Shown: positions 1 to 64,000, numbered from the stretch's first letter. The stretch is 64,000 nucleotides of DNA from Tagaea sp. (GCA_965279525.1 CBDIIB010000005.1:1760001-1824000), one strand, 5' to 3'. Notes: generated by a model not told the origin, from the sequence alone. Numbers and translations are program-made.

Positions 1-2
1 CG

Positions 3-1085
3 CGCCTGGCCGACGACTGGTACCTCGCCGTCGCCGACGTGACGGGCAGCACGAAGCTGGCGGCCGCCGGGCGCGACCGCGACGTCAACTTCGTCGCCGG
101 CGGCGCCGTGGCCGTGCTGAGCGAGGCGGTGCGCCGCCAAGGCGACGTCGTCGCCTGCCAGTTCGGCGGCGACGGCGCCATCGCCGCCGTCCCGCCCGAG
201 CGCATGGACGCGACGAAGGCAGCCCTTGGCGCGCTCACCTTCTGGGCGAAAGCCGAATACGGCATCGAACTGCGCGTCGGGCTCGTTCCGGTCGCGGCGT
301 TGCGCGCGGCGGGCTTCGACGTGTTCGCGGCCCTGCAGGATTTCGGCGACGACAACGTGTTCGGCCTGTTCCTGGGCGACGGCGTGGTCGCGGCCGACGC
401 ATGGGTGAAGGCCGATACGCGATGGCATGTCCCGGCGAAGGAAGGCCCGCTGCCCGGCCTCGAAGGCCTGTCGTGCCGCTGGCGGCCGGTCCCTGCGCGC
501 CGCGGCGCCATCCTGTGCGTGATCGCCGACCCGACCCAGGCCGGGACCGCGGGCATCGCCACGCTGGGCCGACTGCTGGCCGACATCGACGCCATCGTGC
601 CCACGCGCGATGCCGCCCCGCTCGGCGACGGCAGCCGGCTCGAACCCAAAAGCGTGCCGGGCTGGCGTTCGCTGTGGCTCGAGGCCAAGGCCCAGCCGCG
701 CGGCAAGCGCTTCTTGCGCGTCGTCACCGCGATTGCGGGCTCGGCGATCATCGCACTTGGCCACCTGCTGGGCGGGCGCATCGGCTCGGTCGATGTCGCG
801 GGCTACCGGCGCGGCATGGCCGAACGCTCGGACTACCGCAAGGCGGCGGGCGGCCCGCGCCTCGTGCTCGATGTGACCGACCACGAGGCGGCGAAGATCG
901 AAGCGCTGCTCGCCGAGCGTGAAAAGGCCGGGCTGATCCGTTACGGCACCGCGCGCGCCGATTCCACGACGATCACGTGCCTGGTCGGCGATTTCATGGC
1001 CGACCGGCACGTGCATTTCGTCGATGGCGCCGGCCTCGGTTTCTGGCGCGCGGCCGAGGTCCTGAAGGCGAAGTCCCGCGCCTAG
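3..1085 (+). CDS. DUF3095 family protein (adenylate-cyclase-like fold), 5' end outside window
   Basis: Frame open from base 3 ([17 protein letters not shown]); motifs FGGDGA, GLSCRW and HVHFVDGA are typical of DUF3095. Confidence 0.75.
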
Positions 1086-1834
1086 CCGCGGCCGATGAAC
1101 GGCATCTTGGTCGACATGACGGTGACGAACTGGATGTTGGCGTCGAGCGGCAGGCTTGCCATCAGCGCCACCGTCTTGCCGACGTTTTCCACGCCCATCG
1201 TCGGCTCGACCGCCATCGTGCCGTTGGCCTGCGGCACGCCCTTGGCCATGCGCGCGGTCATCTCGGTCGCGGCATTGCCGATGTCGACCTGGCCGCACGC
1301 GATGTCGTACTTGCGCCCGTCGAGCGACACGGAGCGCGTCAGGCCCGTGACGGCATGCTTGGTCGCGGTATAGGCGACCGAACCCGGGCGCGGCACATGG
1401 GCCGAGATCGAGCCGTTGTTGACGATGCGTCCGCCCTGCGGCGTCTGGTCCTTCATCATCCGGAAGGCCGCGCGCGTGCAGTAGAACATCCCGTTCAGGT
1501 TCACGTCGACGATGCGCCGCCAGTCGGCCGGCGACACGTCCTCGATCGACGTGGCGGGCAGGCCGGCACCGGCGTTGTTGAACAGGAAATCGACGCGGCC
1601 GAATTTCGCCTTCACGGCCGCGAACAGCTTGTCGACGGCCGCGTCGTCGCTGACGTCGGTGGGCACGCTCAGGGCCGGGTTCTTCAGCATCGCCTTCGTG
1701 GCATCGAGCGCGTCGGCACGGCGGCCCACGAGCACGACGCTGAAGCCGCCCTCGTCCAGCGCCACGGCGACCGAACGGCCCACGCCCGAGCCCGCACCCG
1801 TCACGACGGCGATCTTCTTCTGCTGGTCCGACAT
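1082..1834 (-). CDS. SDR family oxidoreductase
   Basis: TGAGSGVG Rossmann motif, NNAG, YTATK catalytic YxxxK. Confidence 0.93.
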
Positions 1835-1861
1835 TCCGAAACTTCCTCCCGTTGATGCCGT

Positions 1862-2374
1862 CTAGCGGATCTCGTCGCTGCGGCTGAAATCGAGCTTGAC
1901 GCTCGAGACGTTGCCACCCCATTCCTCGACCAGCGCTTCCTGGCGTTCGGAGAGGCGGCGCTGCTCGCGCTCCTCCTCGACGCGCACGATGCGCCGGAGC
2001 AGGAACGGGATGCCGAAATAGAGCACGACGCCGATCACGGCGCCAAGATAGGCGTAGACATAGGCCGAGCCCCACATCAGCGGGGCGGTCTTGAGGCCGC
2101 CGCCGATCGACAGCAGCGCGAAGGGCAGGCTGCCGGCGAAATTGAGGGATCCCACGCACAGCGTGCCGCGCCGCTCGGGATCGTCGTCGACCAGCGCCAT
2201 GGCGAGCGTGGGCAGGCTCGCGATCGCCATGTAGATCGCGGTCATCGGCCACATCACCAGCAGCAGCACGGCCGAGACGCCGGCGAGCAGCCAGGCGGCC
2301 GGTGCGAACCGCCTGGCCCAGCTGCGCGAGCGCTGCTGGGCGCGCGTCATGATGTTTTCCGCACCCTTCTTCAT
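1862..2374 (-). CDS. Hypothetical multi-pass membrane protein coupled to the kinase-like gene
   Basis: ATG at 2374 overlaps the upstream stop (ATGA); several hydrophobic helices then a charged coiled tail (EEEREQRRLSERQEALVEEWG). Confidence 0.75.
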   Translation of the reverse strand: MKKGAENIMTRAQQRSRSWARRFAPAAWLLAGVSAVLLLVMWPMTAIYMAIASLPTLAMALVDDDPERRGTLCVGSLNFAGSLPFALLSIGGGLKTAPLMWGSAYVYAYLGAVIGVVLYFGIPFLLRRIVRVEEEREQRRLSERQEALVEEWGGNVSSVKLDFSRSDEIR

Positions 2375-4398
2375 GGCAGGTACGCCGCGAGCACGCCGAA
2401 GAACGTGGCGAGTGCGAGCGAGCCGGCGGCGAGCGTCGCCGTCTCGCGGCCGCGATATGTCGCTTGCCGGCCGCGGTCGAGCATCACGAGATCGGCCTTG
2501 CCGAGCCGTTCGCTTGCCGCGGCATATTCGGTCTTGGCGGAATCGAAACCCTTCTTGTCGGCTTCCAGCGCCACGCGGTCGTCGACGATGCCGAGCAGCC
2601 CCTGCAGGTCGCCTTGGCCGATGGCCGCCTCGCTCTTGCGCGCGATCAGCTCCTTGGTCGAGATGCGCTGGAACTGCTCGAGCGTCGGGCGCACGAGCAC
2701 GGCGCACTGGGCGGCGAGGTTGGGCAGCGAGCCCACGAGATACGTCTCCTGCAGGTGGGCGAGCAGGCGCAGCGAAGCCATGCGCGCCTCCTCGTCGGCC
2801 GCACCGCCCATCAGGCCCTTGAGCGCCGTCTCGTCGGCGGCCCCGCGCGCGGCCATGAAGGCGGCTATGTGGCGGTCGAAGCCCTTCTGGTCGCCGTCGG
2901 CGATGGCCGCGTCGATGGCGGGCAGCAGTTCACCGGGCGATTCGACCCACTGGTCGATGCACATCGGCGAGATGCAGGGCAGGCGGTGGTCGAGCTCGTA
3001 GAGGCAGCGTTCGAGGCCCGAGCCCGGGACCGGTTCCATCGCCCAGCGCGACAGCCGCTCGTAGGCCGTGAGCTTGCGCGCGGTGCGCGTGGCGGCGCTC
3101 TGTGCGGCCTGCTGCGCGCTGACCCATTCGAGATGCAGGCCGGCGCGGAACATCGAATCGTAGGCCGGCAGCGTGTCGCGGCTGCTGAGATACGCGCGCG
3201 CGAGTGCGGGAGCCGCCCCGTCGGGGCGCACCGCGATGCCGGAGATGTGGACCGGCCCCATCGGATCGAGCGCCATGCAGATGCGCGCGACGAGGGCCGG
3301 ATCGCCGTCGCGCCCGGCCGAACTCTCCGCCAGCGACATCGCCTGGACCTTCTTGGCGGCACCGTCGTCGGGCAAGGCGCGGCGCACCCAGTCGGCGAGC
3401 GTGCCCGTGCGGATCGCGGCGGTCGCCTGCGGCGGGTTCTTCGCCAGAGCCAACGCGATCTCGCGCCCGGTGCGATAGAGCTTGCCCTCGAACAAGAAGG
3501 GCTCGCGCGCCTTGGCAAGGCTGGTGATGCGCGGCAGCGCGGGCCGGCCGCCGTCGAGCCATTTGGCGAGCGTGGGCAGCGTCCAGCGCTCGGCCGGATC
3601 GTCGGCGAGCGTGCCGCGGAAGAAGTCGTAGAGCTCGGTGGGCGGGTTGTACTTGCCGGCAAGCGCGTCCCAGTTGCCGACCTCGATGCGCCGCTCGATG
3701 ACGGCGGCATCGTCCGCTTCGGCCATCGGCCAGCGGCCCATCGCGAGGGCGAGCGCCGTCGCCCCCAGCGAGAACACGTCGTCGATCGCGGTCCCGGGCC
3801 CGCGGCCGTAGGGATCGCAGATTGCAAGCTCGAGCGGTTCGAACTGGGCGGGCTGGCGGGCCCCCGGCGGGCCCGCGGTGCACGGGCCCACGATCAGCTT
3901 CGACTGGCCGAAATCGTACCAGAAGACGTTGTCGGGCCGGATCGCGCGGTGGGCCACGCCGCGGCGCACGTACTCGGCCAGCATCTGGGTGACCGGCGAC
4001 ACGAAATTGCGCACCAGCATGCGCGCGTCGAGTGCCTGCATCGTGGCGTTGCGCCGCAGGAGCGCCGCCCCGGCCGGCGTTTCGTAGATCATCGCGTAGC
4101 GGCGCGTGCCGTCGGGCCATTCGACCGGGCCGTGGTCGAGCATCTTGGCCCCGCCCACATGCATCAGCCCCTTGATCTGCGCGCAGGCGGCCACGCGCGG
4201 CAACTGCTCGGGGCGCGCGATCAGCGCAGTACAGGCGGTGTCGGGCTGGGTCTGGTCGAGGGCGACGAACGCCTCGGCCGCCGGCGTGGCGAGGTCCATC
4301 ACCGTCTGGCCGGGACGGATCTTGAACCGATCGCCCAGCGGCACGTCGCGCGAATTGCTGGGCGCGCGTGCGGTCGCGTTTTCCCCGCCTTCGGCCAT
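2371..4398 (-). CDS. Ser/Thr protein kinase-like protein (probable pseudokinase) with C-terminal TM anchor
   Basis: HRAIRPDN catalytic-loop variant, FEPLE, DVFSLG (subdomain IX), DPAERW (XI); hydrophobic C-terminus. Confidence 0.75.
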   Translation of the reverse strand: MAEGGENATARAPSNSRDVPLGDRFKIRPGQTVMDLATPAAEAFVALDQTQPDTACTALIARPEQLPRVAACAQIKGLMHVGGAKMLDHGPVEWPDGTRRYAMIYETPAGAALLRRNATMQALDARMLVRNFVSPVTQMLAEYVRRGVAHRAIRPDNVFWYDFGQSKLIVGPCTAGPPGARQPAQFEPLELAICDPYGRGPGTAIDDVFSLGATALALAMGRWPMAEADDAAVIERRIEVGNWDALAGKYNPPTELYDFFRGTLADDPAERWTLPTLAKWLDGGRPALPRITSLAKAREPFLFEGKLYRTGREIALALAKNPPQATAAIRTGTLADWVRRALPDDGAAKKVQAMSLAESSAGRDGDPALVARICMALDPMGPVHISGIAVRPDGAAPALARAYLSSRDTLPAYDSMFRAGLHLEWVSAQQAAQSAATRTARKLTAYERLSRWAMEPVPGSGLERCLYELDHRLPCISPMCIDQWVESPGELLPAIDAAIADGDQKGFDRHIAAFMAARGAADETALKGLMGGAADEEARMASLRLLAHLQETYLVGSLPNLAAQCAVLVRPTLEQFQRISTKELIARKSEAAIGQGDLQGLLGIVDDRVALEADKKGFDSAKTEYAAASERLGKADLVMLDRGRQATYRGRETATLAAGSLALATFFGVLAAYLP

Positions 4399-4505
4399 TC
4401 AGATTCCAGATACGTCCAGTTGGGGTGCCGGCATCAGTCGGACAATTTGCTCCGTATGGCGGCGCTTGTCAGGTCCAATTCGACAATTCTACGCCAAATC
4501 TTGCG

Positions 4506-5072
4506 TCAATCGGCGCCGGCCGGGGCCGCCGGCGCTTCGCCTTCGTCCTCGCCGTCGAGCGACATCGACAGATCGAGCAGGGCGGGGGCGCGGTCGATGA
4601 TCTCGCGCAGGATCTTCTCGGCAAGCTCGACGTCGTGCACGGTCTCGCCCTGCAGTCCGTCGGAATAGGGCGGGGCGGACAGCGCGTTCTTGAGCGTGTA
4701 GATCGCGCGCAGCTCGCGCAGGAAAAGGTCCTTGGCGCCCAGCGGCAGCTCCTTCGAGCCCGCCACCAGCGCCATCAGCTCGATCGACGTCTTGAGCTGG
4801 CGGGACATCTGGCCGACGCGCGCGGAGCGGAACCGCGCTTCCAGCGTCGTGCGCTCCTCGCCCGCCGGCACCTTCTTGATGCGGTACTCGATCAGGATGC
4901 AGAAGCTGTCGAAGTCGTTGACCGCGTCGGCGAAGCGCTTGTAGGCCGAGTAGCTCGAGCGCGCGACGTCGTCTTTCGTGTGCGCGAGGACTTCGGCGAT
5001 CCCTTCGGCCTTCTCGTCGAGCGCATCCAGAAAGCGACGTGCCTCGTCGGCGGGGTTGACAGTCCTTGCCAT
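4506..5072 (-). CDS. Hypothetical helical protein
   Basis: 188-aa ORF with host-like codon usage; ATG at 5072 preceded by GAGAG. Confidence 0.65.
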   Translation of the reverse strand: MARTVNPADEARRFLDALDEKAEGIAEVLAHTKDDVARSSYSAYKRFADAVNDFDSFCILIEYRIKKVPAGEERTTLEARFRSARVGQMSRQLKTSIELMALVAGSKELPLGAKDLFLRELRAIYTLKNALSAPPYSDGLQGETVHDVELAEKILREIIDRAPALLDLSMSLDGEDEGEAPAAPAGAD

Positions 5073-5160
5073 AAGCAACGACTCTCGCCATTCCGCCCCG
5101 CCCGTCAAGACAATCCCGACGGCCGGCCGGCGCAACCCTGCCCTGCGAAAGGCACCCGAG

Positions 5161-5862
5161 ATGACGGCCGAACTTTTTCGCGACGATTCCTACCTCAAGA
5201 CAGCCGAGGCGGTCGTGCGCGAGGTGCGCGCCGACGGCATCGTGCTCGACCGCACGATCTTCTATCCCTCGGGCGGCGGGCAGCCGGGCGACACGGGTGT
5301 CCTGGCGCGCGCCGACGGCACGCGCGTGGCCATCGCCGACACGCGCAAGGGCGAGGGCGGCATCCTGCATGTCCCGGCCCCCGACCAGCCCGCCCTTGCC
5401 GCGGGCGACGCGGTCACGCTCGAGCTCGACTGGGAGCGGCGCTACCGGCACATGCGCATGCACACCTGCCTGCATCTGCTGTGCGCGGTCATTCCCGCCG
5501 GCGTGACGGGCGGGCAGGTGGGTGCCGAGCGTTCGCGTCTCGACTTCGATCCGGGCGAGGTCGTCTTCGACAAGGCGCATATCGAAAGCGAGCTCAACCG
5601 GCTGATCGGCGAGGACCATGCGGTGGCGCCGCAGTGGGTCGACGAGAGCGAACTCGACACCCGCCCCGAACTGGTCCGCACGATGTCGGTCAAGCCGCCG
5701 CGCGGGACCGGGCGGCTGCGCCTGCTCGAGGTGGCGGGCGTCGACCTGCAGCCGTGCGGCGGCACGCATGTCGCGCGCACGGCCGAGATCGGCCGCGTCG
5801 TGGTCGAGAAGATCGAGAACAAGGGCAAGCGCAACCGCCGGGTGGTCGTGGCGCTGGCCTGA
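5161..5862 (+). CDS. alaX: Alanyl-tRNA editing protein (AlaX family)
   Basis: FYPSGGGQPGD, HTCLH and CGGTH zinc-binding motifs. Confidence 0.92.
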   Translation: MTAELFRDDSYLKTAEAVVREVRADGIVLDRTIFYPSGGGQPGDTGVLARADGTRVAIADTRKGEGGILHVPAPDQPALAAGDAVTLELDWERRYRHMRMHTCLHLLCAVIPAGVTGGQVGAERSRLDFDPGEVVFDKAHIESELNRLIGEDHAVAPQWVDESELDTRPELVRTMSVKPPRGTGRLRLLEVAGVDLQPCGGTHVARTAEIGRVVVEKIENKGKRNRRVVVALA

Positions 5863-5913
5863 CGCTGCCCGGGGGGGCTTGCGGACCGGTCCGGCGACGG
5901 TCATATATCCGCA

Positions 5914-6729
5914 ATGGCTCACTGGACCCTCGACGACATCGACTGGACCGCGTTTCGCCCCGATCTCGTGGATCCGGAGCTGCTGCGCGTGGCCAAGGCC
6001 GCCGCCCTCGTCGAGCACAATGGTGCCGATTACGCGATCTATCTCAACAACGTCTTCGCCGGCGACGGTGCGATCGGGCCGGCGATCGATTCGTGGGCGC
6101 TGGAAGAGGTGCAGCACGGCAAGGCGCTGGCGCGCTGGGCGAAGCTTGCCGATCCGGCGTGGGATTTCGACGCCGCGTTCGCCCGCTTCGTCGAAGGCTA
6201 TCGCATCCCCTTGGATGCCGCCGCCTCGGTGCGTGGCTCGCGCACGGCCGAACTCATCGCGCGCTGCATCGTCGAGACCGGGACAAGCTCATACTACGCG
6301 GCCCTTGCCGACGCGTCGGACGAGCCGGTGTTCAAACAGGTATGCCGGCACATCGCGGCGGACGAGCTGCGCCACTACAAGCTTTTCTACGACCACATGC
6401 GCCGCTACCAGGGCATGGAAAATCTCGGGCGCTGGGGCCGGCTGATGACCGGCATCGGGCGCATCACCGAATCGGAAGACGACGAGCTTTCCTACGCCTA
6501 CTACGCGGCCAACCAATGGCCCGCACCGTATGACCGGCGGACCAGTGCACGCGCCTATGCCAGGCGGGCCTATTCGGTCTATCGCGGCAAGCATATCGAG
6601 CGCGGTATCGGAATGGCGCTGAAGGCGGTCGGCCTGCGCCCGCAGGGCGGGCTGCACCGGGCGATCGCCGCCCTTGCCACGCGGCTGATGGCCGCCCGCG
6701 CCCGTTCGCTCGCCCGGGCCGGGGCCTGA
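5914..6729 (+). CDS. Ferritin-like di-iron protein (acyl-ACP desaturase/rubrerythrin-like)
   Basis: Two ExxH motifs (EEVQH, DELRH) and ETGTSSYY. Confidence 0.8.
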   Translation: MAHWTLDDIDWTAFRPDLVDPELLRVAKAAALVEHNGADYAIYLNNVFAGDGAIGPAIDSWALEEVQHGKALARWAKLADPAWDFDAAFARFVEGYRIPLDAAASVRGSRTAELIARCIVETGTSSYYAALADASDEPVFKQVCRHIAADELRHYKLFYDHMRRYQGMENLGRWGRLMTGIGRITESEDDELSYAYYAANQWPAPYDRRTSARAYARRAYSVYRGKHIERGIGMALKAVGLRPQGGLHRAIAALATRLMAARARSLARAGA

Positions 6730-6757
6730 CGGCCAATCCGCGCTTGAACGGGACTGG

Positions 6758-6775
6758 CCGTCATCGGATTGTAAC
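6758..6775 (+). promoter_or_regulatory. Putative PHO box (PhoB site)
   Basis: CCGTCAT-CGGA-TTGTAAC fits the 7-4-7 CTGTCAT direct-repeat consensus, about 55 nt upstream of the ABC binding-protein gene. Confidence 0.55.
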
Positions 6776-6828
6776 CTAAGTCCGTTAGTCCGGAGCCTCA
6801 ACCGGAACGACAGGGAGTGCCCACGCCC

Positions 6829-7809
6829 ATGAAACGCATTGTCCATGCCGCCGCGATTTTCGCAGCGCTTTTCCTCGCCGCATCCGCAAGCGCCCAGTCC
6901 GGCCGTCTCACGCTCTACACGTCGCAGCCCCAGGCCGACGCGCAGGCGACGATCGACGCGTTCCGCAAGGTCCACCCGAACGTCGAAGTCATGTTCGTGC
7001 GCGACGGGACCACACAGCTGATGAACCGCCTGCAGGCCGAGTTCGTCGCAGGCCAGCCCCAGCCCGACCTGCTGCTGATCGCCGACGCGATGACGATGGA
7101 AGCGCTGAAGCGCGAGAACCGCCTTGCCGCATATCCCGAGGCGAAGACCGACGGCCTGCCCGCCGGCAGCCACGACGCGCAGAAGACCTATTTCGCGACC
7201 AAGCTGATCTCGACCGGCATCGTCTACAACAAGGCCGCGTCGATGAAGCCCGAAAGCTGGGCCGACCTCCTGAAGCCCGAAGCGAAGGGCCAGCTCATCA
7301 TGCCCTCGCCGCTGTTCTCGGGTGCCGCCGCCATCCATATGGGTGCCGTCACGCGCGCGCCGGGTCTCGGCTGGGCCTTCTACGAGGGCCTGCAGAAGAA
7401 CGGCGCCCAGGCCGCGCGCGGCAATCCCGCCGTGCTCGAAGCGGTCGCCGGCGGCCAGAAGCTCTACGGCGTCATCGTCGATTTCATGGCGATCCGGGCC
7501 AAGGAGCGCGGCTCGCCGGTCGAGTTCGTGTTCCCGAAGGAAGGTGTGACGTTCGTGACCGAGCCGGTCGCGATCCTGCGCACGGCCAAGAACCCGGCCG
7601 CCGCGCGTGCCTTCGTCGATTTCCTGATCGCACCGGAAGGCCAGGCGCTTGCCGCCGGGCAGGGCATGTTCCCGGCGCGCGCCGACGTGAAGCCGCCCGC
7701 CGGCTTCCCCAACCTCGCCGGCATCAAGATGATGGCGATCGACGTGGCCGCGATCCTGGCTTCCGACGAGAAGGACAAGGAACGCTTCTCGGAAATGTTC
7801 GGCCGCTGA
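6829..7809 (+). CDS. ABC transporter substrate-binding protein (AfuA/FbpA-like)
   Basis: Signal peptide, LTLYTS, PESWADLL, FVFPKEG, AFVDFL. Confidence 0.88.
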   Translation: MKRIVHAAAIFAALFLAASASAQSGRLTLYTSQPQADAQATIDAFRKVHPNVEVMFVRDGTTQLMNRLQAEFVAGQPQPDLLLIADAMTMEALKRENRLAAYPEAKTDGLPAGSHDAQKTYFATKLISTGIVYNKAASMKPESWADLLKPEAKGQLIMPSPLFSGAAAIHMGAVTRAPGLGWAFYEGLQKNGAQAARGNPAVLEAVAGGQKLYGVIVDFMAIRAKERGSPVEFVFPKEGVTFVTEPVAILRTAKNPAAARAFVDFLIAPEGQALAAGQGMFPARADVKPPAGFPNLAGIKMMAIDVAAILASDEKDKERFSEMFGR

Positions 7810-7825
7810 TGACGCGGACGCGGGC

Positions 7826-9523
7826 TTGAGCGGCCGGCCACAGACCGCCGGCGAGCAGGGTTTCGTCGTCCTGCTGCTGGCGTTCGTCGGCCTGCTGGCG
7901 CTGTGGCCGATGGGACGGCTGGCGATGGAAGCCGTCGCCCCGCGCGGCGGCCTCGTCGATTTCTCGGTCGCCGAACGCGTGCTGTCGGCCCCGTCGACGT
8001 GGCGCGCGGCGTGGCGCACGCTCGAAACCTCGGTCGCCGGCACCGTGATCTCGCTGGCACTGGGCGTGGGCTTCGCGCTGTGCGTGGCGCTGACCGACAT
8101 CCGCGCCAAGGCCGTGCTCGTCTTCCTGTTCGTGCTGCCGCTCGTGGTGCCCTCGCAGATCGCGGCCCTCGCGTGGATCAATCTTGCCGGCCCGCAGAGC
8201 GCGCTGCTGGGCGCTTTCGGCCTTGCCCCGCCGCCGGGTTCGCCCAACCCGATGCTGGGGCGCGAGGGGATCGCGTGGCTGCTCGGCCTCGAACATGCCC
8301 CGCTCGTGTTCCTTGCCGTGCGCGCCGGCCTGCGCGCCCTGCCGCGCGAGGCAATCGAGGCGGCGCGCGCGTGCGGGGCCGACCGCTGGCGCACCACGCG
8401 AAACGTCGTGGTGCCGCTGATGGGCCCGGCGATCCTCGCGGGCGCGTTGCTTGCGTTCGTCTCGTCGATCGGCAATTTCGGCACGCCGGCGCTGATGGGC
8501 ATCCCGGTCGGCTATTCGACGCTCGTCACGCTCATCTACCAGCGCCTTGCCGGGTTTGGCCCGGCGGTGTTCGCGCAGGCGGCCGTGCTGTCGGCGATGA
8601 TCGGCATTTTTGCGCTTCTCATGCTGTGGCTGCACGCGCGCGCGCGCCGGGCGCTGGATGCGCGCATCGAGGGAACCGGCCAACCGATGGAACCCTGGCA
8701 TCTTGGCCGGCTGCGCCTGCCGGTCGAGATCGCGATCTGGCTCTTCCTCGTCTTCGTGTCGCTGGTCCCGTTCGCGGCATTGCTGGCAAGTGCCCTGGTC
8801 CCGGCCATCGGCGTCGAACTCACGCCGGCCACGGCCACGCTGCGCGCCTTCGCCGAAGCCCTGCGCCAGTCGGCGGTCACGCGCGCCTTCGCCAACTCGT
8901 TCCTGCTGTCGGGGGCGGCGGCTTTGCTGTGCGTGGCGATCGCCGTCCCGCTCGCCTATTTCACGACGTGGCGGCGCGGCATGCTCGTGCGGCTGGCCGG
9001 TGCCCTGGTCGAGCTTCCCTACGCGATGCCGGGCATCGTGCTGTCGATCGCCTGCATCCTCGTCTTCATCCGGCCGATCCCGATCCTCGAGGTGTCGATC
9101 TACGGCACGCTGTGGATCATCCTGATCGCGTATGTCGCGCGCTTTCTCGTACTCGCCCTGCGGCCCATCGGGGCGGGCTTCGCCCAGCTCGACCCCGCAC
9201 TCGACGATGCGGCGGCGGCGGCAGGTGCTCGTTTCGGCAGGCGGTTGCGCACGATCTCTTTGCCGCTGATGGCGCCGGCGGCGGGGGCCGGGGCGATCCT
9301 CGTGTTTCTCACGGCGCTCAACGAACTCACCGTTTCAGCACTGCTGTGGTCGTCGGGCTCGGAGACGCTGGGCGTGATGGTGTTCTCGCTGCAGGAAGGC
9401 GGCGATTCCCCGCTTGCCGCCGCCGTGTCGGTCATCGCGGTCGGCGTCGTCGTCGTGGCGATGGCGGCCCTCACGCTCATGACGCGCCGCCTGCCGCGCG
9501 GCGTGCTGCCGTGGGCGGATTGA
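7826..9523 (+). CDS. ABC transporter permease (AfuB/FbpB-like, two domains)
   Basis: Two EAA-like loops (EAARACGA, DAAAAAGA) and many TM helices; TTG start. Confidence 0.88.
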   Translation: MSGRPQTAGEQGFVVLLLAFVGLLALWPMGRLAMEAVAPRGGLVDFSVAERVLSAPSTWRAAWRTLETSVAGTVISLALGVGFALCVALTDIRAKAVLVFLFVLPLVVPSQIAALAWINLAGPQSALLGAFGLAPPPGSPNPMLGREGIAWLLGLEHAPLVFLAVRAGLRALPREAIEAARACGADRWRTTRNVVVPLMGPAILAGALLAFVSSIGNFGTPALMGIPVGYSTLVTLIYQRLAGFGPAVFAQAAVLSAMIGIFALLMLWLHARARRALDARIEGTGQPMEPWHLGRLRLPVEIAIWLFLVFVSLVPFAALLASALVPAIGVELTPATATLRAFAEALRQSAVTRAFANSFLLSGAAALLCVAIAVPLAYFTTWRRGMLVRLAGALVELPYAMPGIVLSIACILVFIRPIPILEVSIYGTLWIILIAYVARFLVLALRPIGAGFAQLDPALDDAAAAAGARFGRRLRTISLPLMAPAAGAGAILVFLTALNELTVSALLWSSGSETLGVMVFSLQEGGDSPLAAAVSVIAVGVVVVAMAALTLMTRRLPRGVLPWAD

Positions 9524-9524
9524 G

Positions 9525-10589
9525 CTAGGGCACGATCCAGCCGTCGCGCAGGCCCAGCGTCAGCACCGCGTCGGGCTGCGGCGTGAACGTGTCGGGCAGC
9601 GTCAGGCGCAGATGTGCGGCCGGTGCCGAAACCGGTTCGGCATCGACGTCCCAGAAGCCGCCGGTATAGGCCGCCCGCCGGATGCGCGCGGCAAAGCCGC
9701 GTTCGGCGATGCCCATGTCTTCGGGCCGCAGGCAAAGCTTGGCCGGGCCCGTCGCCTGGCCGGCGCGTGCGCGGACCAGGAATTCGGCTCCGTAGAGATC
9801 GATGCGCGCGCGGGTTCCCTCGACCGCGCGTACCGCGATGTCGAGGATGGTGCCGCGCCCGACGAACGCGCCGATTTCGGCGGTGGCGGGTTCGCGATAG
9901 AGCGTTCGCGGGTCGGCGAACTGGACGATCTTTCCTTCCGACATGACCGCGATGCGGTCGGCGAGCGCCATCGCCTCGGCCTGGTCGTGCGTGACGTAGA
10001 GCATCGTCGCCTTGGTCGCGGCGTGGAACTCGGCGAAGGCATCGAGCATGCTGGCGCGCAGATGCACGTCGAGATTGGCGAGCGGCTCGTCGAGCAGCAC
10101 GATCGCGGGGTCCATCGCAAGGCAGCGCGCCAGCGCCACGCGCTGGCGCTGGCCGCCGGAAAGCTCGGCCGGGCGGCGGCGGTCATAGCCGGAAAGCCCG
10201 ACGGTGGCGAGGGCGGCGTCCACGCGGGCACGCCACGCCTCGCCCCTCACGCCCGCGACGTCGAGCGCGTAGCCCACGTTGTGCGCGACATCCATGTGCG
10301 GCCACAGCGCATAGGACTGGAAGACGATGCCGACCTTGCGATCCTCGGGCGGCACATGCGTGCCCTCGCCCGAAACGGTGCGCCCGCCAAGGCGGATCGT
10401 GCCGGCGTCGGCCGTCTCGAAACCGGCGACGAGGCGCAGCAGTGTCGATTTCCCGCAGCCCGATTCGCCCAGCAACGCGACCAGTTCGCCGTCCGCGACG
10501 TCGAGCGAGATGTCGGACACCGCCGCCACCTTCGTGCCGGTCGACGTGGCGAAGCGCTTGGAGACGTGGCTGACGGCAAGAGCGCTCAT
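9525..10589 (-). CDS. ABC transporter ATP-binding protein (AfuC/PotA-like)
   Basis: GESGCGKS Walker A, LSGGQ signature, LLDEP Walker B, THDQAEA. Confidence 0.93.
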   Translation of the reverse strand: MSALAVSHVSKRFATSTGTKVAAVSDISLDVADGELVALLGESGCGKSTLLRLVAGFETADAGTIRLGGRTVSGEGTHVPPEDRKVGIVFQSYALWPHMDVAHNVGYALDVAGVRGEAWRARVDAALATVGLSGYDRRRPAELSGGQRQRVALARCLAMDPAIVLLDEPLANLDVHLRASMLDAFAEFHAATKATMLYVTHDQAEAMALADRIAVMSEGKIVQFADPRTLYREPATAEIGAFVGRGTILDIAVRAVEGTRARIDLYGAEFLVRARAGQATGPAKLCLRPEDMGIAERGFAARIRRAAYTGGFWDVDAEPVSAPAAHLRLTLPDTFTPQPDAVLTLGLRDGWIVP

Positions 10590-11071
10590 CGTGCGACGTT
10601 CGCGCGCACGACGGGGGCGAGCTCGGCGACGACGGCTTCGTAGAGGGCGCGCTTGAACGGCACGATGAGCCCGACCAGCTCCTCGATCCCGACCCAGCGC
10701 CAGGCGTCGAACTCGGCTTCGTGCGCGTCGAGGTCGATGTCGCGATCCGTCCCGAGGAAACGCGCCGCGTACCATTTCTGGCGCTGGCCGACATAGCGCC
10801 CGCCCCACAGGCGTGCGGCAAGTTCGGGCGGCTGGTCGTAGGCGATCCAGCCGGCGGTCTCGCCGACGATCTCGGCGGCGCGCACGCCGGTTTCCTCGGC
10901 AAGCTCGCGCAACGCCGCCGCGCGCGGATCTTCCGATTCGTCGATGCCGCCCTGCGGCATCTGCCAGGCACCCGGCGTGTCGTTGCGCTGGCCCACGAAG
11001 GCGCGGCCAGCCGGATCGAACAGGAGAATTCCCACGCCGGGACGATAGAGCCGTTGCGTGACGGTTTTCAT
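10586..11071 (-). CDS. rppH: RNA pyrophosphohydrolase
   Basis: YRPGVG, WQMPQGG plus Nudix box, GQRQKW, VPFKR; usual position after ctpA-yibQ. Confidence 0.9.
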   Translation of the reverse strand: MKTVTQRLYRPGVGILLFDPAGRAFVGQRNDTPGAWQMPQGGIDESEDPRAAALRELAEETGVRAAEIVGETAGWIAYDQPPELAARLWGGRYVGQRQKWYAARFLGTDRDIDLDAHEAEFDAWRWVGIEELVGLIVPFKRALYEAVVAELAPVVRANVAR

Positions 11072-11087
11072 GCAGCGCCTTCCCGCG

Positions 11088-12458
11088 TCAGTTGCGCGGC
11101 GGCGCGGCGGGTCCGGGGGCCGCCGCGGCAGGTGCCCCGCCGCCGGGGGCGGTAACCGCCGCCGGTGCGGGCTGCCGGTTGACGATGGCCGAGACGGGGG
11201 CAAGTGCTATGCCGCGCGCGTCGAGCTGCGGCAGCCAGTTGATCAGCCGTTCGAACGTGACCGGATAGGTCTGCGCGATGCCCAGCGCCGCCCCGTTCTG
11301 GCGCGCGAGGCGTTCGAGATCGGCAAGTGCGCGGTCGATCGCCGGGCGCGAGGCTTCCTGGTCGACCAGGCGGTCGGCGTAGGCGCGCGGCACGCCCACG
11401 TCGTCGGCCACGCGCGTGGCGACCGAGGCGAGCGTGGCGCGCGCGTCGACGAAAAGCAGGCCGCGCGCGAACAGCCGGTCGATGACCGGGCGCATCGCGT
11501 CGGTCGAGGCGGTGAAGCGCGAGCCCTGCGCGTTGACGATGCCGACATAGCCCTGCGCGCGCTCGAGCGTCCAGTTGAGGCGCTCCATGTTCTGGCGCGA
11601 GGTGAGCGTTGTCAGCAGCGTCTGGGGCCCTGGATCGGTGTTCGGGAAATCGGTCGGCTCCATCGGCAGGCTCAGCAGCACCTCGTGGCCGGCGGCGCGC
11701 GCCAGCGCCATCCACTGCGCCAGCCCGTCGGCATAGGGCGTGAAGGCGAGCGTGATGCCGCCGCCGAGATTCTGGATCGCCGCGTTGGTCGCCGCCTGGC
11801 TCTTGCCGAGATCGACGATCACCATGGCGATGCGCGGGCGCTTGTCTTCCGGATCGAAGGGCCGCGCGAAACGTACCCAGGTGGGCGCTTCGACGTCGCG
11901 CGGCGGCAGCGGCTGCGGGGCCGTGCGGGCGGGCGGGCGGGCGGCCACCTGCGGGGCCGGTGCCGGTGCTGCGGCCGGCGGCGGTGCGGGTTCGCTCTGC
12001 ACCGGCGTTGCCGGAGCGGGCGTGCCGGCCTGCTCGGGCCGGGCAGGTGCCGGCCGTGGCGGGGCAGGGGCAGGTGCGGGTGCCGGGGCTGCCGCCTGGG
12101 CGGGCGGCGGTGGTGGTGGCGGCGTCGGTTCAGGCTCCGGCGGCTTGGGCGCTTCGGCCATCGGGGCAGGTTCGGTCGGTGGCGGCGCCGGCGGCTCGGG
12201 TGCGACTGCCGGCATCGCGACCGGGATGTCGATCTGGGCCGCGACCGGCGGCCCCAGATCGACATGCTCGACCGGATTGACGTTGACCCAGATCGCGAAG
12301 CCGCCGACGGCGCTGATCAGCAGCGCCCAGGCGATCGTCAGCAGCGACGGTCCGCCGCGATGCGGCATGCCGGCCGGATCGGCGGGCGCGTGCACGGGCG
12401 GCATCTGGGTCGCATCCGACGGATCGGGCCCCTCGTTGGCGGCGTCCTTTGCGGCCAT
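11088..12458 (-). CDS. Divergent polysaccharide deacetylase family (YibQ-like) with TM and Pro-rich linker
   Basis: IAMVIVDLG, GHEVLLSLPMEP, GSRFTA, GLLFVDA. Confidence 0.85.
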   Translation of the reverse strand: MAAKDAANEGPDPSDATQMPPVHAPADPAGMPHRGGPSLLTIAWALLISAVGGFAIWVNVNPVEHVDLGPPVAAQIDIPVAMPAVAPEPPAPPPTEPAPMAEAPKPPEPEPTPPPPPPPAQAAAPAPAPAPAPPRPAPARPEQAGTPAPATPVQSEPAPPPAAAPAPAPQVAARPPARTAPQPLPPRDVEAPTWVRFARPFDPEDKRPRIAMVIVDLGKSQAATNAAIQNLGGGITLAFTPYADGLAQWMALARAAGHEVLLSLPMEPTDFPNTDPGPQTLLTTLTSRQNMERLNWTLERAQGYVGIVNAQGSRFTASTDAMRPVIDRLFARGLLFVDARATLASVATRVADDVGVPRAYADRLVDQEASRPAIDRALADLERLARQNGAALGIAQTYPVTFERLINWLPQLDARGIALAPVSAIVNRQPAPAAVTAPGGGAPAAAAPGPAAPPRN

Positions 12459-12486
12459 GCCGATCCGTCGTCCTCGCGCCGCGCGC

Positions 12487-13848
12487 TCAGTTCGTGCGCT
12501 GGTTGTAGAGGGCAAGGCCCCGCAACAGGTCGAACGCGCGGCTCAGCTGGTAATCCTGCGCGCCTTCCTGCTGGCGTTCCTCGTTCTCGGCGGCCGGTGC
12601 GGCGGGCGCTGCCGGTGCGGCGGGTGCCGCAGGTGCAGCGCCGGGCGCCGGGCGGGTCTGGTCCGGGTTGCGCAGTGCGCCGCGCAAGTCGGCTTCGCGC
12701 CGCTGGGGACCCTGCGGCGCCGTGACTTCGATGCGCGCGGCTTCCACGACGATGTCGGGATCGATGCCCTGCGCCTGGATCGAACGGCCCGACGGCGTGA
12801 AGTAGCGTGCGGTCGTGAGCCGGATGGCACCCTGGTTGCCGACCGGCCGGATCGTCTGGACCGAGCCCTTGCCGAAGCTGCGTGTCCCCAGGACGATCGC
12901 GCGGCGATGGTCCTGCAAGGCGCCCGCGACGATTTCCGAGGCCGAGGCCGAGCCGCCGTTGATGAGCACGATGAGCGGCAGGCCGTTCAGCACGTCGCCG
13001 GCGCGCGCGTTGTAGCGCTGTGCCTCGTCCGAGCGGCGGCCGCGCGTCGAGACGATCTCGCCACGCTCGAGGAAGGCATCCGACACGGCGATCGCCTGGT
13101 CGAGCAGCCCGCCGGGATTGTTGCGCATGTCGAGCACGAGGCCCTTGAACTTCGGCCCGAGCTGCTCGCGCATCTTCGTGATCGCGGTGCGCATGCCGGC
13201 TTCGGTCTGCTCGGTGAACGAGGTGATGCGCACGTAGCCGAGTTCGCCCTCGACGCGCGAGCGCACCGACTGGATGCGAATGACCGCGCGGTTGAGCGTG
13301 ACCTCGAAGGGTGCGGCGTCGCCGCGCCGGATCAGGATCTTGATCGCGCTGTTGACGGGCCCGCGCATCTTCTCGACCGCTTCCTGCAGCGTAAGGCCCA
13401 GGATCGGCTCGCCGTCGATCTGCACGATGAGGTCGTTGGGCTTGAGGCCCGCGCGCGCGGCCGGCGTGTCGTCGATGGGCGAGACGACCTTGACGAGGCC
13501 GTTCTCCATCGTGACTTCGATGCCCAGTCCGCCGAACTCGCCGCGCGTCTGCACCTGCATGTCGCGGAACGAGCGCGCGTTGAGGAACGAGGAATGCGGA
13601 TCGAGTGCGGTCAGCATCCCGTTGATCGCGTCCTCGATCAGCTTGCGGTCGGCGACCTCTTCCACGTAGTCCGAGCGCACGATCTCGAAGATCTCGCCGA
13701 ACAGGTTGAGCAGGCGGTAGGTCTCCGATGCGCCGCCTGCGGCGGGTGCCGCGGGCTGGCCTTGCGCGAACGCGCCCGGCGACATGGCGGCAGGCAGAAC
13801 CGTCAATGCGGTCGCGATCGTCGCGGCGGCAAGCTTACGGGCGAACAT
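12487..13848 (-). CDS. ctpA: C-terminal processing peptidase, S41 family
   Basis: PDZ (GLGI), DMRNNPGG, SASASEI catalytic Ser, FGKGSVQ Lys. Confidence 0.93.
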   Translation of the reverse strand: MFARKLAAATIATALTVLPAAMSPGAFAQGQPAAPAAGGASETYRLLNLFGEIFEIVRSDYVEEVADRKLIEDAINGMLTALDPHSSFLNARSFRDMQVQTRGEFGGLGIEVTMENGLVKVVSPIDDTPAARAGLKPNDLIVQIDGEPILGLTLQEAVEKMRGPVNSAIKILIRRGDAAPFEVTLNRAVIRIQSVRSRVEGELGYVRITSFTEQTEAGMRTAITKMREQLGPKFKGLVLDMRNNPGGLLDQAIAVSDAFLERGEIVSTRGRRSDEAQRYNARAGDVLNGLPLIVLINGGSASASEIVAGALQDHRRAIVLGTRSFGKGSVQTIRPVGNQGAIRLTTARYFTPSGRSIQAQGIDPDIVVEAARIEVTAPQGPQRREADLRGALRNPDQTRPAPGAAPAAPAAPAAPAAPAAENEERQQEGAQDYQLSRAFDLLRGLALYNQRTN

Positions 13849-13902
13849 CCAGGATCCCTTTCCGCGGCCGCGACTGTCGCGTCCGCACACGCAATTGGCG
13901 CC

Positions 13903-15074
13903 TCATCGACGCACGCCGTTCTCGGCCGCAAGAAGCCAGGGAGACGGATCGACCGGCTGACCGTGGCGCCTGAGCTCCAGATAGAGCGTCGGGGCGCCGC
14001 GTTCGTCGTTTCCGGCCCGCCCGACCGGTTCGCCCGCGGTCACGTTCTGGCCGACGACCGCGTCGATCCGGCTCAACTGCGCCAGAATCGAATGATAGCC
14101 CCCGCCGTGTTCGAGGATCAAGATTTGCCCGTATCCGCGGAACGGGCCCGGCAAATGCCACGGTCCCGTCATGGGGGGCGATGACGCTGGCCGCCTCGCG
14201 CGGCTCGATCAGCAGGCCGCGGGCCGACTGGCCGCCCGCCTGCGCCTGGCCCCAGGATTCGACGATTCGGCCCCTTGCGGGCCAAAGATAGCCCGAAAGG
14301 GCATCCAGATCGCCCGGCCGCGTGGCTGCGGGCGCATTCGCGCGCGGCCGTGGCGGGATGGCCGCGACGGCGGCCGGCGGCCGTTCGAGGCGGCCGAGCA
14401 GTTCGCGCAAGTCCGCCGCCTCGCGCCCGAGGCGGGCGAGGCGCTGGGCAGCGGCACGCCCTTCGTCCTGCAGCCGGGCGACGGCGGGTGCGCGCCGGGC
14501 AAGGGCCGCGTCGAGCCGGTCGCGCTCGATGGCGAGCTGGGGCGAGTGCGCCGGCAAGATCGCCGCGCGCCCGCACGGCCCCGGCGCGGGCCGTCGCCAG
14601 CGCGTCGAGTTCGGCCTTCAGCAGGTTCGCCTCGCGGCCCAGATGCGCCACGAGGCTGGCGACAAGATTTCCCGTGCGCGCCGCATCGAGCGGCGTACCG
14701 GGTTCAAGGGCGAGCGCTTCGGGTGGCTGGCGGGCAAGGCGCTGGAGGGCACCGGCAAGTCCGGCGATTTCGTGCCGGCGCGCGTCGATGCGCACTTCGC
14801 GCATCGCGCGTTCGTCGTCGAGTTCGGCGATGCGCGCCTCGATGTCGCTGGCCTGTGCTTCGCGCTCCATCGCGGCGGCGGCCGCCTCGCGCGTCAAATC
14901 CTGCAGGCGGGCAAGTTCGGCGGCTTCGTTCTGCGCCTGGCGGGCGATCGCGTCGGCGCGCTCGCGCTCGGTCTCGAGCTGCTTTTCGATCTGGCGCAGC
15001 TGTTCGCCGCGGTCCTGCGCGAGGGCAGGTGCTGCCCACAGGAGGAAAAGGGCGGCGAACGCCCCCGCCTTCAT
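13903..15074 (-). CDS. envC: Murein hydrolase activator EnvC (coiled coil plus M23), two apparent frameshifts (~14541, ~14145)
   Basis: Three frames join into signal peptide, coiled coil and [14 protein letters not shown]...LYLELR M23 domain; gpmI-envC-ctpA synteny. Confidence 0.82.
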
Positions 15075-16637
15075 TCGGCCGCCACGGGCGCACGCAGCAG
15101 CGACCGGCCGGTCATCTCGGCGGGCTGCGACAGGCCCATCAGTTCGAGCAGCGTGGGCGCCACGTCGGCAAGCACGCCGTCGGCCAGCAGGATCGGCGCG
15201 TTGCGCCCGGGCAGCAGCGAACCCACGAGCCAGACCGGGACGGGGTTGAGCGTGTGCGCCGTCATCGCCTGGCCGGAATCCGGATCGCGCATGCATTCGC
15301 AGTTGCCGTGATCGGCGGTGATGAGCATGGCACCGCCCTTCGCCTCGACCGCCTGCGCCACGCGGCCAAGGCAGGCATCGACCGTCTCGACCGCCTTGAT
15401 CGCGGCGCGAAGGTCGCCGGTGTGCCCGACCATGTCGCAGTTGGCGTAGTTGACGACGACGAAATCGAACGTGCCGCTTTCGATGGCGCCGACGAGCCTG
15501 TCGGTCATCTCGGGTGCCGACATCTCGGGCTGCAGGTCGTAGGTCGCGACCTTGGGCGAGGGCACGAGGATGCGGCTTTCGCCCGGATACTCCTTCTCCT
15601 CGCCGCCGTTGAAGAAGAACGTCACGTGCGCGTATTTCTCGGTCTCGGCGATGCGCAGCTGCGTGCGCCCGGCCTTGGACACGATCTCGCCCATCATGTT
15701 GGCGAGCGACTGCGGGGCGAACATCGCGGGCACATAGGGTGCCAGTTTCGCCGAATATTCGACGAGCCCGAGGCGTGGCCGCGAAGGCGGGGCGACGGGG
15801 CCGCGCGAAGCCGTCGAACTCCGGAATGAGCAGCGCTTCGAGGATCTCGCGCGCGCGGTCGGCGCGGTAGTTGCCCATCAGCACGCCGTCGCCGTCGCGC
15901 ATCCCGGCATAGTCGCCGACCGCGAAGGGCAGGACGAATTCGTCGCTGGTGTCGGCCGCATAGGCCGCATCGACGCCCGCCCGCCAGTGCGCGAAACGTG
16001 GGGCCCCCGCGTCGACCATCGTGGCGTAGGCGAGCGACACGCGCTCCCAGCGCTTGTCGCGGTCCATCGCGTAGAAGCGGCCGGCAACGGTGCCGAGATC
16101 CACACCCTTCAGCCCCGCGATGTCGGCTTCGAACTTCGTCAGGTATTCGATGGCGCTGCGCGGGGGCACGTCACGCCCGTCGAGGAAGGCGTGGATGCGC
16201 ACAGGGACGCCGTCGGCCGCGAGTGCGGCGGCCAGTGCCACGAAATGATCCTGCATGGAATGCACACCGCCGGGCGACAGGATCCCCATCACGTGCGCCG
16301 TGCCGCCGCTCTTCTTCAGTTTCGCGGCGAATTCGCGCAACGCCGGCAGGGCGGCGAACGAGCCGTCCTCGATCGCCGCGTCGATGCGCACGAGATCCTG
16401 CATGACCACGCGGCCGGCCCCCAGATTCATGTGGCCGACTTCCGAATTTCCCATCTGGCCCTTGGGCAGGCCGACATGGCGCTCGGAGGCTTCGAGGAAC
16501 GCGGGCGGATGCAGCGTGCGGAAGCGGTCGAAGTTCGGCGTGCGGGCGAGCAGCACGGCGTTGTCCGCGCGCTCGGCGCGATGGCCGAAGCCGTCGAGAA
16601 TGCAAAGGACGACCGGGCGGCGGGGAGAAGCGGACAT
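15071..16637 (-). CDS. gpmI: 2,3-bisphosphoglycerate-independent phosphoglycerate mutase, apparent frameshift ~15773
   Basis: [45 protein letters not shown]. Confidence 0.92.
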
Positions 16638-16647
16638 GCCTTATCTT

Positions 16648-17232
16648 CTATCGCGCCGGCGGTGCGGGCGGCAACCGGGCGAGAAGCAGCAGACTGACGG
16701 CATCGCGCACGCCGCCCGAGCGGACCAGATCCTCGGCCGCCGCGCGCGTGAGCGCCGTGGGCGCGCCAAGGCCCAGTTCGTCGCCGGCCGTGCGGTGGCC
16801 CGCGATCGGCGTGCAGTCGCGCGCCACGAACAGGGCAGCACTCGTGGCAAGCACGGCGGGTTCGGAAAACACCTCGCCCAGCGCCACGAGATCGCCGGCG
16901 GCACAGGCAAGGCCCGTTTCCTCGGCAAGCTCGCGCCGGGCGGCCGCGACGGCCGTTTCGCCCTCGTCGATGAAACCTTTCGGCACCTCCCAGCTCCAGG
17001 TGCCCACGGCATGGCGCCAGTTGCGCAGCAGCACGACGCGCCCGTCGGAAAGGACGGGCAGCACGGCGACGCCGCCCGCCAGCCCTGCCGCGTGGCCGCG
17101 CGCGGACAGCACGAGATACTCGGGCACCTCGATCCCGTTCGCATCGACGATGTGGTCGAGATCGGCGCGCCACACGCGGTTCTCGAACGCGGTGCGCCGG
17201 GCGAGGCGCTTGACGGGCGGAGCCTCGCTCAC
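16648..17232 (-). CDS. Nudix hydrolase (ADP-ribose/NDP-sugar pyrophosphatase-like)
   Basis: Nudix box GFIDEGETAVAAARRELAEETG; GTG start overlaps the upstream stop. Confidence 0.85.
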   Translation of the reverse strand: MSEAPPVKRLARRTAFENRVWRADLDHIVDANGIEVPEYLVLSARGHAAGLAGGVAVLPVLSDGRVVLLRNWRHAVGTWSWEVPKGFIDEGETAVAAARRELAEETGLACAAGDLVALGEVFSEPAVLATSAALFVARDCTPIAGHRTAGDELGLGAPTALTRAAAEDLVRSGGVRDAVSLLLLARLPPAPPAR

Positions 17233-17960
17233 CGCTGCTTCCCGTCGATGACGGCGGCCGCACCCGTCCAGCTTTCGGGCGTGCCGATATCCACGAAGCG
17301 TGCGCGGGGATCGATGAAGGCAGCAAGCGCGCCGCCGGGCAGCTTCTCGAACACGTCGCGCTCGAGCGACACGGGCCGGTCGTCCGGAATCTTCGCGAGC
17401 AGTGCACGCGAAACCAGATAGACGCCCGCGTTGATCGCTGCTGGTCCGCGCCACGTCGCGTCCTTCTCGCAGAAGGCGGTGACGCGGTCATTCTCGATCT
17501 CGACGCGGCCGTAGCGCCCGGCGTCGGGCACTTCGACGCACAGCATCGTGGCGTCGGCCATCGTCTGGCGATGTCTGGCGACGAGTTCGGCAAGATCGCC
17601 GTCGACGAACGTGTCGCCGTTCACGACGAGGATCGGGTCCGAGCGGAAATGCGGCCGCGCGAAGCCGAGGGCACCACCGGTCCCGAGCGGTGCGGGTTCG
17701 ACCGAGAAGGCGAATTCCAGGTGCGGACGCGGATAGGCCGCGAGATGGGCTTCGACCTGGTCGGCGCGGTGGCCGAGCAGCAGCACGATGCGCCTTGCCC
17801 CATGGCTTTCGAGCCAGTCGAGCAGGTGTTCGAGGAACGGCCGGCCGCCGACGGGAGCCAGCACCTTGGGCAGGCCCGGGACGGCGCCGGCCAGCCGCGT
17901 GCCGAGGCCGCCGGCGAGAATGGCGATGTCGATGGATCGGAGCGTCCCCGTCATCCCCAT
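17229..17960 (-). CDS. Sugar-phosphate nucleotidyltransferase (HddC-like)
   Basis: ILAGGLGTRL...PK, PLGTGG, NGDT, INAGVY, FVDIGTPE. Confidence 0.88.
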   Translation of the reverse strand: MGMTGTLRSIDIAILAGGLGTRLAGAVPGLPKVLAPVGGRPFLEHLLDWLESHGARRIVLLLGHRADQVEAHLAAYPRPHLEFAFSVEPAPLGTGGALGFARPHFRSDPILVVNGDTFVDGDLAELVARHRQTMADATMLCVEVPDAGRYGRVEIENDRVTAFCEKDATWRGPAAINAGVYLVSRALLAKIPDDRPVSLERDVFEKLPGGALAAFIDPRARFVDIGTPESWTGAAAVIDGKQR

Positions 17961-17985
17961 CGGGTACGACGAAAGGGCCCGCCGC

Positions 17986-19405
17986 TCAAGCGATTCGCGG
18001 CAGCGTCAGGATCGCTTCGAGCCCGCGGATCGGCCGGTTGCGCAAAGTCACGTCGCCGCCATGGGCGCGCGCGATGTCGCGCACCACGGCAAGTCCCAGC
18101 CCCGCCCCGCCGGTTTCGCGCGAACGCGACGCTTCCAGGCGCACGAACGGACGGAACACGTCCTCGAGCCGGTCGACCGGGATGCCCGGCCCTTCATCGG
18201 CGACGGAAATCTCGATCTGCTCGGTAAGCGCCGCAAGCTTCACGTCGGCGTTGCCGCCATACGCGATGGCGTTGTCGACGAGATTGGCGAGTGCGCGCTT
18301 CATGGCACCCGCGCGTCCCTCGATGACGAGGCTTGCCGGGCCGGCATAGGCGACCGCGTGGCCGAGATCGGCGCGCTCGTCGACGACCGTCTCGACGAGG
18401 GCGGCAAGGTCGAAGCGCTCGGGCTTTGCCTCGAGCGCGTCGGCGCGCGCGAAGGCAAGCGTCTCGGCGATCATCTTCTCCATCTCTTCGAGATCGGCGA
18501 ACGCCTTCAGCTTCTCGGATTCCTCGCCGATCCCCTCCGCGCGCAGGCGCAGGCGCGTGAGCGGCGTGCGCAGGTCGTGGCTGATCGCGGCGAGCAGGCG
18601 CGTGCGGTCCTCGACATGGCGCACGAGCTGGCCGCGCATGCGCGCCAGCGCGTTGCCGATCGTGCGCACCTCGTTGGGGGCGCTTCGCATCGCGTCGAGC
18701 TGCGGCTCGAGGCCCGCACCCGCGCGCGCCGCTTCGCCGGCAAGCGCTTCGAGCGGACGGGCGAGGCGGTGGGCGGCCCACCACGCGGCGAACGCGCGCC
18801 GACGAGGGCGGCCCCGCTCAGCCACGCGCCGAACACGATCCAGCCGACATCGATCGCCGAGCGGCGCGGGCGCACCAGCAGCCAACTCGAATCCGGTGCG
18901 CGGATCGCGATCGTGAAGGTGCCGGGAATGGCGCCGCCGACCGACTCGCCCCACACGCCGTCGTCGGGGGGCACGCGGCGGATGTGGCGGTCGGGTGCGG
19001 AAAGCGAGCCGCCGGGCGGGAACGAGAAGTCGACCTCGATGCGGAAGCCGGCGGGCAGGCGTTCCTGGATGCCGCGCTGGAGACGGCCGCTGCCGGTGCG
19101 CCGCAGGCGCTGCTCTTCGGGATAGGCGAAATCGCGCCGCCACTCGAAGGCGAGGAACTCCGCCTCGCCGCGCGCGCGCAACGCCGCCTCGCGCTGTCCG
19201 GGCGGGCGGGTGAACGTGTCGGCCGCGACGTCGACGACCGTCTCGACAAGCCAGCGCGCCTGGAAGACCTGCAGCTCGCTCGGCCGCAGCAGGAGTGCGA
19301 TGCCCACCGCCGCGAGCTGGGCGAGCACGAGCCCGACGATCGAGATCGCCGCGATGCGTGCGGCGATCCCGTCGAACCAGCGGCGCGCGCGCGGCGTCGC
19401 CGCGC

Positions 19406-19409
<4 letters not shown>
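17986..19409 (-). CDS. Membrane sensor histidine kinase (EnvZ/CpxA-like), apparent frameshift ~18795
   Basis: Two TM, HAMP, SHDLRTPL H-box, NLVDNA, DEGPG, GAGLGL; TTG start overlaps the regulator stop. Confidence 0.87.
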
Positions 19410-20126
<717 letters not shown>

Positions 20127-20174
20127 TTCGGACCCGATCATAGCGCCGCGCGGGCGCTGCCGACACACCCGAGG

Positions 20175-20193
20175 GTGTAACCGGGAGTTACAC
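20175..20193. promoter_or_regulatory. Perfect inverted repeat in divergent promoter region (candidate operator)
   Basis: GTGTAAC-CGGGA-GTTACAC between the regulator and spy-like genes. Confidence 0.45.
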
Positions 20194-20290
20194 GATGGAA
20201 CGGGTCGGTCATCGTCCGGCCGCGTTGTGGGACTAGAACGAATGCATCCGGTCCCTCGCTTCGTTCCAACCGCCCAGGAGTGAACCCGCC

Positions 20291-20746
20291 ATGAAAAAGC
20301 CCGTAATCGCAGCCTTGCTGATGTCGCTTGCCGCCGGTGCGGCATTCGCCCAGTCCCCGCCGCCCGCCGCCGGTCCCGCGGCGCGCGCACCGCACGACCG
20401 CATGTGCCGGGATACCGACGCGCGCATCGCCTCGCGTCTCGCCTTCATCGAGGCGAAGGTGCAGCCCACGCCGGCACAGCGTGCGGCGTGGAACGCCTTC
20501 GCGCAGGAAAGCCGCGTGGCCGGCGAACCGATGAAGCGGCTGTGCGAAAATCCGCCCGCCCGTGCCGACCGCAACGACGCGGCTGCCAGCCTTGCGATGC
20601 GCGAACGCTTCGTCGGCGCGATGGCGGCTTCGCTCGCCACGCTACGTCCGGCGGTCGAACGCTTCCAGGCCGTGCTCGACGATGCGCAGAAGACCCAGCT
20701 GGCGCAGGCGCTGAGCCCGCGCGGCCGTTCGCGCCATCACCGCTGA
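20291..20746 (+). CDS. Spy/CpxP (LTXXQ) family periplasmic protein
   Basis: Signal peptide, PTPAQ and LDDAQ repeats; divergent from the RR/HK pair. Confidence 0.8.
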   Translation: MKKPVIAALLMSLAAGAAFAQSPPPAAGPAARAPHDRMCRDTDARIASRLAFIEAKVQPTPAQRAAWNAFAQESRVAGEPMKRLCENPPARADRNDAAASLAMRERFVGAMAASLATLRPAVERFQAVLDDAQKTQLAQALSPRGRSRHHR

Positions 20747-21696
20747 CGCAAGGCCGTCTCGACGGACGGAGCAAGGCATGCGGCCCACGCCGCGTGCCTT
20801 GCTGCCGTCGGATGGCCGGTGCCGCCCGATGCGCAGGGGGCGGGATCGCGCTCGAATTCCGGCTCCCGGCAATCGGCAAACGCGATGCCGCGCGCCGCGA
20901 GTGCCGGGATCAGCCAGTCGGGCGCATCGGCCAGCAGCAGCACCAGGAAGGCCGAGCCCGCGCTTTTCGCCGTCGCGGCCATCTCGGCGACGAGCAGTTC
21001 GGTCGCCGGACGGGCATGATCGCGCCGGCCGCGGAACTCGAAGCGCTGCCAGGCCCGGTGCAGTTCGGTGACGATCGCCGAATGCCGCTCGAGCGGCCAC
21101 GCGGCGTCGATACGCCCTTCGTGGCGCACGAGAATGCCGTCGGCCACGGTCACGTGCGGGGGCACGACATTGCGTCCTTCGGCATCGCGCAACGCGCGCA
21201 CCCAGGACAGATGCGCGACATTGCGGAACCGGTGGTCGCCGAAGAAGCCATAGACCGTCAAGCGCGGCGGATCGCCCGCGCGCATCTGCTGGACGAGCAG
21301 TGACTGGTACGTGCCGTAGCCGCCGACGCCGAGATTTTCGAACGCGATGCCGGGCAGCATTTCGCCAAGGCGCCAGACATAGGTCTCGCTATCCGCCACG
21401 CCGTAGCCCTGCGTGATCGAATCGCCCAGCACGTCGACGCGCGGCGCGCCGGAAACGCTTTGGGTGCCGCTCGCGCGCTGGCGGTCGGGCCGGAACGTCA
21501 TGGGGATGTTTCCGGCCTCGCTCGATTCGAAAACGCCCGGGCGGTTGCGCCAGCCAAGCGTCGCGTCGGGTTCGCTCCACCGGCCGCCGGCCGGCGGCTC
21601 GAAGCTGTTGGGCGCATGGCCCGCGAAGCGCACGAGCGACTCGCCGGCAACCAGCGAAGCCGCCAGCGAGATCGATAGAAGCAGTCCGTTCTTCAC
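20737..21696 (-). CDS. SGNH/GDSL hydrolase family protein
   Basis: LGDSITQG, NLGVGGYGT, C-terminal GHPT; N-terminal membrane anchor. Confidence 0.78.
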   Translation of the reverse strand: MKNGLLLSISLAASLVAGESLVRFAGHAPNSFEPPAGGRWSEPDATLGWRNRPGVFESSEAGNIPMTFRPDRQRASGTQSVSGAPRVDVLGDSITQGYGVADSETYVWRLGEMLPGIAFENLGVGGYGTYQSLLVQQMRAGDPPRLTVYGFFGDHRFRNVAHLSWVRALRDAEGRNVVPPHVTVADGILVRHEGRIDAAWPLERHSAIVTELHRAWQRFEFRGRRDHARPATELLVAEMAATAKSAGSAFLVLLLADAPDWLIPALAARGIAFADCREPEFERDPAPCASGGTGHPTAARHAAWAACLAPSVETALRQR

Positions 21697-21798
21697 GCCA
21701 AACCTTTGGAATCGATCAGAGATTTTCTCTGGCTAGCAACCGGGCAAGCGCCTAGGATGCGCGCCACAATCGCCATACAGACAGCGCATATAAATAGC

Positions 21799-22233
21799 AT
21801 GAGCCAGCCGCAGGGTTTCCACGAGGATTTCAAGCGCGACGAGGCCGTCGAGGGGTCGACCGATCGCGGCTTCGGCTTCGTGTTCACGGGCTTCTGCGCG
21901 CTGGTCGGCACGATCAAGCTGTTCACCGGAACGGCCGGTGTCGAATACTGGTTCGCCGCATCGGCCGCCTTCCTTGCCGCTGCCCTGCTCGCCCCGGGCC
22001 TGCTGGCGCCGCTGAACCGGCTGTGGATGCGTTTCGCCATGGTCCTCTACAAGGTGATGAACCCTATCACGATGGGCTTGATCTTCTTTTTCGTCATCAC
22101 GCCGATGGGGGTCGCGATGCGCGCCTTCGGCAAGGATTTCCTGAAGCAGCGTGCCGATGCCGCAGCACCGAGCTACTGGGTGCGCCGCGATCCGCCCGGC
22201 CCGGCTCCCGAAACGATGAAGCGCCAGTTCTGA
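21799..22233 (+). CDS. SxtJ family membrane protein
   Basis: STDRGFGFVF, LNRLWMRF, FFVITPMG, SYW...MKRQF. Confidence 0.82.
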   Translation: MSQPQGFHEDFKRDEAVEGSTDRGFGFVFTGFCALVGTIKLFTGTAGVEYWFAASAAFLAAALLAPGLLAPLNRLWMRFAMVLYKVMNPITMGLIFFFVITPMGVAMRAFGKDFLKQRADAAAPSYWVRRDPPGPAPETMKRQF

Positions 22234-22245
22234 AGGACGTCCGAG

Positions 22246-22398
22246 ATGCTGTCACTTGCCCGCGAACTCTGGGAATTCATGAAGGTTCGCAAGAAATTCT
22301 GGCTGCTGCCGATCCTGCTGATGATGGGGATCTTCGGCGGCCTGATCGTGCTGACCAAGGGCAGCGCCATCGCGCCCTTCATCTACACGATCTTCTAG
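22246..22398 (+). CDS. DUF5989/SxtK-like 50-aa membrane peptide (not in ORF track)
   Basis: Translated by hand: MLSLARELWEFMKVRKKFWLLPILLMMGIFGGLIVLTKGSAIAPFIYTIF; AAGGA RBS. Confidence 0.85.
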   Translation: MLSLARELWEFMKVRKKFWLLPILLMMGIFGGLIVLTKGSAIAPFIYTIF

Positions 22399-22405
22399 GA
22401 AACCG

Positions 22406-24243
22406 ATGCGCATCCTCGGCCTGTCCGCGTACTACCACGATTCCGCCGCCGCCCTCGTCGTCGACGGGCGCATCGTCGCGGCCGCCCAGGAAGAGCGCTT
22501 CACCCGCAAGAAGCACGACAGCCGCTATCCATCGAGCGCGATCGCGTACTGCCTGGAAGCCGGCGGCATCGCGGCCGGCGACGTCGACCATGTCGTCTTC
22601 TACGACAAGCCGTTCCTGAAGTTCGAACGGCTGCTCGAGACCTACCTCGCCTTCGCGCCCCGCGGTTTCAAGTCGTTCCGCATGGCGATCCCGGTCTGGC
22701 TCAAGGAGAAGCTCTTCCAGAAGAAGCTGCTCGGCGACGAGCTGATGGCGGCTGCCCCCGAGTTCGACTGGGAGAACCGCCTGCTGTTCGCCGAGCACCA
22801 CCAGAGCCATGCCGCCTCCGCCTTCTTCCCCTCGCCGTTCGAGGAAGCGCTGGTGCTGACGATGGACGGCGTGGGCGAATGGGCGACCACGTCGGTCGGG
22901 ATCGGGCGCGGCAATTCGCTGGAGATGATCCGCGAGATCCACTTCCCGCATTCGCTGGGGCTGCTCTATTCGGCCTTCACCTACTACACGGGCTTCAAGG
23001 TCAATTCGGGCGAATACAAGGTGATGGGCCTCGCCCCCTACGGCGAACCCAAATACGTGAAGCAGATCTTCGAGCATCTGGTCGACCTCAAGGCCGACGG
23101 TTCGTTCCGTCTCAACATGGACTATTTCGACTACTGCACCGGCCTCACGATGACGAACGCGAAGTTCGACCGGCTGTTCGGCTCGCCGCCGCGCGGGCCC
23201 GAGCAGCGCCTCGACCAGCGCCACATGGATCTCGCCGCCTCGGTGCAGGCGGCCCTCGAAGAGATCGTGCTGCGCCTGACGCGTTCGCTGCAGGCCGAGA
23301 CGGGCATGAAGAACCTGTGCCTCGCCGGCGGCGTGGCGCTCAATTGCGTGGCCAACGGCAAGGTGCTGCGCGACGGCAAATGGGACAATATCTGGATCCA
23401 GCCGGCGTCCGGCGATGCGGGCGGTGCGCTGGGGGCGGCCCTTGCGGGCTACCACCTGTTCAAGGGCGGTGCGCGCACGGCCGACGGCAAGAAGGATTCG
23501 ATGCAAGGGTGCGTATCTTGGCCCCGAGTTCGCGCAAGACCAGATCGAGAAGCGCCTGACGGCGGCTGGCGCCAAGTTCGAGGTGCTGAATGATGAAGCG
23601 CTGATCCAGCGCGCGTCCGCCGATCTTGCCTCGGGGCTGGCGCTGGGCTGGTTCCAGGGCCGCATGGAATTCGGGCCGCGGGCACTCGGCGGGCGTTCGA
23701 TCCTGGGCGACGCGCGCAGCCCGGCGATGCAGAAGATGCTCAACCTCAAGGTCAAGTACCGCGAGAGCTTCCGCCCCTTCGCCCCCTCGGTGCTGCGCGA
23801 GGACGTTTCCGACTGGTTCGAGATCGACTGCGATTCGCCCTACATGCTTCTCGTCGCCGACGTGCAGAAGTCGCGCCGGCGCGCGATGACGGCCGGCCGA
23901 GCAGGCGCTGTTCGGCATCGACAAGCTCAACGTGCCGCGCTCGGACATCCCGGCGGTCACGCATGTCGACTATTCGGCGCGCGTCCAGACGGTGCATGCC
24001 GACACCAACCCGCGCTACCACGCGCTCATTTCCGCGTTCAAGGCGGCAACGGGCTGCCCCGTGATCGTCAACACGAGCTTCAACGTGCGCGGCGAACCCA
24101 TCGTCGGCTCGCCCGAGGACGCGTTCCGCTGCTTCATGGGCTCCGAAATCGAGCGCCTCGCGGTCGGGAACTGCTATCTGGTCAAGGACGTGCAGGACCC
24201 GGCGCTGAAACTCGACTACAAGGACGCCTTCGAACTCGATTAG
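22406..24243 (+). CDS. O-carbamoyltransferase (NodU/CmcH/SxtI family), two apparent frameshifts (~23508, ~23895)
   Basis: YYHDSAA, EHHQSHA, DGVGE, GEYKVMGLA, GGVALN, EFGPRALG, RESFRPFAP, NTSFN. Confidence 0.9.
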
Positions 24244-24298
24244 GCCGTTCGCCGGGCGGGCGTATACTTTTCGCGGTCCCGAGTCGAACCGGAATGTG

Positions 24299-24700
24299 AT
24301 GAAGAAGCCGCCGCCCGATCCCAAAGCCGACATGTATCTCGCCAAGGCCAAGCGCTTCCGCCAGCGTGCACTCGGCTTCCGCCACACGCTTGCGCGCGAC
24401 GACCTGATGCGCGCCCACCGGCTCGAACTCGAGCAGATGGTGACCAACCTCGAAGGGGCCGCCCGCCAGCTCGAGCGCATGGCCGGCGGCGTCGATTTCG
24501 AGATGGAAAGCGACCTTGCCCGCGTGCGCGCCATCCGCGACGGCAAGCCGGTCACCGCCGACGAGGCGACCGAACGCTTCCTTGCCAACGCCCGGAAATA
24601 CGCCGCCGCCAAGGGCGGTGCCGGCCGGCCGGCGACCACGCCGTCGCCGGGTCGCCAGAAGCCGCGTTCGGCCAAATACACCCGCCGGCCGGGGAGTTAG
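24299..24700 (+). CDS. Hypothetical basic protein
   Basis: 133-aa ORF with host-like codon usage filling the intergenic space. Confidence 0.6.
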   Translation: MKKPPPDPKADMYLAKAKRFRQRALGFRHTLARDDLMRAHRLELEQMVTNLEGAARQLERMAGGVDFEMESDLARVRAIRDGKPVTADEATERFLANARKYAAAKGGAGRPATTPSPGRQKPRSAKYTRRPGS

Positions 24701-24709
24701 GCCCGGGGG

Positions 24710-24738
24710 CTTGATGGCCGCCCGGGGCATGGCCATAT
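24710..24738 (+). promoter_or_regulatory. Putative RpoH (sigma32) promoter of hsp20
   Basis: CTTGAT-N17-CCATAT. Confidence 0.65.
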
Positions 24739-24747
24739 TGTGGGGGA

Positions 24748-24820
24748 GGAAGTCGCCCGTCTTCGGGGGCTTCCGACCGAACGCAACCGGCATTGCTCGA
24801 CGGGAGGGTGCCAGACGATG
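24748..24820 (+). ncRNA. ROSE-type RNA thermometer
   Basis: 5' hairpin GGAAG...CTTCC (24748-24774); 3' hairpin GGCA-TTGCTC-loop-GAGGG-TGCC (24789-24812) with the UUGCU motif pairing over the SD. Confidence 0.7.
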
Positions 24821-25279
24821 TCCCGCCTATCGCTTTTCAACAATCCGCTGCTGCTGGGTTTCGACGAGTTCGAGCGCACGCTCGACCGCATCGCCAAGCA
24901 TTCCGGCGAAGGCTACCCGCCCTACAACATCGAGCAGATCGGCGAGAACGGCCTGCGCATCACGCTGGCCGTCGCCGGCTTCACGCTCGACGACCTGTCG
25001 ATCCTCGTGGAGAACAACCAGCTCGCCGTGCGCGGCCGCCAGGCCGACGAGCCGGGCCGCGTGTTCGTCCATCGCGGCATCGCGGCCCGCCAGTTCCAGC
25101 GCAGCTTCGTGCTGGCCGACGGCATCGAGGTCGTCGGCTCGACGCTCGACAACGGGCTGCTGCACATCGATCTCGTGCGCCCGAACCCCGAACCCAAGGC
25201 GCGCTCGATCCCGATCAAGCCGGGTGCCGGCGGGGCCGCGCGCAGCAAGACCATCGACCACGGAACAGGCGAGGGCTGA
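24818..25279 (+). CDS. Small heat shock protein (Hsp20/IbpA family)
   Basis: LLGFD, YPPYNIE, LAVAGF, HRGIAARQF, NGLLHI. Confidence 0.93.
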   Translation: MSRLSLFNNPLLLGFDEFERTLDRIAKHSGEGYPPYNIEQIGENGLRITLAVAGFTLDDLSILVENNQLAVRGRQADEPGRVFVHRGIAARQFQRSFVLADGIEVVGSTLDNGLLHIDLVRPNPEPKARSIPIKPGAGGAARSKTIDHGTGEG

Positions 25280-25281
25280 CG

Positions 25282-25521
25282 ATGAACATCGATTCTTCCC
25301 GCACCGCAGCCATGACGCCCGAAGCCTTCGCCTCGCTCGGCGTGCAGGGTGTCGCCTATGTCCGGCGCATTCTCGAAACCGCCGAAGCCAAGGGCAGCGA
25401 GCCGATCGTCGTGTTCGCGATCCATGCGGCCGACGGCGAGCGCATCGGCGGCGCGCATTCGCGCGATATCGCCTTCGCCGCGATCCGCCAGAACGGGCTG
25501 GAGCCCGTCGACGCGCACTGA
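25282..25521 (+). CDS. DUF1150 family protein
   Basis: VAYVR, FAIHAADGE, C-terminal VDAH; usual neighbour of hsp20. Confidence 0.78.
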   Translation: MNIDSSRTAAMTPEAFASLGVQGVAYVRRILETAEAKGSEPIVVFAIHAADGERIGGAHSRDIAFAAIRQNGLEPVDAH

Positions 25522-25527
25522 GTTGTG

Positions 25528-25992
25528 CTAGGCGGCGTGGCTCGCCGCGTGTTCGCTGAGCAGTGCGAACAAGGCTTCGGCGCGATCGGAGCCGCGCAGC
25601 TTCTCGCACACGCGCCGGTCGCGCAGCAGGCGCGAGACGCGTGCCAGCGCCTTCAGGTGGTCGGCACCGGCACCTTCGGGAGCCAGCAGCAGGAAAATCA
25701 GGTCGACCGGCTGCTCGTCGATCGATTCGAAATCGATCGGCTTTTCCAGGCGCGCGAACACGCCCGACAGGCGCTTCAGCCCCGGCAGCTTGCCGTGCGG
25801 GATCGCGATGCCGTTGCCCACGCCCGTGGTGCCCAGCCGTTCGCGCTCCATCACCACTTCCAGGATCTGGCGCTCGTCGGCACCGGAAATCTCGGCCGCC
25901 TTCTTCGCCAGTTCCTGCAGCGCCTGCTTCTTCGACGTCGCGCGCAGGCTGGCGATCACGCATTCGGGTGACATGAATTCGGTGAATTCCAT
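25528..25992 (-). CDS. ptsN: PTS IIA nitrogen-regulatory protein
   Basis: RERLGTTGVGNGIAIPHG. Confidence 0.93.
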   Translation of the reverse strand: MEFTEFMSPECVIASLRATSKKQALQELAKKAAEISGADERQILEVVMERERLGTTGVGNGIAIPHGKLPGLKRLSGVFARLEKPIDFESIDEQPVDLIFLLLAPEGAGADHLKALARVSRLLRDRRVCEKLRGSDRAEALFALLSEHAASHAA

Positions 25993-26010
25993 TTGGCTCT
26001 TATCCCGTTT

Positions 26011-26607
26011 TCAGCGCTTCGCGCCGCTGGCGTTTGCCGCACCCGGATCGATCCAGCCGATCGCCGCATCGGCGCGTCGGTAGACCACGTTGAGTTCCCC
26101 GTTGGCGCGGTTGCGGAACATCAGGACCTGCTTCTGGCCCAGATCGAGGCGTGCCACCGCTTCGCCAACGCTGAGCGTGGCGATCTCGGTCGCCATCTCG
26201 GCGACGATGGGGGCTGCCGCCGGCTCGTTGGCGAGGCTCTCGGCCTCCGGTTCGATCACCGCATAGCGCGCGGCCTCGAACACGACTTCGTCGGCCGCCT
26301 GGTGCTTGCCGCGCTTGCGGTCGGCGATGCGGCCCTTGTGGCGCTTCAGCCGGTGATCGAGCCGTTCGACGGCCCCGTCGAATGCGGCATAGGGATCGGC
26401 CGCTTCGTGGTGGCTCTGCAGCGTCATGCCGCGCCGGACATGCACCGAGATGTCGGCGCGGAAGATATGGCGCTGGCGCTCGAACACGACCTTGCCCTCG
26501 ATCGCCTTGCCGAAATAGCGGTCGACGGCACCGCCGAGGGCGGTTGCGACATGGCTTCTCAGCGAATCGCCCACGTCGAGGCGCTTGCCGCTCACGGACA
26601 GCTGCAT
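26011..26607 (-). CDS. hpf: Ribosome hibernation factor (long HPF/RaiA)
   Basis: VSGKRLDVGDSL, RLKRHK, NVVYRRAD..IGWIDP; downstream of rpoN. Confidence 0.92.
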   Translation of the reverse strand: MQLSVSGKRLDVGDSLRSHVATALGGAVDRYFGKAIEGKVVFERQRHIFRADISVHVRRGMTLQSHHEAADPYAAFDGAVERLDHRLKRHKGRIADRKRGKHQAADEVVFEAARYAVIEPEAESLANEPAAAPIVAEMATEIATLSVGEAVARLDLGQKQVLMFRNRANGELNVVYRRADAAIGWIDPGAANASGAKR

Positions 26608-26698
26608 GATTTCGATCTGCGTTTCGGTTGAAGGAAAAGGTTTCGGGACCAGCCCGCAACACGCCCACGTGCCCCATGACCCCTGGAATTGGCGGGAA

Positions 26699-26727
26699 CA
26701 TAGGGGCGCTGGCCGTTCTTCGTCAAG
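26699..26727 (-). promoter_or_regulatory. Putative RpoH-type promoter of hpf
   Basis: Minus strand CTTGAC-N15-CCCCTATG. Confidence 0.5.
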
Positions 26728-26835
26728 CTGGACGAAATGCTGCGAATTCGCATCAAGGCCCTACCTGGGAAAAAGCGTGCGCCCCGGCCTGCCCGGGGTC
26801 AAGCGGTTTCGCGCGCGTGCAGATGGCGCGCATTT

Positions 26836-28368
26836 TCAGAAGCCCGAACCTTTTTCGCGCCGGCGCTGGACCGACGAGGCGATCCCCATCGCTTCGCGAT
26901 ACTTGGCGACCGTGCGCCGCGCGATGTCGATGCCGCTGGACTTCAGCAGTTCGACGATGCGGTCGTCGGACAGCACCTCGCGCACGGTCTCGGCGTCGAT
27001 CAGGCCCTTGATGCGGTGGCGCACCGCTTCGGCCGAATGCGCCTCGCCGCCGCCCGATGCCGGGATCGACGAGGTGAAGAAGTACTTCAGTTCGAAGATG
27101 CCGTGCGGTGTCGCGATGAACTTGTTGGTCGTCACGCGGCTGACGGTCGATTCGTGCATGTCGATCGCCGCGGCGATGTCGCGAAGGACCAGCGGCTTCA
27201 GGTGGCGCACGCCCGAGCGGAAGAAGCCGTCCTGCTGGCGCACGATCTCGACCGAGACTTTCAGGATCGTCTGCGCGCGCTGGTGCAGCGACTTCACCAG
27301 CCAGTTGGCCGCATGCAGGCGCTCGGCGATGAATTCCTTTTCCTGCTTGTTCTTGACCGACGTCTGCACGCGCGCGTGATAGCGCGTGTTGACGAGCACG
27401 CGCGGCAGCGTGTCCTGGTTGAGCTCCACGATCCAGCTGCGGTCGGGGGCCAGGCGCATCAGCACGTCGGGCACGATGGGGCTGGCGAGCGCTCCGTCGA
27501 AGGCGAGGCCGGGCTTGGGGTCGAGCGTGCGGATTTCGGCGACCATGTCCTGGATGTCCTCGACATCCACGCCGCACAGGCGCTGGAGCTGGGCCACGTC
27601 GCGCTTGGCGAGCAGGTCGAGATTGTCGAGGAGCTTGGCCATGCACGGGTCGAGCCGGTCGCGCTCGCGAAGCTGGAGTGCGAGGCACTCCTTCAGGCTG
27701 CGCGCGAAGATGCCGGGCGGATCGAAGCGCTGGCAGCGCAGCAGCACGCGCTCGACCTCGTCCGTCGCGATCCCGAGCTTGTCGGCAAGTTCCGCGATGT
27801 CGGTCGTGAGATACCCGCAATCGTCGATCAGGTCGACGAGGCGTGCGGCGATGACGCGCTCGACCGGCTCGGCGAAATCCACGCCGACCTGGCCCAGCAG
27901 GTGCTCGCGCAGCGAGACCTGCTTGGCGAGCGTCTGCTCGAGGCCGAATTCGGAATCCTCGAAATCCGAGCGCCCGCCGGTCCCCTTCCATTCGCCGAGG
28001 AACTCGCCCTCGCCGGCGGGTTCGTCGGCACCGCGCGTGAAGCTGTTGTCGTAGTCGATGTCGAGCGCGGCTTCCTTGGTCTCGGCGGCACCACCGACCG
28101 GGTCGAGCAGGCGCTCTTCGCCCGCCACGGTGGCACTTGCCGGCGCTTCGCCGGAGCCGGCGTCGGCGATCTCGGGGGCCGCACTCTCGGCACCCGGCTC
28201 GTCGCGCTCGAGCAGCGGGTTCTGCGACAGCTCCTCCTCGACGAACTGCGAGACTTCCTGGTTGGAGAGCTGCAGCAGCTTGATCGCCTGCTGCAGCTGC
28301 GGCGTCATGACGAGCTGCTGGCTCTGGCGCAGGTCGAGCCGCGGGGCGAGGCGGTTCATGCCGGCCAT
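26836..28368 (-). CDS. rpoN: RNA polymerase sigma-54
   Basis: QLQQAIKLLQL, HESTVSR, RpoN box ARRTVAKYRE. Confidence 0.97.
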   Translation of the reverse strand: MAGMNRLAPRLDLRQSQQLVMTPQLQQAIKLLQLSNQEVSQFVEEELSQNPLLERDEPGAESAAPEIADAGSGEAPASATVAGEERLLDPVGGAAETKEAALDIDYDNSFTRGADEPAGEGEFLGEWKGTGGRSDFEDSEFGLEQTLAKQVSLREHLLGQVGVDFAEPVERVIAARLVDLIDDCGYLTTDIAELADKLGIATDEVERVLLRCQRFDPPGIFARSLKECLALQLRERDRLDPCMAKLLDNLDLLAKRDVAQLQRLCGVDVEDIQDMVAEIRTLDPKPGLAFDGALASPIVPDVLMRLAPDRSWIVELNQDTLPRVLVNTRYHARVQTSVKNKQEKEFIAERLHAANWLVKSLHQRAQTILKVSVEIVRQQDGFFRSGVRHLKPLVLRDIAAAIDMHESTVSRVTTNKFIATPHGIFELKYFFTSSIPASGGGEAHSAEAVRHRIKGLIDAETVREVLSDDRIVELLKSSGIDIARRTVAKYREAMGIASSVQRRREKGSGF

Positions 28369-28375
28369 GCCCCGC

Positions 28376-29176
28376 TCATAGCGAGAAGCGCTCGCCCAGA
28401 TAGACGCGTCGCACGTCCGACGACGCGACGATCTGCTCGGGCGTGCCGCCCATCAGGACCTGCCCGTCATGCAGGATGTAGGCGCGATCCACGATCTCGA
28501 GCGTCTCGCGCACGTTGTGGTCGGTGATCAGCACGCCGATGCCGCGGTCCTTCAGGTGGCTGACGAGATCGCGGATGTCGCCGACGGCGATCGGATCGAT
28601 GCCGGCGAGCGGCTCGTCGAGCAGCACGAAGTGCGGCTGGGAGGCGAGGGCCCGCGCGATCTCCACGCGCCGGCGCTCGCCGCCCGAGAGGGCGAGAGCC
28701 GGGGCCCGGCGCAGATGCGTGATCGAGAATTCGGCGAGGAGTTCGTCGAGCACGGTCTCGCGCCGGTCGCGGTTGGGCTCGATGAGCTCGAGCACCGCGC
28801 GCACGTTCTGTTCGACGGTGAGGCCGCGGAAGATCGAGGTCTCCTGCGGCAGGTAGCCGATCCCCAGCCGCGCGCGCCGGTACATCGGCAGGTCTGTGAT
28901 GTCCACGCCGTCGAGCTGGATCGAGCCGAAGTCCGGCGTGACGAGGCCGGTGATCATGTAGAAGCACGTCGTCTTGCCCGCCCCGTTGGGGCCGAGCAGG
29001 CCGACCGCTTCGCCGCGCTGGACGCTGATCGATACTTCGCGCACGACCGGCCGGCCCTTGTAGCGCTTGCCGATCTTGTGGACGACGAGGCCCGGATTGT
29101 CGGCGACGACGCGCAGCTTCGATTCCGCCGCCGGGGCGGGCGTGGCCGTGCGCACGGGATGCGGACGGTCGGTCAT
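28376..29176 (-). CDS. lptB: LPS export ABC ATPase
   Basis: GPNGAGKT, YLPQE, LSGGERRR, ITDHNVRETL. Confidence 0.95.
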   Translation of the reverse strand: MTDRPHPVRTATPAPAAESKLRVVADNPGLVVHKIGKRYKGRPVVREVSISVQRGEAVGLLGPNGAGKTTCFYMITGLVTPDFGSIQLDGVDITDLPMYRRARLGIGYLPQETSIFRGLTVEQNVRAVLELIEPNRDRRETVLDELLAEFSITHLRRAPALALSGGERRRVEIARALASQPHFVLLDEPLAGIDPIAVGDIRDLVSHLKDRGIGVLITDHNVRETLEIVDRAYILHDGQVLMGGTPEQIVASSDVRRVYLGERFSL

Positions 29177-30078
29177 TGCCGGGGCCGTCCCTGCTGGGCC
29201 TGCTGGGGTACCAGCAGGCCGCGCACGCGCCCGTCGCCGCCTTCGGCCGGGCGCGCCAGCAGGCGCGAGATGCCGGTGTTCGTGTTGACCTCGGCGAAGT
29301 CGCCGGCCATCTGGTTGTCGCCGCGCGTCAGCTTCACGTTGCCGGCGAGCTGGGCGATGCCGGTCAGCATGTTGTAGATGCCGCGGTCGCCGCGCGCGAT
29401 CTCGGTCGGCGTCGAGACATGCACGTTGCCGAACGCCTCGATGCGCGACAGGCGCTGGTCGCCGCCGGATGCGGGTGCGGGCGCCGGCGCGTTGCGCTGT
29501 GCGGACCGCGCGTTGCGCGCCGGCGGGGCGGCGGGCCGTGCCGCGGCCGGCTGGGCTTGCGTGAAGTGGGCGGTCATCACGTCGGCGGACATGCGCCGGT
29601 CGGCCGAGACGACCATCGCGTTGCCGCGCGCCACGGCGATCTCGCGCGCGGCCCAGTATTCGAGCGTGTCGCGCGCGGTCAGCGTGTCGGTCGGCGTGGT
29701 CATGCGCAGCGCCTTGCCGGTCACGACGACGACTTCGCTCGTCACGTCGTAGACGCCGCGGTCGCCCTCGACCGTCTGCGTGGGCGTCGTGAACTTGACG
29801 TTGCCGAGCGCTTCGTAGCGGAAGATCTCGGTGCCGCCGGTCGCGGCCGGGCGATACCAGGCGACCAGCCGGTCGCCGCGCACGGTCGTGTCGCCCTGGC
29901 GGGCGACCGCGTCGCCGGTCGCGATGTAGCGCTGCGCGTCGCGGTCCCACTCGATGCCGTTGCTGGCGGTGATCTCGATCGGAGCACCGGAGCCGCCGCG
30001 CCCGATATCGAGCGCCTGCGCCAGCAGCGTTGCCGGCAATGTGGCGAGAAGGGCGATGGCGGCGAAAAGGGATTTCAT
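29173..30078 (-). CDS. lptA: LptA/OstA family LPS transport protein (two OstA-like repeats)
   Basis: Signal peptide, repeated A.GNV...G beta-jellyroll motifs, GRVRGL; lies between lptC and lptB. Confidence 0.85.
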   Translation of the reverse strand: MKSLFAAIALLATLPATLLAQALDIGRGGSGAPIEITASNGIEWDRDAQRYIATGDAVARQGDTTVRGDRLVAWYRPAATGGTEIFRYEALGNVKFTTPTQTVEGDRGVYDVTSEVVVVTGKALRMTTPTDTLTARDTLEYWAAREIAVARGNAMVVSADRRMSADVMTAHFTQAQPAAARPAAPPARNARSAQRNAPAPAPASGGDQRLSRIEAFGNVHVSTPTEIARGDRGIYNMLTGIAQLAGNVKLTRGDNQMAGDFAEVNTNTGISRLLARPAEGGDGRVRGLLVPQQAQQGRPRQ

Positions 30079-30869
30079 CGGCGGGGCCCCATCTGCGGCG
30101 GCGGCGGAGCCTGCTGGGCCGTCTGCGGGCCCGACGGCACGTTGCGCGGCATGGGGAACAGCACGATGCGCGACTTGCCCGTCACCTCGACGCGTGCGCC
30201 GCGATCGAGGATGCGGAAGCCCGTGCCGCTCAGCTGCGAGTTCGGCCCCTGGCCCTGCACGGGAAGGTCGCCCTGCGCCATGCCGCGATCGAGATCGATG
30301 CGCGCGCGCTCGGTGGTGATCTCGTAGCCGCCGTCGTGATAGAGGCTGACCGCACCCCAGAGATCGAGCGCTTTTTCCGCCTGCTGGTAGACCCCGTGGT
30401 CGGCCGTCATCGCCAGCCACGTGCCCGAGGCCATCGCGAGATCGCCCTGCGGCGAGGCAAGATCGGTCGTGTCGGACGAGCCCTTGGCCTGCGTGGCCTG
30501 CTCGGCGACGATCGTGAAAGGCTGGTTGCGCTCGTCGACGCCGACATAGCGCGGCTGGACCATGCGCAGGTTCTCGAGATCCTCGATCGACACCTGCACG
30601 GGGGCGAGCCGGAAGCGCGGATCGAGCGGATTGAACTGCGGCCACAGCAGCACGAGGGCCGCGATGCCCATCGCCGCCGCCGGCAGCACGAACTTCATCA
30701 GGCCGACGAGCTGGCTGTAGAGCTGGTTGTGCGCGCGCGGCGTGCCGGGGGCGAGCACGGCCAGGCGCGCGCGGCGCGACGGCACGTCGTCCTCGCCCGG
30801 ACGCGCGACTGACACCGGCACGGGCCGCGGCGGAACCAGACCGTCGTCGCGCAGCGGATCGCTCGCCAT
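30075..30869 (-). CDS. lptC: LPS export periplasmic protein
   Basis: Single TM, MVQPRYVG, V.GQGP..GTGFRI; synteny. Confidence 0.85.
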   Translation of the reverse strand: MASDPLRDDGLVPPRPVPVSVARPGEDDVPSRRARLAVLAPGTPRAHNQLYSQLVGLMKFVLPAAAMGIAALVLLWPQFNPLDPRFRLAPVQVSIEDLENLRMVQPRYVGVDERNQPFTIVAEQATQAKGSSDTTDLASPQGDLAMASGTWLAMTADHGVYQQAEKALDLWGAVSLYHDGGYEITTERARIDLDRGMAQGDLPVQGQGPNSQLSGTGFRILDRGARVEVTGKSRIVLFPMPRNVPSGPQTAQQAPPPPQMGPRR

Positions 30870-31873
30870 CAGGCGACCCCCGCGCGCAGCAGGTCGTGGA
30901 TATGCACGATGCCCACGGGCCGGCGCCGCTTGCCTTGCGTCTCGCACGCGAACAGCGCCGTGATCTGGTGGGTGTTCATCAGGTTGAGCGCTTCGGCCGC
31001 CAGCGTGTCGGGGGCGACGGCGCGGGGATTGGCGGTCATCACGGTCTCGACCGGCCGGTCGAGCAGGTCGGGCGACATGTGCCGGCGAAGGTCGCCGTCG
31101 GTGACGATGCCTTCGAGCCAGCCTTCGGCATCGACCACGGCCACGCAGCCGAAACGCTTCTCGGTCATGCCGATCAGCACGTCCGCCATGCGCGTGCCGC
31201 GCACGGCAAGCGGCAGGTCGGCATGCATGAGGTCGGCGACCTTGGCCAGGCGTGCGCCCAGGCTGCCGCGCGGATGGAACCTGCTGAAATGTTCGGCCGT
31301 GAACCCGCGCCGCTCCATCAGCGCCACGGCGACCGCATCGCCGAGTGCCAGCTGCATGGTCGTCGACGTGGTGGGGGCAAGGCCCACCGGGCAGGCTTCT
31401 TCGGCCGGCGGCAGCAGGAGCACGACGTCGGCGGCGATGCCCAGTGCCGACTGGCGCTTTGCGGTCATCGCGACGAGCGGGATGGCGAAGCGGCGCGTGT
31501 AACCGACCAGGTCGGAAAGCTCGGCCGTCTCGCCGGAATTGGAAAGGGCGAGCACCGCGTCGGCCGGAGTGATCATGCCGAGATCGCCGTGGCTGGCTTC
31601 GGCCGGATGGACGAACTGGGCGGGCGTGCCGGTGGAGGCGAGGGTGGCCGCGATCTTGCGCGCGACATGGCCCGACTTGCCCATGCCCGAGACGACGACG
31701 CGCCCGGTGGCGCCCGCGAACAGGTCGAGGGCGCGCACGAATTCGCCGTCGAGGCTCGCCTCGAGGGCGGCAAGTCCGGTGCGCTCGACCTGGATGGCCC
31801 GGCGCGCGACGGCCAGATCGCGCTGGGCGCGGTCGGCGTCGGGGGCGACAAGCTTCGGCTTGGACGCTGACAT
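30869..31873 (-). CDS. kdsD: Arabinose-5-phosphate isomerase (KpsF/GutQ)
   Basis: GMGKSGH, HPAEASHGDLG, APTTST, CBS pair. Confidence 0.93.
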   Translation of the reverse strand: MSASKPKLVAPDADRAQRDLAVARRAIQVERTGLAALEASLDGEFVRALDLFAGATGRVVVSGMGKSGHVARKIAATLASTGTPAQFVHPAEASHGDLGMITPADAVLALSNSGETAELSDLVGYTRRFAIPLVAMTAKRQSALGIAADVVLLLPPAEEACPVGLAPTTSTTMQLALGDAVAVALMERRGFTAEHFSRFHPRGSLGARLAKVADLMHADLPLAVRGTRMADVLIGMTEKRFGCVAVVDAEGWLEGIVTDGDLRRHMSPDLLDRPVETVMTANPRAVAPDTLAAEALNLMNTHQITALFACETQGKRRRPVGIVHIHDLLRAGVA

Positions 31874-32114
31874 TCTGGGGTTACCGGTCGTTCCTGAAGA
31901 AGGAGGCCTGCACGAAGGACGCGAAGGTGCGGCTCGACCGGACCTTGCGTAAGGCAAAAAGTATGCCTGTTCTGATGCTGCGAAGTCAAATGTCCTAAAT
32001 ATATGATTTAATTAACTAATTACCAGTCAAGCAATCTTCTTGGGCAGGGTGTGACAAAAACCGGCGGCCCGCGTCGGGCGTTTCATGCTGCGTTGCAGCA
32101 AGCCGGCCCGGCAA

Positions 32115-32732
32115 TCAGTGCGCGAAGATGTCTTCCTCGCCGTAGCCGAGCAGGTCGAGATCGGCGCGCGTGCCGAGGAAATCGAAGCAGGCCTGCGCCA
32201 GATGCGTGCGGCCTTCGCGCGCCAGCATGTCGTCGAGCTTCGCCTTGAGCGCATGAAGATAAAGCACGTCGGCGGCGGCGTAGTTGAGCTGGGACTGCGT
32301 GAGTTCGGCCGCCCCCCAGTCCGACGACTGCTGCTCCTTCGACAGTTCCTTGCCGATCAGGTCGCGGCACAAATCCTTGAGGCCATGGCGGTCGGTGAAG
32401 GTGCGCACCAGGCGCGAGGCGATCTTGGTGCAGTAGATGGGTGCCACGCGCACGCCCAGATACTTCAGGCTCATCGCGATGTCGAAGCGCGCGAAGTGGA
32501 AGATCTTCAGCGTCTTCGGGTCGGCGAGCAGCTTCTTGAGGTTGGGGGCGTCGTAGCTGCCCTTGGCGAAACGCACGCAGTGCGCGGTGCCGTCACCCGA
32601 CGAGAGCTGCACGACGCAAAGCCGGTCGCGCTCGGGCTTGAGGCCCATCGTCTCGGTGTCGACCGCCACGGAGGGCCCGAGATCGAGGCCGGCCGGCAGG
32701 TCGCCCTGATGCAGGTGGACAGTTGCGGCCAT
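32115..32732 (-). CDS. rnd: Ribonuclease D-like 3'-5' exonuclease
   Basis: VDTETMGL, FHFARFD, QSSDW, YAAADV (DEDDy). Confidence 0.88.
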   Translation of the reverse strand: MAATVHLHQGDLPAGLDLGPSVAVDTETMGLKPERDRLCVVQLSSGDGTAHCVRFAKGSYDAPNLKKLLADPKTLKIFHFARFDIAMSLKYLGVRVAPIYCTKIASRLVRTFTDRHGLKDLCRDLIGKELSKEQQSSDWGAAELTQSQLNYAAADVLYLHALKAKLDDMLAREGRTHLAQACFDFLGTRADLDLLGYGEEDIFAH

Positions 32733-32794
32733 GCTCGTCAGTTCCGTCCGTGCAAGTCCCGCATCGCTCCGGGCGGAGCGGCGGGAGGGAAAGT

Positions 32795-32881
32795 TGGTGC
32801 CCGAGAGAAGACTCGAACTTCCACGACCTTACGGCCACTAGAACCTGAATCTAGCGCGTCTACCAATTCCGCCACCCGGGC
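32795..32881 (-). tRNA. tRNA-Leu(CAG)
   Basis: GCCCGGG/CTCGGGC acceptor stem, CTAGA-TTCAGGT-TCTAG anticodon arm, long variable arm, TTCGA T-loop, encoded CCA; 87 nt. Confidence 0.96.
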
Positions 32882-33066
32882 ACCGGGCCTCCACGTCCGG
32901 AAAGACGCAGGGGATATCGCTTCGCGCGCGAAGGGCGAACGTGTACGCCGAAGGGCCTCGCGAAGTCAACGGCCCGGAAATCCCTGCCGGAACAAGGCCG
33001 AGCTTGACGTTGCCCGTCTTCGGCTCTATCGCGTGGGTCAGGCTTTTCCGGACAATGGGGTCGAAC

Positions 33067-34020
33067 ATGGAGCCGGGTCGTCGCGTCACCGTATTCGGGG
33101 GTTCGGGCTTCATCGGGCGCCATGTCGTGGGCAAGCTCGCCCGGCAGGGCTTTGTCGTGCGCGCCTGCGTGCGCGATCCCGTCGCCGCAGCGTTCCTCAA
33201 GCCCATGGGCAACGTGGGCCAGGTCGTGCCGATGCGCACGAGCCTTGCCGACGACGATGCTGCCCTTGCCGCCGCCGTCGAGGGATCGGACGCGGTCGTC
33301 AATCTCGTGGGCATCCTTGCCGAAAGCGGCACGCAGACCTTCGCCGCGTTGCAAGCCGAAGGGCCCGCGCGCCTGGCGCGCGTCGCCAAGGCGGCCGGTG
33401 TCGGGTCGTTCGTGCAGGTCTCGGCGCTGGGTGCCGACGCGAATTCCAAATCCGAATACGCGCGCTCCAAGGCAGCCGGCGAAGCCGGCGTGCGCGCTGC
33501 GTTTCCGGCGGCCACCATCATCCGCCCGTCGATCGTGATCGGCACCGAAGACAGCTTCTTCAACCGCTTCGCGCAGATGGCGACGTGGATGCCGGCGTTG
33601 CCGCTGATCGGCGGCGGCGAGACGAAGTTCCAGCCCGTCTATGTCGGCGACGTCGCCGAGGCGGTCGTGCGCGCGATCGGCAATCCGGCCGCACAGGGCA
33701 AGGTCTTCGAGGCCGTGGGGCCGCGCGTCTACACGTTCCGCGAACTGATGGAATACCTGCTCGTCACCATCGACCGCCATCGCGGGCTGATCCCGATCCC
33801 CTGGCCGCTCGCCGAGATCAAGGGAACGATCCTCGGCATGCTGCCGATCAAGTTCCTGACGCGCGACCAGGTCGAGCAGCTCAAGACCGACAATGTCGGC
33901 ACGGGTGCGCCGGGCCTCGAAGCGCTGGGCATCGCGCCCGCCGCGATGGAAGCGGTGGCGCCGGTCTATCTTGCCGCCTATCGCCGCGGCGGACGCTTCG
34001 CCAAGAAGGCGAGCGCCTAA
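33067..34020 (+). CDS. Complex I NDUFA9-like NAD(P)-binding protein
   Basis: VTVFGGSGFIG, LKPMGNVGQ, YARSK, FQPVYVGDVA. Confidence 0.9.
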   Translation: MEPGRRVTVFGGSGFIGRHVVGKLARQGFVVRACVRDPVAAAFLKPMGNVGQVVPMRTSLADDDAALAAAVEGSDAVVNLVGILAESGTQTFAALQAEGPARLARVAKAAGVGSFVQVSALGADANSKSEYARSKAAGEAGVRAAFPAATIIRPSIVIGTEDSFFNRFAQMATWMPALPLIGGGETKFQPVYVGDVAEAVVRAIGNPAAQGKVFEAVGPRVYTFRELMEYLLVTIDRHRGLIPIPWPLAEIKGTILGMLPIKFLTRDQVEQLKTDNVGTGAPGLEALGIAPAAMEAVAPVYLAAYRRGGRFAKKASA

Positions 34021-34026
34021 GCCGAC

Positions 34027-34623
34027 TCAGCGCCGTTCGAGGCGTTCGACGTCGGCCGACAGGCGACGCGCGACGAGCTTCAGGAGCTCGAAGCCGAAAG
34101 CCGGGTTCTGCAGTGCCGTCAGTTCCATGTCGCGCCGCGTCATGCGCGCGAGCGTGACCTTCGTTTTCGCGCGCGCGGTCGCGGTGCGCTTGTGCGAGGG
34201 CACCAGCAGCGCCACCTCGCCCAGCACCTGGCCCGCACCCAGGCTCTTCGACAGTTCCACGATCTCGATCTCGCCGTCGACGATCAGGTACATCTCCTCG
34301 CCCGGATCGCCGCGCTTGAACAGCACCTGGCCGGGCTCGAGCGTCTCGCGGCTGACGAACGCGAAGAGATTGCCGGCCGACGGTTCGCCGTCGCCGGTGA
34401 GCCGGCGCAGCGTGGCGCGCGCCTCGAAATAGCGCCACGCGTTGATCGCCAGCGCCATCGCACAGCCGATCCACAGCCATGCGATCTGGTTCGTCGCACC
34501 CGCCGCGATGCCGAGCAGGCAAGCCGCCATCGCGAAAACGCGCAAGCCCGGCATGGTCCGCATGAACGCGGCGAGCAGGGCGAGTAGGAGGGCCAGCGGC
34601 CCCAGAACGACCGGGATTTCCAT
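34027..34623 (-). CDS. Membrane protein with cyclic-nucleotide-binding domain
   Basis: Three N-terminal TM, LFKRGDPGEEMY, GEVALL...RTATA. Confidence 0.8.
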   Translation of the reverse strand: MEIPVVLGPLALLLALLAAFMRTMPGLRVFAMAACLLGIAAGATNQIAWLWIGCAMALAINAWRYFEARATLRRLTGDGEPSAGNLFAFVSRETLEPGQVLFKRGDPGEEMYLIVDGEIEIVELSKSLGAGQVLGEVALLVPSHKRTATARAKTKVTLARMTRRDMELTALQNPAFGFELLKLVARRLSADVERLERR

Positions 34624-34673
34624 CGCGCTGTTGTCGCGCGGAACCGGCGTGCCACGCAAGCGTACCCGGGCAC

Positions 34674-36131
34674 CTAATCGCGCGGACGCAACGCGCGCAC
34701 GCGCAGGGCGCCGTCGGCCGCCGGCACGAAATCCGTCAGGCGCACGCTCTGGGCAAAGAGCGTCGCACCGTGGTGGAGGAAGATCGCCGGCATGTCCGCG
34801 CGCAGCGGCACCATCGCGCGTGCATAGTGTTTCCGGCGTGCGTCGGTGTCGGGTGTGGCGCGCGCCGCGTCGAGGGCGGCGTCGACCGCCGGATGGCAAT
34901 AGCCCGCATCGTTGCGCGCCCCCCGGCAATGGAAATGCGCGTAGGCGCCGTCGTCGGGATCGGGCCCGCCGCGCCAGGCGACGAGGGCCGTGTCGAAATC
35001 GCCGTTCTGCACGCGCTGGGCGGCGGCGGCCGGTCCGAGCACGACAAGGCGGATCGCGATGCCGGCCGCCTGCGCCTGTGCTGCCAGGGCACGCGCCACC
35101 GCGATGTCCTCGCCGCGCGCCGGCACGACCATCTCGAACGCGAGGCCGGCAATACCGGCCGGCGATCCGCCGCGCGGCGCAAGCGCGGTGTCGAAAAGCG
35201 TGCCCGGTGCGCTCCAGCGGTCGCCCGGTTCGTGCGGACCGTTCCCGGCATCGCGCACGAGTGCGGCCCGGTCGAGGGTGCGCTCGAGTGCCGCGCGCGC
35301 TGCCGCGTCGTGCCGGCCGCGTTTCAGGTTGAACAGGATCGCGCGCCAGCCCGGCTCGACGGCGCGCACGACGCGAATGCGCCGGTCGCCGGCAAGATCC
35401 GCGATGTCGGCCGGTGCGATGCCGCCGACAAGATCGAGCGCGCCGGCGCGAAGCCTTGCAAGGCGCAGCGCGGCTTCGCCGACCGGCACGAACGCGACGT
35501 GTGCGAAGGGATAGGCGTCGCGGTCCCAGTGCGCGTCGTCGCGTGCCAGCACCAGCGTGCCGTCGGGCCGGCGTTCCGCGAAACGGTAGGGGCCCGCACA
35601 GGCCGCGTCGTCGGCGTCTTCGGCCGCCGGCCGGGTGATCATGCCGGCCCGCCCGGCAAGTCGGGACAGCAGAGGGGAATAGGCGCGGTCGAGATCGAGA
35701 CGCACGCGCGTCGGCGTTTCGGCCGCGACGTGTGCGACCGCACCAAGCTCGGCGCGCCGGGCCGATTGCGGCAGGCCGCGCGCGCGATCGAGCGATGCCT
35801 TGACCGCGGCGGCGTCGATTGGCGTGCCGTCGGCGAAATTCGCGTCGTCGCGCAGCTCCAGCGTCAGGGTCTTCGCGTCGGCCGCGAAGGTCCAGGTGCG
35901 CGCGAGTGCCGGCACCGGCCGGCCGTCGGCATCGAGGGCGACAAGCGTGTCACACATCGCCGGCAGCAGACTGTCGCCGGCGGCCGTGCGGTCGAGGATC
36001 GGGTCGAGCCCGGACTGCACGCCGGCCACTCCGATGCGCAGCGTGTCGGCCGCGACCGGCGCGAAGCATGCATGGGCCACGAACAAGGCTGCCCATATGC
36101 ATAGTCTCTTTTCGGTACTAATTTTGATCAT
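34674..36131 (-). CDS. Orphan family-5 (peptide/nickel) ABC substrate-binding protein; start uncertain
   Basis: LDP, PALA..W, LR...FADG.P..A..VK.S, AGPY, N..GYC.P.VD. Confidence 0.78.
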   Translation of the reverse strand: MIKISTEKRLCIWAALFVAHACFAPVAADTLRIGVAGVQSGLDPILDRTAAGDSLLPAMCDTLVALDADGRPVPALARTWTFAADAKTLTLELRDDANFADGTPIDAAAVKASLDRARGLPQSARRAELGAVAHVAAETPTRVRLDLDRAYSPLLSRLAGRAGMITRPAAEDADDAACAGPYRFAERRPDGTLVLARDDAHWDRDAYPFAHVAFVPVGEAALRLARLRAGALDLVGGIAPADIADLAGDRRIRVVRAVEPGWRAILFNLKRGRHDAAARAALERTLDRAALVRDAGNGPHEPGDRWSAPGTLFDTALAPRGGSPAGIAGLAFEMVVPARGEDIAVARALAAQAQAAGIAIRLVVLGPAAAAQRVQNGDFDTALVAWRGGPDPDDGAYAHFHCRGARNDAGYCHPAVDAALDAARATPDTDARRKHYARAMVPLRADMPAIFLHHGATLFAQSVRLTDFVPAADGALRVRALRPRD

Positions 36132-36285
36132 GATTTTGGCATCGAGGGCGAATTTGGATCGCTTGGGACTTGAGGCTCAAAATTTAGTTAACCGTTACTG
36201 ACCTATTTGTCGTTTTTCACTATTCCAGGCTGGAAAACCTCCTCTATATGAAACTTCCTTTCCCTTCCCGACCAGGACTTTGCCG

Positions 36286-37767
36286 ATGGCGACCACCAGC
36301 AAGATGCTGCACTTCGTCGACACCGACCAGAAGATGCCGGACAAGCGCGCCGCCACCCAGCGCAAGCGCGATTTCGACGAAATCTACGCCGAGTTCGACA
36401 AGGAGTCCGCCGCCACGCAGGCCGGGCGCTGCTCGCAGTGCGGCGTGCCGTTCTGCCAGGTCCATTGCCCGGTCTCGAACAACATCCCCGACTGGCTGAA
36501 GCTGACGGCCGAGGGCCGCCTCGAAGAGGCCTACGAGATCAGCCAGGCGACCAACACATTCCCCGAGATCTGCGGGCGCATCTGCCCGCAGGACCGGCTG
36601 TGCGAGGGCAACTGCGTCATCGAGAAGGGCTTCGATTCCGTCACGATCGGCTCGGTCGAGAAATACATCACCGACACCGCGTTCGAGAAGGGCTGGGTCA
36701 AGCCCGTCAAGCCGCCGGTCGAACGGCCGCAGTCGGTCGGCATCATCGGTGCCGGCCCCGGCGGCATGGCGGCGGCGGACGCGCTCCGCCGCAAGGGCTA
36801 TCAGGTCCATATCTACGACCGCTACGACCGGGCGGGCGGGCTGATGATCTACGGCATCCCGAACTTCAAGCTCGAGAAGGACGTGGTGCAGCGCCGCCAG
36901 AAGCTGTTCGAGGCGGGCGACATCAAGTTCCACCTCAATTTCGAAGTGGGCCGCGACGCCACCCTCGCCGACCTGCGCGCCAAGCACGACGCGATCCTCG
37001 TGGCGACGGGCGTGTACAAGCCGCGTGCCCTCGAAGCGCCCGGCTCGGGCCTTGCCAACATCATCCCCGCGATGACCTACCTGACCGCGTCCAACCGCAA
37101 GGGCCTGGGCGATGCGGTGCCCGAGTTCGACGACGGCACGCTCGACGCCGAAGGCAAGCACGTCGTCGTCATCGGCGGCGGCGACACGGCGATGGACTGC
37201 GTGCGCACGGCCGTGCGCCAGGGCGCCAAGTCGGTGAAGTGTCTCTATCGCCGCGACAAGAAGAACATGCCGGGCTCGCAGCGCGAGGTCTACAACGCCG
37301 AGGAAGAAGGCGTGGAGTTCGTCTGGCTCGCGGCCCCCGAGGCGTTCGTCGCGAAGGCGTCGAAGGGCAAGAAGAAGTCGGGGGCCGAGCCCGTCGGCAC
37401 CGTGCGCGCCTATCGCATGCGCCTGGGCATCGCCGATGCCACCGGCCGGCAGGTGCCCGAGAAGATCGAGGACAGCAATTTCGACCTGCCCTGCGACATC
37501 GCGATCCAGGCGCTGGGCTTCGATCCCGAAGACGTGCCGCAGATGTTCGGCGCACCCGAGCTTGCCGTCACGCGCTGGGGCACGCTGAAAGTGAACCACC
37601 GCACGATGATGACTTCGCTCGACGGCGTGTTCGCCGCCGGCGACATCGTGCGCGGCGCGTCGCTCGTCGTCTGGGCGATCCGCGACGGGCGCGATGCCGC
37701 CGACGCCATGCACAAGTATCTCGCCGCCAAGGCCAAGCCCGCGACGGTCGTCGCGGCGGCCGAGTAG
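36286..37767 (+). CDS. gltD: Glutamate synthase small subunit
   Basis: RCSQCGVPFC..CP, CGRICP, GAGPGG, GGGDTAMDC. Confidence 0.96.
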   Translation: MATTSKMLHFVDTDQKMPDKRAATQRKRDFDEIYAEFDKESAATQAGRCSQCGVPFCQVHCPVSNNIPDWLKLTAEGRLEEAYEISQATNTFPEICGRICPQDRLCEGNCVIEKGFDSVTIGSVEKYITDTAFEKGWVKPVKPPVERPQSVGIIGAGPGGMAAADALRRKGYQVHIYDRYDRAGGLMIYGIPNFKLEKDVVQRRQKLFEAGDIKFHLNFEVGRDATLADLRAKHDAILVATGVYKPRALEAPGSGLANIIPAMTYLTASNRKGLGDAVPEFDDGTLDAEGKHVVVIGGGDTAMDCVRTAVRQGAKSVKCLYRRDKKNMPGSQREVYNAEEEGVEFVWLAAPEAFVAKASKGKKKSGAEPVGTVRAYRMRLGIADATGRQVPEKIEDSNFDLPCDIAIQALGFDPEDVPQMFGAPELAVTRWGTLKVNHRTMMTSLDGVFAAGDIVRGASLVVWAIRDGRDAADAMHKYLAAKAKPATVVAAAE

Positions 37768-37781
37768 GGAAGGGTCCCGCC

Positions 37782-40700
37782 ATGACCGACCGGATCGACC
37801 AGGGCACGCGCGACGTGCGCGAATTCGAAGCCAACGCCGCGAAGCTGATCGAGGGGCACGCCTACGATCCCGCCGACGAGCACGACGCGTGCGGCGTTGG
37901 CCTGATCGCCGCGATCGACGGCAAGCCGCGCCGCGCCGTGGTCGAGGCGGGCATCGCGGCCCTGAAGGCCGTGTGGCACCGCGGTGCCGTCGACGCCGAC
38001 GGCAAGACCGGCGACGGGGCCGGCATCCATATCGAGATCGCGCAGGACTTCTTCAAGGCGCACATCGCGCGCCAGGGCGTGAAGCCGTCGGACGCGCGCG
38101 TCGCGGTCGGGCAGGTCTTCCTGCCGCGCAACGATCTCGACGGGCAGGAGCGCTGCCGCACCATCGTCGAGACCGAGATCCTGAAGATGGGCTACGCCGT
38201 CTATGGCTGGCGCCAGGTGCCGATCGATACCTCGGTGTGCGGCGAGAAGGCCAACGCCACGCGCCCCGAGATCGAGCAGATCATGGTCCACAACGCGCGC
38301 AACGTGGCCGAGGACCAGTTCGAGCTCGACCTCTATGTCGTGCGCCGGCGCATCGAGAAGCAGGCGCTCGCCGAGAACCTCGTCGATTTCTACATCTGCT
38401 CGCTGTCGTGCCGCTCGATCATCTACAAGGGCATGTTCCTGGCCGAAGTGCTGTCGGTCTTCTATCCCGACCTCACGGACGAACGCTTCGTGTCGTCCTT
38501 CGCGATCTACCACCAGCGCTATTCGACCAACACGTTCCCGACCTGGAAGCTCGCCCAGCCCTTCCGCACGCTCGCGCACAACGGCGAGATCAACACCGTG
38601 CGCGGCAACGTCAACTGGATGAAGAGCCACGAGACGCGCATGGCGCACGAGCTGTTCGGCGCCAGCGTGGACGATCTCAAGCCCGTCGTGCAGCCGGGCT
38701 CGGACTCCGCCCAGATGGACAACGTCTTCGAACTGCTGGTGCGCGGCGGACGCGTGCTGCCGATGGTCAAGACGATGATGATGCCGCAGGCGTGGTCCTA
38801 TGCCGACAAGACGCCGCAGCACATCCGCAACATGTACGCCTACGCGAACTCGGTCATGGAGCCGTGGGACGGCCCGGCCGCCATCGCGGCAACCGACGGC
38901 AAGTGGGTGCTGGCCGGCATGGACCGCAACGGCCTGCGCCCGTGCCGCTACACGATCACCGCCGACGGCATGCTGATCGTGGGTTCCGAAGCCGGCATGG
39001 TGAAGGTCGACGAGCAGAACGTGGTCGAGAAGGGCCGCGTGGGTCCCGGCCAGATGGTCGCGGTCAATCTCGGCGAGGGCAAGTTCTTCCGCGACCACGA
39101 GCTCAAGGAATGGCTCGCGCGCTCGCGCCCGTTCGGCGACTGGACGAAGAACATCACCGTCATCGACCAGATCGTGAAGGCCGATGCCGAACCCAGGCAG
39201 GAACTGGCGCGCGACGAGCTGCGCCGGCGCATGCTCGCGGTCGGCTGGACGCTCGAGGATCTCGAGCTGATCCTGCATCCGATGGTCGAGGACGCCAAGG
39301 AAGCCGTCGGCTCGATGGGCGACGACACGCCCATCGCGGTGCTGTCTGACAAGTTCCGCGGCCTGCATCATTTCTTCCGCCAGAATTTCAGCCAGGTCAC
39401 GAACCCGCCGATCGACAGCTTGCGCGAACGGCGCGTGATGACGCTGCGCACGCGGCTCGGGAATCTGGGCAACATCCTCGACGAGGACGAGAGCCAGTGC
39501 CGCCTGTTGCAGCTCGAAAGCCCCGTGCTGCTGAACGAGGAATTCGAGGCGATGCGCACCTATATGGGTGCCACCGCCGTCGAGGTCGACTGCACGTTCG
39601 ATCCCGCACAGGGCGAATACGCGCTGCGCGATGCGCTGAAGCGCGTCCAGCGCGAGGCCGAGGACGGCGTGCGCGGCGGTGCCGTCCACCTGATCCTGTC
39701 GGACAAGAACCAGGGGCCGACGAAGGCACCCATCCCGATGATCCTTGCCGCCGGCGGCGTGCACACGCATCTGGTGCGCCAGCAGCTGCGCACCTTCACG
39801 TCGCTCAACGTGCGCTCGGGCGAATGCCTCGACGTGCATTTCTTCGCCGTGCTGATCGGCGTGGGCGCCACGACCGTCAACGCGTACCTGGCGCAGGAAG
39901 CCATCGCCGACCGCCACCGGCGCAACCTGTTCCCGGGCATGACCCTCAAGGAATGCGCCGAGCGCTACCGCAAGGCGATCGACGAGGGCCTGCTGAAGAC
40001 GATGTCGAAGATGGGCATCTCCATCGTGTCGTCCTATCGCGGCGGCTACAATTTCGAGACCGTCGGCCTGTCGCGCACGCTGATCTCGGAATTCTTCCCC
40101 GGCATGACGAGCCGGATTTCCGGCATCGGGCTGACCGGCATCCAGAAGAAGGCGGGCGAACTGCACGCCCGCGCGTTCCGCGAAGACGTGATCGCGTTGC
40201 CCGTCGGCGGCTTCTACCGCTTCCGCAAGTCGGGCGAAGCGCATTTCTGGGAAGGCGAGCTCATCCACGTGCTCCAGCGCGCGGTCGAGTCCGACTCCTA
40301 CGCGACATATCGCAAGTTCTCGGAAGGTTGCCGCAAGCTGCCGCCGATCAATTTGCGGGATCTCTTGGACTTCAAGCCGGGCCGCAAGGCGATCCCGGTC
40401 GACGACGTCGAGAGCATCACGGAAATCCGCAAGCGGCTCGTGGCCCCCGGAATCTCGCTGGGCGCCCTCGGGCCGGAAGCACACGAGACGCTGACCATCG
40501 CGATGAACCGGATCGGCGCCAAGTCGGACTCCGGTGAAGGTGGCGAAGATCCGGCCCGCTACCGCCCGCGCCCCAACGGCGACAATGCGTCTTCCGCGAT
40601 CAAGCAGGTCGCCTCGGGGCGCTTCGGCGTGACGGCGGAATACCTCAACAACTGCCGCGAGCTCGAGATCAAGGTGGCGCAGGGTGCCAAGCCCGGCGAG

Positions 40701-42338
40701 GGCGGCCAGCTTCCGGGTGCGAAAGTCACCGACCTGATCGCGCGGCTGCGCCATTCCACGCCCGGCGTCACGCTCATCAGCCCGCCGCCGCACCACGACA
40801 TCTACTCGATCGAGGATCTGGCCCAGCTCATCTATGACCTGAAGCAGATCAATCCCGAAGCGCAGGTGTGCGTGAAGCTGGTGGCGCGCTCGGGCATCGG
40901 CACGATCGCCGCCGGTGTCGCCAAGGCCAAGGCCGACGCGATCCTGATTTCCGGCCATGTCGGCGGGACGGGTGCTTCCCCGCAATCGTCGATCAAGTAC
41001 GCAGGATTGCCATGGGAGATGGGCCTCAGCGAGACCAACCAGGTCCTGACGCTCAACCGCCTGCGCCACCGCGTGAAGCTGCGCGTGGACGGCGGCATCC
41101 GCACCGGGCGCGACGTCGTCGTCGGCGCCATGCTGGGGGCCGACGAGTTCGGCATCGGCACGGCCAGCCTCGTGGCGATGGGCTGCATCATGGTGCGCCA
41201 GTGCCACTCGAACACCTGCCCGGTGGGCGTGTGCACGCAGGACCCCAAGCTGCGCGCCAAGTTCGAGGGAACGCCCGAGAAGGTCGTCAACCTCTTCACC
41301 TTCGTGGCCGAGGAAGTGCGCGAAATCCTTGCCTCGCTCGGCTTCAAGTCGCTGAAGGACGTGATCGGCCGCTCGGACCTGCTCACGCAGGTTCTGCGCG
41401 GCGACGAGAGCCTCGACGATCTCGATCTCAATCCGCTTCTAGTGCAGGCGGACCCGGGCGAATACCCGCGCTATTGCACGCTGGTGGGCCGCAACGAAGT
41501 GCCCGAGACGCTCGACGAGCAGATGATCGCCGACGCGGCACCAGCCCTCGAAGGCGGCGAGAAGATGCAGCTCGCCTACAACATCCGCAACGTCTACCGC
41601 GCGATCGGCACGAAGCTGTCGTCGAAGATCACGCGCAAGTACGGCATGACCGGCCTCAAGCCCGGCCACATCACGATCCGCCTGCGCGGCTCGGCCGGCC
41701 AGTCGCTGGGTGCTTTCGCCGTGCAAGGCATCAAGCTCGAGGTGTTCGGCGATGCCAACGACTATGTCGGCAAGGGCCTGTCGGGCGGCACCATCGTGGT
41801 GCGCCCGGTCACGTCCTCGCCGCTGGTCTCGCAGGCCAACACGATCATCGGCAACACGGTGCTCTATGGCGCCACCGCCGGGCGGCTGTTCGCGGCCGGC
41901 CAGGCGGCCGAACGGTTCGGCGTGCGCAACTCGGGTGCCACCGCCGTGGTCGAGGGCTGCGGCTCCAACGGGCTCGAATACATGACCGGCGGGACGGTCG
42001 CGATCCTGGGTCCGGTCGGCGACAATTTCGGCGCCGGCATGACCGGCGGCATGGCGTTCGTCTATGACGCGGATGGCGGCTTTGCCGACCGCGTCAACAC
42101 CGAGACGGTGATCGTGCAGGGCGTGGAGACCGCGCACTGGGAAGGCGTCTTGAAGGAACTGATCGAAGAGCATGTGCGCGAGACCCAGTCCAAGCACGCG
42201 CGCGGCCTGCTCGCCGACTGGGACCGCGAGGTCGGCAAGTTCCGCCAGGTCGTGCCGAAAGAGATGATGGCGCGCCTCGCGCATCCGGTGCGTCGGGCCG
42301 ATCTCAAGCATTCGCGCCAGCAGGCCGGCGACGACTGA
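37782..42338 (+). CDS. gltB: Glutamate synthase large subunit
   Basis: EHDACGVG, HQRYSTNT, HNGEINT, QGAKPGEGGQL, C..VRQCH...C, GXGXG domain. Confidence 0.97.
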   Translation: MTDRIDQGTRDVREFEANAAKLIEGHAYDPADEHDACGVGLIAAIDGKPRRAVVEAGIAALKAVWHRGAVDADGKTGDGAGIHIEIAQDFFKAHIARQGVKPSDARVAVGQVFLPRNDLDGQERCRTIVETEILKMGYAVYGWRQVPIDTSVCGEKANATRPEIEQIMVHNARNVAEDQFELDLYVVRRRIEKQALAENLVDFYICSLSCRSIIYKGMFLAEVLSVFYPDLTDERFVSSFAIYHQRYSTNTFPTWKLAQPFRTLAHNGEINTVRGNVNWMKSHETRMAHELFGASVDDLKPVVQPGSDSAQMDNVFELLVRGGRVLPMVKTMMMPQAWSYADKTPQHIRNMYAYANSVMEPWDGPAAIAATDGKWVLAGMDRNGLRPCRYTITADGMLIVGSEAGMVKVDEQNVVEKGRVGPGQMVAVNLGEGKFFRDHELKEWLARSRPFGDWTKNITVIDQIVKADAEPRQELARDELRRRMLAVGWTLEDLELILHPMVEDAKEAVGSMGDDTPIAVLSDKFRGLHHFFRQNFSQVTNPPIDSLRERRVMTLRTRLGNLGNILDEDESQCRLLQLESPVLLNEEFEAMRTYMGATAVEVDCTFDPAQGEYALRDALKRVQREAEDGVRGGAVHLILSDKNQGPTKAPIPMILAAGGVHTHLVRQQLRTFTSLNVRSGECLDVHFFAVLIGVGATTVNAYLAQEAIADRHRRNLFPGMTLKECAERYRKAIDEGLLKTMSKMGISIVSSYRGGYNFETVGLSRTLISEFFPGMTSRISGIGLTGIQKKAGELHARAFREDVIALPVGGFYRFRKSGEAHFWEGELIHVLQRAVESDSYATYRKFSEGCRKLPPINLRDLLDFKPGRKAIPVDDVESITEIRKRLVAPGISLGALGPEAHETLTIAMNRIGAKSDSGEGGEDPARYRPRPNGDNASSAIKQVASGRFGVTAEYLNNCRELEIKVAQGAKPGEGGQLPGAKVTDLIARLRHSTPGVTLISPPPHHDIYSIEDLAQLIYDLKQINPEAQVCVKLVARSGIGTIAAGVAKAKADAILISGHVGGTGASPQSSIKYAGLPWEMGLSETNQVLTLNRLRHRVKLRVDGGIRTGRDVVVGAMLGADEFGIGTASLVAMGCIMVRQCHSNTCPVGVCTQDPKLRAKFEGTPEKVVNLFTFVAEEVREILASLGFKSLKDVIGRSDLLTQVLRGDESLDDLDLNPLLVQADPGEYPRYCTLVGRNEVPETLDEQMIADAAPALEGGEKMQLAYNIRNVYRAIGTKLSSKITRKYGMTGLKPGHITIRLRGSAGQSLGAFAVQGIKLEVFGDANDYVGKGLSGGTIVVRPVTSSPLVSQANTIIGNTVLYGATAGRLFAAGQAAERFGVRNSGATAVVEGCGSNGLEYMTGGTVAILGPVGDNFGAGMTGGMAFVYDADGGFADRVNTETVIVQGVETAHWEGVLKELIEEHVRETQSKHARGLLADWDREVGKFRQVVPKEMMARLAHPVRRADLKHSRQQAGDD

Positions 42339-42350
42339 GCGCCGGTCCCC

Positions 42351-42998
42351 GTGACGCCGCCACGCCTCTGGCTGCGCCTGATCCCTGTCGGCCTCGTGCT
42401 GGCGGGGGCGGCCGTCGCGTTCGCGCGGCGCGACGAGATCACGCCGGCGGCGATCGAGGCGGGCATCGGCCTTGTCGGTCCGTGGATGGGACCGGCCTTC
42501 GTGCTCGCCCATGTCGCCACGTCGCTGGTGTCGGTGCCGCGCTGGGCGATGGCGATCGTCGCGGGGCTGCTTTTCGGTCTTGTCGGCGGAACCTTCTGGT
42601 CGCTTGCCGGCACGCTTGCAGGAACGTCGGCAGGTTTCTTCCTCGCGCGATTCGTCAACTCGGGCGCTTTCGTGCCGCACGACCTGCCGCGCGTCGGCCC
42701 GTGGATCGCGCGCGCCGAAGCCGGCGGCTGGCGCACGATCGCACTCGCGCGCCTGCTTCCCGTACCCGGGGCCGCGGTCAATTACGGCTTCGGCCTGTCG
42801 GCGATCGGCTATCGCGACTTCGCGTGTGGCACGGTGCTGGGTTCGGTGCCGGCGGCAATCGTGTTCGCCAATCTGGGGGCGGCCGGCTGGTCCGATCCGG
42901 CGGCCGCACGAATCGAGCTGATCGGGGCGGTGGCGTTGGGCCTGGCGCTGGTGGCGCTGTCCGTGTTGCTGCCACGCTTTCTCGCACGGTCTACATGA
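42351..42998 (+). CDS. TVP38/TMEM64 (VTT/DedA) membrane protein
   Basis: AGLLFG...G, ARLLPVP..VNY..G. Confidence 0.8.
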   Translation: MTPPRLWLRLIPVGLVLAGAAVAFARRDEITPAAIEAGIGLVGPWMGPAFVLAHVATSLVSVPRWAMAIVAGLLFGLVGGTFWSLAGTLAGTSAGFFLARFVNSGAFVPHDLPRVGPWIARAEAGGWRTIALARLLPVPGAAVNYGFGLSAIGYRDFACGTVLGSVPAAIVFANLGAAGWSDPAAARIELIGAVALGLALVALSVLLPRFLARST

Positions 42999-43591
42999 AG
43001 ACATCCGGCATCGCCGATGCACTCGCCCGTGCGATCGAAGGGCCGCCCGACGGGCGCGTCACGCTCGGCGAACTCGTTGCCCGGCTCGAAGCGCGCGGCT
43101 ACGGCATGCTGCTGTTCCTGTTCTCGGCCCCCAATCTCACGCCGGGACCGAGCATCCCGGGCTTCTCGACGATCTTCGCGGTCCCGCTCGCCGTGATCGC
43201 GGCCCAGATGGTGATGGGCATCGCACATCCGCGCCTGCCCGGGTTCCTCGCACGCCTCGGCATCGGGCGGGCGCGCGCGCAGTCGATCCTGGGCCATCTC
43301 CGACCCATGCTGGCGCGCGTCGAACGGCTGTTCGCAGCACGCTGGCCGGCCTGGTCCGGCCCGTCGGCGCGGCGCTGGATCGGGGTCGTGGCGATCGTGC
43401 AGGCGGTGCTGCTGCTGCTGCCGCTGCCCGTGTTGCCGCTGATCCCGTCGCTGGCCCTCATCGTGCTGTCGCTCGGGCTCGTGGCACATGACGGGCGCGC
43501 GGTCGCCCTCGGCCTCGTGCTCTGCGCCGCGGCGACGGCAGCGTTCGTCGCGGCGCTCGTGCTGGGGGCGGCCGCCTTGGGCCTCGCATAA
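42995..43591 (+). CDS. exoD: ExoD family membrane protein
   Basis: TLGELV..L..RGYG.LL, PGFSTIFAVPL...QM, DG near the C-terminus. Confidence 0.8.
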   Translation: MKTSGIADALARAIEGPPDGRVTLGELVARLEARGYGMLLFLFSAPNLTPGPSIPGFSTIFAVPLAVIAAQMVMGIAHPRLPGFLARLGIGRARAQSILGHLRPMLARVERLFAARWPAWSGPSARRWIGVVAIVQAVLLLLPLPVLPLIPSLALIVLSLGLVAHDGRAVALGLVLCAAATAAFVAALVLGAAALGLA

Positions 43592-43631
43592 CCGGCGTCG
43601 GGCTTGTAGAATCCGGGCAACCCGAGTCGCG

Positions 43632-44300
43632 ATGCGAATTCTCCATCACCTTCCGCTTTCCCCGTTCTGCCGCAAAGTGCGCGTTGCACTGGGCGAGAAG
43701 CGTCTCGATTTCGAAATGAAGGTCGAGAAGACGTGGGAACGCTCGCCCGTGTTCCTCGCCGTCAATCCCGCCGGCACCGTGCCGGTGCTGATCGAGGAGG
43801 ACGGCACGGCGATCTGCCATTCGCAGGCGATCTGCGAACATCTCGAGCGCGAATATCCCGAGGTCAACCTGATCGGCGAGACGCCCGCCGAGCGCGCCGA
43901 GGTGCGCCGGATCGTCGCGTGGTTCGACGAGAAGTTCGCGCGCGAGGTGACCGACAATCTCTACCGCGAAAAGATGATGAAGCGCTTCCTCGCGACCGCC
44001 GAGCCCAGCTCGCAGGCGATCCGTGCGGGCTACCAGAACATCCGCTATCACCTCGACTACATCGGCTGGCTTGCCGAACGGCGCAAGTTCCTTGCCGGCG
44101 AACGCTTCAGCCTCGCCGATGTCGCGGCGGCGGCGCATATCTCCACGCTCGACTATCTGGGCGATGTGCCGTGGGAGGCCTATCCGCGCGCGCATGAATG
44201 GTACGCGCCGATCAAGAGCCGGCCGTCGTTCCGCCCGCTGCTGGCCGATCACGTCCCCGGCTCGCCGCCGCCGGCGCACTACGCGGATCTGGATTTCTGA
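43632..44300 (+). CDS. fzlA: GST-family protein, FtsZ-binding FzlA-like
   Basis: LSPFCRKVR..LGEK, SLAD..AAAH, KSRPSFRPLL, terminal HYADLDF. Confidence 0.72.
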   Translation: MRILHHLPLSPFCRKVRVALGEKRLDFEMKVEKTWERSPVFLAVNPAGTVPVLIEEDGTAICHSQAICEHLEREYPEVNLIGETPAERAEVRRIVAWFDEKFAREVTDNLYREKMMKRFLATAEPSSQAIRAGYQNIRYHLDYIGWLAERRKFLAGERFSLADVAAAAHISTLDYLGDVPWEAYPRAHEWYAPIKSRPSFRPLLADHVPGSPPPAHYADLDF

Positions 44301-44472
44301 ACCGCAAATAATATTTACGAAATTGTAGTGCCCGCTTGCTGTAGCGGGTCACTCCTACATCATCCACAACGGGTTGTGGATAACGCGAATTCTATAGATT
44401 TTATAGTGGGTTGCATCACTTGGCGGCCTGCGGTTTGCTTGATAAATAAGAATTTCAACTTTTGCAGATTGC

Positions 44473-45789
44473 ATGAACGCCACAGCGCAGCTCAGTCCCA
44501 TCGGCCGGAAACTGCCGCCCAAGCTGACCCAGCCCCTGCTGGACCAGATGCTGGACGCGCATGTGCGCTGGCTCACCGGCAAGGCCGGCGGCAAGCGGCT
44601 GGTGCTGAAGTTCTTCGAGGCGAGCCATCTCGATTTCAACGACCGCGACCTGACCGATGCCGAGTTCGTCGGCGGCAGCTTCGTGGAAAGCGACTTCTCG
44701 CGCGCCAAGCTGCACCGCGCCAGCTTCTACGGCGCCGACGTGCGGCGCGCCTATTTCATCGATGCCGACATGACGCGCGTCGATTTCCGCGCGGCGTGCC
44801 TGTCGGGTGCCGATCTCGAAGGGGCGATCCTGCATCGCGCGGACCTGCGCGACGGGGTGATGGTCTCGGCCGGCGACGACGGCCAGCTCGACTACGCCAA
44901 GGCCGCGACGACGACGACCAACGCGTCGGGGGCCCGTTTCGTCGGCGCGCAGATGACCGAGGCGCGCGTGGGCCGGGCCATCGGCAACAAGACCGACCTG
45001 ACGAACTGCAATCTCGCCAACGCGAGTCTCGTCGGCGCCGACCTGACGGGTTCGGACCTGACCGGCACGATCTTCCGCGGCGCCGACCTCACCGAGACGA
45101 ACCTGTCGAACTGCATCCTGGGCGGCGCCACCTTCGCCGAAGCGCGCATGATGCGCACGAACCTCGAAGGCGCCGACCTTGCGGCCGTTTCGCTCGACGG
45201 CGCGTTCATGCAGGAGGTGCGCCTCGCGCACGCCAAGTATCCGGTCGATCCGATCCGCATTGGCTTCGATCTTGCCGCCGCGGTCGCCGATCACGGCAAG
45301 TGGGTCGATACCGAGGGGCGCGAAGGCAAGCAGCTCGATCTCGAAGCTTACGACTTCACCGCCGCCGATCTTTCCAACGCGCGCCTGTCGGCGGCCAAGT
45401 TCGTGCGCTGCACGTTCCGCAAGGCGGAGCTTTCCGGCGCCGATCTCACCTTCGCGAACCTGACGGGCTGCCAGTTCACCAACGCCAACCTGCCCGGCAT
45501 CAAGGCGCGCGGCGCCAATTTCTCGAAGACGAACCTGATGGGGGCCGACCTGCGCGGGGCCGATTTCAGCGCGCTGCCGCTGGCCCCCGGTGCCGCGCGC
45601 GCCACGTGGCCCACGCGCCTTGCCGACTGCCAGGCGACGGGCGCCAATTTCTCGGGCGCCAAGCTCACGGATTCCAACATGCGCCGGGCCATCCTGCGCG
45701 GCGCCGACCTCACCGACGTCGATGCGCGCGGTGCCGACATGGCGCGCGCCGATCTCGTCAAGGCGACGACGACGAACTTCAAGCGCTAG
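44473..45789 (+). CDS. Pentapeptide repeat protein
   Basis: Many A(D/N)Lxx repeats in two blocks, each opened by an H..W...GK cap. Confidence 0.92.
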   Translation: MNATAQLSPIGRKLPPKLTQPLLDQMLDAHVRWLTGKAGGKRLVLKFFEASHLDFNDRDLTDAEFVGGSFVESDFSRAKLHRASFYGADVRRAYFIDADMTRVDFRAACLSGADLEGAILHRADLRDGVMVSAGDDGQLDYAKAATTTTNASGARFVGAQMTEARVGRAIGNKTDLTNCNLANASLVGADLTGSDLTGTIFRGADLTETNLSNCILGGATFAEARMMRTNLEGADLAAVSLDGAFMQEVRLAHAKYPVDPIRIGFDLAAAVADHGKWVDTEGREGKQLDLEAYDFTAADLSNARLSAAKFVRCTFRKAELSGADLTFANLTGCQFTNANLPGIKARGANFSKTNLMGADLRGADFSALPLAPGAARATWPTRLADCQATGANFSGAKLTDSNMRRAILRGADLTDVDARGADMARADLVKATTTNFKR

Positions 45790-45822
45790 CCGGCCTCACA
45801 CGTCGGAAGGCCGTCCGGATTT

Positions 45823-46461
45823 TTACTGGCTGACCCACAGGATGCGGTGGCAGAAGACGACGTCCGACACTTCGAGGACGCGTTCGCCGTGCGCCGCGTT
45901 GAGCGAGGTGAGCTCGAGCTTGCGCTGGCCCTTGCGGATCAGCTGCTTTGCCATCACTTCGCCCGTCGTGGTCTTGACCACGCAGCGGTCGCCGCGGCGC
46001 AGGCTGGCCTGCGGCGAGACGACGATCGTGTCGCCGTCGCGGTAGACCGGCTCCATGCTGTCGCCCGCGACCATCAGCGCGTAGGCGTGCGTGTCGGCAA
46101 GCTCGGGGAACAGCAGCTCGTCCCAGCCCGCCCCGGTCGGATAGCCGGCATCGTCGAAGAAGCCCTTCTCGCCGGCCTGCGCGTAGCCGATCACGGGCAC
46201 GCGGCGCATGGCGCCGGCCACGCTCGGCACGGTGCCGATATAGCCGACGAACTCCGACATCGTGGCGCCGGTCGCCTCGAGGATCTTGGAGATGCTCTCG
46301 GTCGACGGCCAGCGCGGGCGGCCGTCGCGCGAGATGCGCTTGGACTTGTTGAAGGTTGTGGGATCGAGGCCGGCGCGGCGCGCCAGTCCCGACGGGGAGA
46401 AGCCATGATCGCCTGCGAGCTGATCGATGGCCTGCCAAACATCTGCGTGACGGAGAATCAT
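45823..46461 (-). CDS. HTH plus S24 peptidase (CI/LexA-like) repressor
   Basis: N-terminal HTH (SGLARRAGLDPTTFNKSKR), AQAG cleavage-site-like motif, GDSM Ser, MAK Lys. Confidence 0.88.
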   Translation of the reverse strand: MILRHADVWQAIDQLAGDHGFSPSGLARRAGLDPTTFNKSKRISRDGRPRWPSTESISKILEATGATMSEFVGYIGTVPSVAGAMRRVPVIGYAQAGEKGFFDDAGYPTGAGWDELLFPELADTHAYALMVAGDSMEPVYRDGDTIVVSPQASLRRGDRCVVKTTTGEVMAKQLIRKGQRKLELTSLNAAHGERVLEVSDVVFCHRILWVSQ

Positions 46462-46496
46462 GTGTGAATTTTTACTCAGGTTGTTGCGGAATGCAT

Positions 46497-46512
46497 TAGG
46501 TATGTAAGCCAA
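46497..46512. promoter_or_regulatory. Candidate operator copy 1 (TAGGT-N6-GCCAA)
   Basis: TAGGTATGTAAGCCAA, 36 nt upstream of the repressor start; the same 10 flanking bases recur at 47147. Confidence 0.5.
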
Positions 46513-46572
46513 AATATATCTTCAAATGAAAATAAACGCAAGTTTGTATGGATTGCGTCCCTGTCAAAGGAT

Positions 46573-46587
46573 GTTTAGCTTTTGTTC
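46573..46587 (+). promoter_or_regulatory. Putative alphaproteobacterial LexA box
   Basis: GTTT-AGCTTTT-GTTC versus consensus GTTC-N7-GTTC, 20 nt upstream of ATG 46608. Confidence 0.5.
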
Positions 46588-46607
46588 TTTCCATTTCAGG
46601 TAGTGAC

Positions 46608-47075
46608 ATGCGGCGATTCCCAAGGGCGGGCAGGGTGCCGGAAGCGGCAAAGGCGGGTGGTCTTGCCACGGCCGGGGCGCGTGCCCTCGTCGTGTTCCGC
46701 GACCAGACCGAGATCCGCTGGCTCTACGGCCTCCGGCGGGGCTTCCGCCACTGCGCGGTGTGGGTGCGGGCGGGCGATTTCTGGATCGCACAGGAAACCC
46801 TTTCGCATCAGACTTTATTGGGGGTCTGGCCGGCCGGTGACGGGACCGGGCTGGTGGCGGCCCTGCGCGCGTCCGGGCACCGGGTCGTGCGCACGCGCAT
46901 CGCGGCGGCTCCCCGCCGGATCGCCCCGCCGCTGCCGTTCAGCTGTGTGGAATCGGTCAAGCGCGTTCTGGGCATCCACGCCTGGGATGTGCTGACCCCC
47001 TGGCAGCTCTACCGGCATTTGATCCGGGGGCGTTCAAAATCGATATTGACAATTACCCTAACTAGGAATATTTAA
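46608..47075 (+). CDS. Hypothetical protein, possible permuted papain-like (His-before-Cys) peptidase
   Basis: FRHCAV ... FSCVESVKRVLG ... LTPWQLY motif order. Confidence 0.65.
   Translation: MRRFPRAGRVPEAAKAGGLATAGARALVVFRDQTEIRWLYGLRRGFRHCAVWVRAGDFWIAQETLSHQTLLGVWPAGDGTGLVAALRASGHRVVRTRIAAAPRRIAPPLPFSCVESVKRVLGIHAWDVLTPWQLYRHLIRGRSKSILTITLTRNI
47046..47074 (+). promoter_or_regulatory. Putative sigma70 promoter of the head operon
   Basis: TTGACA-N17-TATTTA in an AT-rich patch. Confidence 0.55.
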
Positions 47076-47146
47076 TAAAACAGGCTCGATATTCGGGCAG
47101 TTTCGGGTTTCGAAGGGCGCGATTTCGGGCGCCTTGGAACCGGAAA

Positions 47147-47162
47147 TAGGTTTTAGTGCCAA
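47147..47162. promoter_or_regulatory. Candidate operator copy 2 (TAGGT-N6-GCCAA)
   Basis: TAGGTTTTAGTGCCAA just upstream of the RBS of the first structural gene. Confidence 0.5.
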
Positions 47163-47183
47163 CTTTTTTGCTGGAGATGTCCC

Positions 47184-47399
47184 ATGGGTGGTTTTTTCTC
47201 GGCTCCCTCGATTCCCGCTTCGCCGCCACCGCCGCCGCTCCCCGAGCCGGTCGATACCGACAAGGAAGCGCGCGAGGCGCGCATCAAGGCGCTGATCCGC
47301 CGCCGGCGCGGCCGGGCCGGCCTTGTCGCGACCGGCGATCGCGGCGTGCTGCAGGCCCCGGCCGGCGCCTCGCTGCTGGCGACGAAGCTGGGAGAATGA
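47184..47399 (+). CDS. Small Pro/Arg-rich putative virion protein preceding the portal
   Basis: GGAG RBS, MGG...P-rich...RRGR...LG; ATGA overlap with portal; position matches the small pre-portal genes of podoviruses. Confidence 0.7.
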   Translation: MGGFFSAPSIPASPPPPPLPEPVDTDKEAREARIKALIRRRRGRAGLVATGDRGVLQAPAGASLLATKLGE

Positions 47400-48952
47400 C
47401 GATGGCCGATTTCGATCCGCCCACTTTCGATCCGGCCGCCGCCGCCAGCGAAGCGCTTGCCCGCTACCGGCGCGCGCGCCAGTCGCGCGGCAACTGGGAA
47501 GCGGTCTGGCAGGACTGCTACGAGTTCGCGTTGCCCCAGCGCACGCCGTCGGGGACCGGCGGCATCGAGCGGCGCGGCGAGCGGCTGTTCGACGGCACAG
47601 CCGGCGACGCGGCCGAGCAGCTTGCCGCCTCGCTGATGTCGCAGCTCGTGCCGCCCTGGTCGCGCTGGTTCGGCCTGCAGCCGGGCAACGAGGTGCCCGA
47701 GGCGCATCGCACGGCCGTCGGCGAGGTGCTGGAAAAGGCCGCCGCCACGCTGCAGGCGCATTTCGACCGCTCGAACTTCGCCATGGAGATCCACCAGTGT
47801 TTCCTCGACCTCGTCGTCGCCGGCACGGCGATGCTGCAGTTCGAGGAAGCGCCGGCAGGGGCGGACTCCGCGTTCCGCTTCGCGGCCGTGCCGCTGGGAA
47901 GACTGGCGCTCGACGAGACCGCCGAAGGCGCCTTCGACATCGTCTTCCGCACGAGCGAGCTTTCCGCCGAACGGCTGATGGCGCGTTTTCCCGACGCGGC
48001 ACTGCCCGACGCGATCCGGAAAACCGACCCGCGCGGCAGCGCCGAGCGGCGCTTCACGGTCGTCGAATCGCTGCAGGCCGAGCGGCCGGGCTTCCGTTAT
48101 CTCGCCCTGCTCGAGGACGGCACCGACGCGTCCGGCCCCGTCGTGCTAGCGGAGGGGCGTTTCGAGCAGCCGCCGTTCCTCGCCTTCCGCTGGCTCAAGG
48201 CGCCGGGCGAGGTCTATGGCCGCTCGCCCGTGATGAAGGCGCTGCCCGACATCAAGACCGCCAACAAGGTGGTCGAACTCGTGCTGAAGAACGCGTCGAT
48301 CGCGGTCACCGGCATCTGGCAGGCGGACGACGACGGCGTGCTCAACCCCGCGAACATCCGCCTGCAGCCGGGCACGATCATCCCCAAGGCAGTGGGTTCG
48401 GCCGGCCTCACGCCGCTCGAAGCACCCGGGCGCTTCGACGTGTCGAACCTCGTGCTCGACGACCTGCGCAAGCGCATCCGCCATGCGCTTCTCGCCGACC
48501 GTCTCGGGCAGGTCGACAGCCCGACGATGACCGCGACCGAGGTGCTGGAACGTTCGGCGGAGATGTCGCGCATCCTGGGGGCGACCTATGGCCGCCTGCA
48601 GGCCGAACTGCTGACGCCGCTGATCGCGCGCGCCATCGCCATCCTGCGCCGGCGCGGCGAGATCCCGCCCGTGCTGGTCGACGGGCGCACGGTCGAGCTC
48701 CAGTACAAGTCGCCGCTGGCACTCGTGCAAGCGCAGGCCGACGTGCGCAACGCCATGCTGTGGATCACCCAGGCCGCCAGCCTCGGCCCCGAGGCGATGG
48801 CCGTCGTCGATGCCGGGGCCGCCGCACGCTGGATGGCGCGCGCGTTGAGCGTGCCGGCCGATCTCGTCCGTCCGCCGTCCCCTGTTCTGCCGGGGCCTGT
48901 TTCGCCGATGGCGATGCTCGCCCAAGTCCTCACACCCCAACCCCAACAGTGA
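47396..48952 (+). CDS. Head-to-tail connector (portal), T7 gp8/BPP-1 type
   Basis: LFDGTA..A...LAA.L...L.P....WF, RW....GEVYGRSP...ALPDIK, MTATEV.ER, Y.SPLA..Q. Confidence 0.9.
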   Translation: MTMADFDPPTFDPAAAASEALARYRRARQSRGNWEAVWQDCYEFALPQRTPSGTGGIERRGERLFDGTAGDAAEQLAASLMSQLVPPWSRWFGLQPGNEVPEAHRTAVGEVLEKAAATLQAHFDRSNFAMEIHQCFLDLVVAGTAMLQFEEAPAGADSAFRFAAVPLGRLALDETAEGAFDIVFRTSELSAERLMARFPDAALPDAIRKTDPRGSAERRFTVVESLQAERPGFRYLALLEDGTDASGPVVLAEGRFEQPPFLAFRWLKAPGEVYGRSPVMKALPDIKTANKVVELVLKNASIAVTGIWQADDDGVLNPANIRLQPGTIIPKAVGSAGLTPLEAPGRFDVSNLVLDDLRKRIRHALLADRLGQVDSPTMTATEVLERSAEMSRILGATYGRLQAELLTPLIARAIAILRRRGEIPPVLVDGRTVELQYKSPLALVQAQADVRNAMLWITQAASLGPEAMAVVDAGAAARWMARALSVPADLVRPPSPVLPGPVSPMAMLAQVLTPQPQQ

Positions 48953-48963
48953 AAGGAAGAACC

Positions 48964-49686
48964 ATGACCGATACGATCGCGAATTCCCCCGCAACGCCGC
49001 CGCCTTCGCGCCCCGACCACGTGCCCGAGAAATTCTGGGACGTGGAGGGCAACCAGGTGCGCGTCGAGGCGCTGTCGAAATCCTATTCGGAACTCGAGCG
49101 CAAGCTCTCCGGCATGATCCCGGGGCCGAAATCGCCCGAATGGGAGCAGAGCTGGCGCAAGGCGCTGGGCGTGCCCGAAGCGCCCGACGCCTACCGCATC
49201 GCGCCCAAGGACGAACTCGTTTCGGTCGATCCGGAAGTGAACCGCCGCCTGCATGCGGCCGGCTTCACGCCGCAGCAGGCCCAGCTCGTCTACGACCTCG
49301 CGGTCGAGCGGCTCGTCCCGATGGTGCAGGACTATGCCGAGAGCTACCGCACCGAGACCGCGCGCGAGAAGCTCGCGGCCGAGTTCGGCGGCGCGGATCA
49401 ATGGGCCGCACTGGCCCCGCAGATCGCGCGCTGGGGCCAGCAGGCCCTGCCTTCGCATGTCTACGCGGCGCTCGCCGCGTCGCCCGAGGGCGTGCGCGCG
49501 ATGCACCGCATGATGTCGTCGAAGGAACCGGACCTGCGTGGCTTCGGCGGTGCGGCCGCCCCGCTCGACGAGGAAGGCCTGCGCAAGCTGATGTCCGACA
49601 AGCGCTACTGGCGCGACCACGACCCCGCGGTCGTGCGTGCCGTCAGTGAAGGTTTCAAGCGGCTCTACCCGGATCGCGAATCCTGA
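48964..49686 (+). CDS. Capsid assembly/scaffolding protein
   Basis: PEKFWD...L.KSY.ELE, PEAPDAY, C-terminal YW..HDP; between portal and capsid; AAGGA RBS. Confidence 0.75.
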   Translation: MTDTIANSPATPPPSRPDHVPEKFWDVEGNQVRVEALSKSYSELERKLSGMIPGPKSPEWEQSWRKALGVPEAPDAYRIAPKDELVSVDPEVNRRLHAAGFTPQQAQLVYDLAVERLVPMVQDYAESYRTETAREKLAAEFGGADQWAALAPQIARWGQQALPSHVYAALAASPEGVRAMHRMMSSKEPDLRGFGGAAAPLDEEGLRKLMSDKRYWRDHDPAVVRAVSEGFKRLYPDRES

Positions 49687-49696
49687 TCCGCAGGGC

Positions 49697-49725
49697 TTGA
49701 CAACAAAACAACCATAGATTATATA
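49697..49725 (+). promoter_or_regulatory. Near-consensus sigma70 promoter upstream of the capsid gene
   Basis: TTGACA-N17-TATATA. Confidence 0.65.
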
Positions 49726-49936
49726 CCGGATCGTTCCGCCCCGCCCTGTGCGCGGGAGAACGGAACGACCCACTTCCTTCCAGCGCCAACGGGACAACCG
49801 GCTTTCCGGCCCCCACGGCACCGCCCGACTTTCCCCCGCGAAACGGGGTCGTGGCTTTCGTGTCCTTTCCGGACGCGGGCGCCTCGGCAACCCTCGCTTG
49901 CGGGTCCCCCGAACCCAACTCGCAACAGAGGGACCC

Positions 49937-50749
49937 ATGCCCGACATCGACAAGGCTTTCGTCAAGCAATACGAGAACGACGTCCATCTCGCCTTCCAGC
50001 GGATGGGCTCGAAACTGCGCACGAGCGTGCGCTCGAAGAAGAACGTCCAGGGTGCTTCGACCGTCTTCCAGAAAATGGGTCGCGGCGCCGCCACCACCAA
50101 GGCCCGCCACGCGGCCGTGCCCGTGATGAACGTCGACCATGCGACGGTCGAAGTGTTCCTCAAGGATTATTACGCGGGCGAATGGCTCGACGCGCTCGAC
50201 GAGATCAAGGCGCCGAGCGACGAGCGTTCGGCGGTCGTCAATTCCGGCGCCTACGCGCTGGGACGCAAGACCGACGAGCTGATCATCGGCGCACTCCAGA
50301 CCTCGGCGAACTTCGCCGGGGCCGACACCGACGGTCTCACCAAGGCCAAGATCCTGACCGCGTTCGAGATGCTGGGCGCTTCCGACGTGCCCGACGACGG
50401 TGACCGCTTCGCCATCATCGGGTGGAAGCAGTGGAGCGAGCTGCTCGACATCGACGAGTTCGCCAACGCCGACTATGTCGGCGCCGACGATCTCCCGTGG
50501 CAGGGCACGCAGGCCAAGAAGTGGCTCGGCACCTTGTGGATGCCGCATTCGGGCCTGCTCGCCAGCGGCGGCGTGCGCGCGTGCCACTGGTACCACAAGG
50601 CCGCGGTCGGCCACGCGTCGGGCTGCGAGGTGCGCTCGGACGTGTCGTGGCACGGCGACCGCGCGTCGTTCTTCATCAGCAACATGATGAGCCAGGGCGC
50701 CGGCATCATCGATGCCGCCGGCGTCGTGACCCTGCGCTGCAAGGAATAG
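49937..50749 (+). CDS. Major capsid protein (podoviral)
   Basis: FVKQY...VH..FQ..GSKLR..V, AYALGRKTDELII, ..ADYV; follows the scaffold. Confidence 0.85.
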   Translation: MPDIDKAFVKQYENDVHLAFQRMGSKLRTSVRSKKNVQGASTVFQKMGRGAATTKARHAAVPVMNVDHATVEVFLKDYYAGEWLDALDEIKAPSDERSAVVNSGAYALGRKTDELIIGALQTSANFAGADTDGLTKAKILTAFEMLGASDVPDDGDRFAIIGWKQWSELLDIDEFANADYVGADDLPWQGTQAKKWLGTLWMPHSGLLASGGVRACHWYHKAAVGHASGCEVRSDVSWHGDRASFFISNMMSQGAGIIDAAGVVTLRCKE

Positions 50750-50758
50750 GAGCGAACG

Positions 50759-51028
50759 ATGGCCTTCGAACTCAGGAACCTGTCCGTGCTCGCCTACGCG
50801 AACGGCTTCACGCTGTGGCACTACGCCACGCCGGATGAAGCCGCCGCGGTCGACGATGCGGGCTACTTCAACGCCGCCGCCGACATGCTGCGCGCCGGCG
50901 ACATGATCCTTGCCAACACGGCCACGACGACGGCGCCGCAAAGCGGCGTCTTCGCGGTCGCGACGGTGGCGGCGGGATCGGTCGATGCCGCGAGCCTGAC
51001 ACCGTTCGGCACGTCCAACCCCGACTGA
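50759..51028 (+). CDS. Small protein after capsid (possible decoration protein)
   Basis: AGGAG RBS; LSVLAYANGFTLWHY...GYFN.A..ML..GD.I. Confidence 0.7.
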   Translation: MAFELRNLSVLAYANGFTLWHYATPDEAAAVDDAGYFNAAADMLRAGDMILANTATTTAPQSGVFAVATVAAGSVDAASLTPFGTSNPD

Positions 51029-51040
51029 CGAAACGGCAAC

Positions 51041-51076
51041 CCGGCGGGCGCGATCGCGTCCGCCGGACTTTCCCTT
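51041..51076 (+). terminator. GC-rich hairpin with pyrimidine tail between head and tail genes (weak terminator/attenuator)
   Basis: CCGGCGGGCGC-GATC-GCGTCCGCCGG followed by ACTTTCCCTT. Confidence 0.5.
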
Positions 51077-51092
51077 GTCCGGAGAATCCGCA

Positions 51093-51662
51093 ATGGCCCT
51101 CACGTCCATCGCCTTGTGCGCGCGCGCCCTCGTCAAGCTCGGTGCCCGCTCGATCGCCTCGTTCGACGAAGGCACGGCCGAGGCGGAAGTCGCCGCCGTG
51201 CTCTATCCATCCGTGCGCGACGGCCTGCTGTCCGCCCATCCGTGGAGCTTCGCGACCGGCCAGGCCACGCTTGCGCGCCTTGCGCGCGATCCCGTCGCCG
51301 ACCACGCCTTCGCCTACCAGCTTCCGGCCGATTTCCTGCGCGCTTTGTCGCTGGGGACGGGCACGCGCGGCCGCGGGACCGAATACCGGATCGTGGAATC
51401 CACGCTCCACTGCGATGCCGACCAGGTCGTGCTGTCCTACGTGTTCCGGCCCGACGAGACCGGCTTCCCGCCCTTCTTCGACACGCTGCTGATCGCCACG
51501 CTGGCGGCCGAGTTCTGCCTGCCGGTGACGGAAAGCACCAGCCGCGCCGAACTGCTGCGCCGCGTGGCCGAGGGCGAGTTCCGGCGCGCGCGCCTGATCG
51601 ACGCCCAGCAGGACACGCCCCAGCGCATCGAGGACTTCACGCTGGTGGAGGCCCGCCGATGA
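51093..51662 (+). CDS. Tail tubular protein A/adaptor (T7 gp11-like)
   Basis: C.RAL..LG...I.SF.E, HPWSFA, YQLP.DFLR, LA.E.C.P.T. Confidence 0.8.
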   Translation: MALTSIALCARALVKLGARSIASFDEGTAEAEVAAVLYPSVRDGLLSAHPWSFATGQATLARLARDPVADHAFAYQLPADFLRALSLGTGTRGRGTEYRIVESTLHCDADQVVLSYVFRPDETGFPPFFDTLLIATLAAEFCLPVTESTSRAELLRRVAEGEFRRARLIDAQQDTPQRIEDFTLVEARR

Positions 51663-53566
51663 GCGTCGTGCGCATCGCCAAGACGAGCTTCGCCTCGGGC
51701 GAGATCGGACCGGCCATGCTGGGCCGCGTGGACCTGCGCGCGTTCGAGAACGGGGCGCGCACGTTGCGCAACGTCATCGTGCAGCCGTCGGGCGGCGTGA
51801 CGCGCCGGCCGGGGCTGGCGCATGTCGCCACGCTGCCGGGCCCGGCCCGGCTGGTCGCGTTCGAGTTCAACACCGAGCAGGCCTATCTGCTGGCCCTCCT
51901 CGACGGGGAGATGCGCGTCTATCGCGAGGGCGTGCAGGTGGCGAGCCTCGCCACACCGTGGACGGGCGCGCAGATCGGCCAGGTCGCGTGGACGCAGAGT
52001 GCGGACACGCTGCTCGTCGTGCATCCCGACGTGCCGCCGCGGCGCATCACGCGCACGTCGCACGCGGCGTGGACGATCGAGCCGTGGGCCTTTTTCGAGG
52101 ACAAGGGTGTGCGCCACCAGCCCTACCACAAGTTCGCCGCGACCGACGTCACACTCCAGCCGAGCGGAACGTCGGGCTCCGTGACGCTGACGGCGTCGGC
52201 CGACGCGTTCGTCGCCGGCCATGTCGGCGAGAAGCTGCGCGTCCAGCAGAAGGAGCTGACGGTCACCGCCGTGACGGGTCCGCGCAGCGCCACCGCCACC
52301 CTCGCGACCGACCAGACGCTGCCCGACACGAGCGCGACGCGCGACTGGGAGGAGGCGGCGTTTTCCGCCATCCGCGGCTGGCCGGTATCGGTCACGTTCC
52401 ACCAGGACCGGCTCGTCGTCGGCGGTTCGCGCGACCTGCCCAACCGGCTGTGGCTGTCGAAATCGGGCGACCTGTTCAATTTCGATCTGGGCACGGGTCT
52501 GGACGACGAGGCGATCGAGTTCGCGCTGCTGTCCGACCAGGTCAACGCGATCCGCCACGTCTTCTCGGGTCGCCACCTGCAGGTCTTCACGTCGGGGGCC
52601 GAATGGATGGTGACGGGCGAGCCGCTGACGCCCGAGAACGTCCAGCTCGACCGGCAGACGCGCATCGGCAGTCCGACGGACCGTTCGGTACGGCCGCGCG
52701 ACGTGGATGGTGCGACGCTATTCGTCGGGCGCGGCGGACATGATCTTCGCGAGTTCCTGTTCGCCGATGGCGAGCAGGCCTATCAGGCGACGGATCTGGC
52801 GTTGCTTGCCCCGCATCTGGTGCGCGATCCCGTCGCCATCGAGTACGACCCGGACGACCGGCTGCTGCACGTCGTCAATGCCGACGGCACGCTTGCCACG
52901 CTGACGGTCTATCGCGCCGAGCAGGTGACCGCGTGGGCGTTGCAGACGACGCTCGGGTACTTCCGTTCGGTCGCGACGGTGTCGGACGAGACCTATCTTG
53001 CGGTCGAGCGCACGGGCATCTGGTCGGTCGAACGCTTCGACCGGTCCTTCGCGACCGACGCTGCCGTGCGGCTTGAGCCGCCGCAGAACGCCACGCAGTG
53101 GACGGGCCTTGCGCATCTCGACGCCAAGAAAGTCGAACTCGTCGGCGACGGCGTGCCGCTGGGCACCGGCATCCCGATCGGCGGCACACTTGACGTACGG
53201 GCACCCGTCGCGTCGCTCGAAGCGGGCCTCGCATTCGCCGCCGTGATCGAACCTCTGCCGCCCACGCTTGCCGCGGCCGGCGGGGCGAGCCCGCGCAGCG
53301 TGCGCCTGATCGAGGCCGCGTTCCGCCTGCTGGAGGCGCGCCAGATGCGCATCGACACCGGCGGCGGTGCCGTCGACGTGCCGTTCCGCCGCTTCGCCGC
53401 CGGCAGCACCCTCGACCAGCCCGTCGCCGGCTTCACCGGCGAGAAACGCGTGCGCGCGTTGGGCTGGAAGCGGGCCGGCATCGACGCGCTGTGGCGCATC
53501 GAACTGCCGGCACCGCTGCCTTTCACGCTGCTTTCCGTAACCCACGAACTGAAGGTGAATGACTGA
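51659..53566 (+). CDS. Tail tubular protein B/nozzle (T7 gp12-like)
   Basis: SF.SGEI.P...GR.D, N....GG..RRPG, FHQDRL, W.S..GD..NF, AW. Confidence 0.82.
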   Translation: MSVVRIAKTSFASGEIGPAMLGRVDLRAFENGARTLRNVIVQPSGGVTRRPGLAHVATLPGPARLVAFEFNTEQAYLLALLDGEMRVYREGVQVASLATPWTGAQIGQVAWTQSADTLLVVHPDVPPRRITRTSHAAWTIEPWAFFEDKGVRHQPYHKFAATDVTLQPSGTSGSVTLTASADAFVAGHVGEKLRVQQKELTVTAVTGPRSATATLATDQTLPDTSATRDWEEAAFSAIRGWPVSVTFHQDRLVVGGSRDLPNRLWLSKSGDLFNFDLGTGLDDEAIEFALLSDQVNAIRHVFSGRHLQVFTSGAEWMVTGEPLTPENVQLDRQTRIGSPTDRSVRPRDVDGATLFVGRGGHDLREFLFADGEQAYQATDLALLAPHLVRDPVAIEYDPDDRLLHVVNADGTLATLTVYRAEQVTAWALQTTLGYFRSVATVSDETYLAVERTGIWSVERFDRSFATDAAVRLEPPQNATQWTGLAHLDAKKVELVGDGVPLGTGIPIGGTLDVRAPVASLEAGLAFAAVIEPLPPTLAAAGGASPRSVRLIEAAFRLLEARQMRIDTGGGAVDVPFRRFAAGSTLDQPVAGFTGEKRVRALGWKRAGIDALWRIELPAPLPFTLLSVTHELKVND

Positions 53567-54126
53567 TGGGTGGTTTCGCTCCGACCGATCCGGTCACGGC
53601 CGGGATCGCAGGCGTCAGCCTGCTCCACGGCATCGCTAGCTCGGGTGCTGCCGCATCCCACGCGCAGGCGCAAGCCGCCGCACAGGCGCAGGCCATGCAG
53701 GTGCAGGCCGAACGCCAGCGCCAGCTGCTCGAGCGCCAGTACGAGTCACAGACGCGCCAGCGCACCAACCTGCTCGAACGCGCGACCGCGAAGGCGCGCG
53801 TGTCGTTCGGTGCGCGCGGCATCTCGCCGACCGACGGTTCGGCGGGCGCCATGCTCGACGGCATCGAGACCGATTTCGGCATCGAGGAGGCCGAACGCTT
53901 CCAGGACTACACGATGCAGCGCGACGGGCTGGCGCACGGGCTGGCGGCCTCGCTCCAGCGCATCGACGGCATGCGCCAGGGCAACTTGCTCGCCGCGGAG
54001 TCCGACGTGCAGCGCCGGATCCTCGGCCTGCTGAGCTGGGGCGGCCGGACTTTCGGCCGAAGTGGCGGAAATCAGCGGGCGCCGACCGGTGATTTCCCCG
54101 TTGGCCCCTACGACAACTTCGTCTGA
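53566..54126 (+). CDS. Ala/Gln-rich putative internal virion (ejection) protein
   Basis: Gly/Ala hydrophobic N-terminus, AQAQ coiled coil, GARGI...GS motif; follows the nozzle gene. Confidence 0.6.
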   Translation: MGGFAPTDPVTAGIAGVSLLHGIASSGAAASHAQAQAAAQAQAMQVQAERQRQLLERQYESQTRQRTNLLERATAKARVSFGARGISPTDGSAGAMLDGIETDFGIEEAERFQDYTMQRDGLAHGLAASLQRIDGMRQGNLLAAESDVQRRILGLLSWGGRTFGRSGGNQRAPTGDFPVGPYDNFV

Positions 54127-54142
54127 CGCAAGGAGCACCCTC

Positions 54143-55894
54143 ATGAGCGAACACATCAAGATTGCCGCCCGTCCGCCGCGCAAGCGCTATCGCGCCGACG
54201 GCAGCCAGCGCGTCTTCGCCTTCGACTTCGCGGTCTTCCGGCCCGAAGACATCGAGATCGGCATCGACGGCGCGGTCCTTTCGGGCGGCTACACCGTCGC
54301 GGTCGGCACTGCCGGCAGCGGTGCCGTCACGCTCGACGTGGCACCGCCCGACGGTGCCGCCGTCGTCGTCCAGCGCCGCCTGCTGCTGCGCCGCGAGACG
54401 GATTTCCAGGAAGGCGGCGAGCTGCGCGCCAAGACGCTCAACGACGAACTCGATTTCCAGGCGGCCGCCCTCCAGCAGGTCGCGAGCGCGGTGGCGCGGT
54501 CGCTGCACCTGCCCGACGAAGATGCCGACGATGCCGCAACGCGCCTGCCGCGCGCCGGGCTGCGCGCACGCAAGGCGCTGGTGTTCGACATGGCCGGCAA
54601 TCCGGCCGTGTCGGCCGACATATATGTCGACCAGGCGGCGGCGTCGGCGGCGAGTGCCGACGCTGCCGCCGGATCGGCGACGGCGGCCGGCACGTCTTCC
54701 GCGTCCGCTTCGGCATCCGCTGGTGCAGCACTCGTGTCCGCCGATGCGGCGGCCGCATCGCAAGCACTTGCCGCAACGCATCTGGCCGGCACGACCATCC
54801 ACGCGGGCACGGCTGCCGCCGCCGCATCGGCCGTCGCCGTGCCGTGGACCCATGACGCATCGGTCGCGATCGACGATCCGGGTCCGGGACGCTTCCGCTT
54901 CGATGCGGCCGACCCGTCGGCGGCGGGCGCCATCGCGGTGTCGGCCCTTTCCGCCGATACCGGCGTGCCCGACGTCTCGGACTTCGTCGCGACGTGGGGG
55001 GCCAGCACCAACCCGGCGGTCAAGGGCACGCTGGTCTTGCGCAAGAGCGGCGCGCCGTCGACCTTCGCGGCGTTCGCGATCCAGTCGGTCGTCGATCACG
55101 GTGCCTGGCTTGCCGTCGCGGTCGCGCATGTCGCGTCGGGCGGAAGCTGGGCGGCGGGCGATCTGGCCCATTTCGGGTTCGCGCGCGCCGGTGACAAGGG
55201 CTTCGACGGGACCGGCACGGTCGTCAGCGTCGCGGCGGGCGACGGGTCGGTCGCGGTCGGCGGCACGCCGTTCGATCGCACCGTCGCCGTCGCCGCGAAC
55301 GGCGTGACGCTGGCCAAGCTCGCCCGAGAAGGATCGCCCGGACAGGTCCTCACGTCGAACGGGGCGGGTGCCGATCCCGCGTACCAGGCGCTGCCGGCGG
55401 GCGTGCCTGCGGGCACGGTCGTGCCCTATGCCGGGGCGAGCGAACCGGCGGGCTGGCTGTTCGCCGCCGGGCAGGCCGTGAGCCGGTCGGCGTTCGCAGC
55501 GCTTTTCGCGGCGATCGGCACGACGTTCGGCAGCGGCGACGGATCGACGACATTCAACCTGCCCGACCTGCGCGGGCGCGTGGCGGCCGGTCGCGACAAC
55601 ATGAACGGTACTTCCGCCAACCGCCTGACCGCCGGTGGTGCCGGCATCGCGGGCCTGACGCTTGGTGCGGCGGGCGGCAGCGAGACGCATGCGCTGACGG
55701 CCGCCCAGATGCCGGCGCATTCGCACAGCTACGTCGCCGGGGGCGGCGGCATGACGGTCGCGGGCTCCTTCGGCGGCACCGACACGACGGCCGGCACGCC
55801 GGGCAGCGGCAGCACGTCGGGAGCCGCGGGTTCGGGTGCGGCACATCCCAACGTGCAGCCCACGCTCGTCCTCAACCACATCGTCAAGACCTGA
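54143..55894 (+). CDS. Tail fibre protein with gp17-like N-terminal anchor and tail-collar domain
   Basis: ADG....F.F.F.VF...D N-terminus; Ala/Ser heptads; PAG.V.PYAG...P.GWL...GQ.VSR...FNLPDLRGR collar; H.NVQP..VLN.I.K end. Confidence 0.88.
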   Translation: MSEHIKIAARPPRKRYRADGSQRVFAFDFAVFRPEDIEIGIDGAVLSGGYTVAVGTAGSGAVTLDVAPPDGAAVVVQRRLLLRRETDFQEGGELRAKTLNDELDFQAAALQQVASAVARSLHLPDEDADDAATRLPRAGLRARKALVFDMAGNPAVSADIYVDQAAASAASADAAAGSATAAGTSSASASASAGAALVSADAAAASQALAATHLAGTTIHAGTAAAAASAVAVPWTHDASVAIDDPGPGRFRFDAADPSAAGAIAVSALSADTGVPDVSDFVATWGASTNPAVKGTLVLRKSGAPSTFAAFAIQSVVDHGAWLAVAVAHVASGGSWAAGDLAHFGFARAGDKGFDGTGTVVSVAAGDGSVAVGGTPFDRTVAVAANGVTLAKLAREGSPGQVLTSNGAGADPAYQALPAGVPAGTVVPYAGASEPAGWLFAAGQAVSRSAFAALFAAIGTTFGSGDGSTTFNLPDLRGRVAAGRDNMNGTSANRLTAGGAGIAGLTLGAAGGSETHALTAAQMPAHSHSYVAGGGGMTVAGSFGGTDTTAGTPGSGSTSGAAGSGAAHPNVQPTLVLNHIVKT

Positions 55895-55896
55895 AC

Positions 55897-57411
55897 ATGA
55901 AAAAGAAACCCGCCTTGCCGCCGCCGGCACCGCCTGCCGTGCCCGGCTTTCCCGCATTCGTCAACGACTGGAACGCGCTGCAGGGGCAGGGCACGCCCGC
56001 GTTGCACGCGCGCATGGCCGGCTGGCTTGCCGATGCGCGGGCGTCGCGCGCGGCGGGCCTGGTCCTGCTCGCGTTCCGCTCGAGCGGCAAGTCGACGCTG
56101 ATCGGGCTGTTCTGCGCCTGGCTGCTGGCGCGCGATCCCGACCTGCGCGTGCTGGTGCTGGCGGCGGAAGAAGCGCTCGCGCGCAAGATGGTGCGCAACG
56201 TCAAGCGCATCGTCGAGCGGCACCCGGCGACGGCGGGCCTGAAGCCGGTGCGCGCCGACATGTGGGCTTCGGACCAGTTCGTCGTCGAGCGGCGGGCGGA
56301 ACTGCGCGACCCCTCGATGCTGGCGCGCGGGCTTGCGGGCAACATCACCGGCAGCCGCGCCGACGTGGTGATCTGCGACGACGTCGAGGTGCCCAACACC
56401 TGCGACACGCACGCCAAGCGCGTCGAGCTGCGCGAACGGCTGACCGAGATCGACTACGTGCTCGTTCCCGGCGGCCTGCAGCTCTATATCGGCACGCCGC
56501 ACAGCTACTATTCGATCTATGCGGCCGAGGCGCGTGCTGAAGCGGGCGAAAGCGTGCCGTTCCTCGACGGCTTCACGCGCCTGTCGATCCCGGTCGTGGC
56601 GCCCGACGGGACCTATGCGTGGCCCGAGCGGTTCGACCTCGCGCGTCTGGATGCGGTGCGCAAGCGCACCGGCCCGCAGAAGTTCCGCGCGCAGATGATG
56701 CTGGAGCCGGTCGCCGACGGTGCCTGCCGGCTCGATCCCGACCGCCTCGTCGCCTACGACTGGCCGCTCGATTATTCGGAAGGCAACGGGGCGCCGGTCC
56801 TTTCGATCGGCGGCAAGCAGATGGTATCGGCCGGCTGCTGGTGGGATCCGTCCTATGGCACCGCGGCGGGCGACAGCTCCGTCGTCGCGGTCGTGTTCGC
56901 CGACAAGGAAGGCCATTGCTATCTGCACGAGGTGAAGTACCTCGCCCTTCCCGCCGGCACGCGCCCCGAGGACGAGGCGAAGGCGTTCTGCCGCCAGGTC
57001 GCCGAGTTCGCCAGGCGCAACCACGTGCCGGTCGTTCGCGTGGAAACCAATGGCCTTGGCGGATTCCTGCCCGGGCTGTTGCGCGGGGAAATCCTCGCGG
57101 CGAAGGCGGGCTGCGGGGCGGTCGGCATCCACAACCGGATACCGAAGGTCCGCCGCATCCTCGACGCGTTCGACGCGCGTCTGGCCGCCGGCATGCTCCA
57201 CGCCCATCGCGGCGTGTGGGCGACACCCTTCGTTGCCGAGATGCGCGAGTGGCGTGCCGACCTCAGCGGCGTGCGCGACGACGGGCTCGACGCCGTGGCC
57301 GGCTGCCTTGCCGGCGAGCCGGTGCGCTTTCCTGCCGTCGCACGCGAAACGCCGCCCGATTGGCGGCCGGGTGCGGGCTCGCACAAGGCGCGCACCGAGT
57401 TCGAGATCTGA
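55897..57411 (+). CDS. Terminase large subunit (T7 gp19-like)
   Basis: AFRSSGKS Walker A, TGSRAD..ICDDVE Walker B, IGTP, WDPS, ETNG, DDGLDA nuclease acidic residues. Confidence 0.9.
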   Translation: MKKKPALPPPAPPAVPGFPAFVNDWNALQGQGTPALHARMAGWLADARASRAAGLVLLAFRSSGKSTLIGLFCAWLLARDPDLRVLVLAAEEALARKMVRNVKRIVERHPATAGLKPVRADMWASDQFVVERRAELRDPSMLARGLAGNITGSRADVVICDDVEVPNTCDTHAKRVELRERLTEIDYVLVPGGLQLYIGTPHSYYSIYAAEARAEAGESVPFLDGFTRLSIPVVAPDGTYAWPERFDLARLDAVRKRTGPQKFRAQMMLEPVADGACRLDPDRLVAYDWPLDYSEGNGAPVLSIGGKQMVSAGCWWDPSYGTAAGDSSVVAVVFADKEGHCYLHEVKYLALPAGTRPEDEAKAFCRQVAEFARRNHVPVVRVETNGLGGFLPGLLRGEILAAKAGCGAVGIHNRIPKVRRILDAFDARLAAGMLHAHRGVWATPFVAEMREWRADLSGVRDDGLDAVAGCLAGEPVRFPAVARETPPDWRPGAGSHKARTEFEI

Positions 57412-57431
57412 AACGAGGAGAGGGATCTGCA

Positions 57432-57725
57432 ATGGATATGTTCGAACTGACGCCCGGCCTTGCGATCGTCGCGGCCTCCGACGCGTCGAGCTTCGGCGCG
57501 ATCGCGTGGCTGTTCTGGAAGCGCCACCAGGACCAGGAACGCATGCTCGATCGGCTGCGCCAGGCCTGTCTCGACGAGACGCGCGACCTGCGCCATGCGC
57601 TTGCCGAGTTCAAGCTCGAGGTCGCGCGCGGCTACGCGTCGATCGGCTACATCAAGGATGTCGAGAACCGGCTGACGGCCCACCTGCTGCGCATCGAGGC
57701 GAAGCTCGACGGAGTGGGCGCATGA
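57432..57725 (+). CDS. Small membrane/coiled-coil phage protein (holin-like)
   Basis: GAGGAG RBS; hydrophobic N-half; LAEFKLEVA..Y......VE.RL...L.RIE.KLD. Confidence 0.65.
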   Translation: MDMFELTPGLAIVAASDASSFGAIAWLFWKRHQDQERMLDRLRQACLDETRDLRHALAEFKLEVARGYASIGYIKDVENRLTAHLLRIEAKLDGVGA

Positions 57726-58267
57726 TCCCGGCCCTGATCGCCCAGGTCGGTCTGCCGCTGCTCGTCCGGCTCGTGGGCGGTGCCTTGTCGCAGATCGACC
57801 ATCCGGCCGCGCGCGCGGCGGCGGACGCACTCGAGACGGCCGGCGGCACGCTGACGCAAGAGCAGGTCGCCGAGGCCAACCGCCATCTCGAGGCGATGGC
57901 GCGGCTCGAAAGCGAGGAAGGCCGCGAGACGATCCGCGAGGTCAACGCCTCGCTGCGCACCGAGGCCGCCAGCGAGGACGCCTATGTGCGGCGCATGCGG
58001 CCGACCTTCGGCTACGTGATGGCCGCGACGTGGGCCGCCCAGATGGGGGCGGTGGCGTGGATCGTCGTGCGCAAGCCGGGCGAGGCCGCCGCGGTGATCG
58101 AAGCACTTGGCGCCTTGTCGGTCGTCTGGTCGGTCGGGCTGTCGGTGCTGGGCGTCTATGTCTACAAGCGCTCGTCCGACAAGGCGGTGGCGTCGGGGGC
58201 GGTGGCGTCGGGAAGTCCGCGGCCGGGCCTGGTCGATGCGATCCGAGGGGCCGTCTTGCGGCGCTAG
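57722..58267 (+). CDS. 3TM-type holin (GTA-holin-like family)
   Basis: EA.S.D.YVRR.RP..GY, two TM helices, LG.Y...RS.DK. Confidence 0.75.
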
Positions 58268-59934
58268 GCCGCCCCGCCGCCGGCCGAGTTGCTCAGCAGG
58301 CGCTCGGAGATGCGCCGCAGGCCGCCGATGTTCTCGGTGACCGTCGCGAGCGACACGCGCACGCCGGCCGAGCTCGTGCTGACCGCGTCGATCTCGCGGC
58401 TGACGTTCTTGATCTTGGCGGAGACCTCGCGCGAGGCTTCGGCCGTCTGGGCGACGTTGCGCGCGATCTCCTGCGTGGCCGAGCCCTGTTCTTCCATCGC
58501 GGCGGCGATCGCGGTCGCGACCCCGTCGACCTCGCGGATGCGCTCGCCGATCTCGGCCACGGCCGCGACCGCGGCGTCCGTCGCCGTCTGGATCTCGCCG
58601 ACCTGGCGGTCGATGTCCTCGGTCGAGCGGCCGGTCTGGTTGGCGAGGTTCTTGACCTCCGATGCCACCACCGCGAAGCCCTTGCCGGCATCGCCCGCGC
58701 GCGCGGCCTCGATCGTGGCGTTCAGCGCCAGCAGGTTGGTGCGCCCGGCGATCTCGCCGATGAGCTTGCTCACCTCGGCGATCTTGCCCACGGCGTCGGA
58801 CAGCGAGCGGATCGTCGCCTGCGCGTTCTGGCCGCTCGACACGGCGCTCTTCGTCACGCTCGAGGCGCGCGCGACCTGGGTGGTGATCTCGTGGATCGAC
58901 GCCGAAAGTTCCTCGGCCGCGGACGAGACCGTCTGGACATTGACGAGCGCCTGCTCGGATGCCGCGGCGACCGCCTCGCTCTCGGCCAGCACCTCGCCGG
59001 CGAGCTTCGCCATGCCTTGTGCGGCCTCGTCGACGCTGCTCGTCGCGGCGGCGATGGAATCGACGGCGACCGCGGTTTCCTGGACGGTCGCGGTCATCTC
59101 GAGCATCCGGCGCTGGCGGCGCTCTTCGGACTGCGCCGCGGCCTTCGCGGCGTCGGCGCGCAGCCGCTCGTTCTCGACCGCGTTGTCCTTGAAGAACGAG
59201 ACCGCGGCCGCCATGTCGCCGACCTCGTCGGTCCGCCCGCTGCCGGGGATCCCGATGGCGACGTCGCCGGCGGCAAGCCGGCTCATCGCCGACGCCATGG
59301 CCCCGACCGGCCGGCCGATGTTGCGCGCAAGCAGGAGCCCGACGATCGCCGCGACGACGACCGTGAGGAGCGCCACCGCCGAAAGCGCCAGCACGACGTT
59401 GTCCACGCTGCGCGTGGCGTCCTGGCGGAAATAGTAGCCGTGCTCCTTCGCGGCCTCGTTGACGATCGTGATCCGCGTCTCGAGGGTCTTCAGCAGGGCG
59501 TCCTTCTCGGCCAGCAGGTTCCCGGGAACCTCGCCGCCGGCCGACGCATCGGCAAAGAGCCGCGTGCGCAACGCTTCCCACCGGGCGAGCGTCTCGCGGA
59601 CATTCGCGATCTGGGTGGCGCTGTCGGGGCCGACCGCCCGCTCCTCGACGATCGCGAGATCGTCGAGGAGGGCCGATTCCTGGCTCGTCACGGCCTCGAT
59701 GTCGGGCGGCGTGCCGTCGCGCCGCTGCTGGAGAGCCAGCGTCACCGCGAGGTCGAGCTTGGCGTAGTTCGTCATCGCCGACGCGGCGAAGTCGCTTGCC
59801 ATCAACGGCCCGTCATAGAGCGCCTCGGTGAGCGAGGCGGCCTTGCGCAGGCCGATGACGGCATAGCCGCCCATCGCCATCGTCATGACGATGACGATGG
59901 CGAGGCCGACAAGGATTTTTCCCCGGATACGCAT
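58264..59934 (-). CDS. Methyl-accepting chemotaxis protein
   Basis: Two [37 protein letters not shown]. Confidence 0.95.
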
Positions 59935-59968
59935 TGCCGCGACTCCCGTATGTCGGGGAACGACCCGA

Positions 59969-60289
59969 TTACCTGACGGTCAGTTTCATCTTCATCTGCG
60001 GGTGGATGGCGCAACGCACCTCGCCCGTTCCTTCGCGGTCGAACTTGATGTCGCTCGACTCGCCGGGCTTCTGCACCTTCAGCTCGAAGGCGATGCCCGG
60101 CGACTGCGAATAGACATTGTGGGTGAACGGGTCGTCGTTCTTGAAGACGATGGTGTCGCCCTTGGCGATCGTCATCTCGGCGACGGCGAACTTCTTGTCG
60201 GCCTGGACGACGGTGCTGGTCGCCGCAAGCGCATAGCTGCTTGCGGCACCGGTGGCGATGGCGAGGACGGGCAACATGTAACGGCGCAT
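59969..60289 (-). CDS. Periplasmic cupredoxin (plastocyanin/amicyanin-like)
   Basis: Signal peptide; HNV and CAIHPQM type-1 Cu ligands. Confidence 0.85.
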
Positions 60290-60333
60290 CTTGGTAGCTC
60301 CTTGGATTCGGGTCGACGTATCTTGTCGGGTTT

Positions 60334-61413
60334 TCAGCGGGCCGCGTGATCGACCATCGGCAGGACCGGCACGGGGTAGGGCGTCTCGGGCGCGTTGAGC
60401 GTGAGGAGGAATTCGACGAGATCCGCACTCTCCGTTGCCGTCAGTCCGAGGGGCCGGACATGCTCGGAAAGGCTCGCGCGCTTCACGTCGCCGCCGCGGT
60501 TGTAGTGGTCGATGACCTTGGCGAGATTGGCGACCGACCCGTCGTGCATGTAAGGCGCCGTGCGCCCGATCTCGCGCAGCGTGGGCGTCTTGAAGGCATG
60601 GTTCATGCTCGGCAGGTTGATGATCTTGATCCGCCCGGCATCCTCGTCGGAAAGGCCGATGTCGTAGAAGCTGCTGTCGGTGAAGTTCCACCCCGAATGG
60701 CAGGCCGCACAGTTCGCCTTGGTGTTGAAGAGCATGAAGCCGCGCTTGGCCGTATCGGAGATCGCCTGCTCGTCGCCGGAGATCCACTTGTCGAACGGTG
60801 CCGTACCCGACACGAGGCCGCGTTCGAAGACGCCGATGGCCTTGACGAGATTGTCGATGGTGAGGCCGTCCTTCGGGAACGCGGCGCGGAACATCGAGCG
60901 GTAGCCGCCGATCGCCGACAATTCCTCGACGAGCTTGTCGAGCGGCTGGTTCATGTTCCGGGGGTTCGCGATGGGCCCCTTGACGTGGCCTTCGAGATGC
61001 TCGGTGCGGCCGTCCCATGCGGTCTGCTCGGTCCAGGCGAGGTTGAGCAGCGTGGGGGAGTTGCGCACGTGCGGCGTTCCGGCGTGGCCGAAGCTCTTCG
61101 GCACGCCGTCGGTCCAGGCGAGGCCCGGAAGATGGCAGGTCGAGCACGAGATGAAGTTCGATCCCGACAGGCGCGGATCGAAGAACAGCATCTCGCCGAG
61201 CTTCGCCTTCTCGGCCGAATAGGGATTGTCGTCGAGATAGGGCACGCTTGCCGGCCGGACATAATCCTTCTTGTACTCGGCGAGCGTCTTCCAGGGCTTC
61301 GGCGCCGGGGCGGTCTGGGCGATCGCTGCGGCAATGCCGACGCCGCCGGCGAGGAGCAGGGCCGCGAGCGCGCCGAAGCGGCCGAGCGGGCGGGTGTGAA
61401 GTTCCGGTCGCAT
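60334..61413 (-). CDS. Di-heme cytochrome c peroxidase (bCcP/MauG family)
   Basis: LFFDPRLS, CSTCH, WDGR, CAACH, FKTPTLR, PYMHDG. Confidence 0.92.
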   Translation of the reverse strand: MRPELHTRPLGRFGALAALLLAGGVGIAAAIAQTAPAPKPWKTLAEYKKDYVRPASVPYLDDNPYSAEKAKLGEMLFFDPRLSGSNFISCSTCHLPGLAWTDGVPKSFGHAGTPHVRNSPTLLNLAWTEQTAWDGRTEHLEGHVKGPIANPRNMNQPLDKLVEELSAIGGYRSMFRAAFPKDGLTIDNLVKAIGVFERGLVSGTAPFDKWISGDEQAISDTAKRGFMLFNTKANCAACHSGWNFTDSSFYDIGLSDEDAGRIKIINLPSMNHAFKTPTLREIGRTAPYMHDGSVANLAKVIDHYNRGGDVKRASLSEHVRPLGLTATESADLVEFLLTLNAPETPYPVPVLPMVDHAAR

Positions 61414-61488
61414 GATGGTGTTCCTCCAGTTCGCTTTCAGGTCGCGGCAAAGTTAGCCGGAACTGGCTAAAAAGACACTAACAATGGA

Positions 61489-61527
61489 TGTATATACTGT
61501 TGTCATACAGTCGTAGAATGTATGACA
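61489..61527. promoter_or_regulatory. Operator-like repeats upstream of the peroxidase operon
   Basis: TGTATATAC, then a perfect inverted repeat TGTCATACA-N9-TGTATGACA (61501-61527). Confidence 0.55.
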
Positions 61528-61626
61528 TGACGCGTGGCGCACCGACCGCCCCGCCGGCGGCCCCGGCGCGGGGTCGCTTCGACAGGCTTCATCGCGCGGC
61601 CGAAGGGCGCTAGCTTGTTTCGCAGG

Positions 61627-61974
61627 ATGGCGACTCCGATCTATCACATGTGCCGGCGCTCCGAATGGGCGGCCGCCCAGGCAAGCGGCAGTTACGCCGG
61701 GTCTTCGCAGGACCAGGCCGACGGCTTCATCCACTTCTCGACCGCCATACAAATAGTCGCCAGTGCCGCGAAGCATCGCGCCGGCCAGGACGATCTCGTG
61801 CTGATCGAGGTGCCGGCCGAGTCGCTCGGCGACGCGCTGAAATGGGAAGCCGCGCGCGGCGGCGCGCTGTTTCCGCATCTCTACGGCGCGCTGGCGGTCG
61901 GGCACGTGACACGCCATGCGCCGTTGCGCCTCGGCGCCGACGGCCGTCACGTCTTTCCGTGGGGGCTTGCATGA
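61627..61974 (+). CDS. DUF952 family protein
   Basis: IYH, D..DGFIHFST..Q, LKWE, FPHLYG.L; usual partner of pyrD. Confidence 0.88.
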   Translation: MATPIYHMCRRSEWAAAQASGSYAGSSQDQADGFIHFSTAIQIVASAAKHRAGQDDLVLIEVPAESLGDALKWEAARGGALFPHLYGALAVGHVTRHAPLRLGADGRHVFPWGLA

Positions 61975-63038
61975 ACTGGTACGACCTCGCCTTTCCACTG
62001 GTGCGCGGCCTCGATCCGGAAGCCGCACACGGGCTCGCGATCCGCGCCCTTGCCGGCGGTTTCGTGCCCACGCCGGCACCGGTCGACGATCCGGCACTGC
62101 GCGTGAAGCTGTGGGGGCTGGATTTCCCGAACCCTGTGGGTCTCGCCGCCGGCTTCGACAAGGATGCCGAGGTGCCCGACGCGATGCTGGCGCAGGGCTT
62201 CGGCTTCGTGGAGATCGGCTCGGTCACGCCGCGCCCGCAGCCGGGCAATCCGAAGAAGCGGCTCTTCCGTCTCACGGCCGACGAGGGCGTCATCAACCGG
62301 CTCGGCTTCAACAGTCGCGGGCTCGACGTGGCCAAGGCCAATCTTTCGGCCCGCAAGCGGCGCGGCATCGTCGGCGTCAATCTCGGCAAGAACAAGGAAA
62401 CCGAGGATGCGGCCGACGACTACGTGAAGGGGGCACTCGCCCTTGCCCCGTTCGCCGACTATCTCGTGTGCAACGTCTCGTCGCCCAACACGCCGGGCCT
62501 GCGCGCCCTGCAAAGCCGCGAGGCGCTCGACGGGTTGGTCGTGCGCGTGCAGGAAGCGCTCGCCACGCTTGGCAGTCCGCCGCCGCTGGTCTTCAAGATC
62601 GCCCCCGACCTTACCGACGCCGATCTGGAAGACGTCGTGCGCGTGGCGCTCGAGCGCAGGCTCGCCGGCCTCATCGTCGGCAACACGACTCTGTCGCGCC
62701 CCGACACGCTCGCCGATCCGCAGAAGGGCGAGACCGGGGGCCTGTCGGGCCGGCCGCTGATGGCGCTTTCCACGCGGATGCTGGCGAAGACCCGCCGCCT
62801 TGCCGGGCGCGATCTGGTGCTGGTCGGCACGGGCGGCGTGGCCGACGCGCGCGATGCCTATGCCAAGATCCGCGCCGGTGCTTCGCTCGTGCAGCTCTAT
62901 TCGGCCCTCGTCTATCGCGGGCCGGGGCTGGCCGCACGCATCTGCCGCGAACTGCCCGCTTTGCTGCGCGCCGACGGTTTTGCGAGCGTGGCCGACGCGG
63001 TCGGGACCGGATCGGCGTTGACCGACGCGCGCGGATAG
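61971..63038 (+). CDS. pyrD: Quinone-dependent dihydroorotate dehydrogenase
   Basis: NPVGLAAGFDK, NRLGFN, NVSSPNTPGLR, KIAPDL, GGLSG. Confidence 0.96.
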   Translation: MNWYDLAFPLVRGLDPEAAHGLAIRALAGGFVPTPAPVDDPALRVKLWGLDFPNPVGLAAGFDKDAEVPDAMLAQGFGFVEIGSVTPRPQPGNPKKRLFRLTADEGVINRLGFNSRGLDVAKANLSARKRRGIVGVNLGKNKETEDAADDYVKGALALAPFADYLVCNVSSPNTPGLRALQSREALDGLVVRVQEALATLGSPPPLVFKIAPDLTDADLEDVVRVALERRLAGLIVGNTTLSRPDTLADPQKGETGGLSGRPLMALSTRMLAKTRRLAGRDLVLVGTGGVADARDAYAKIRAGASLVQLYSALVYRGPGLAARICRELPALLRADGFASVADAVGTGSALTDARG

Positions 63039-63055
63039 GGAATACCGGACCTTAT

Positions 63056-64000
63056 ATGTCGCCGATCTCCCTCATCCTGCCGGCCGTCGCCTATGTCGCC
63101 GCGAGTTTCGCGGTCGGCTTGACGACGGGCATCCCGCTCGGGCTCGCCGTCTTCGCCGCCGGTGCGGCCGTCCATGCCATCGTCGTCGCCGGGAAGCTTG
63201 CCGGCGACGTCGACAACGCGGTGCGCGCCCAGGCCCAGATCCGCCGCGAACTGGCGGCCGCGCGCGAGGAAGCGCGCGGCATCCTCGAGGCGATCGAGAG
63301 TGCGGCGCGCACGCGGCCCGACCTCGGCCATGTGATGGGCGAGGTCAAGGTGCTGCAGGGCCTCGTCGAGAAGCTGTCGGGCCAGCCGGTCCCGCACGCC
63401 GACGCGCCCGCCAAGCCCGATCCGTCCTACGGCGACGCGCAGGTGCTCGACATCGTGCGCGATGCGCTGCGCGAGAACCGCGTCGAGCTCTATGTGCAGC
63501 CGATCGTCGACCTGCCGCAGCGCCGCCGCCGCCACTTCGAGTGCTTCAGCCGCGTGCGCGCGCCCGAGGGCAACGTCATCGGGCCGGAGCGCTATCTGGC
63601 GCTGGCCGAGAAATACGGCCTGGTCACCGCGATCGACAACATGCTGCTGTTCCGCTGCGTGCAGCTCGTGCGCCGCATGCAGCGCACGAACGCGGGTGCC
63701 GGCATCTTCATCAACATCTCCGAGCACACGCTTGCCGATACGCGCTTCTTCGCCGAGTTCGTCACGTTCATGGCGCAGAACGCCGACCTTTCGCACAACC
63801 TCGTCTTCGAGCTGGCCGAGGGCCACACGCGCCGGCTGACCGAGATCCAGTGGGCCGAGCTCGACCGGCTGGGCAGCCTCGGCTTCCGCTTCTCGATGGA
63901 CCAGGTCGCCGACCTGCGCTTCGATCCGGCGGCGCTGGCCAAGCGCAATTTCCGCTTCGTCAAGGTCGACGCGCGCAAGCTCGTCGATTTCGCCAACGGC
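63056..64000 (+). CDS. Membrane-anchored degenerate EAL-domain protein (TipF-like), runs off window (not in ORF track)
   Basis: Translated by hand: two TM, coiled coil, YVQPIVDLPQR...FECFSR, IDNMLLFRC, FSMDQV, FVKVD. Confidence 0.75.
   Translation, partial: MSPISLILPAVAYVAASFAVGLTTGIPLGLAVFAAGAAVHAIVVAGKLAGDVDNAVRAQAQIRRELAAAREEARGILEAIESAARTRPDLGHVMGEVKVLQGLVEKLSGQPVPHADAPAKPDPSYGDAQVLDIVRDALRENRVELYVQPIVDLPQRRRRHFECFSRVRAPEGNVIGPERYLALAEKYGLVTAIDNMLLFRCVQLVRRMQRTNAGAGIFINISEHTLADTRFFAEFVTFMAQNADLSHNLVFELAEGHTRRLTEIQWAELDRLGSLGFRFSMDQVADLRFDPAALAKRNFRFVKVDARKLVDFANG

Follow-up and report, generated by a model that had tools for sequence, protein, structure and literature searches.

Domesticated phage particles that are already known include gene transfer agents (GTAs), PBSX and tailocins. 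RcGTA (Rhodogtaviriformidae) resembles a siphovirus, having an HK97 capsid and a prohead protease, and its regulators are CtrA, GafA and quorum sensing. PBSX of Bacillus is a chromosomally fixed structural and lysis module that is conserved in related species, SOS-inducible and not self-propagating. The GTA types named in the available text of two papers are RcGTA-like, Bartonella, Brachyspira, Desulfovibrio and Methanococcus, none of which is tied there to a T7-type podoviral gene set (PMC9662315, PMC11841831); the accessible part of one of them describes the RcGTA small terminase as being without a DNA-binding domain (PMC11841831). As far as the available text describes it, 'Prophage region 2' of 'Ca. 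Hepatincola porcellionum' has no att sites, is present in all three strains of this small-genome alphaproteobacterium and is presented solely as an incomplete prophage that is unlikely to be active (PMC9992710). Likened by description only, it is probably the same element as the one reported here (PMC9992710). For Azospirillum, the accessible text mentions old reports of mitomycin-induced particles with random 10-kb host DNA, the genes of which were never firmly assigned (PMC3899980); the present cluster may bear on these particles, a link that is no more than a lead. Our literature search found no account of the cluster as a host-maintained podoviral particle.

The DNA studied was a window of 64,000 nt from Tagaea sp. 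(GCA_965279525.1 CBDIIB010000005.1:1760001-1824000). Window positions 45823-58267 (12.4 kb) hold the structural, packaging and lysis genes of a T7-type podovirus as an intact module, adjoined by a divergent S24 (LexA/CI-like) repressor. The cluster resembles RcGTA in that it has head, tail and terminase genes but none for replication or integration, is host-inherited and under purifying selection, and is found at dispersible loci; PF11351 is the Pfam family of both holins. It differs from RcGTA in that its portal, scaffold, tail tubular proteins A and B and terminase are T7-type, and the HK97-type capsid of RcGTA (PF05065) is absent from the window's 97%-complete genome, which places the cluster outside the RcGTA-like family. 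RcGTA has a small terminase, whereas none was recognised in the cluster by Pfam or PHROG profiles. Control apparently lies with the S24 repressor and an SOS-like box, as in prophages or PBSX, in place of the RcGTA regulators, and the function of RcGTA is proven, that of the cluster predicted. With PBSX it shares the fixed structural and lysis module conserved among related species; PBSX differs in its contractile myovirus-type tail, its Gram-positive host and its Xre-type repressor, and has no structural genes homologous to those of the cluster.

The order portal-scaffold-capsid-tail A-tail B-gp14-fibre-terminase-holin is shared with T7-like and LME-1/HTVC010P-type podophages, as are the matches to PF12236, PF05396 and PF19821; the large terminase (TerL) finds its closest match in T7 gp19, the capsid in that of LME-1. 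The portal, scaffold, tail tubular proteins and TerL are all features of an autonomous T7-like podovirus. In contrast to such phages, the cluster has no RNA or DNA polymerase of its own in the window, no primase, no integrase, no large ejection (core) proteins of the gp15/gp16 type, no small terminase and no recognisable endolysin, and it is fixed in host chromosomes.

That the cluster is inherited with the host chromosome, across the genus and in many other Alphaproteobacteria, suggests a type of host-owned virus-like particle that has gone unrecognised and may be a GTA. Our main reading, to which we give a probability of roughly 60%, is that a temperate T7/LME-1-type podovirus was domesticated and became fixed in the chromosome, retaining just the genes for building, filling and releasing a short-tailed particle, which would be SOS-controlled. 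We consider it highly likely that the cluster is a domesticated, host-maintained particle module; to GTA-type DNA transfer specifically we give somewhat less than even odds.

Composition and gene content of the locus

The GC content of the cluster (0.695) is close to that of the remaining window (0.690) and of the genome (0.664), and its tetranucleotide distance lies at the 71st percentile among 150 random genome chunks, in agreement with the host-like composition that the original prediction had read by eye. The prediction had also seen no integrase, replication gene, phage RNA polymerase or att repeat. None of these gene families was detected on the 53 window ORFs scanned, and no att-like direct repeat was found in the flanks; there is no tRNA beside the cluster, the sole tRNA being 13 kb away. 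Every gene that had been predicted was recovered in its place, several start codons were revised, and a conserved 71-aa ORF was added. The predicted host sigma70-type promoters were not confirmed: the scan gave 0 sites against 0.5 expected by chance, and the only promoter-like feature seen was a conserved AT-rich element at 47046 containing TTGACA. RNA-library contigs cover the cluster genes, although such contigs cannot prove transcription.

The operon lies on the plus strand. Its first gene (46608..47075, with the true start at 46608) encodes a protein of 155 aa without a Pfam or PHROG match, in which His48 and Cys113 are invariant across 40 sequences. The Atlas lead for this protein was Peptidase_C92 (0.78); its AF2 model reached a pLDDT of 84, and the VIA-wide best matches were TseH (6v98, Z 7.0), YiiX (2if6, Z 5.8) and 3kw0 (Z 4.6), Z values that are common by chance; Foldseek returned nothing significant. 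The protein is a putative permuted NlpC/P60-type (YiiX/TseH-like) cysteine hydrolase and a candidate cell-wall hydrolase. The added ORF (47184..47399) encodes a conserved basic protein of 71 aa, the stop of which overlaps the portal start. The ribosome-binding site (RBS), start and KEAREARIKA..RRRRGR motif of this ORF are kept in 16/16 aligned genus members, and its product matched no Pfam or PHROG family at E<0.01.

The T7-type portal, or head-tail connector (47396..48952; PF12236, E 1.7e-137; phrog_332), has a dN/dS of 0.03-0.16. It is followed by the scaffolding (T7 capsid assembly) protein (48964..49686; PF05396, E 1.5e-10, over the curated cut-off) and the major capsid protein (49934..50749; PF19821, E 1.6e-77; phrog_3437), for which the nearest solved chain is 9eg4, the T=7 capsid of the Legionella podophage LME-1. 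A conserved virion-module protein of 89 aa (p89; 50759..51028; phrog_18004, E 3.7e-18) has a counterpart at the equivalent place in a true prophage relative. Tail tubular protein A, the T7 gp11-like adaptor (51093..51662; phrog_394, E 2.2e-46), starts at ATG 51093 with an RBS, and its stop forms an ATGA overlap with tail tubular protein B, the T7 gp12-like nozzle (51659..53566; phrog_376, E 1.7e-140). The T7 gp14-like internal virion protein of 186 aa (53566..54126) was assigned by an Atlas score of 0.96 to clusters with PF24072 on 11-28% of their members; its match to Pfam T7_gp14 (E 0.024) is below the cut-off. The tail fibre (54143..55894) consists of a conserved T7-type N-terminal anchor (PF03906, E 4e-4), a Collar domain (PF07484, E 1.5e-23) and a variable C-terminus, and is alignable over only the N-terminal 19-57% in most genus members and over 95-96% in three of them (G012, G019 and G010).

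The nearest solved chains to the T7-type TerL (55897..57411; phrog_38, E 1.1e-77) are 8dgc_E and 4bij (T7 gp19). Its Walker A (G64-K65-S66) and Walker B (D161-D162-x-E164) motifs and the acidic nuclease residues D317, E383 and D461/462/465 are invariant in nine sequences from at least six genera. Downstream lies a holin- or spanin-like membrane/coiled-coil protein of 97 aa (57432..57725; phrog_29007, E 8e-24; dN/dS 0.01-0.14); in the topology read off its sequence, a hydrophobic segment at the N-terminus is combined with a coiled coil. The last gene (57722..58267) encodes a holin of the GTA_holin_3TM family (PF11351, E 6e-10, 40.1 bits against a cut-off of 24.8) that also matches phrog_1544 and phrog_3427 (holin).

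The true prophage relative possesses a primase, internal proteins of 778 and 760 aa and an endolysin, for none of which a homologue was found by tblastn anywhere in the window's genome. The identity of the portal to the closest of 50,697 phage records is 31-38%, except for one unannotated 5-kb fragment at 60%.

Inheritance within the genus and distribution beyond it

The portal was found in 19 of 20 same-genus species: full length in 17, with 71-97% identity, as two contig-end pieces in one (G016) and as a fragment in another (G015), in which the region from portal to TerL is deleted. The flanks are constant across the genus loci, being DUF952-EAL or MCP-CCP, and the repressor-to-holin order was collinear in 18/18 fetched loci, 13 of them complete, 4 cut by a contig end and 1 without an h1/h2 match. 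The locus does not resemble an intact temperate prophage, having neither an integrase nor att and sitting, collinear, at one and the same chromosomal site in 17-18 of the 20 species. The tree of portal, capsid, tail A and tail B matched the RpoB tree in its three clades and their inner groupings, and the dN/dS of the cluster genes (0.01-0.47, NG86) was similar to that of the flanking host genes MCP, DUF952 and EAL (0.08-0.27). Tree congruence and low dN/dS, together with conserved synteny and a single copy (one in the window's genome and one match in each of 60 sampled genomes), were the signs that the original prediction had named for domestication. They support its claim of a host-maintained, domesticated podoviral module distinct from RcGTA, as do the loci that are split or interrupted in other genera and the lack of close true phages.

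The state of the reading frames speaks against a decaying, functionless remnant of a cryptic prophage. Frames were intact in 204 of 207 gene-by-genome cells, and the in-frame stops in the other 3 all lie where the first ORF had been extended too far at its 5' end, upstream of its true start; the 14 missing cells all fall at contig ends. The low dN/dS and the conservation of the cluster in at least 50 genera, with catalytic motifs intact, also count against decay. A remnant would account for the missing replication, integration, small terminase and ejection genes and for the large internal deletion in one species, and the available text of the Hepatincola paper treats a seemingly identical gene set as non-functional (PMC9992710), but this explanation is strongly disfavoured. 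The G015 deletion, together with 53 sampled genomes that have the repressor only, with the structural genes gone, indicates that the module is dispensable.

Beyond the genus, 527 related loci were found (one genome per species), and among 401 sampled alphaproteobacterial genomes from 294 genera, 60 from 50 genera had the portal, with one match each. Carriers include Azospirillum, Magnetospirillum and genomes of 0.9-1.4 Mb. The portal was found in 0 of 29 genomes from 14 other genera of the window's own GTDB order. The GC content of the loci (0.31-0.69) tracks that of their hosts, and the portal tree follows taxonomy, with, for example, 13 named Azospirillum forming one clade. Elsewhere core host genes such as sdhCDAB serve as flanks, and in Azospirillum and Magnetospirillum host genes are inserted between scaffold and capsid. 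In Azospirillum sp. TSH64, ∼315 kb separates the portal half from the capsid-to-TerL half, and in P. caucaseum the two halves are on different contigs; all frames are open in both. As in a GTA, the gene set is structural, lacks replication and integration genes and appears unable to propagate itself, judged from the 53 ORFs, the att and tRNA searches and the split Azospirillum locus; it is vertically inherited under purifying selection, though with a patchy distribution at the family level.

This patchy spread would suit a still-mobile element, either a minimal temperate phage or satellite that uses the replication and integration functions of a helper, or else a module that has entered a preferred site time and again. 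In IMG/VR, 482 relatives are listed as viral or proviral, and tyrosine-recombinase genes of the integrase family occur in 2 of the 5 IMG/VR records checked. Similarity to an active-looking Magnetospirillum prophage is mosaic: capsid, p89 and tail A are 51-68% identical, but portal and tail B only 33-34%, which suggests exchange with active phages. Continued mobility is nevertheless very improbable, given that the site has no integrase, att repeat or tRNA, that there is one copy per genome with trees congruent with RpoB and taxonomy, that the locus can be split 315 kb apart with host genes within, and that its GC is ameliorated. Moreover, the 80 IMG/VR contigs retained carry the same cluster on at most 25.6 kb (one of 94 kb excepted).

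Probable repressor control and the proposed particle

The S24 peptidase/HTH repressor (LexA/CI-like; 45823..46461, minus strand; PF00717, E 3.5e-20; phrog_4) has an ORF that is extendable to 46512, but the start is conserved at 46461, at the Met that opens 'MILRHADVW'. It has the self-cleavage features of LexA/CI-type S24 proteins, an Ala-Gly site and a Ser/Lys dyad: all 6 aligned sequences have the A119-G120 cleavage site and the Ser of G147-D148-S149, and 5/6 keep the Lys. It is distinct from the host LexA, the gene for which sits on contig C3, and in 41 of the 42 genomes that hold both, its gene neighbours the portal in divergent orientation. A CI/LexA-like repressor had been predicted and is present, but it is not simply a phage CI, as homologues occur in 95/401 sampled genomes against 60/401 for the cluster and, in relatives without the structural genes, still lie beside the same flanking gene, DUF952.

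The intergenic region between the repressor and the first gene contains an SOS-box-like direct repeat, GTTT-N7-GTTC (46573..46587, plus strand), a candidate operator that is kept in 12/12 aligned genus members; the host lexA promoter carries GAAC-N7-GAAC. An SOS-like motif was found in 41/80 loci, with the strict form in 27 against ∼0.4 expected, and was absent from 3/3 empty-site relatives. From these sequence features the cluster appears to be under SOS control through the S24 repressor and the SOS-like box.

The persistence of the repressor beside DUF952-EAL where structural genes are lacking could also reflect a co-opted role other than transfer, such as a lysis programme tied to c-di-GMP or stress signalling, or a defence against phages in which virion proteins act as a decoy or as a barrier to superinfection. 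GGDEF/EAL genes recur within or beside the cluster, and the retention of the cluster in genomes of 0.9-1.4 Mb would fit such a role. We regard it as quite improbable, since the portal, scaffold, capsid, adaptor, nozzle, fibre and terminase are conserved as a coherent, complete set, which argues for the assembly of whole particles.

According to our main reading, the S24 repressor, possibly together with host LexA on the repeat at 46573-46587, would hold the operon silent. Upon DNA damage, activated RecA would cause the repressor to cleave itself at the Ala-Gly site, as its conserved motifs suggest, and the operon would be transcribed. Portal, scaffold and capsid would form proheads, which the T7-type TerL would fill with DNA. 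Packaging would be of little sequence specificity, so that mostly host DNA is expected in the heads, a prediction for which the unrecognised small terminase and the intact TerL motifs are indirect hints; the lack of a recognised small terminase could also mean that packaging is defective. The filled heads would then receive the gp11/gp12-type tail, gp14-like protein and fibre, and the PF11351 holin and the 97-aa membrane protein, perhaps with the NlpC/P60-like product of the first gene, would lyse the producer. Because ejection proteins of the gp15/gp16 type are missing, the DNA would, more speculatively, get no further than the recipient periplasm, and ComEC-type uptake by the recipient would be needed, as for RcGTA; ComEC is present in the window's host. 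If the LME-1-like T=7 geometry is kept, head capacity would exceed the 12.4-kb locus, and the criterion that a particle is too small for its own genes may fail where the locus is contiguous.

The S24 repressor and the SOS-like box would equally serve a PBSX-like defective-phage particle for killing or altruistic lysis. Such a particle would be SOS-induced, contain host DNA or empty heads and be released by lysis, without productive gene transfer, and would hit competitors or supply eDNA or other public goods. The loss of the gp15/gp16-type proteins, the differences in the fibre C-terminus among species, the retained lysis genes and a genus-wide conservation like that of PBSX fit this explanation, but no killing domain was recognised. 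Moreover, the TerL ATPase and nuclease motifs are invariant across genera and portal and scaffold are under strong purifying selection, which argues that DNA packaging is selected for. PBSX packages DNA as well, and selected packaging is therefore compatible with a PBSX-like particle, which we judge to be unlikely.

In the farthest-reaching form of the GTA reading, which we put at somewhat short of even odds, the cluster would represent a second, ancient alphaproteobacterial GTA (viriform) lineage, derived from a T7/LME-1-type podovirus and not from an HK97 siphovirus and present in ∼15% of sampled genomes. It would be SOS-switched through a host-resident S24 repressor, package host DNA without a small terminase and deliver it to the periplasm only, with uptake by competence. 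If particles are made, a major bacterial class would gain a widespread, independently domesticated particle system, with carriers among reduced genomes and among plant-associated and magnetotactic bacteria that are amenable to experiment. Such a system would then offer a natural comparison for the virion functions that are kept or lost on domestication, those lost here being the small terminase, the ejectosome, replication and integration. With the 482 IMG/VR relatives filed as proviruses by prediction pipelines, prophage counts are inflated.

Gene content and composition of the cluster

As judged from its sequence, the cluster at window positions 45823-58267 is a real, intact and anciently domesticated element that specifies a putative phage-derived host particle. 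Genes were called by third-position GC, because the window has a G+C content of 66-72%, and the calls were checked against Pfam and PHROGs. The interval starts with an S24/HTH repressor gene on the minus strand. It is followed on the plus strand by the 155-aa first gene (true start 46608, end 47075) and a separate conserved 71-aa ORF (47184-47399). Next come the genes for the T7-type portal (PF12236, E 1.7e-137), the scaffold (PF05396), the capsid (PF19821) and a protein of 89 aa (phrog_18004). They precede those for tail tubular proteins A and B (phrog_394 and phrog_376), for a probable T7 gp14-like protein of 186 aa (Atlas 0.96, Pfam E 0.024) and for a fibre whose N-terminus is T7-type and which carries a Collar domain. 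The last three genes encode a large terminase of the T7 type (phrog_38; closest solved chains T7 gp19 4bij and 8dgc_E), a 97-aa membrane/coiled-coil protein (h1) and a GTA_holin_3TM protein (h2, PF11351). All genes listed in the original prediction were present, and the 71-aa ORF, which it had not separated, was added. Several cluster genes share ATGA or few-base overlaps. Between the 89-aa protein gene and tail A, a GC-rich hairpin of 11 pairs is followed by a T-rich run (51041-51066) and may be an internal attenuator separating head from tail expression.

Outside the cluster the window is unremarkable core genome, with rpoN, hpf, lptB/C and gltB and then VTT, GST and pentapeptide-repeat genes in the upstream flank and MCP, cytochrome c peroxidase, DUF952 and EAL protein genes in the downstream flank. 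The GC content and tetranucleotide usage of the cluster matched those of the host, in agreement with the host-like composition noted earlier; the proposed sigma70-type promoters were not recovered, as the promoter scan returned 0 sites. A search of the window's genome for the capsid of the siphovirus-like alphaproteobacterial gene transfer agent RcGTA (PF05065) was negative. Elsewhere in the window, the N- and C-terminal Pfam domains of a carbamoyltransferase lie in two ORFs ∼340 bases apart (22406-23593 and 23932-24243), so that the gene may be split or frameshifted, unless the ORF calls themselves are artefactual.

In the first gene, His48 and Cys113 are invariant. Its predicted model (pLDDT 84) had as its best VIA-wide neighbours TseH (Z 7.0), which is a peptidoglycan-degrading effector, YiiX (Z 5.8) and a Bacillus cysteine peptidase (Z 4.6), at Z values that are common by chance. 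A weak Atlas lead, Peptidase_C92, agreed with these neighbours, and Foldseek retrieved nothing from the PDB at E<=0.001. The odds are about even that the first gene encodes an NlpC/P60-type hydrolase, perhaps the missing lysin. A small terminase was not recognised: the 71-aa, 89-aa and first-gene proteins, considered as candidates, had no terminase-like family match at E<=1. The Walker A, Walker B and nuclease acidic residues of the large terminase were kept in 9 sequences from at least six genera. Among solved structures, the capsid is closest to that of LME-1, a temperate Legionella podophage, which has T=7 geometry.

Inheritance and selection within the genus

Single copy, conserved synteny, congruent trees and low dN/dS had been put forward as signs of domestication, and each of these was observed. 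The window's genome (4.35 Mb, 5 contigs) contained one copy, and a portal was found in 19 of the 20 other species of the genus; 17 of the 19 portals were full length at 71-97% identity, one was split over contig ends and one, in G015, was a fragment. No portal was found in G014, a genome that is 86% complete. The order from repressor to holin was identical in all 18 fetched genus loci (13 complete, four cut by contig ends and one without detectable h1 and h2). The right flank in the genus is DUF952-EAL, with MCP-cytochrome c peroxidase-DUF952 in the closest relatives of the window. A combined tree of portal, capsid, tail A and tail B and a tree of RpoB gave the same three clades and inner pairs, and the cluster evolved several-fold faster than RpoB.

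For 13 genes in 17 genus genomes, 207 gene-by-genome cells were found, and the 14 missing cells were all at contig ends. In-frame stops were present in three cells, in each case upstream of the true start of the first gene. Pairwise dN/dS (NG86, pairs with dS 0.07-0.7) was 0.01-0.47 for the cluster genes, compared with 0.08-0.27 for the flanking MCP, DUF952 and EAL genes. The individual ranges were 0.03-0.16 for the portal, 0.04-0.16 for the capsid, 0.01-0.18 for tail A, 0.05-0.28 for tail B, 0.04-0.34 for the terminase, 0.01-0.14 for h1, 0.09-0.37 for h2 and 0.06-0.47 for the gp14-like gene. With frames and ratios of this kind, it is very unlikely that the cluster is a dead remnant. In G015 (L169, G015:C38, 6952-9814), a portal-to-terminase deletion at the same site has left the repressor, first gene, h1, h2 and DUF952-EAL together with short portal, capsid and terminase fragments; cluster loss therefore happens.

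The fibre was alignable over its N-terminal 19-57% in most genus members and over 95-96% in G012, G019 and G010. A conserved N-terminus with a variable remainder is usual for receptor-binding proteins. The repressor was 92-98% identical in 12 genus members with portals 76-97% identical to that of the window, and only 46-51% identical in five members of the third clade (L023-L026 and L030; portal 71-73%), which is below the 56-67% of Azospirillum. This drop may reflect a replaced allele or a phase of rapid divergence.

Distribution in Alphaproteobacteria and relation to phages

With each species represented by one genome, 527 loci with a related portal were found. The best 80 of these had 57-95% identity and belonged to Azospirillum, Magnetospirillum, Paramagnetospirillum, Phaeospirillum, Caenispirillum, Telmatospirillum, Terasakiella, Ferrovibrio, Haematospirillum and many MAGs. 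In 69 of these 80 loci the repressor was divergent and adjoined first gene-portal-scaffold, and nine of the other 11 had less than 1.5 kb of contig upstream. In an evenly drawn class sample, the portal (E<=1e-100) was detected in 60 of 401 genomes and 50 of 294 genera, with exactly one match in each of the 60 genomes, including some of 0.9-1.4 Mb. The GC content of loci from this sample was 0.31-0.69 and has ameliorated to that of the hosts. The portal tree follows taxonomy, with 13 named Azospirillum, the Magnetospirillum group, Caenispirillum, Ferrovibrio and Tagaea forming separate clades. A point against simple vertical descent is that none of 29 genomes representing 14 other genera of the window's GTDB order had the portal.

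The flanks in Azospirillum are core genes, e.g., sdhCDAB and an aminotransferase, and no integrase was seen in them. Between scaffold and capsid, A. brasilense carries GGDEF-EAL and PRC-barrel genes and Magnetospirillum a gene for an ODP lactamase with a fragment of an MCP gene; such insertions of host genes lie at L077 12561-15430, L110 12706-15207 and L056 12503-14013. The capsid-to-terminase half lies ∼315 kb from the portal half in Azospirillum sp. TSH64 and on another contig in P. caucaseum, with frames open in both. Such a split arrangement is tolerable for a host-owned gene set and not for a virus. Genes for cyclic-di-GMP recur within or beside the cluster, including the EAL gene from window position 61916 on. 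In L161 (2321-11726; G371, a 0.9-Mb genome with a GC of 0.40) cluster genes occur near each other in a shuffled order: capsid, 89-aa protein, tail A, fibre, terminase N-terminus, portal, h1, tail B and scaffold.

It is unlikely that the cluster is a still-mobile phage or satellite. In line with the absences read earlier, no integrase, replication gene or polymerase was found on the window ORFs, and, apart from pentapeptide-repeat DNA, the repeat search gave nothing but chance matches (60-89% identity), so that no repeat bracketed the cluster; the sole tRNA in the window is 13 kb away. Integrase (PF00589) matches were present in two of five IMG/VR records checked, which were classed as proviruses and 64-73% 'complete'. 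The matches in L175 lie beyond a truncated capsid and the weak one in L188 (29 bits) beyond tail B, and we read these genes as insertions. Among the 482 relatives in IMG/VR, the best 80 had the gene order of the cluster and were contigs of 4-25.6 kb, apart from a single one of 94 kb. Virus-prediction pipelines thus pick up the cluster alone rather than a larger phage.

Among 50,697 phage records, the best matches were HTVC010P-type pelagiphages with 31-38% portal identity. The 5,084-bp record MT838907.1, a 'Bacteriophage sp.' entry of faecal origin that carries no annotation, encodes a portal sharing 60% identity with that of the window, far closer than that of any complete phage, and may be a bacterial fragment of the cluster. 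A fuller prophage is found in Magnetospirillum (L123, G044:C136, 82-18724; L121, G045:C11). L123 encodes a primase, an endolysin, a holin and a pair of internal proteins (778 and 760 aa), and its terminase is a different one, encoded upstream of the portal. The primase, the two internal proteins and the endolysin had no homologue anywhere in the window's genome, and L123 shows what the cluster has lost. Compared with the window, capsid, 89-aa protein and tail A of this prophage were 51-68% identical and portal and tail B only 33-34%; such mosaicism points to recombination of the domesticated cluster with active phages.

Regulation and putative mode of action

The cluster repressor, from which the host LexA encoded elsewhere in the genome is distinct, has kept the Ala-Gly cleavage site and the Ser of GDS, and the Lys was kept in five of six aligned sequences. 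Between the repressor and the first gene, the repeat GTTT-N7-GTTC (46573-46587) was kept in all 12 aligned genus members. The host lexA promoter contains GAAC-N7-GAAC, the alphaproteobacterial SOS box. Among the best 80 of the 527 loci, an SOS-like repeat was present in the same intergenic region in 41, from many genera; this number is too low, as the extracted stretch fell short at some loci. The strict consensus occurred in 27 loci, where ∼0.4 were expected from the 73 strict sites in the window's genome.

A repressor homologue (58-75% identical) was also found divergent beside DUF952-EAL in three same-family relatives without structural genes (L255, G062, 5618-6751; L256, G059, 12632-14774; G024:C56:3620-4785), and no SOS-like box was present at these empty sites. 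DUF952-EAL also lies 3' of the cluster in Azospirillum (L118 and L124) and in another family (L164). In the 401-genome class sample the repressor was present in 95 genomes (including the unpublished G088). By a hand count from the result tables, 42 genomes had both repressor and portal, within 4.4 kb on one contig in 41 of them; 53 had only the repressor and 18 only the portal. The most economical reading is an old repressor-cluster-DUF952 arrangement with repeated loss of the structural genes, of which G015 is a half-way stage. A phage module may instead have been captured under a resident regulator.

Two RNA libraries from one plankton sample (X21 and X22) contained contigs 88-97% alike that cover repressor, portal, capsid, tail A and B, terminase-h1 and h2. 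The flanking genes were covered at similar depth, and these contigs are not proof of transcription; X8 and X20 probably represent DNA runs.

Our favoured reading is an SOS-induced, host-owned podoviral particle, which would package DNA non-specifically and be released by lysis. As gp15/gp16-type proteins are lacking, DNA would probably be delivered no further than the periplasm, and ComEC is encoded in the window's genome. The main rival is a particle like that of the Bacillus defective prophage PBSX, which would kill or merely lyse without gene transfer.

The literature searched, which covered few subscription journals, contained no description of a T7-type or podoviral gene transfer agent or of the conserved cluster. 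The 2012 Azospirillum comparison (PMC3899980) reports that A. lipoferum 4B and B510 form mitomycin-induced particles with random 10-kb host DNA, probably gene transfer agents, and tentatively assigns them to RcGTA-like genes. The Hepatincola 'prophage region 2' is described (PMC9992710) as 10 genes, including tail tubular A, capsid and head-tail connector, without att sites, present in all strains and judged inactive. The subject of George et al. (2022) is RcGTA homologues (PMC9254644). The comEC homologue (G000:C3:574631-576804) adjoins lexA in convergent orientation.
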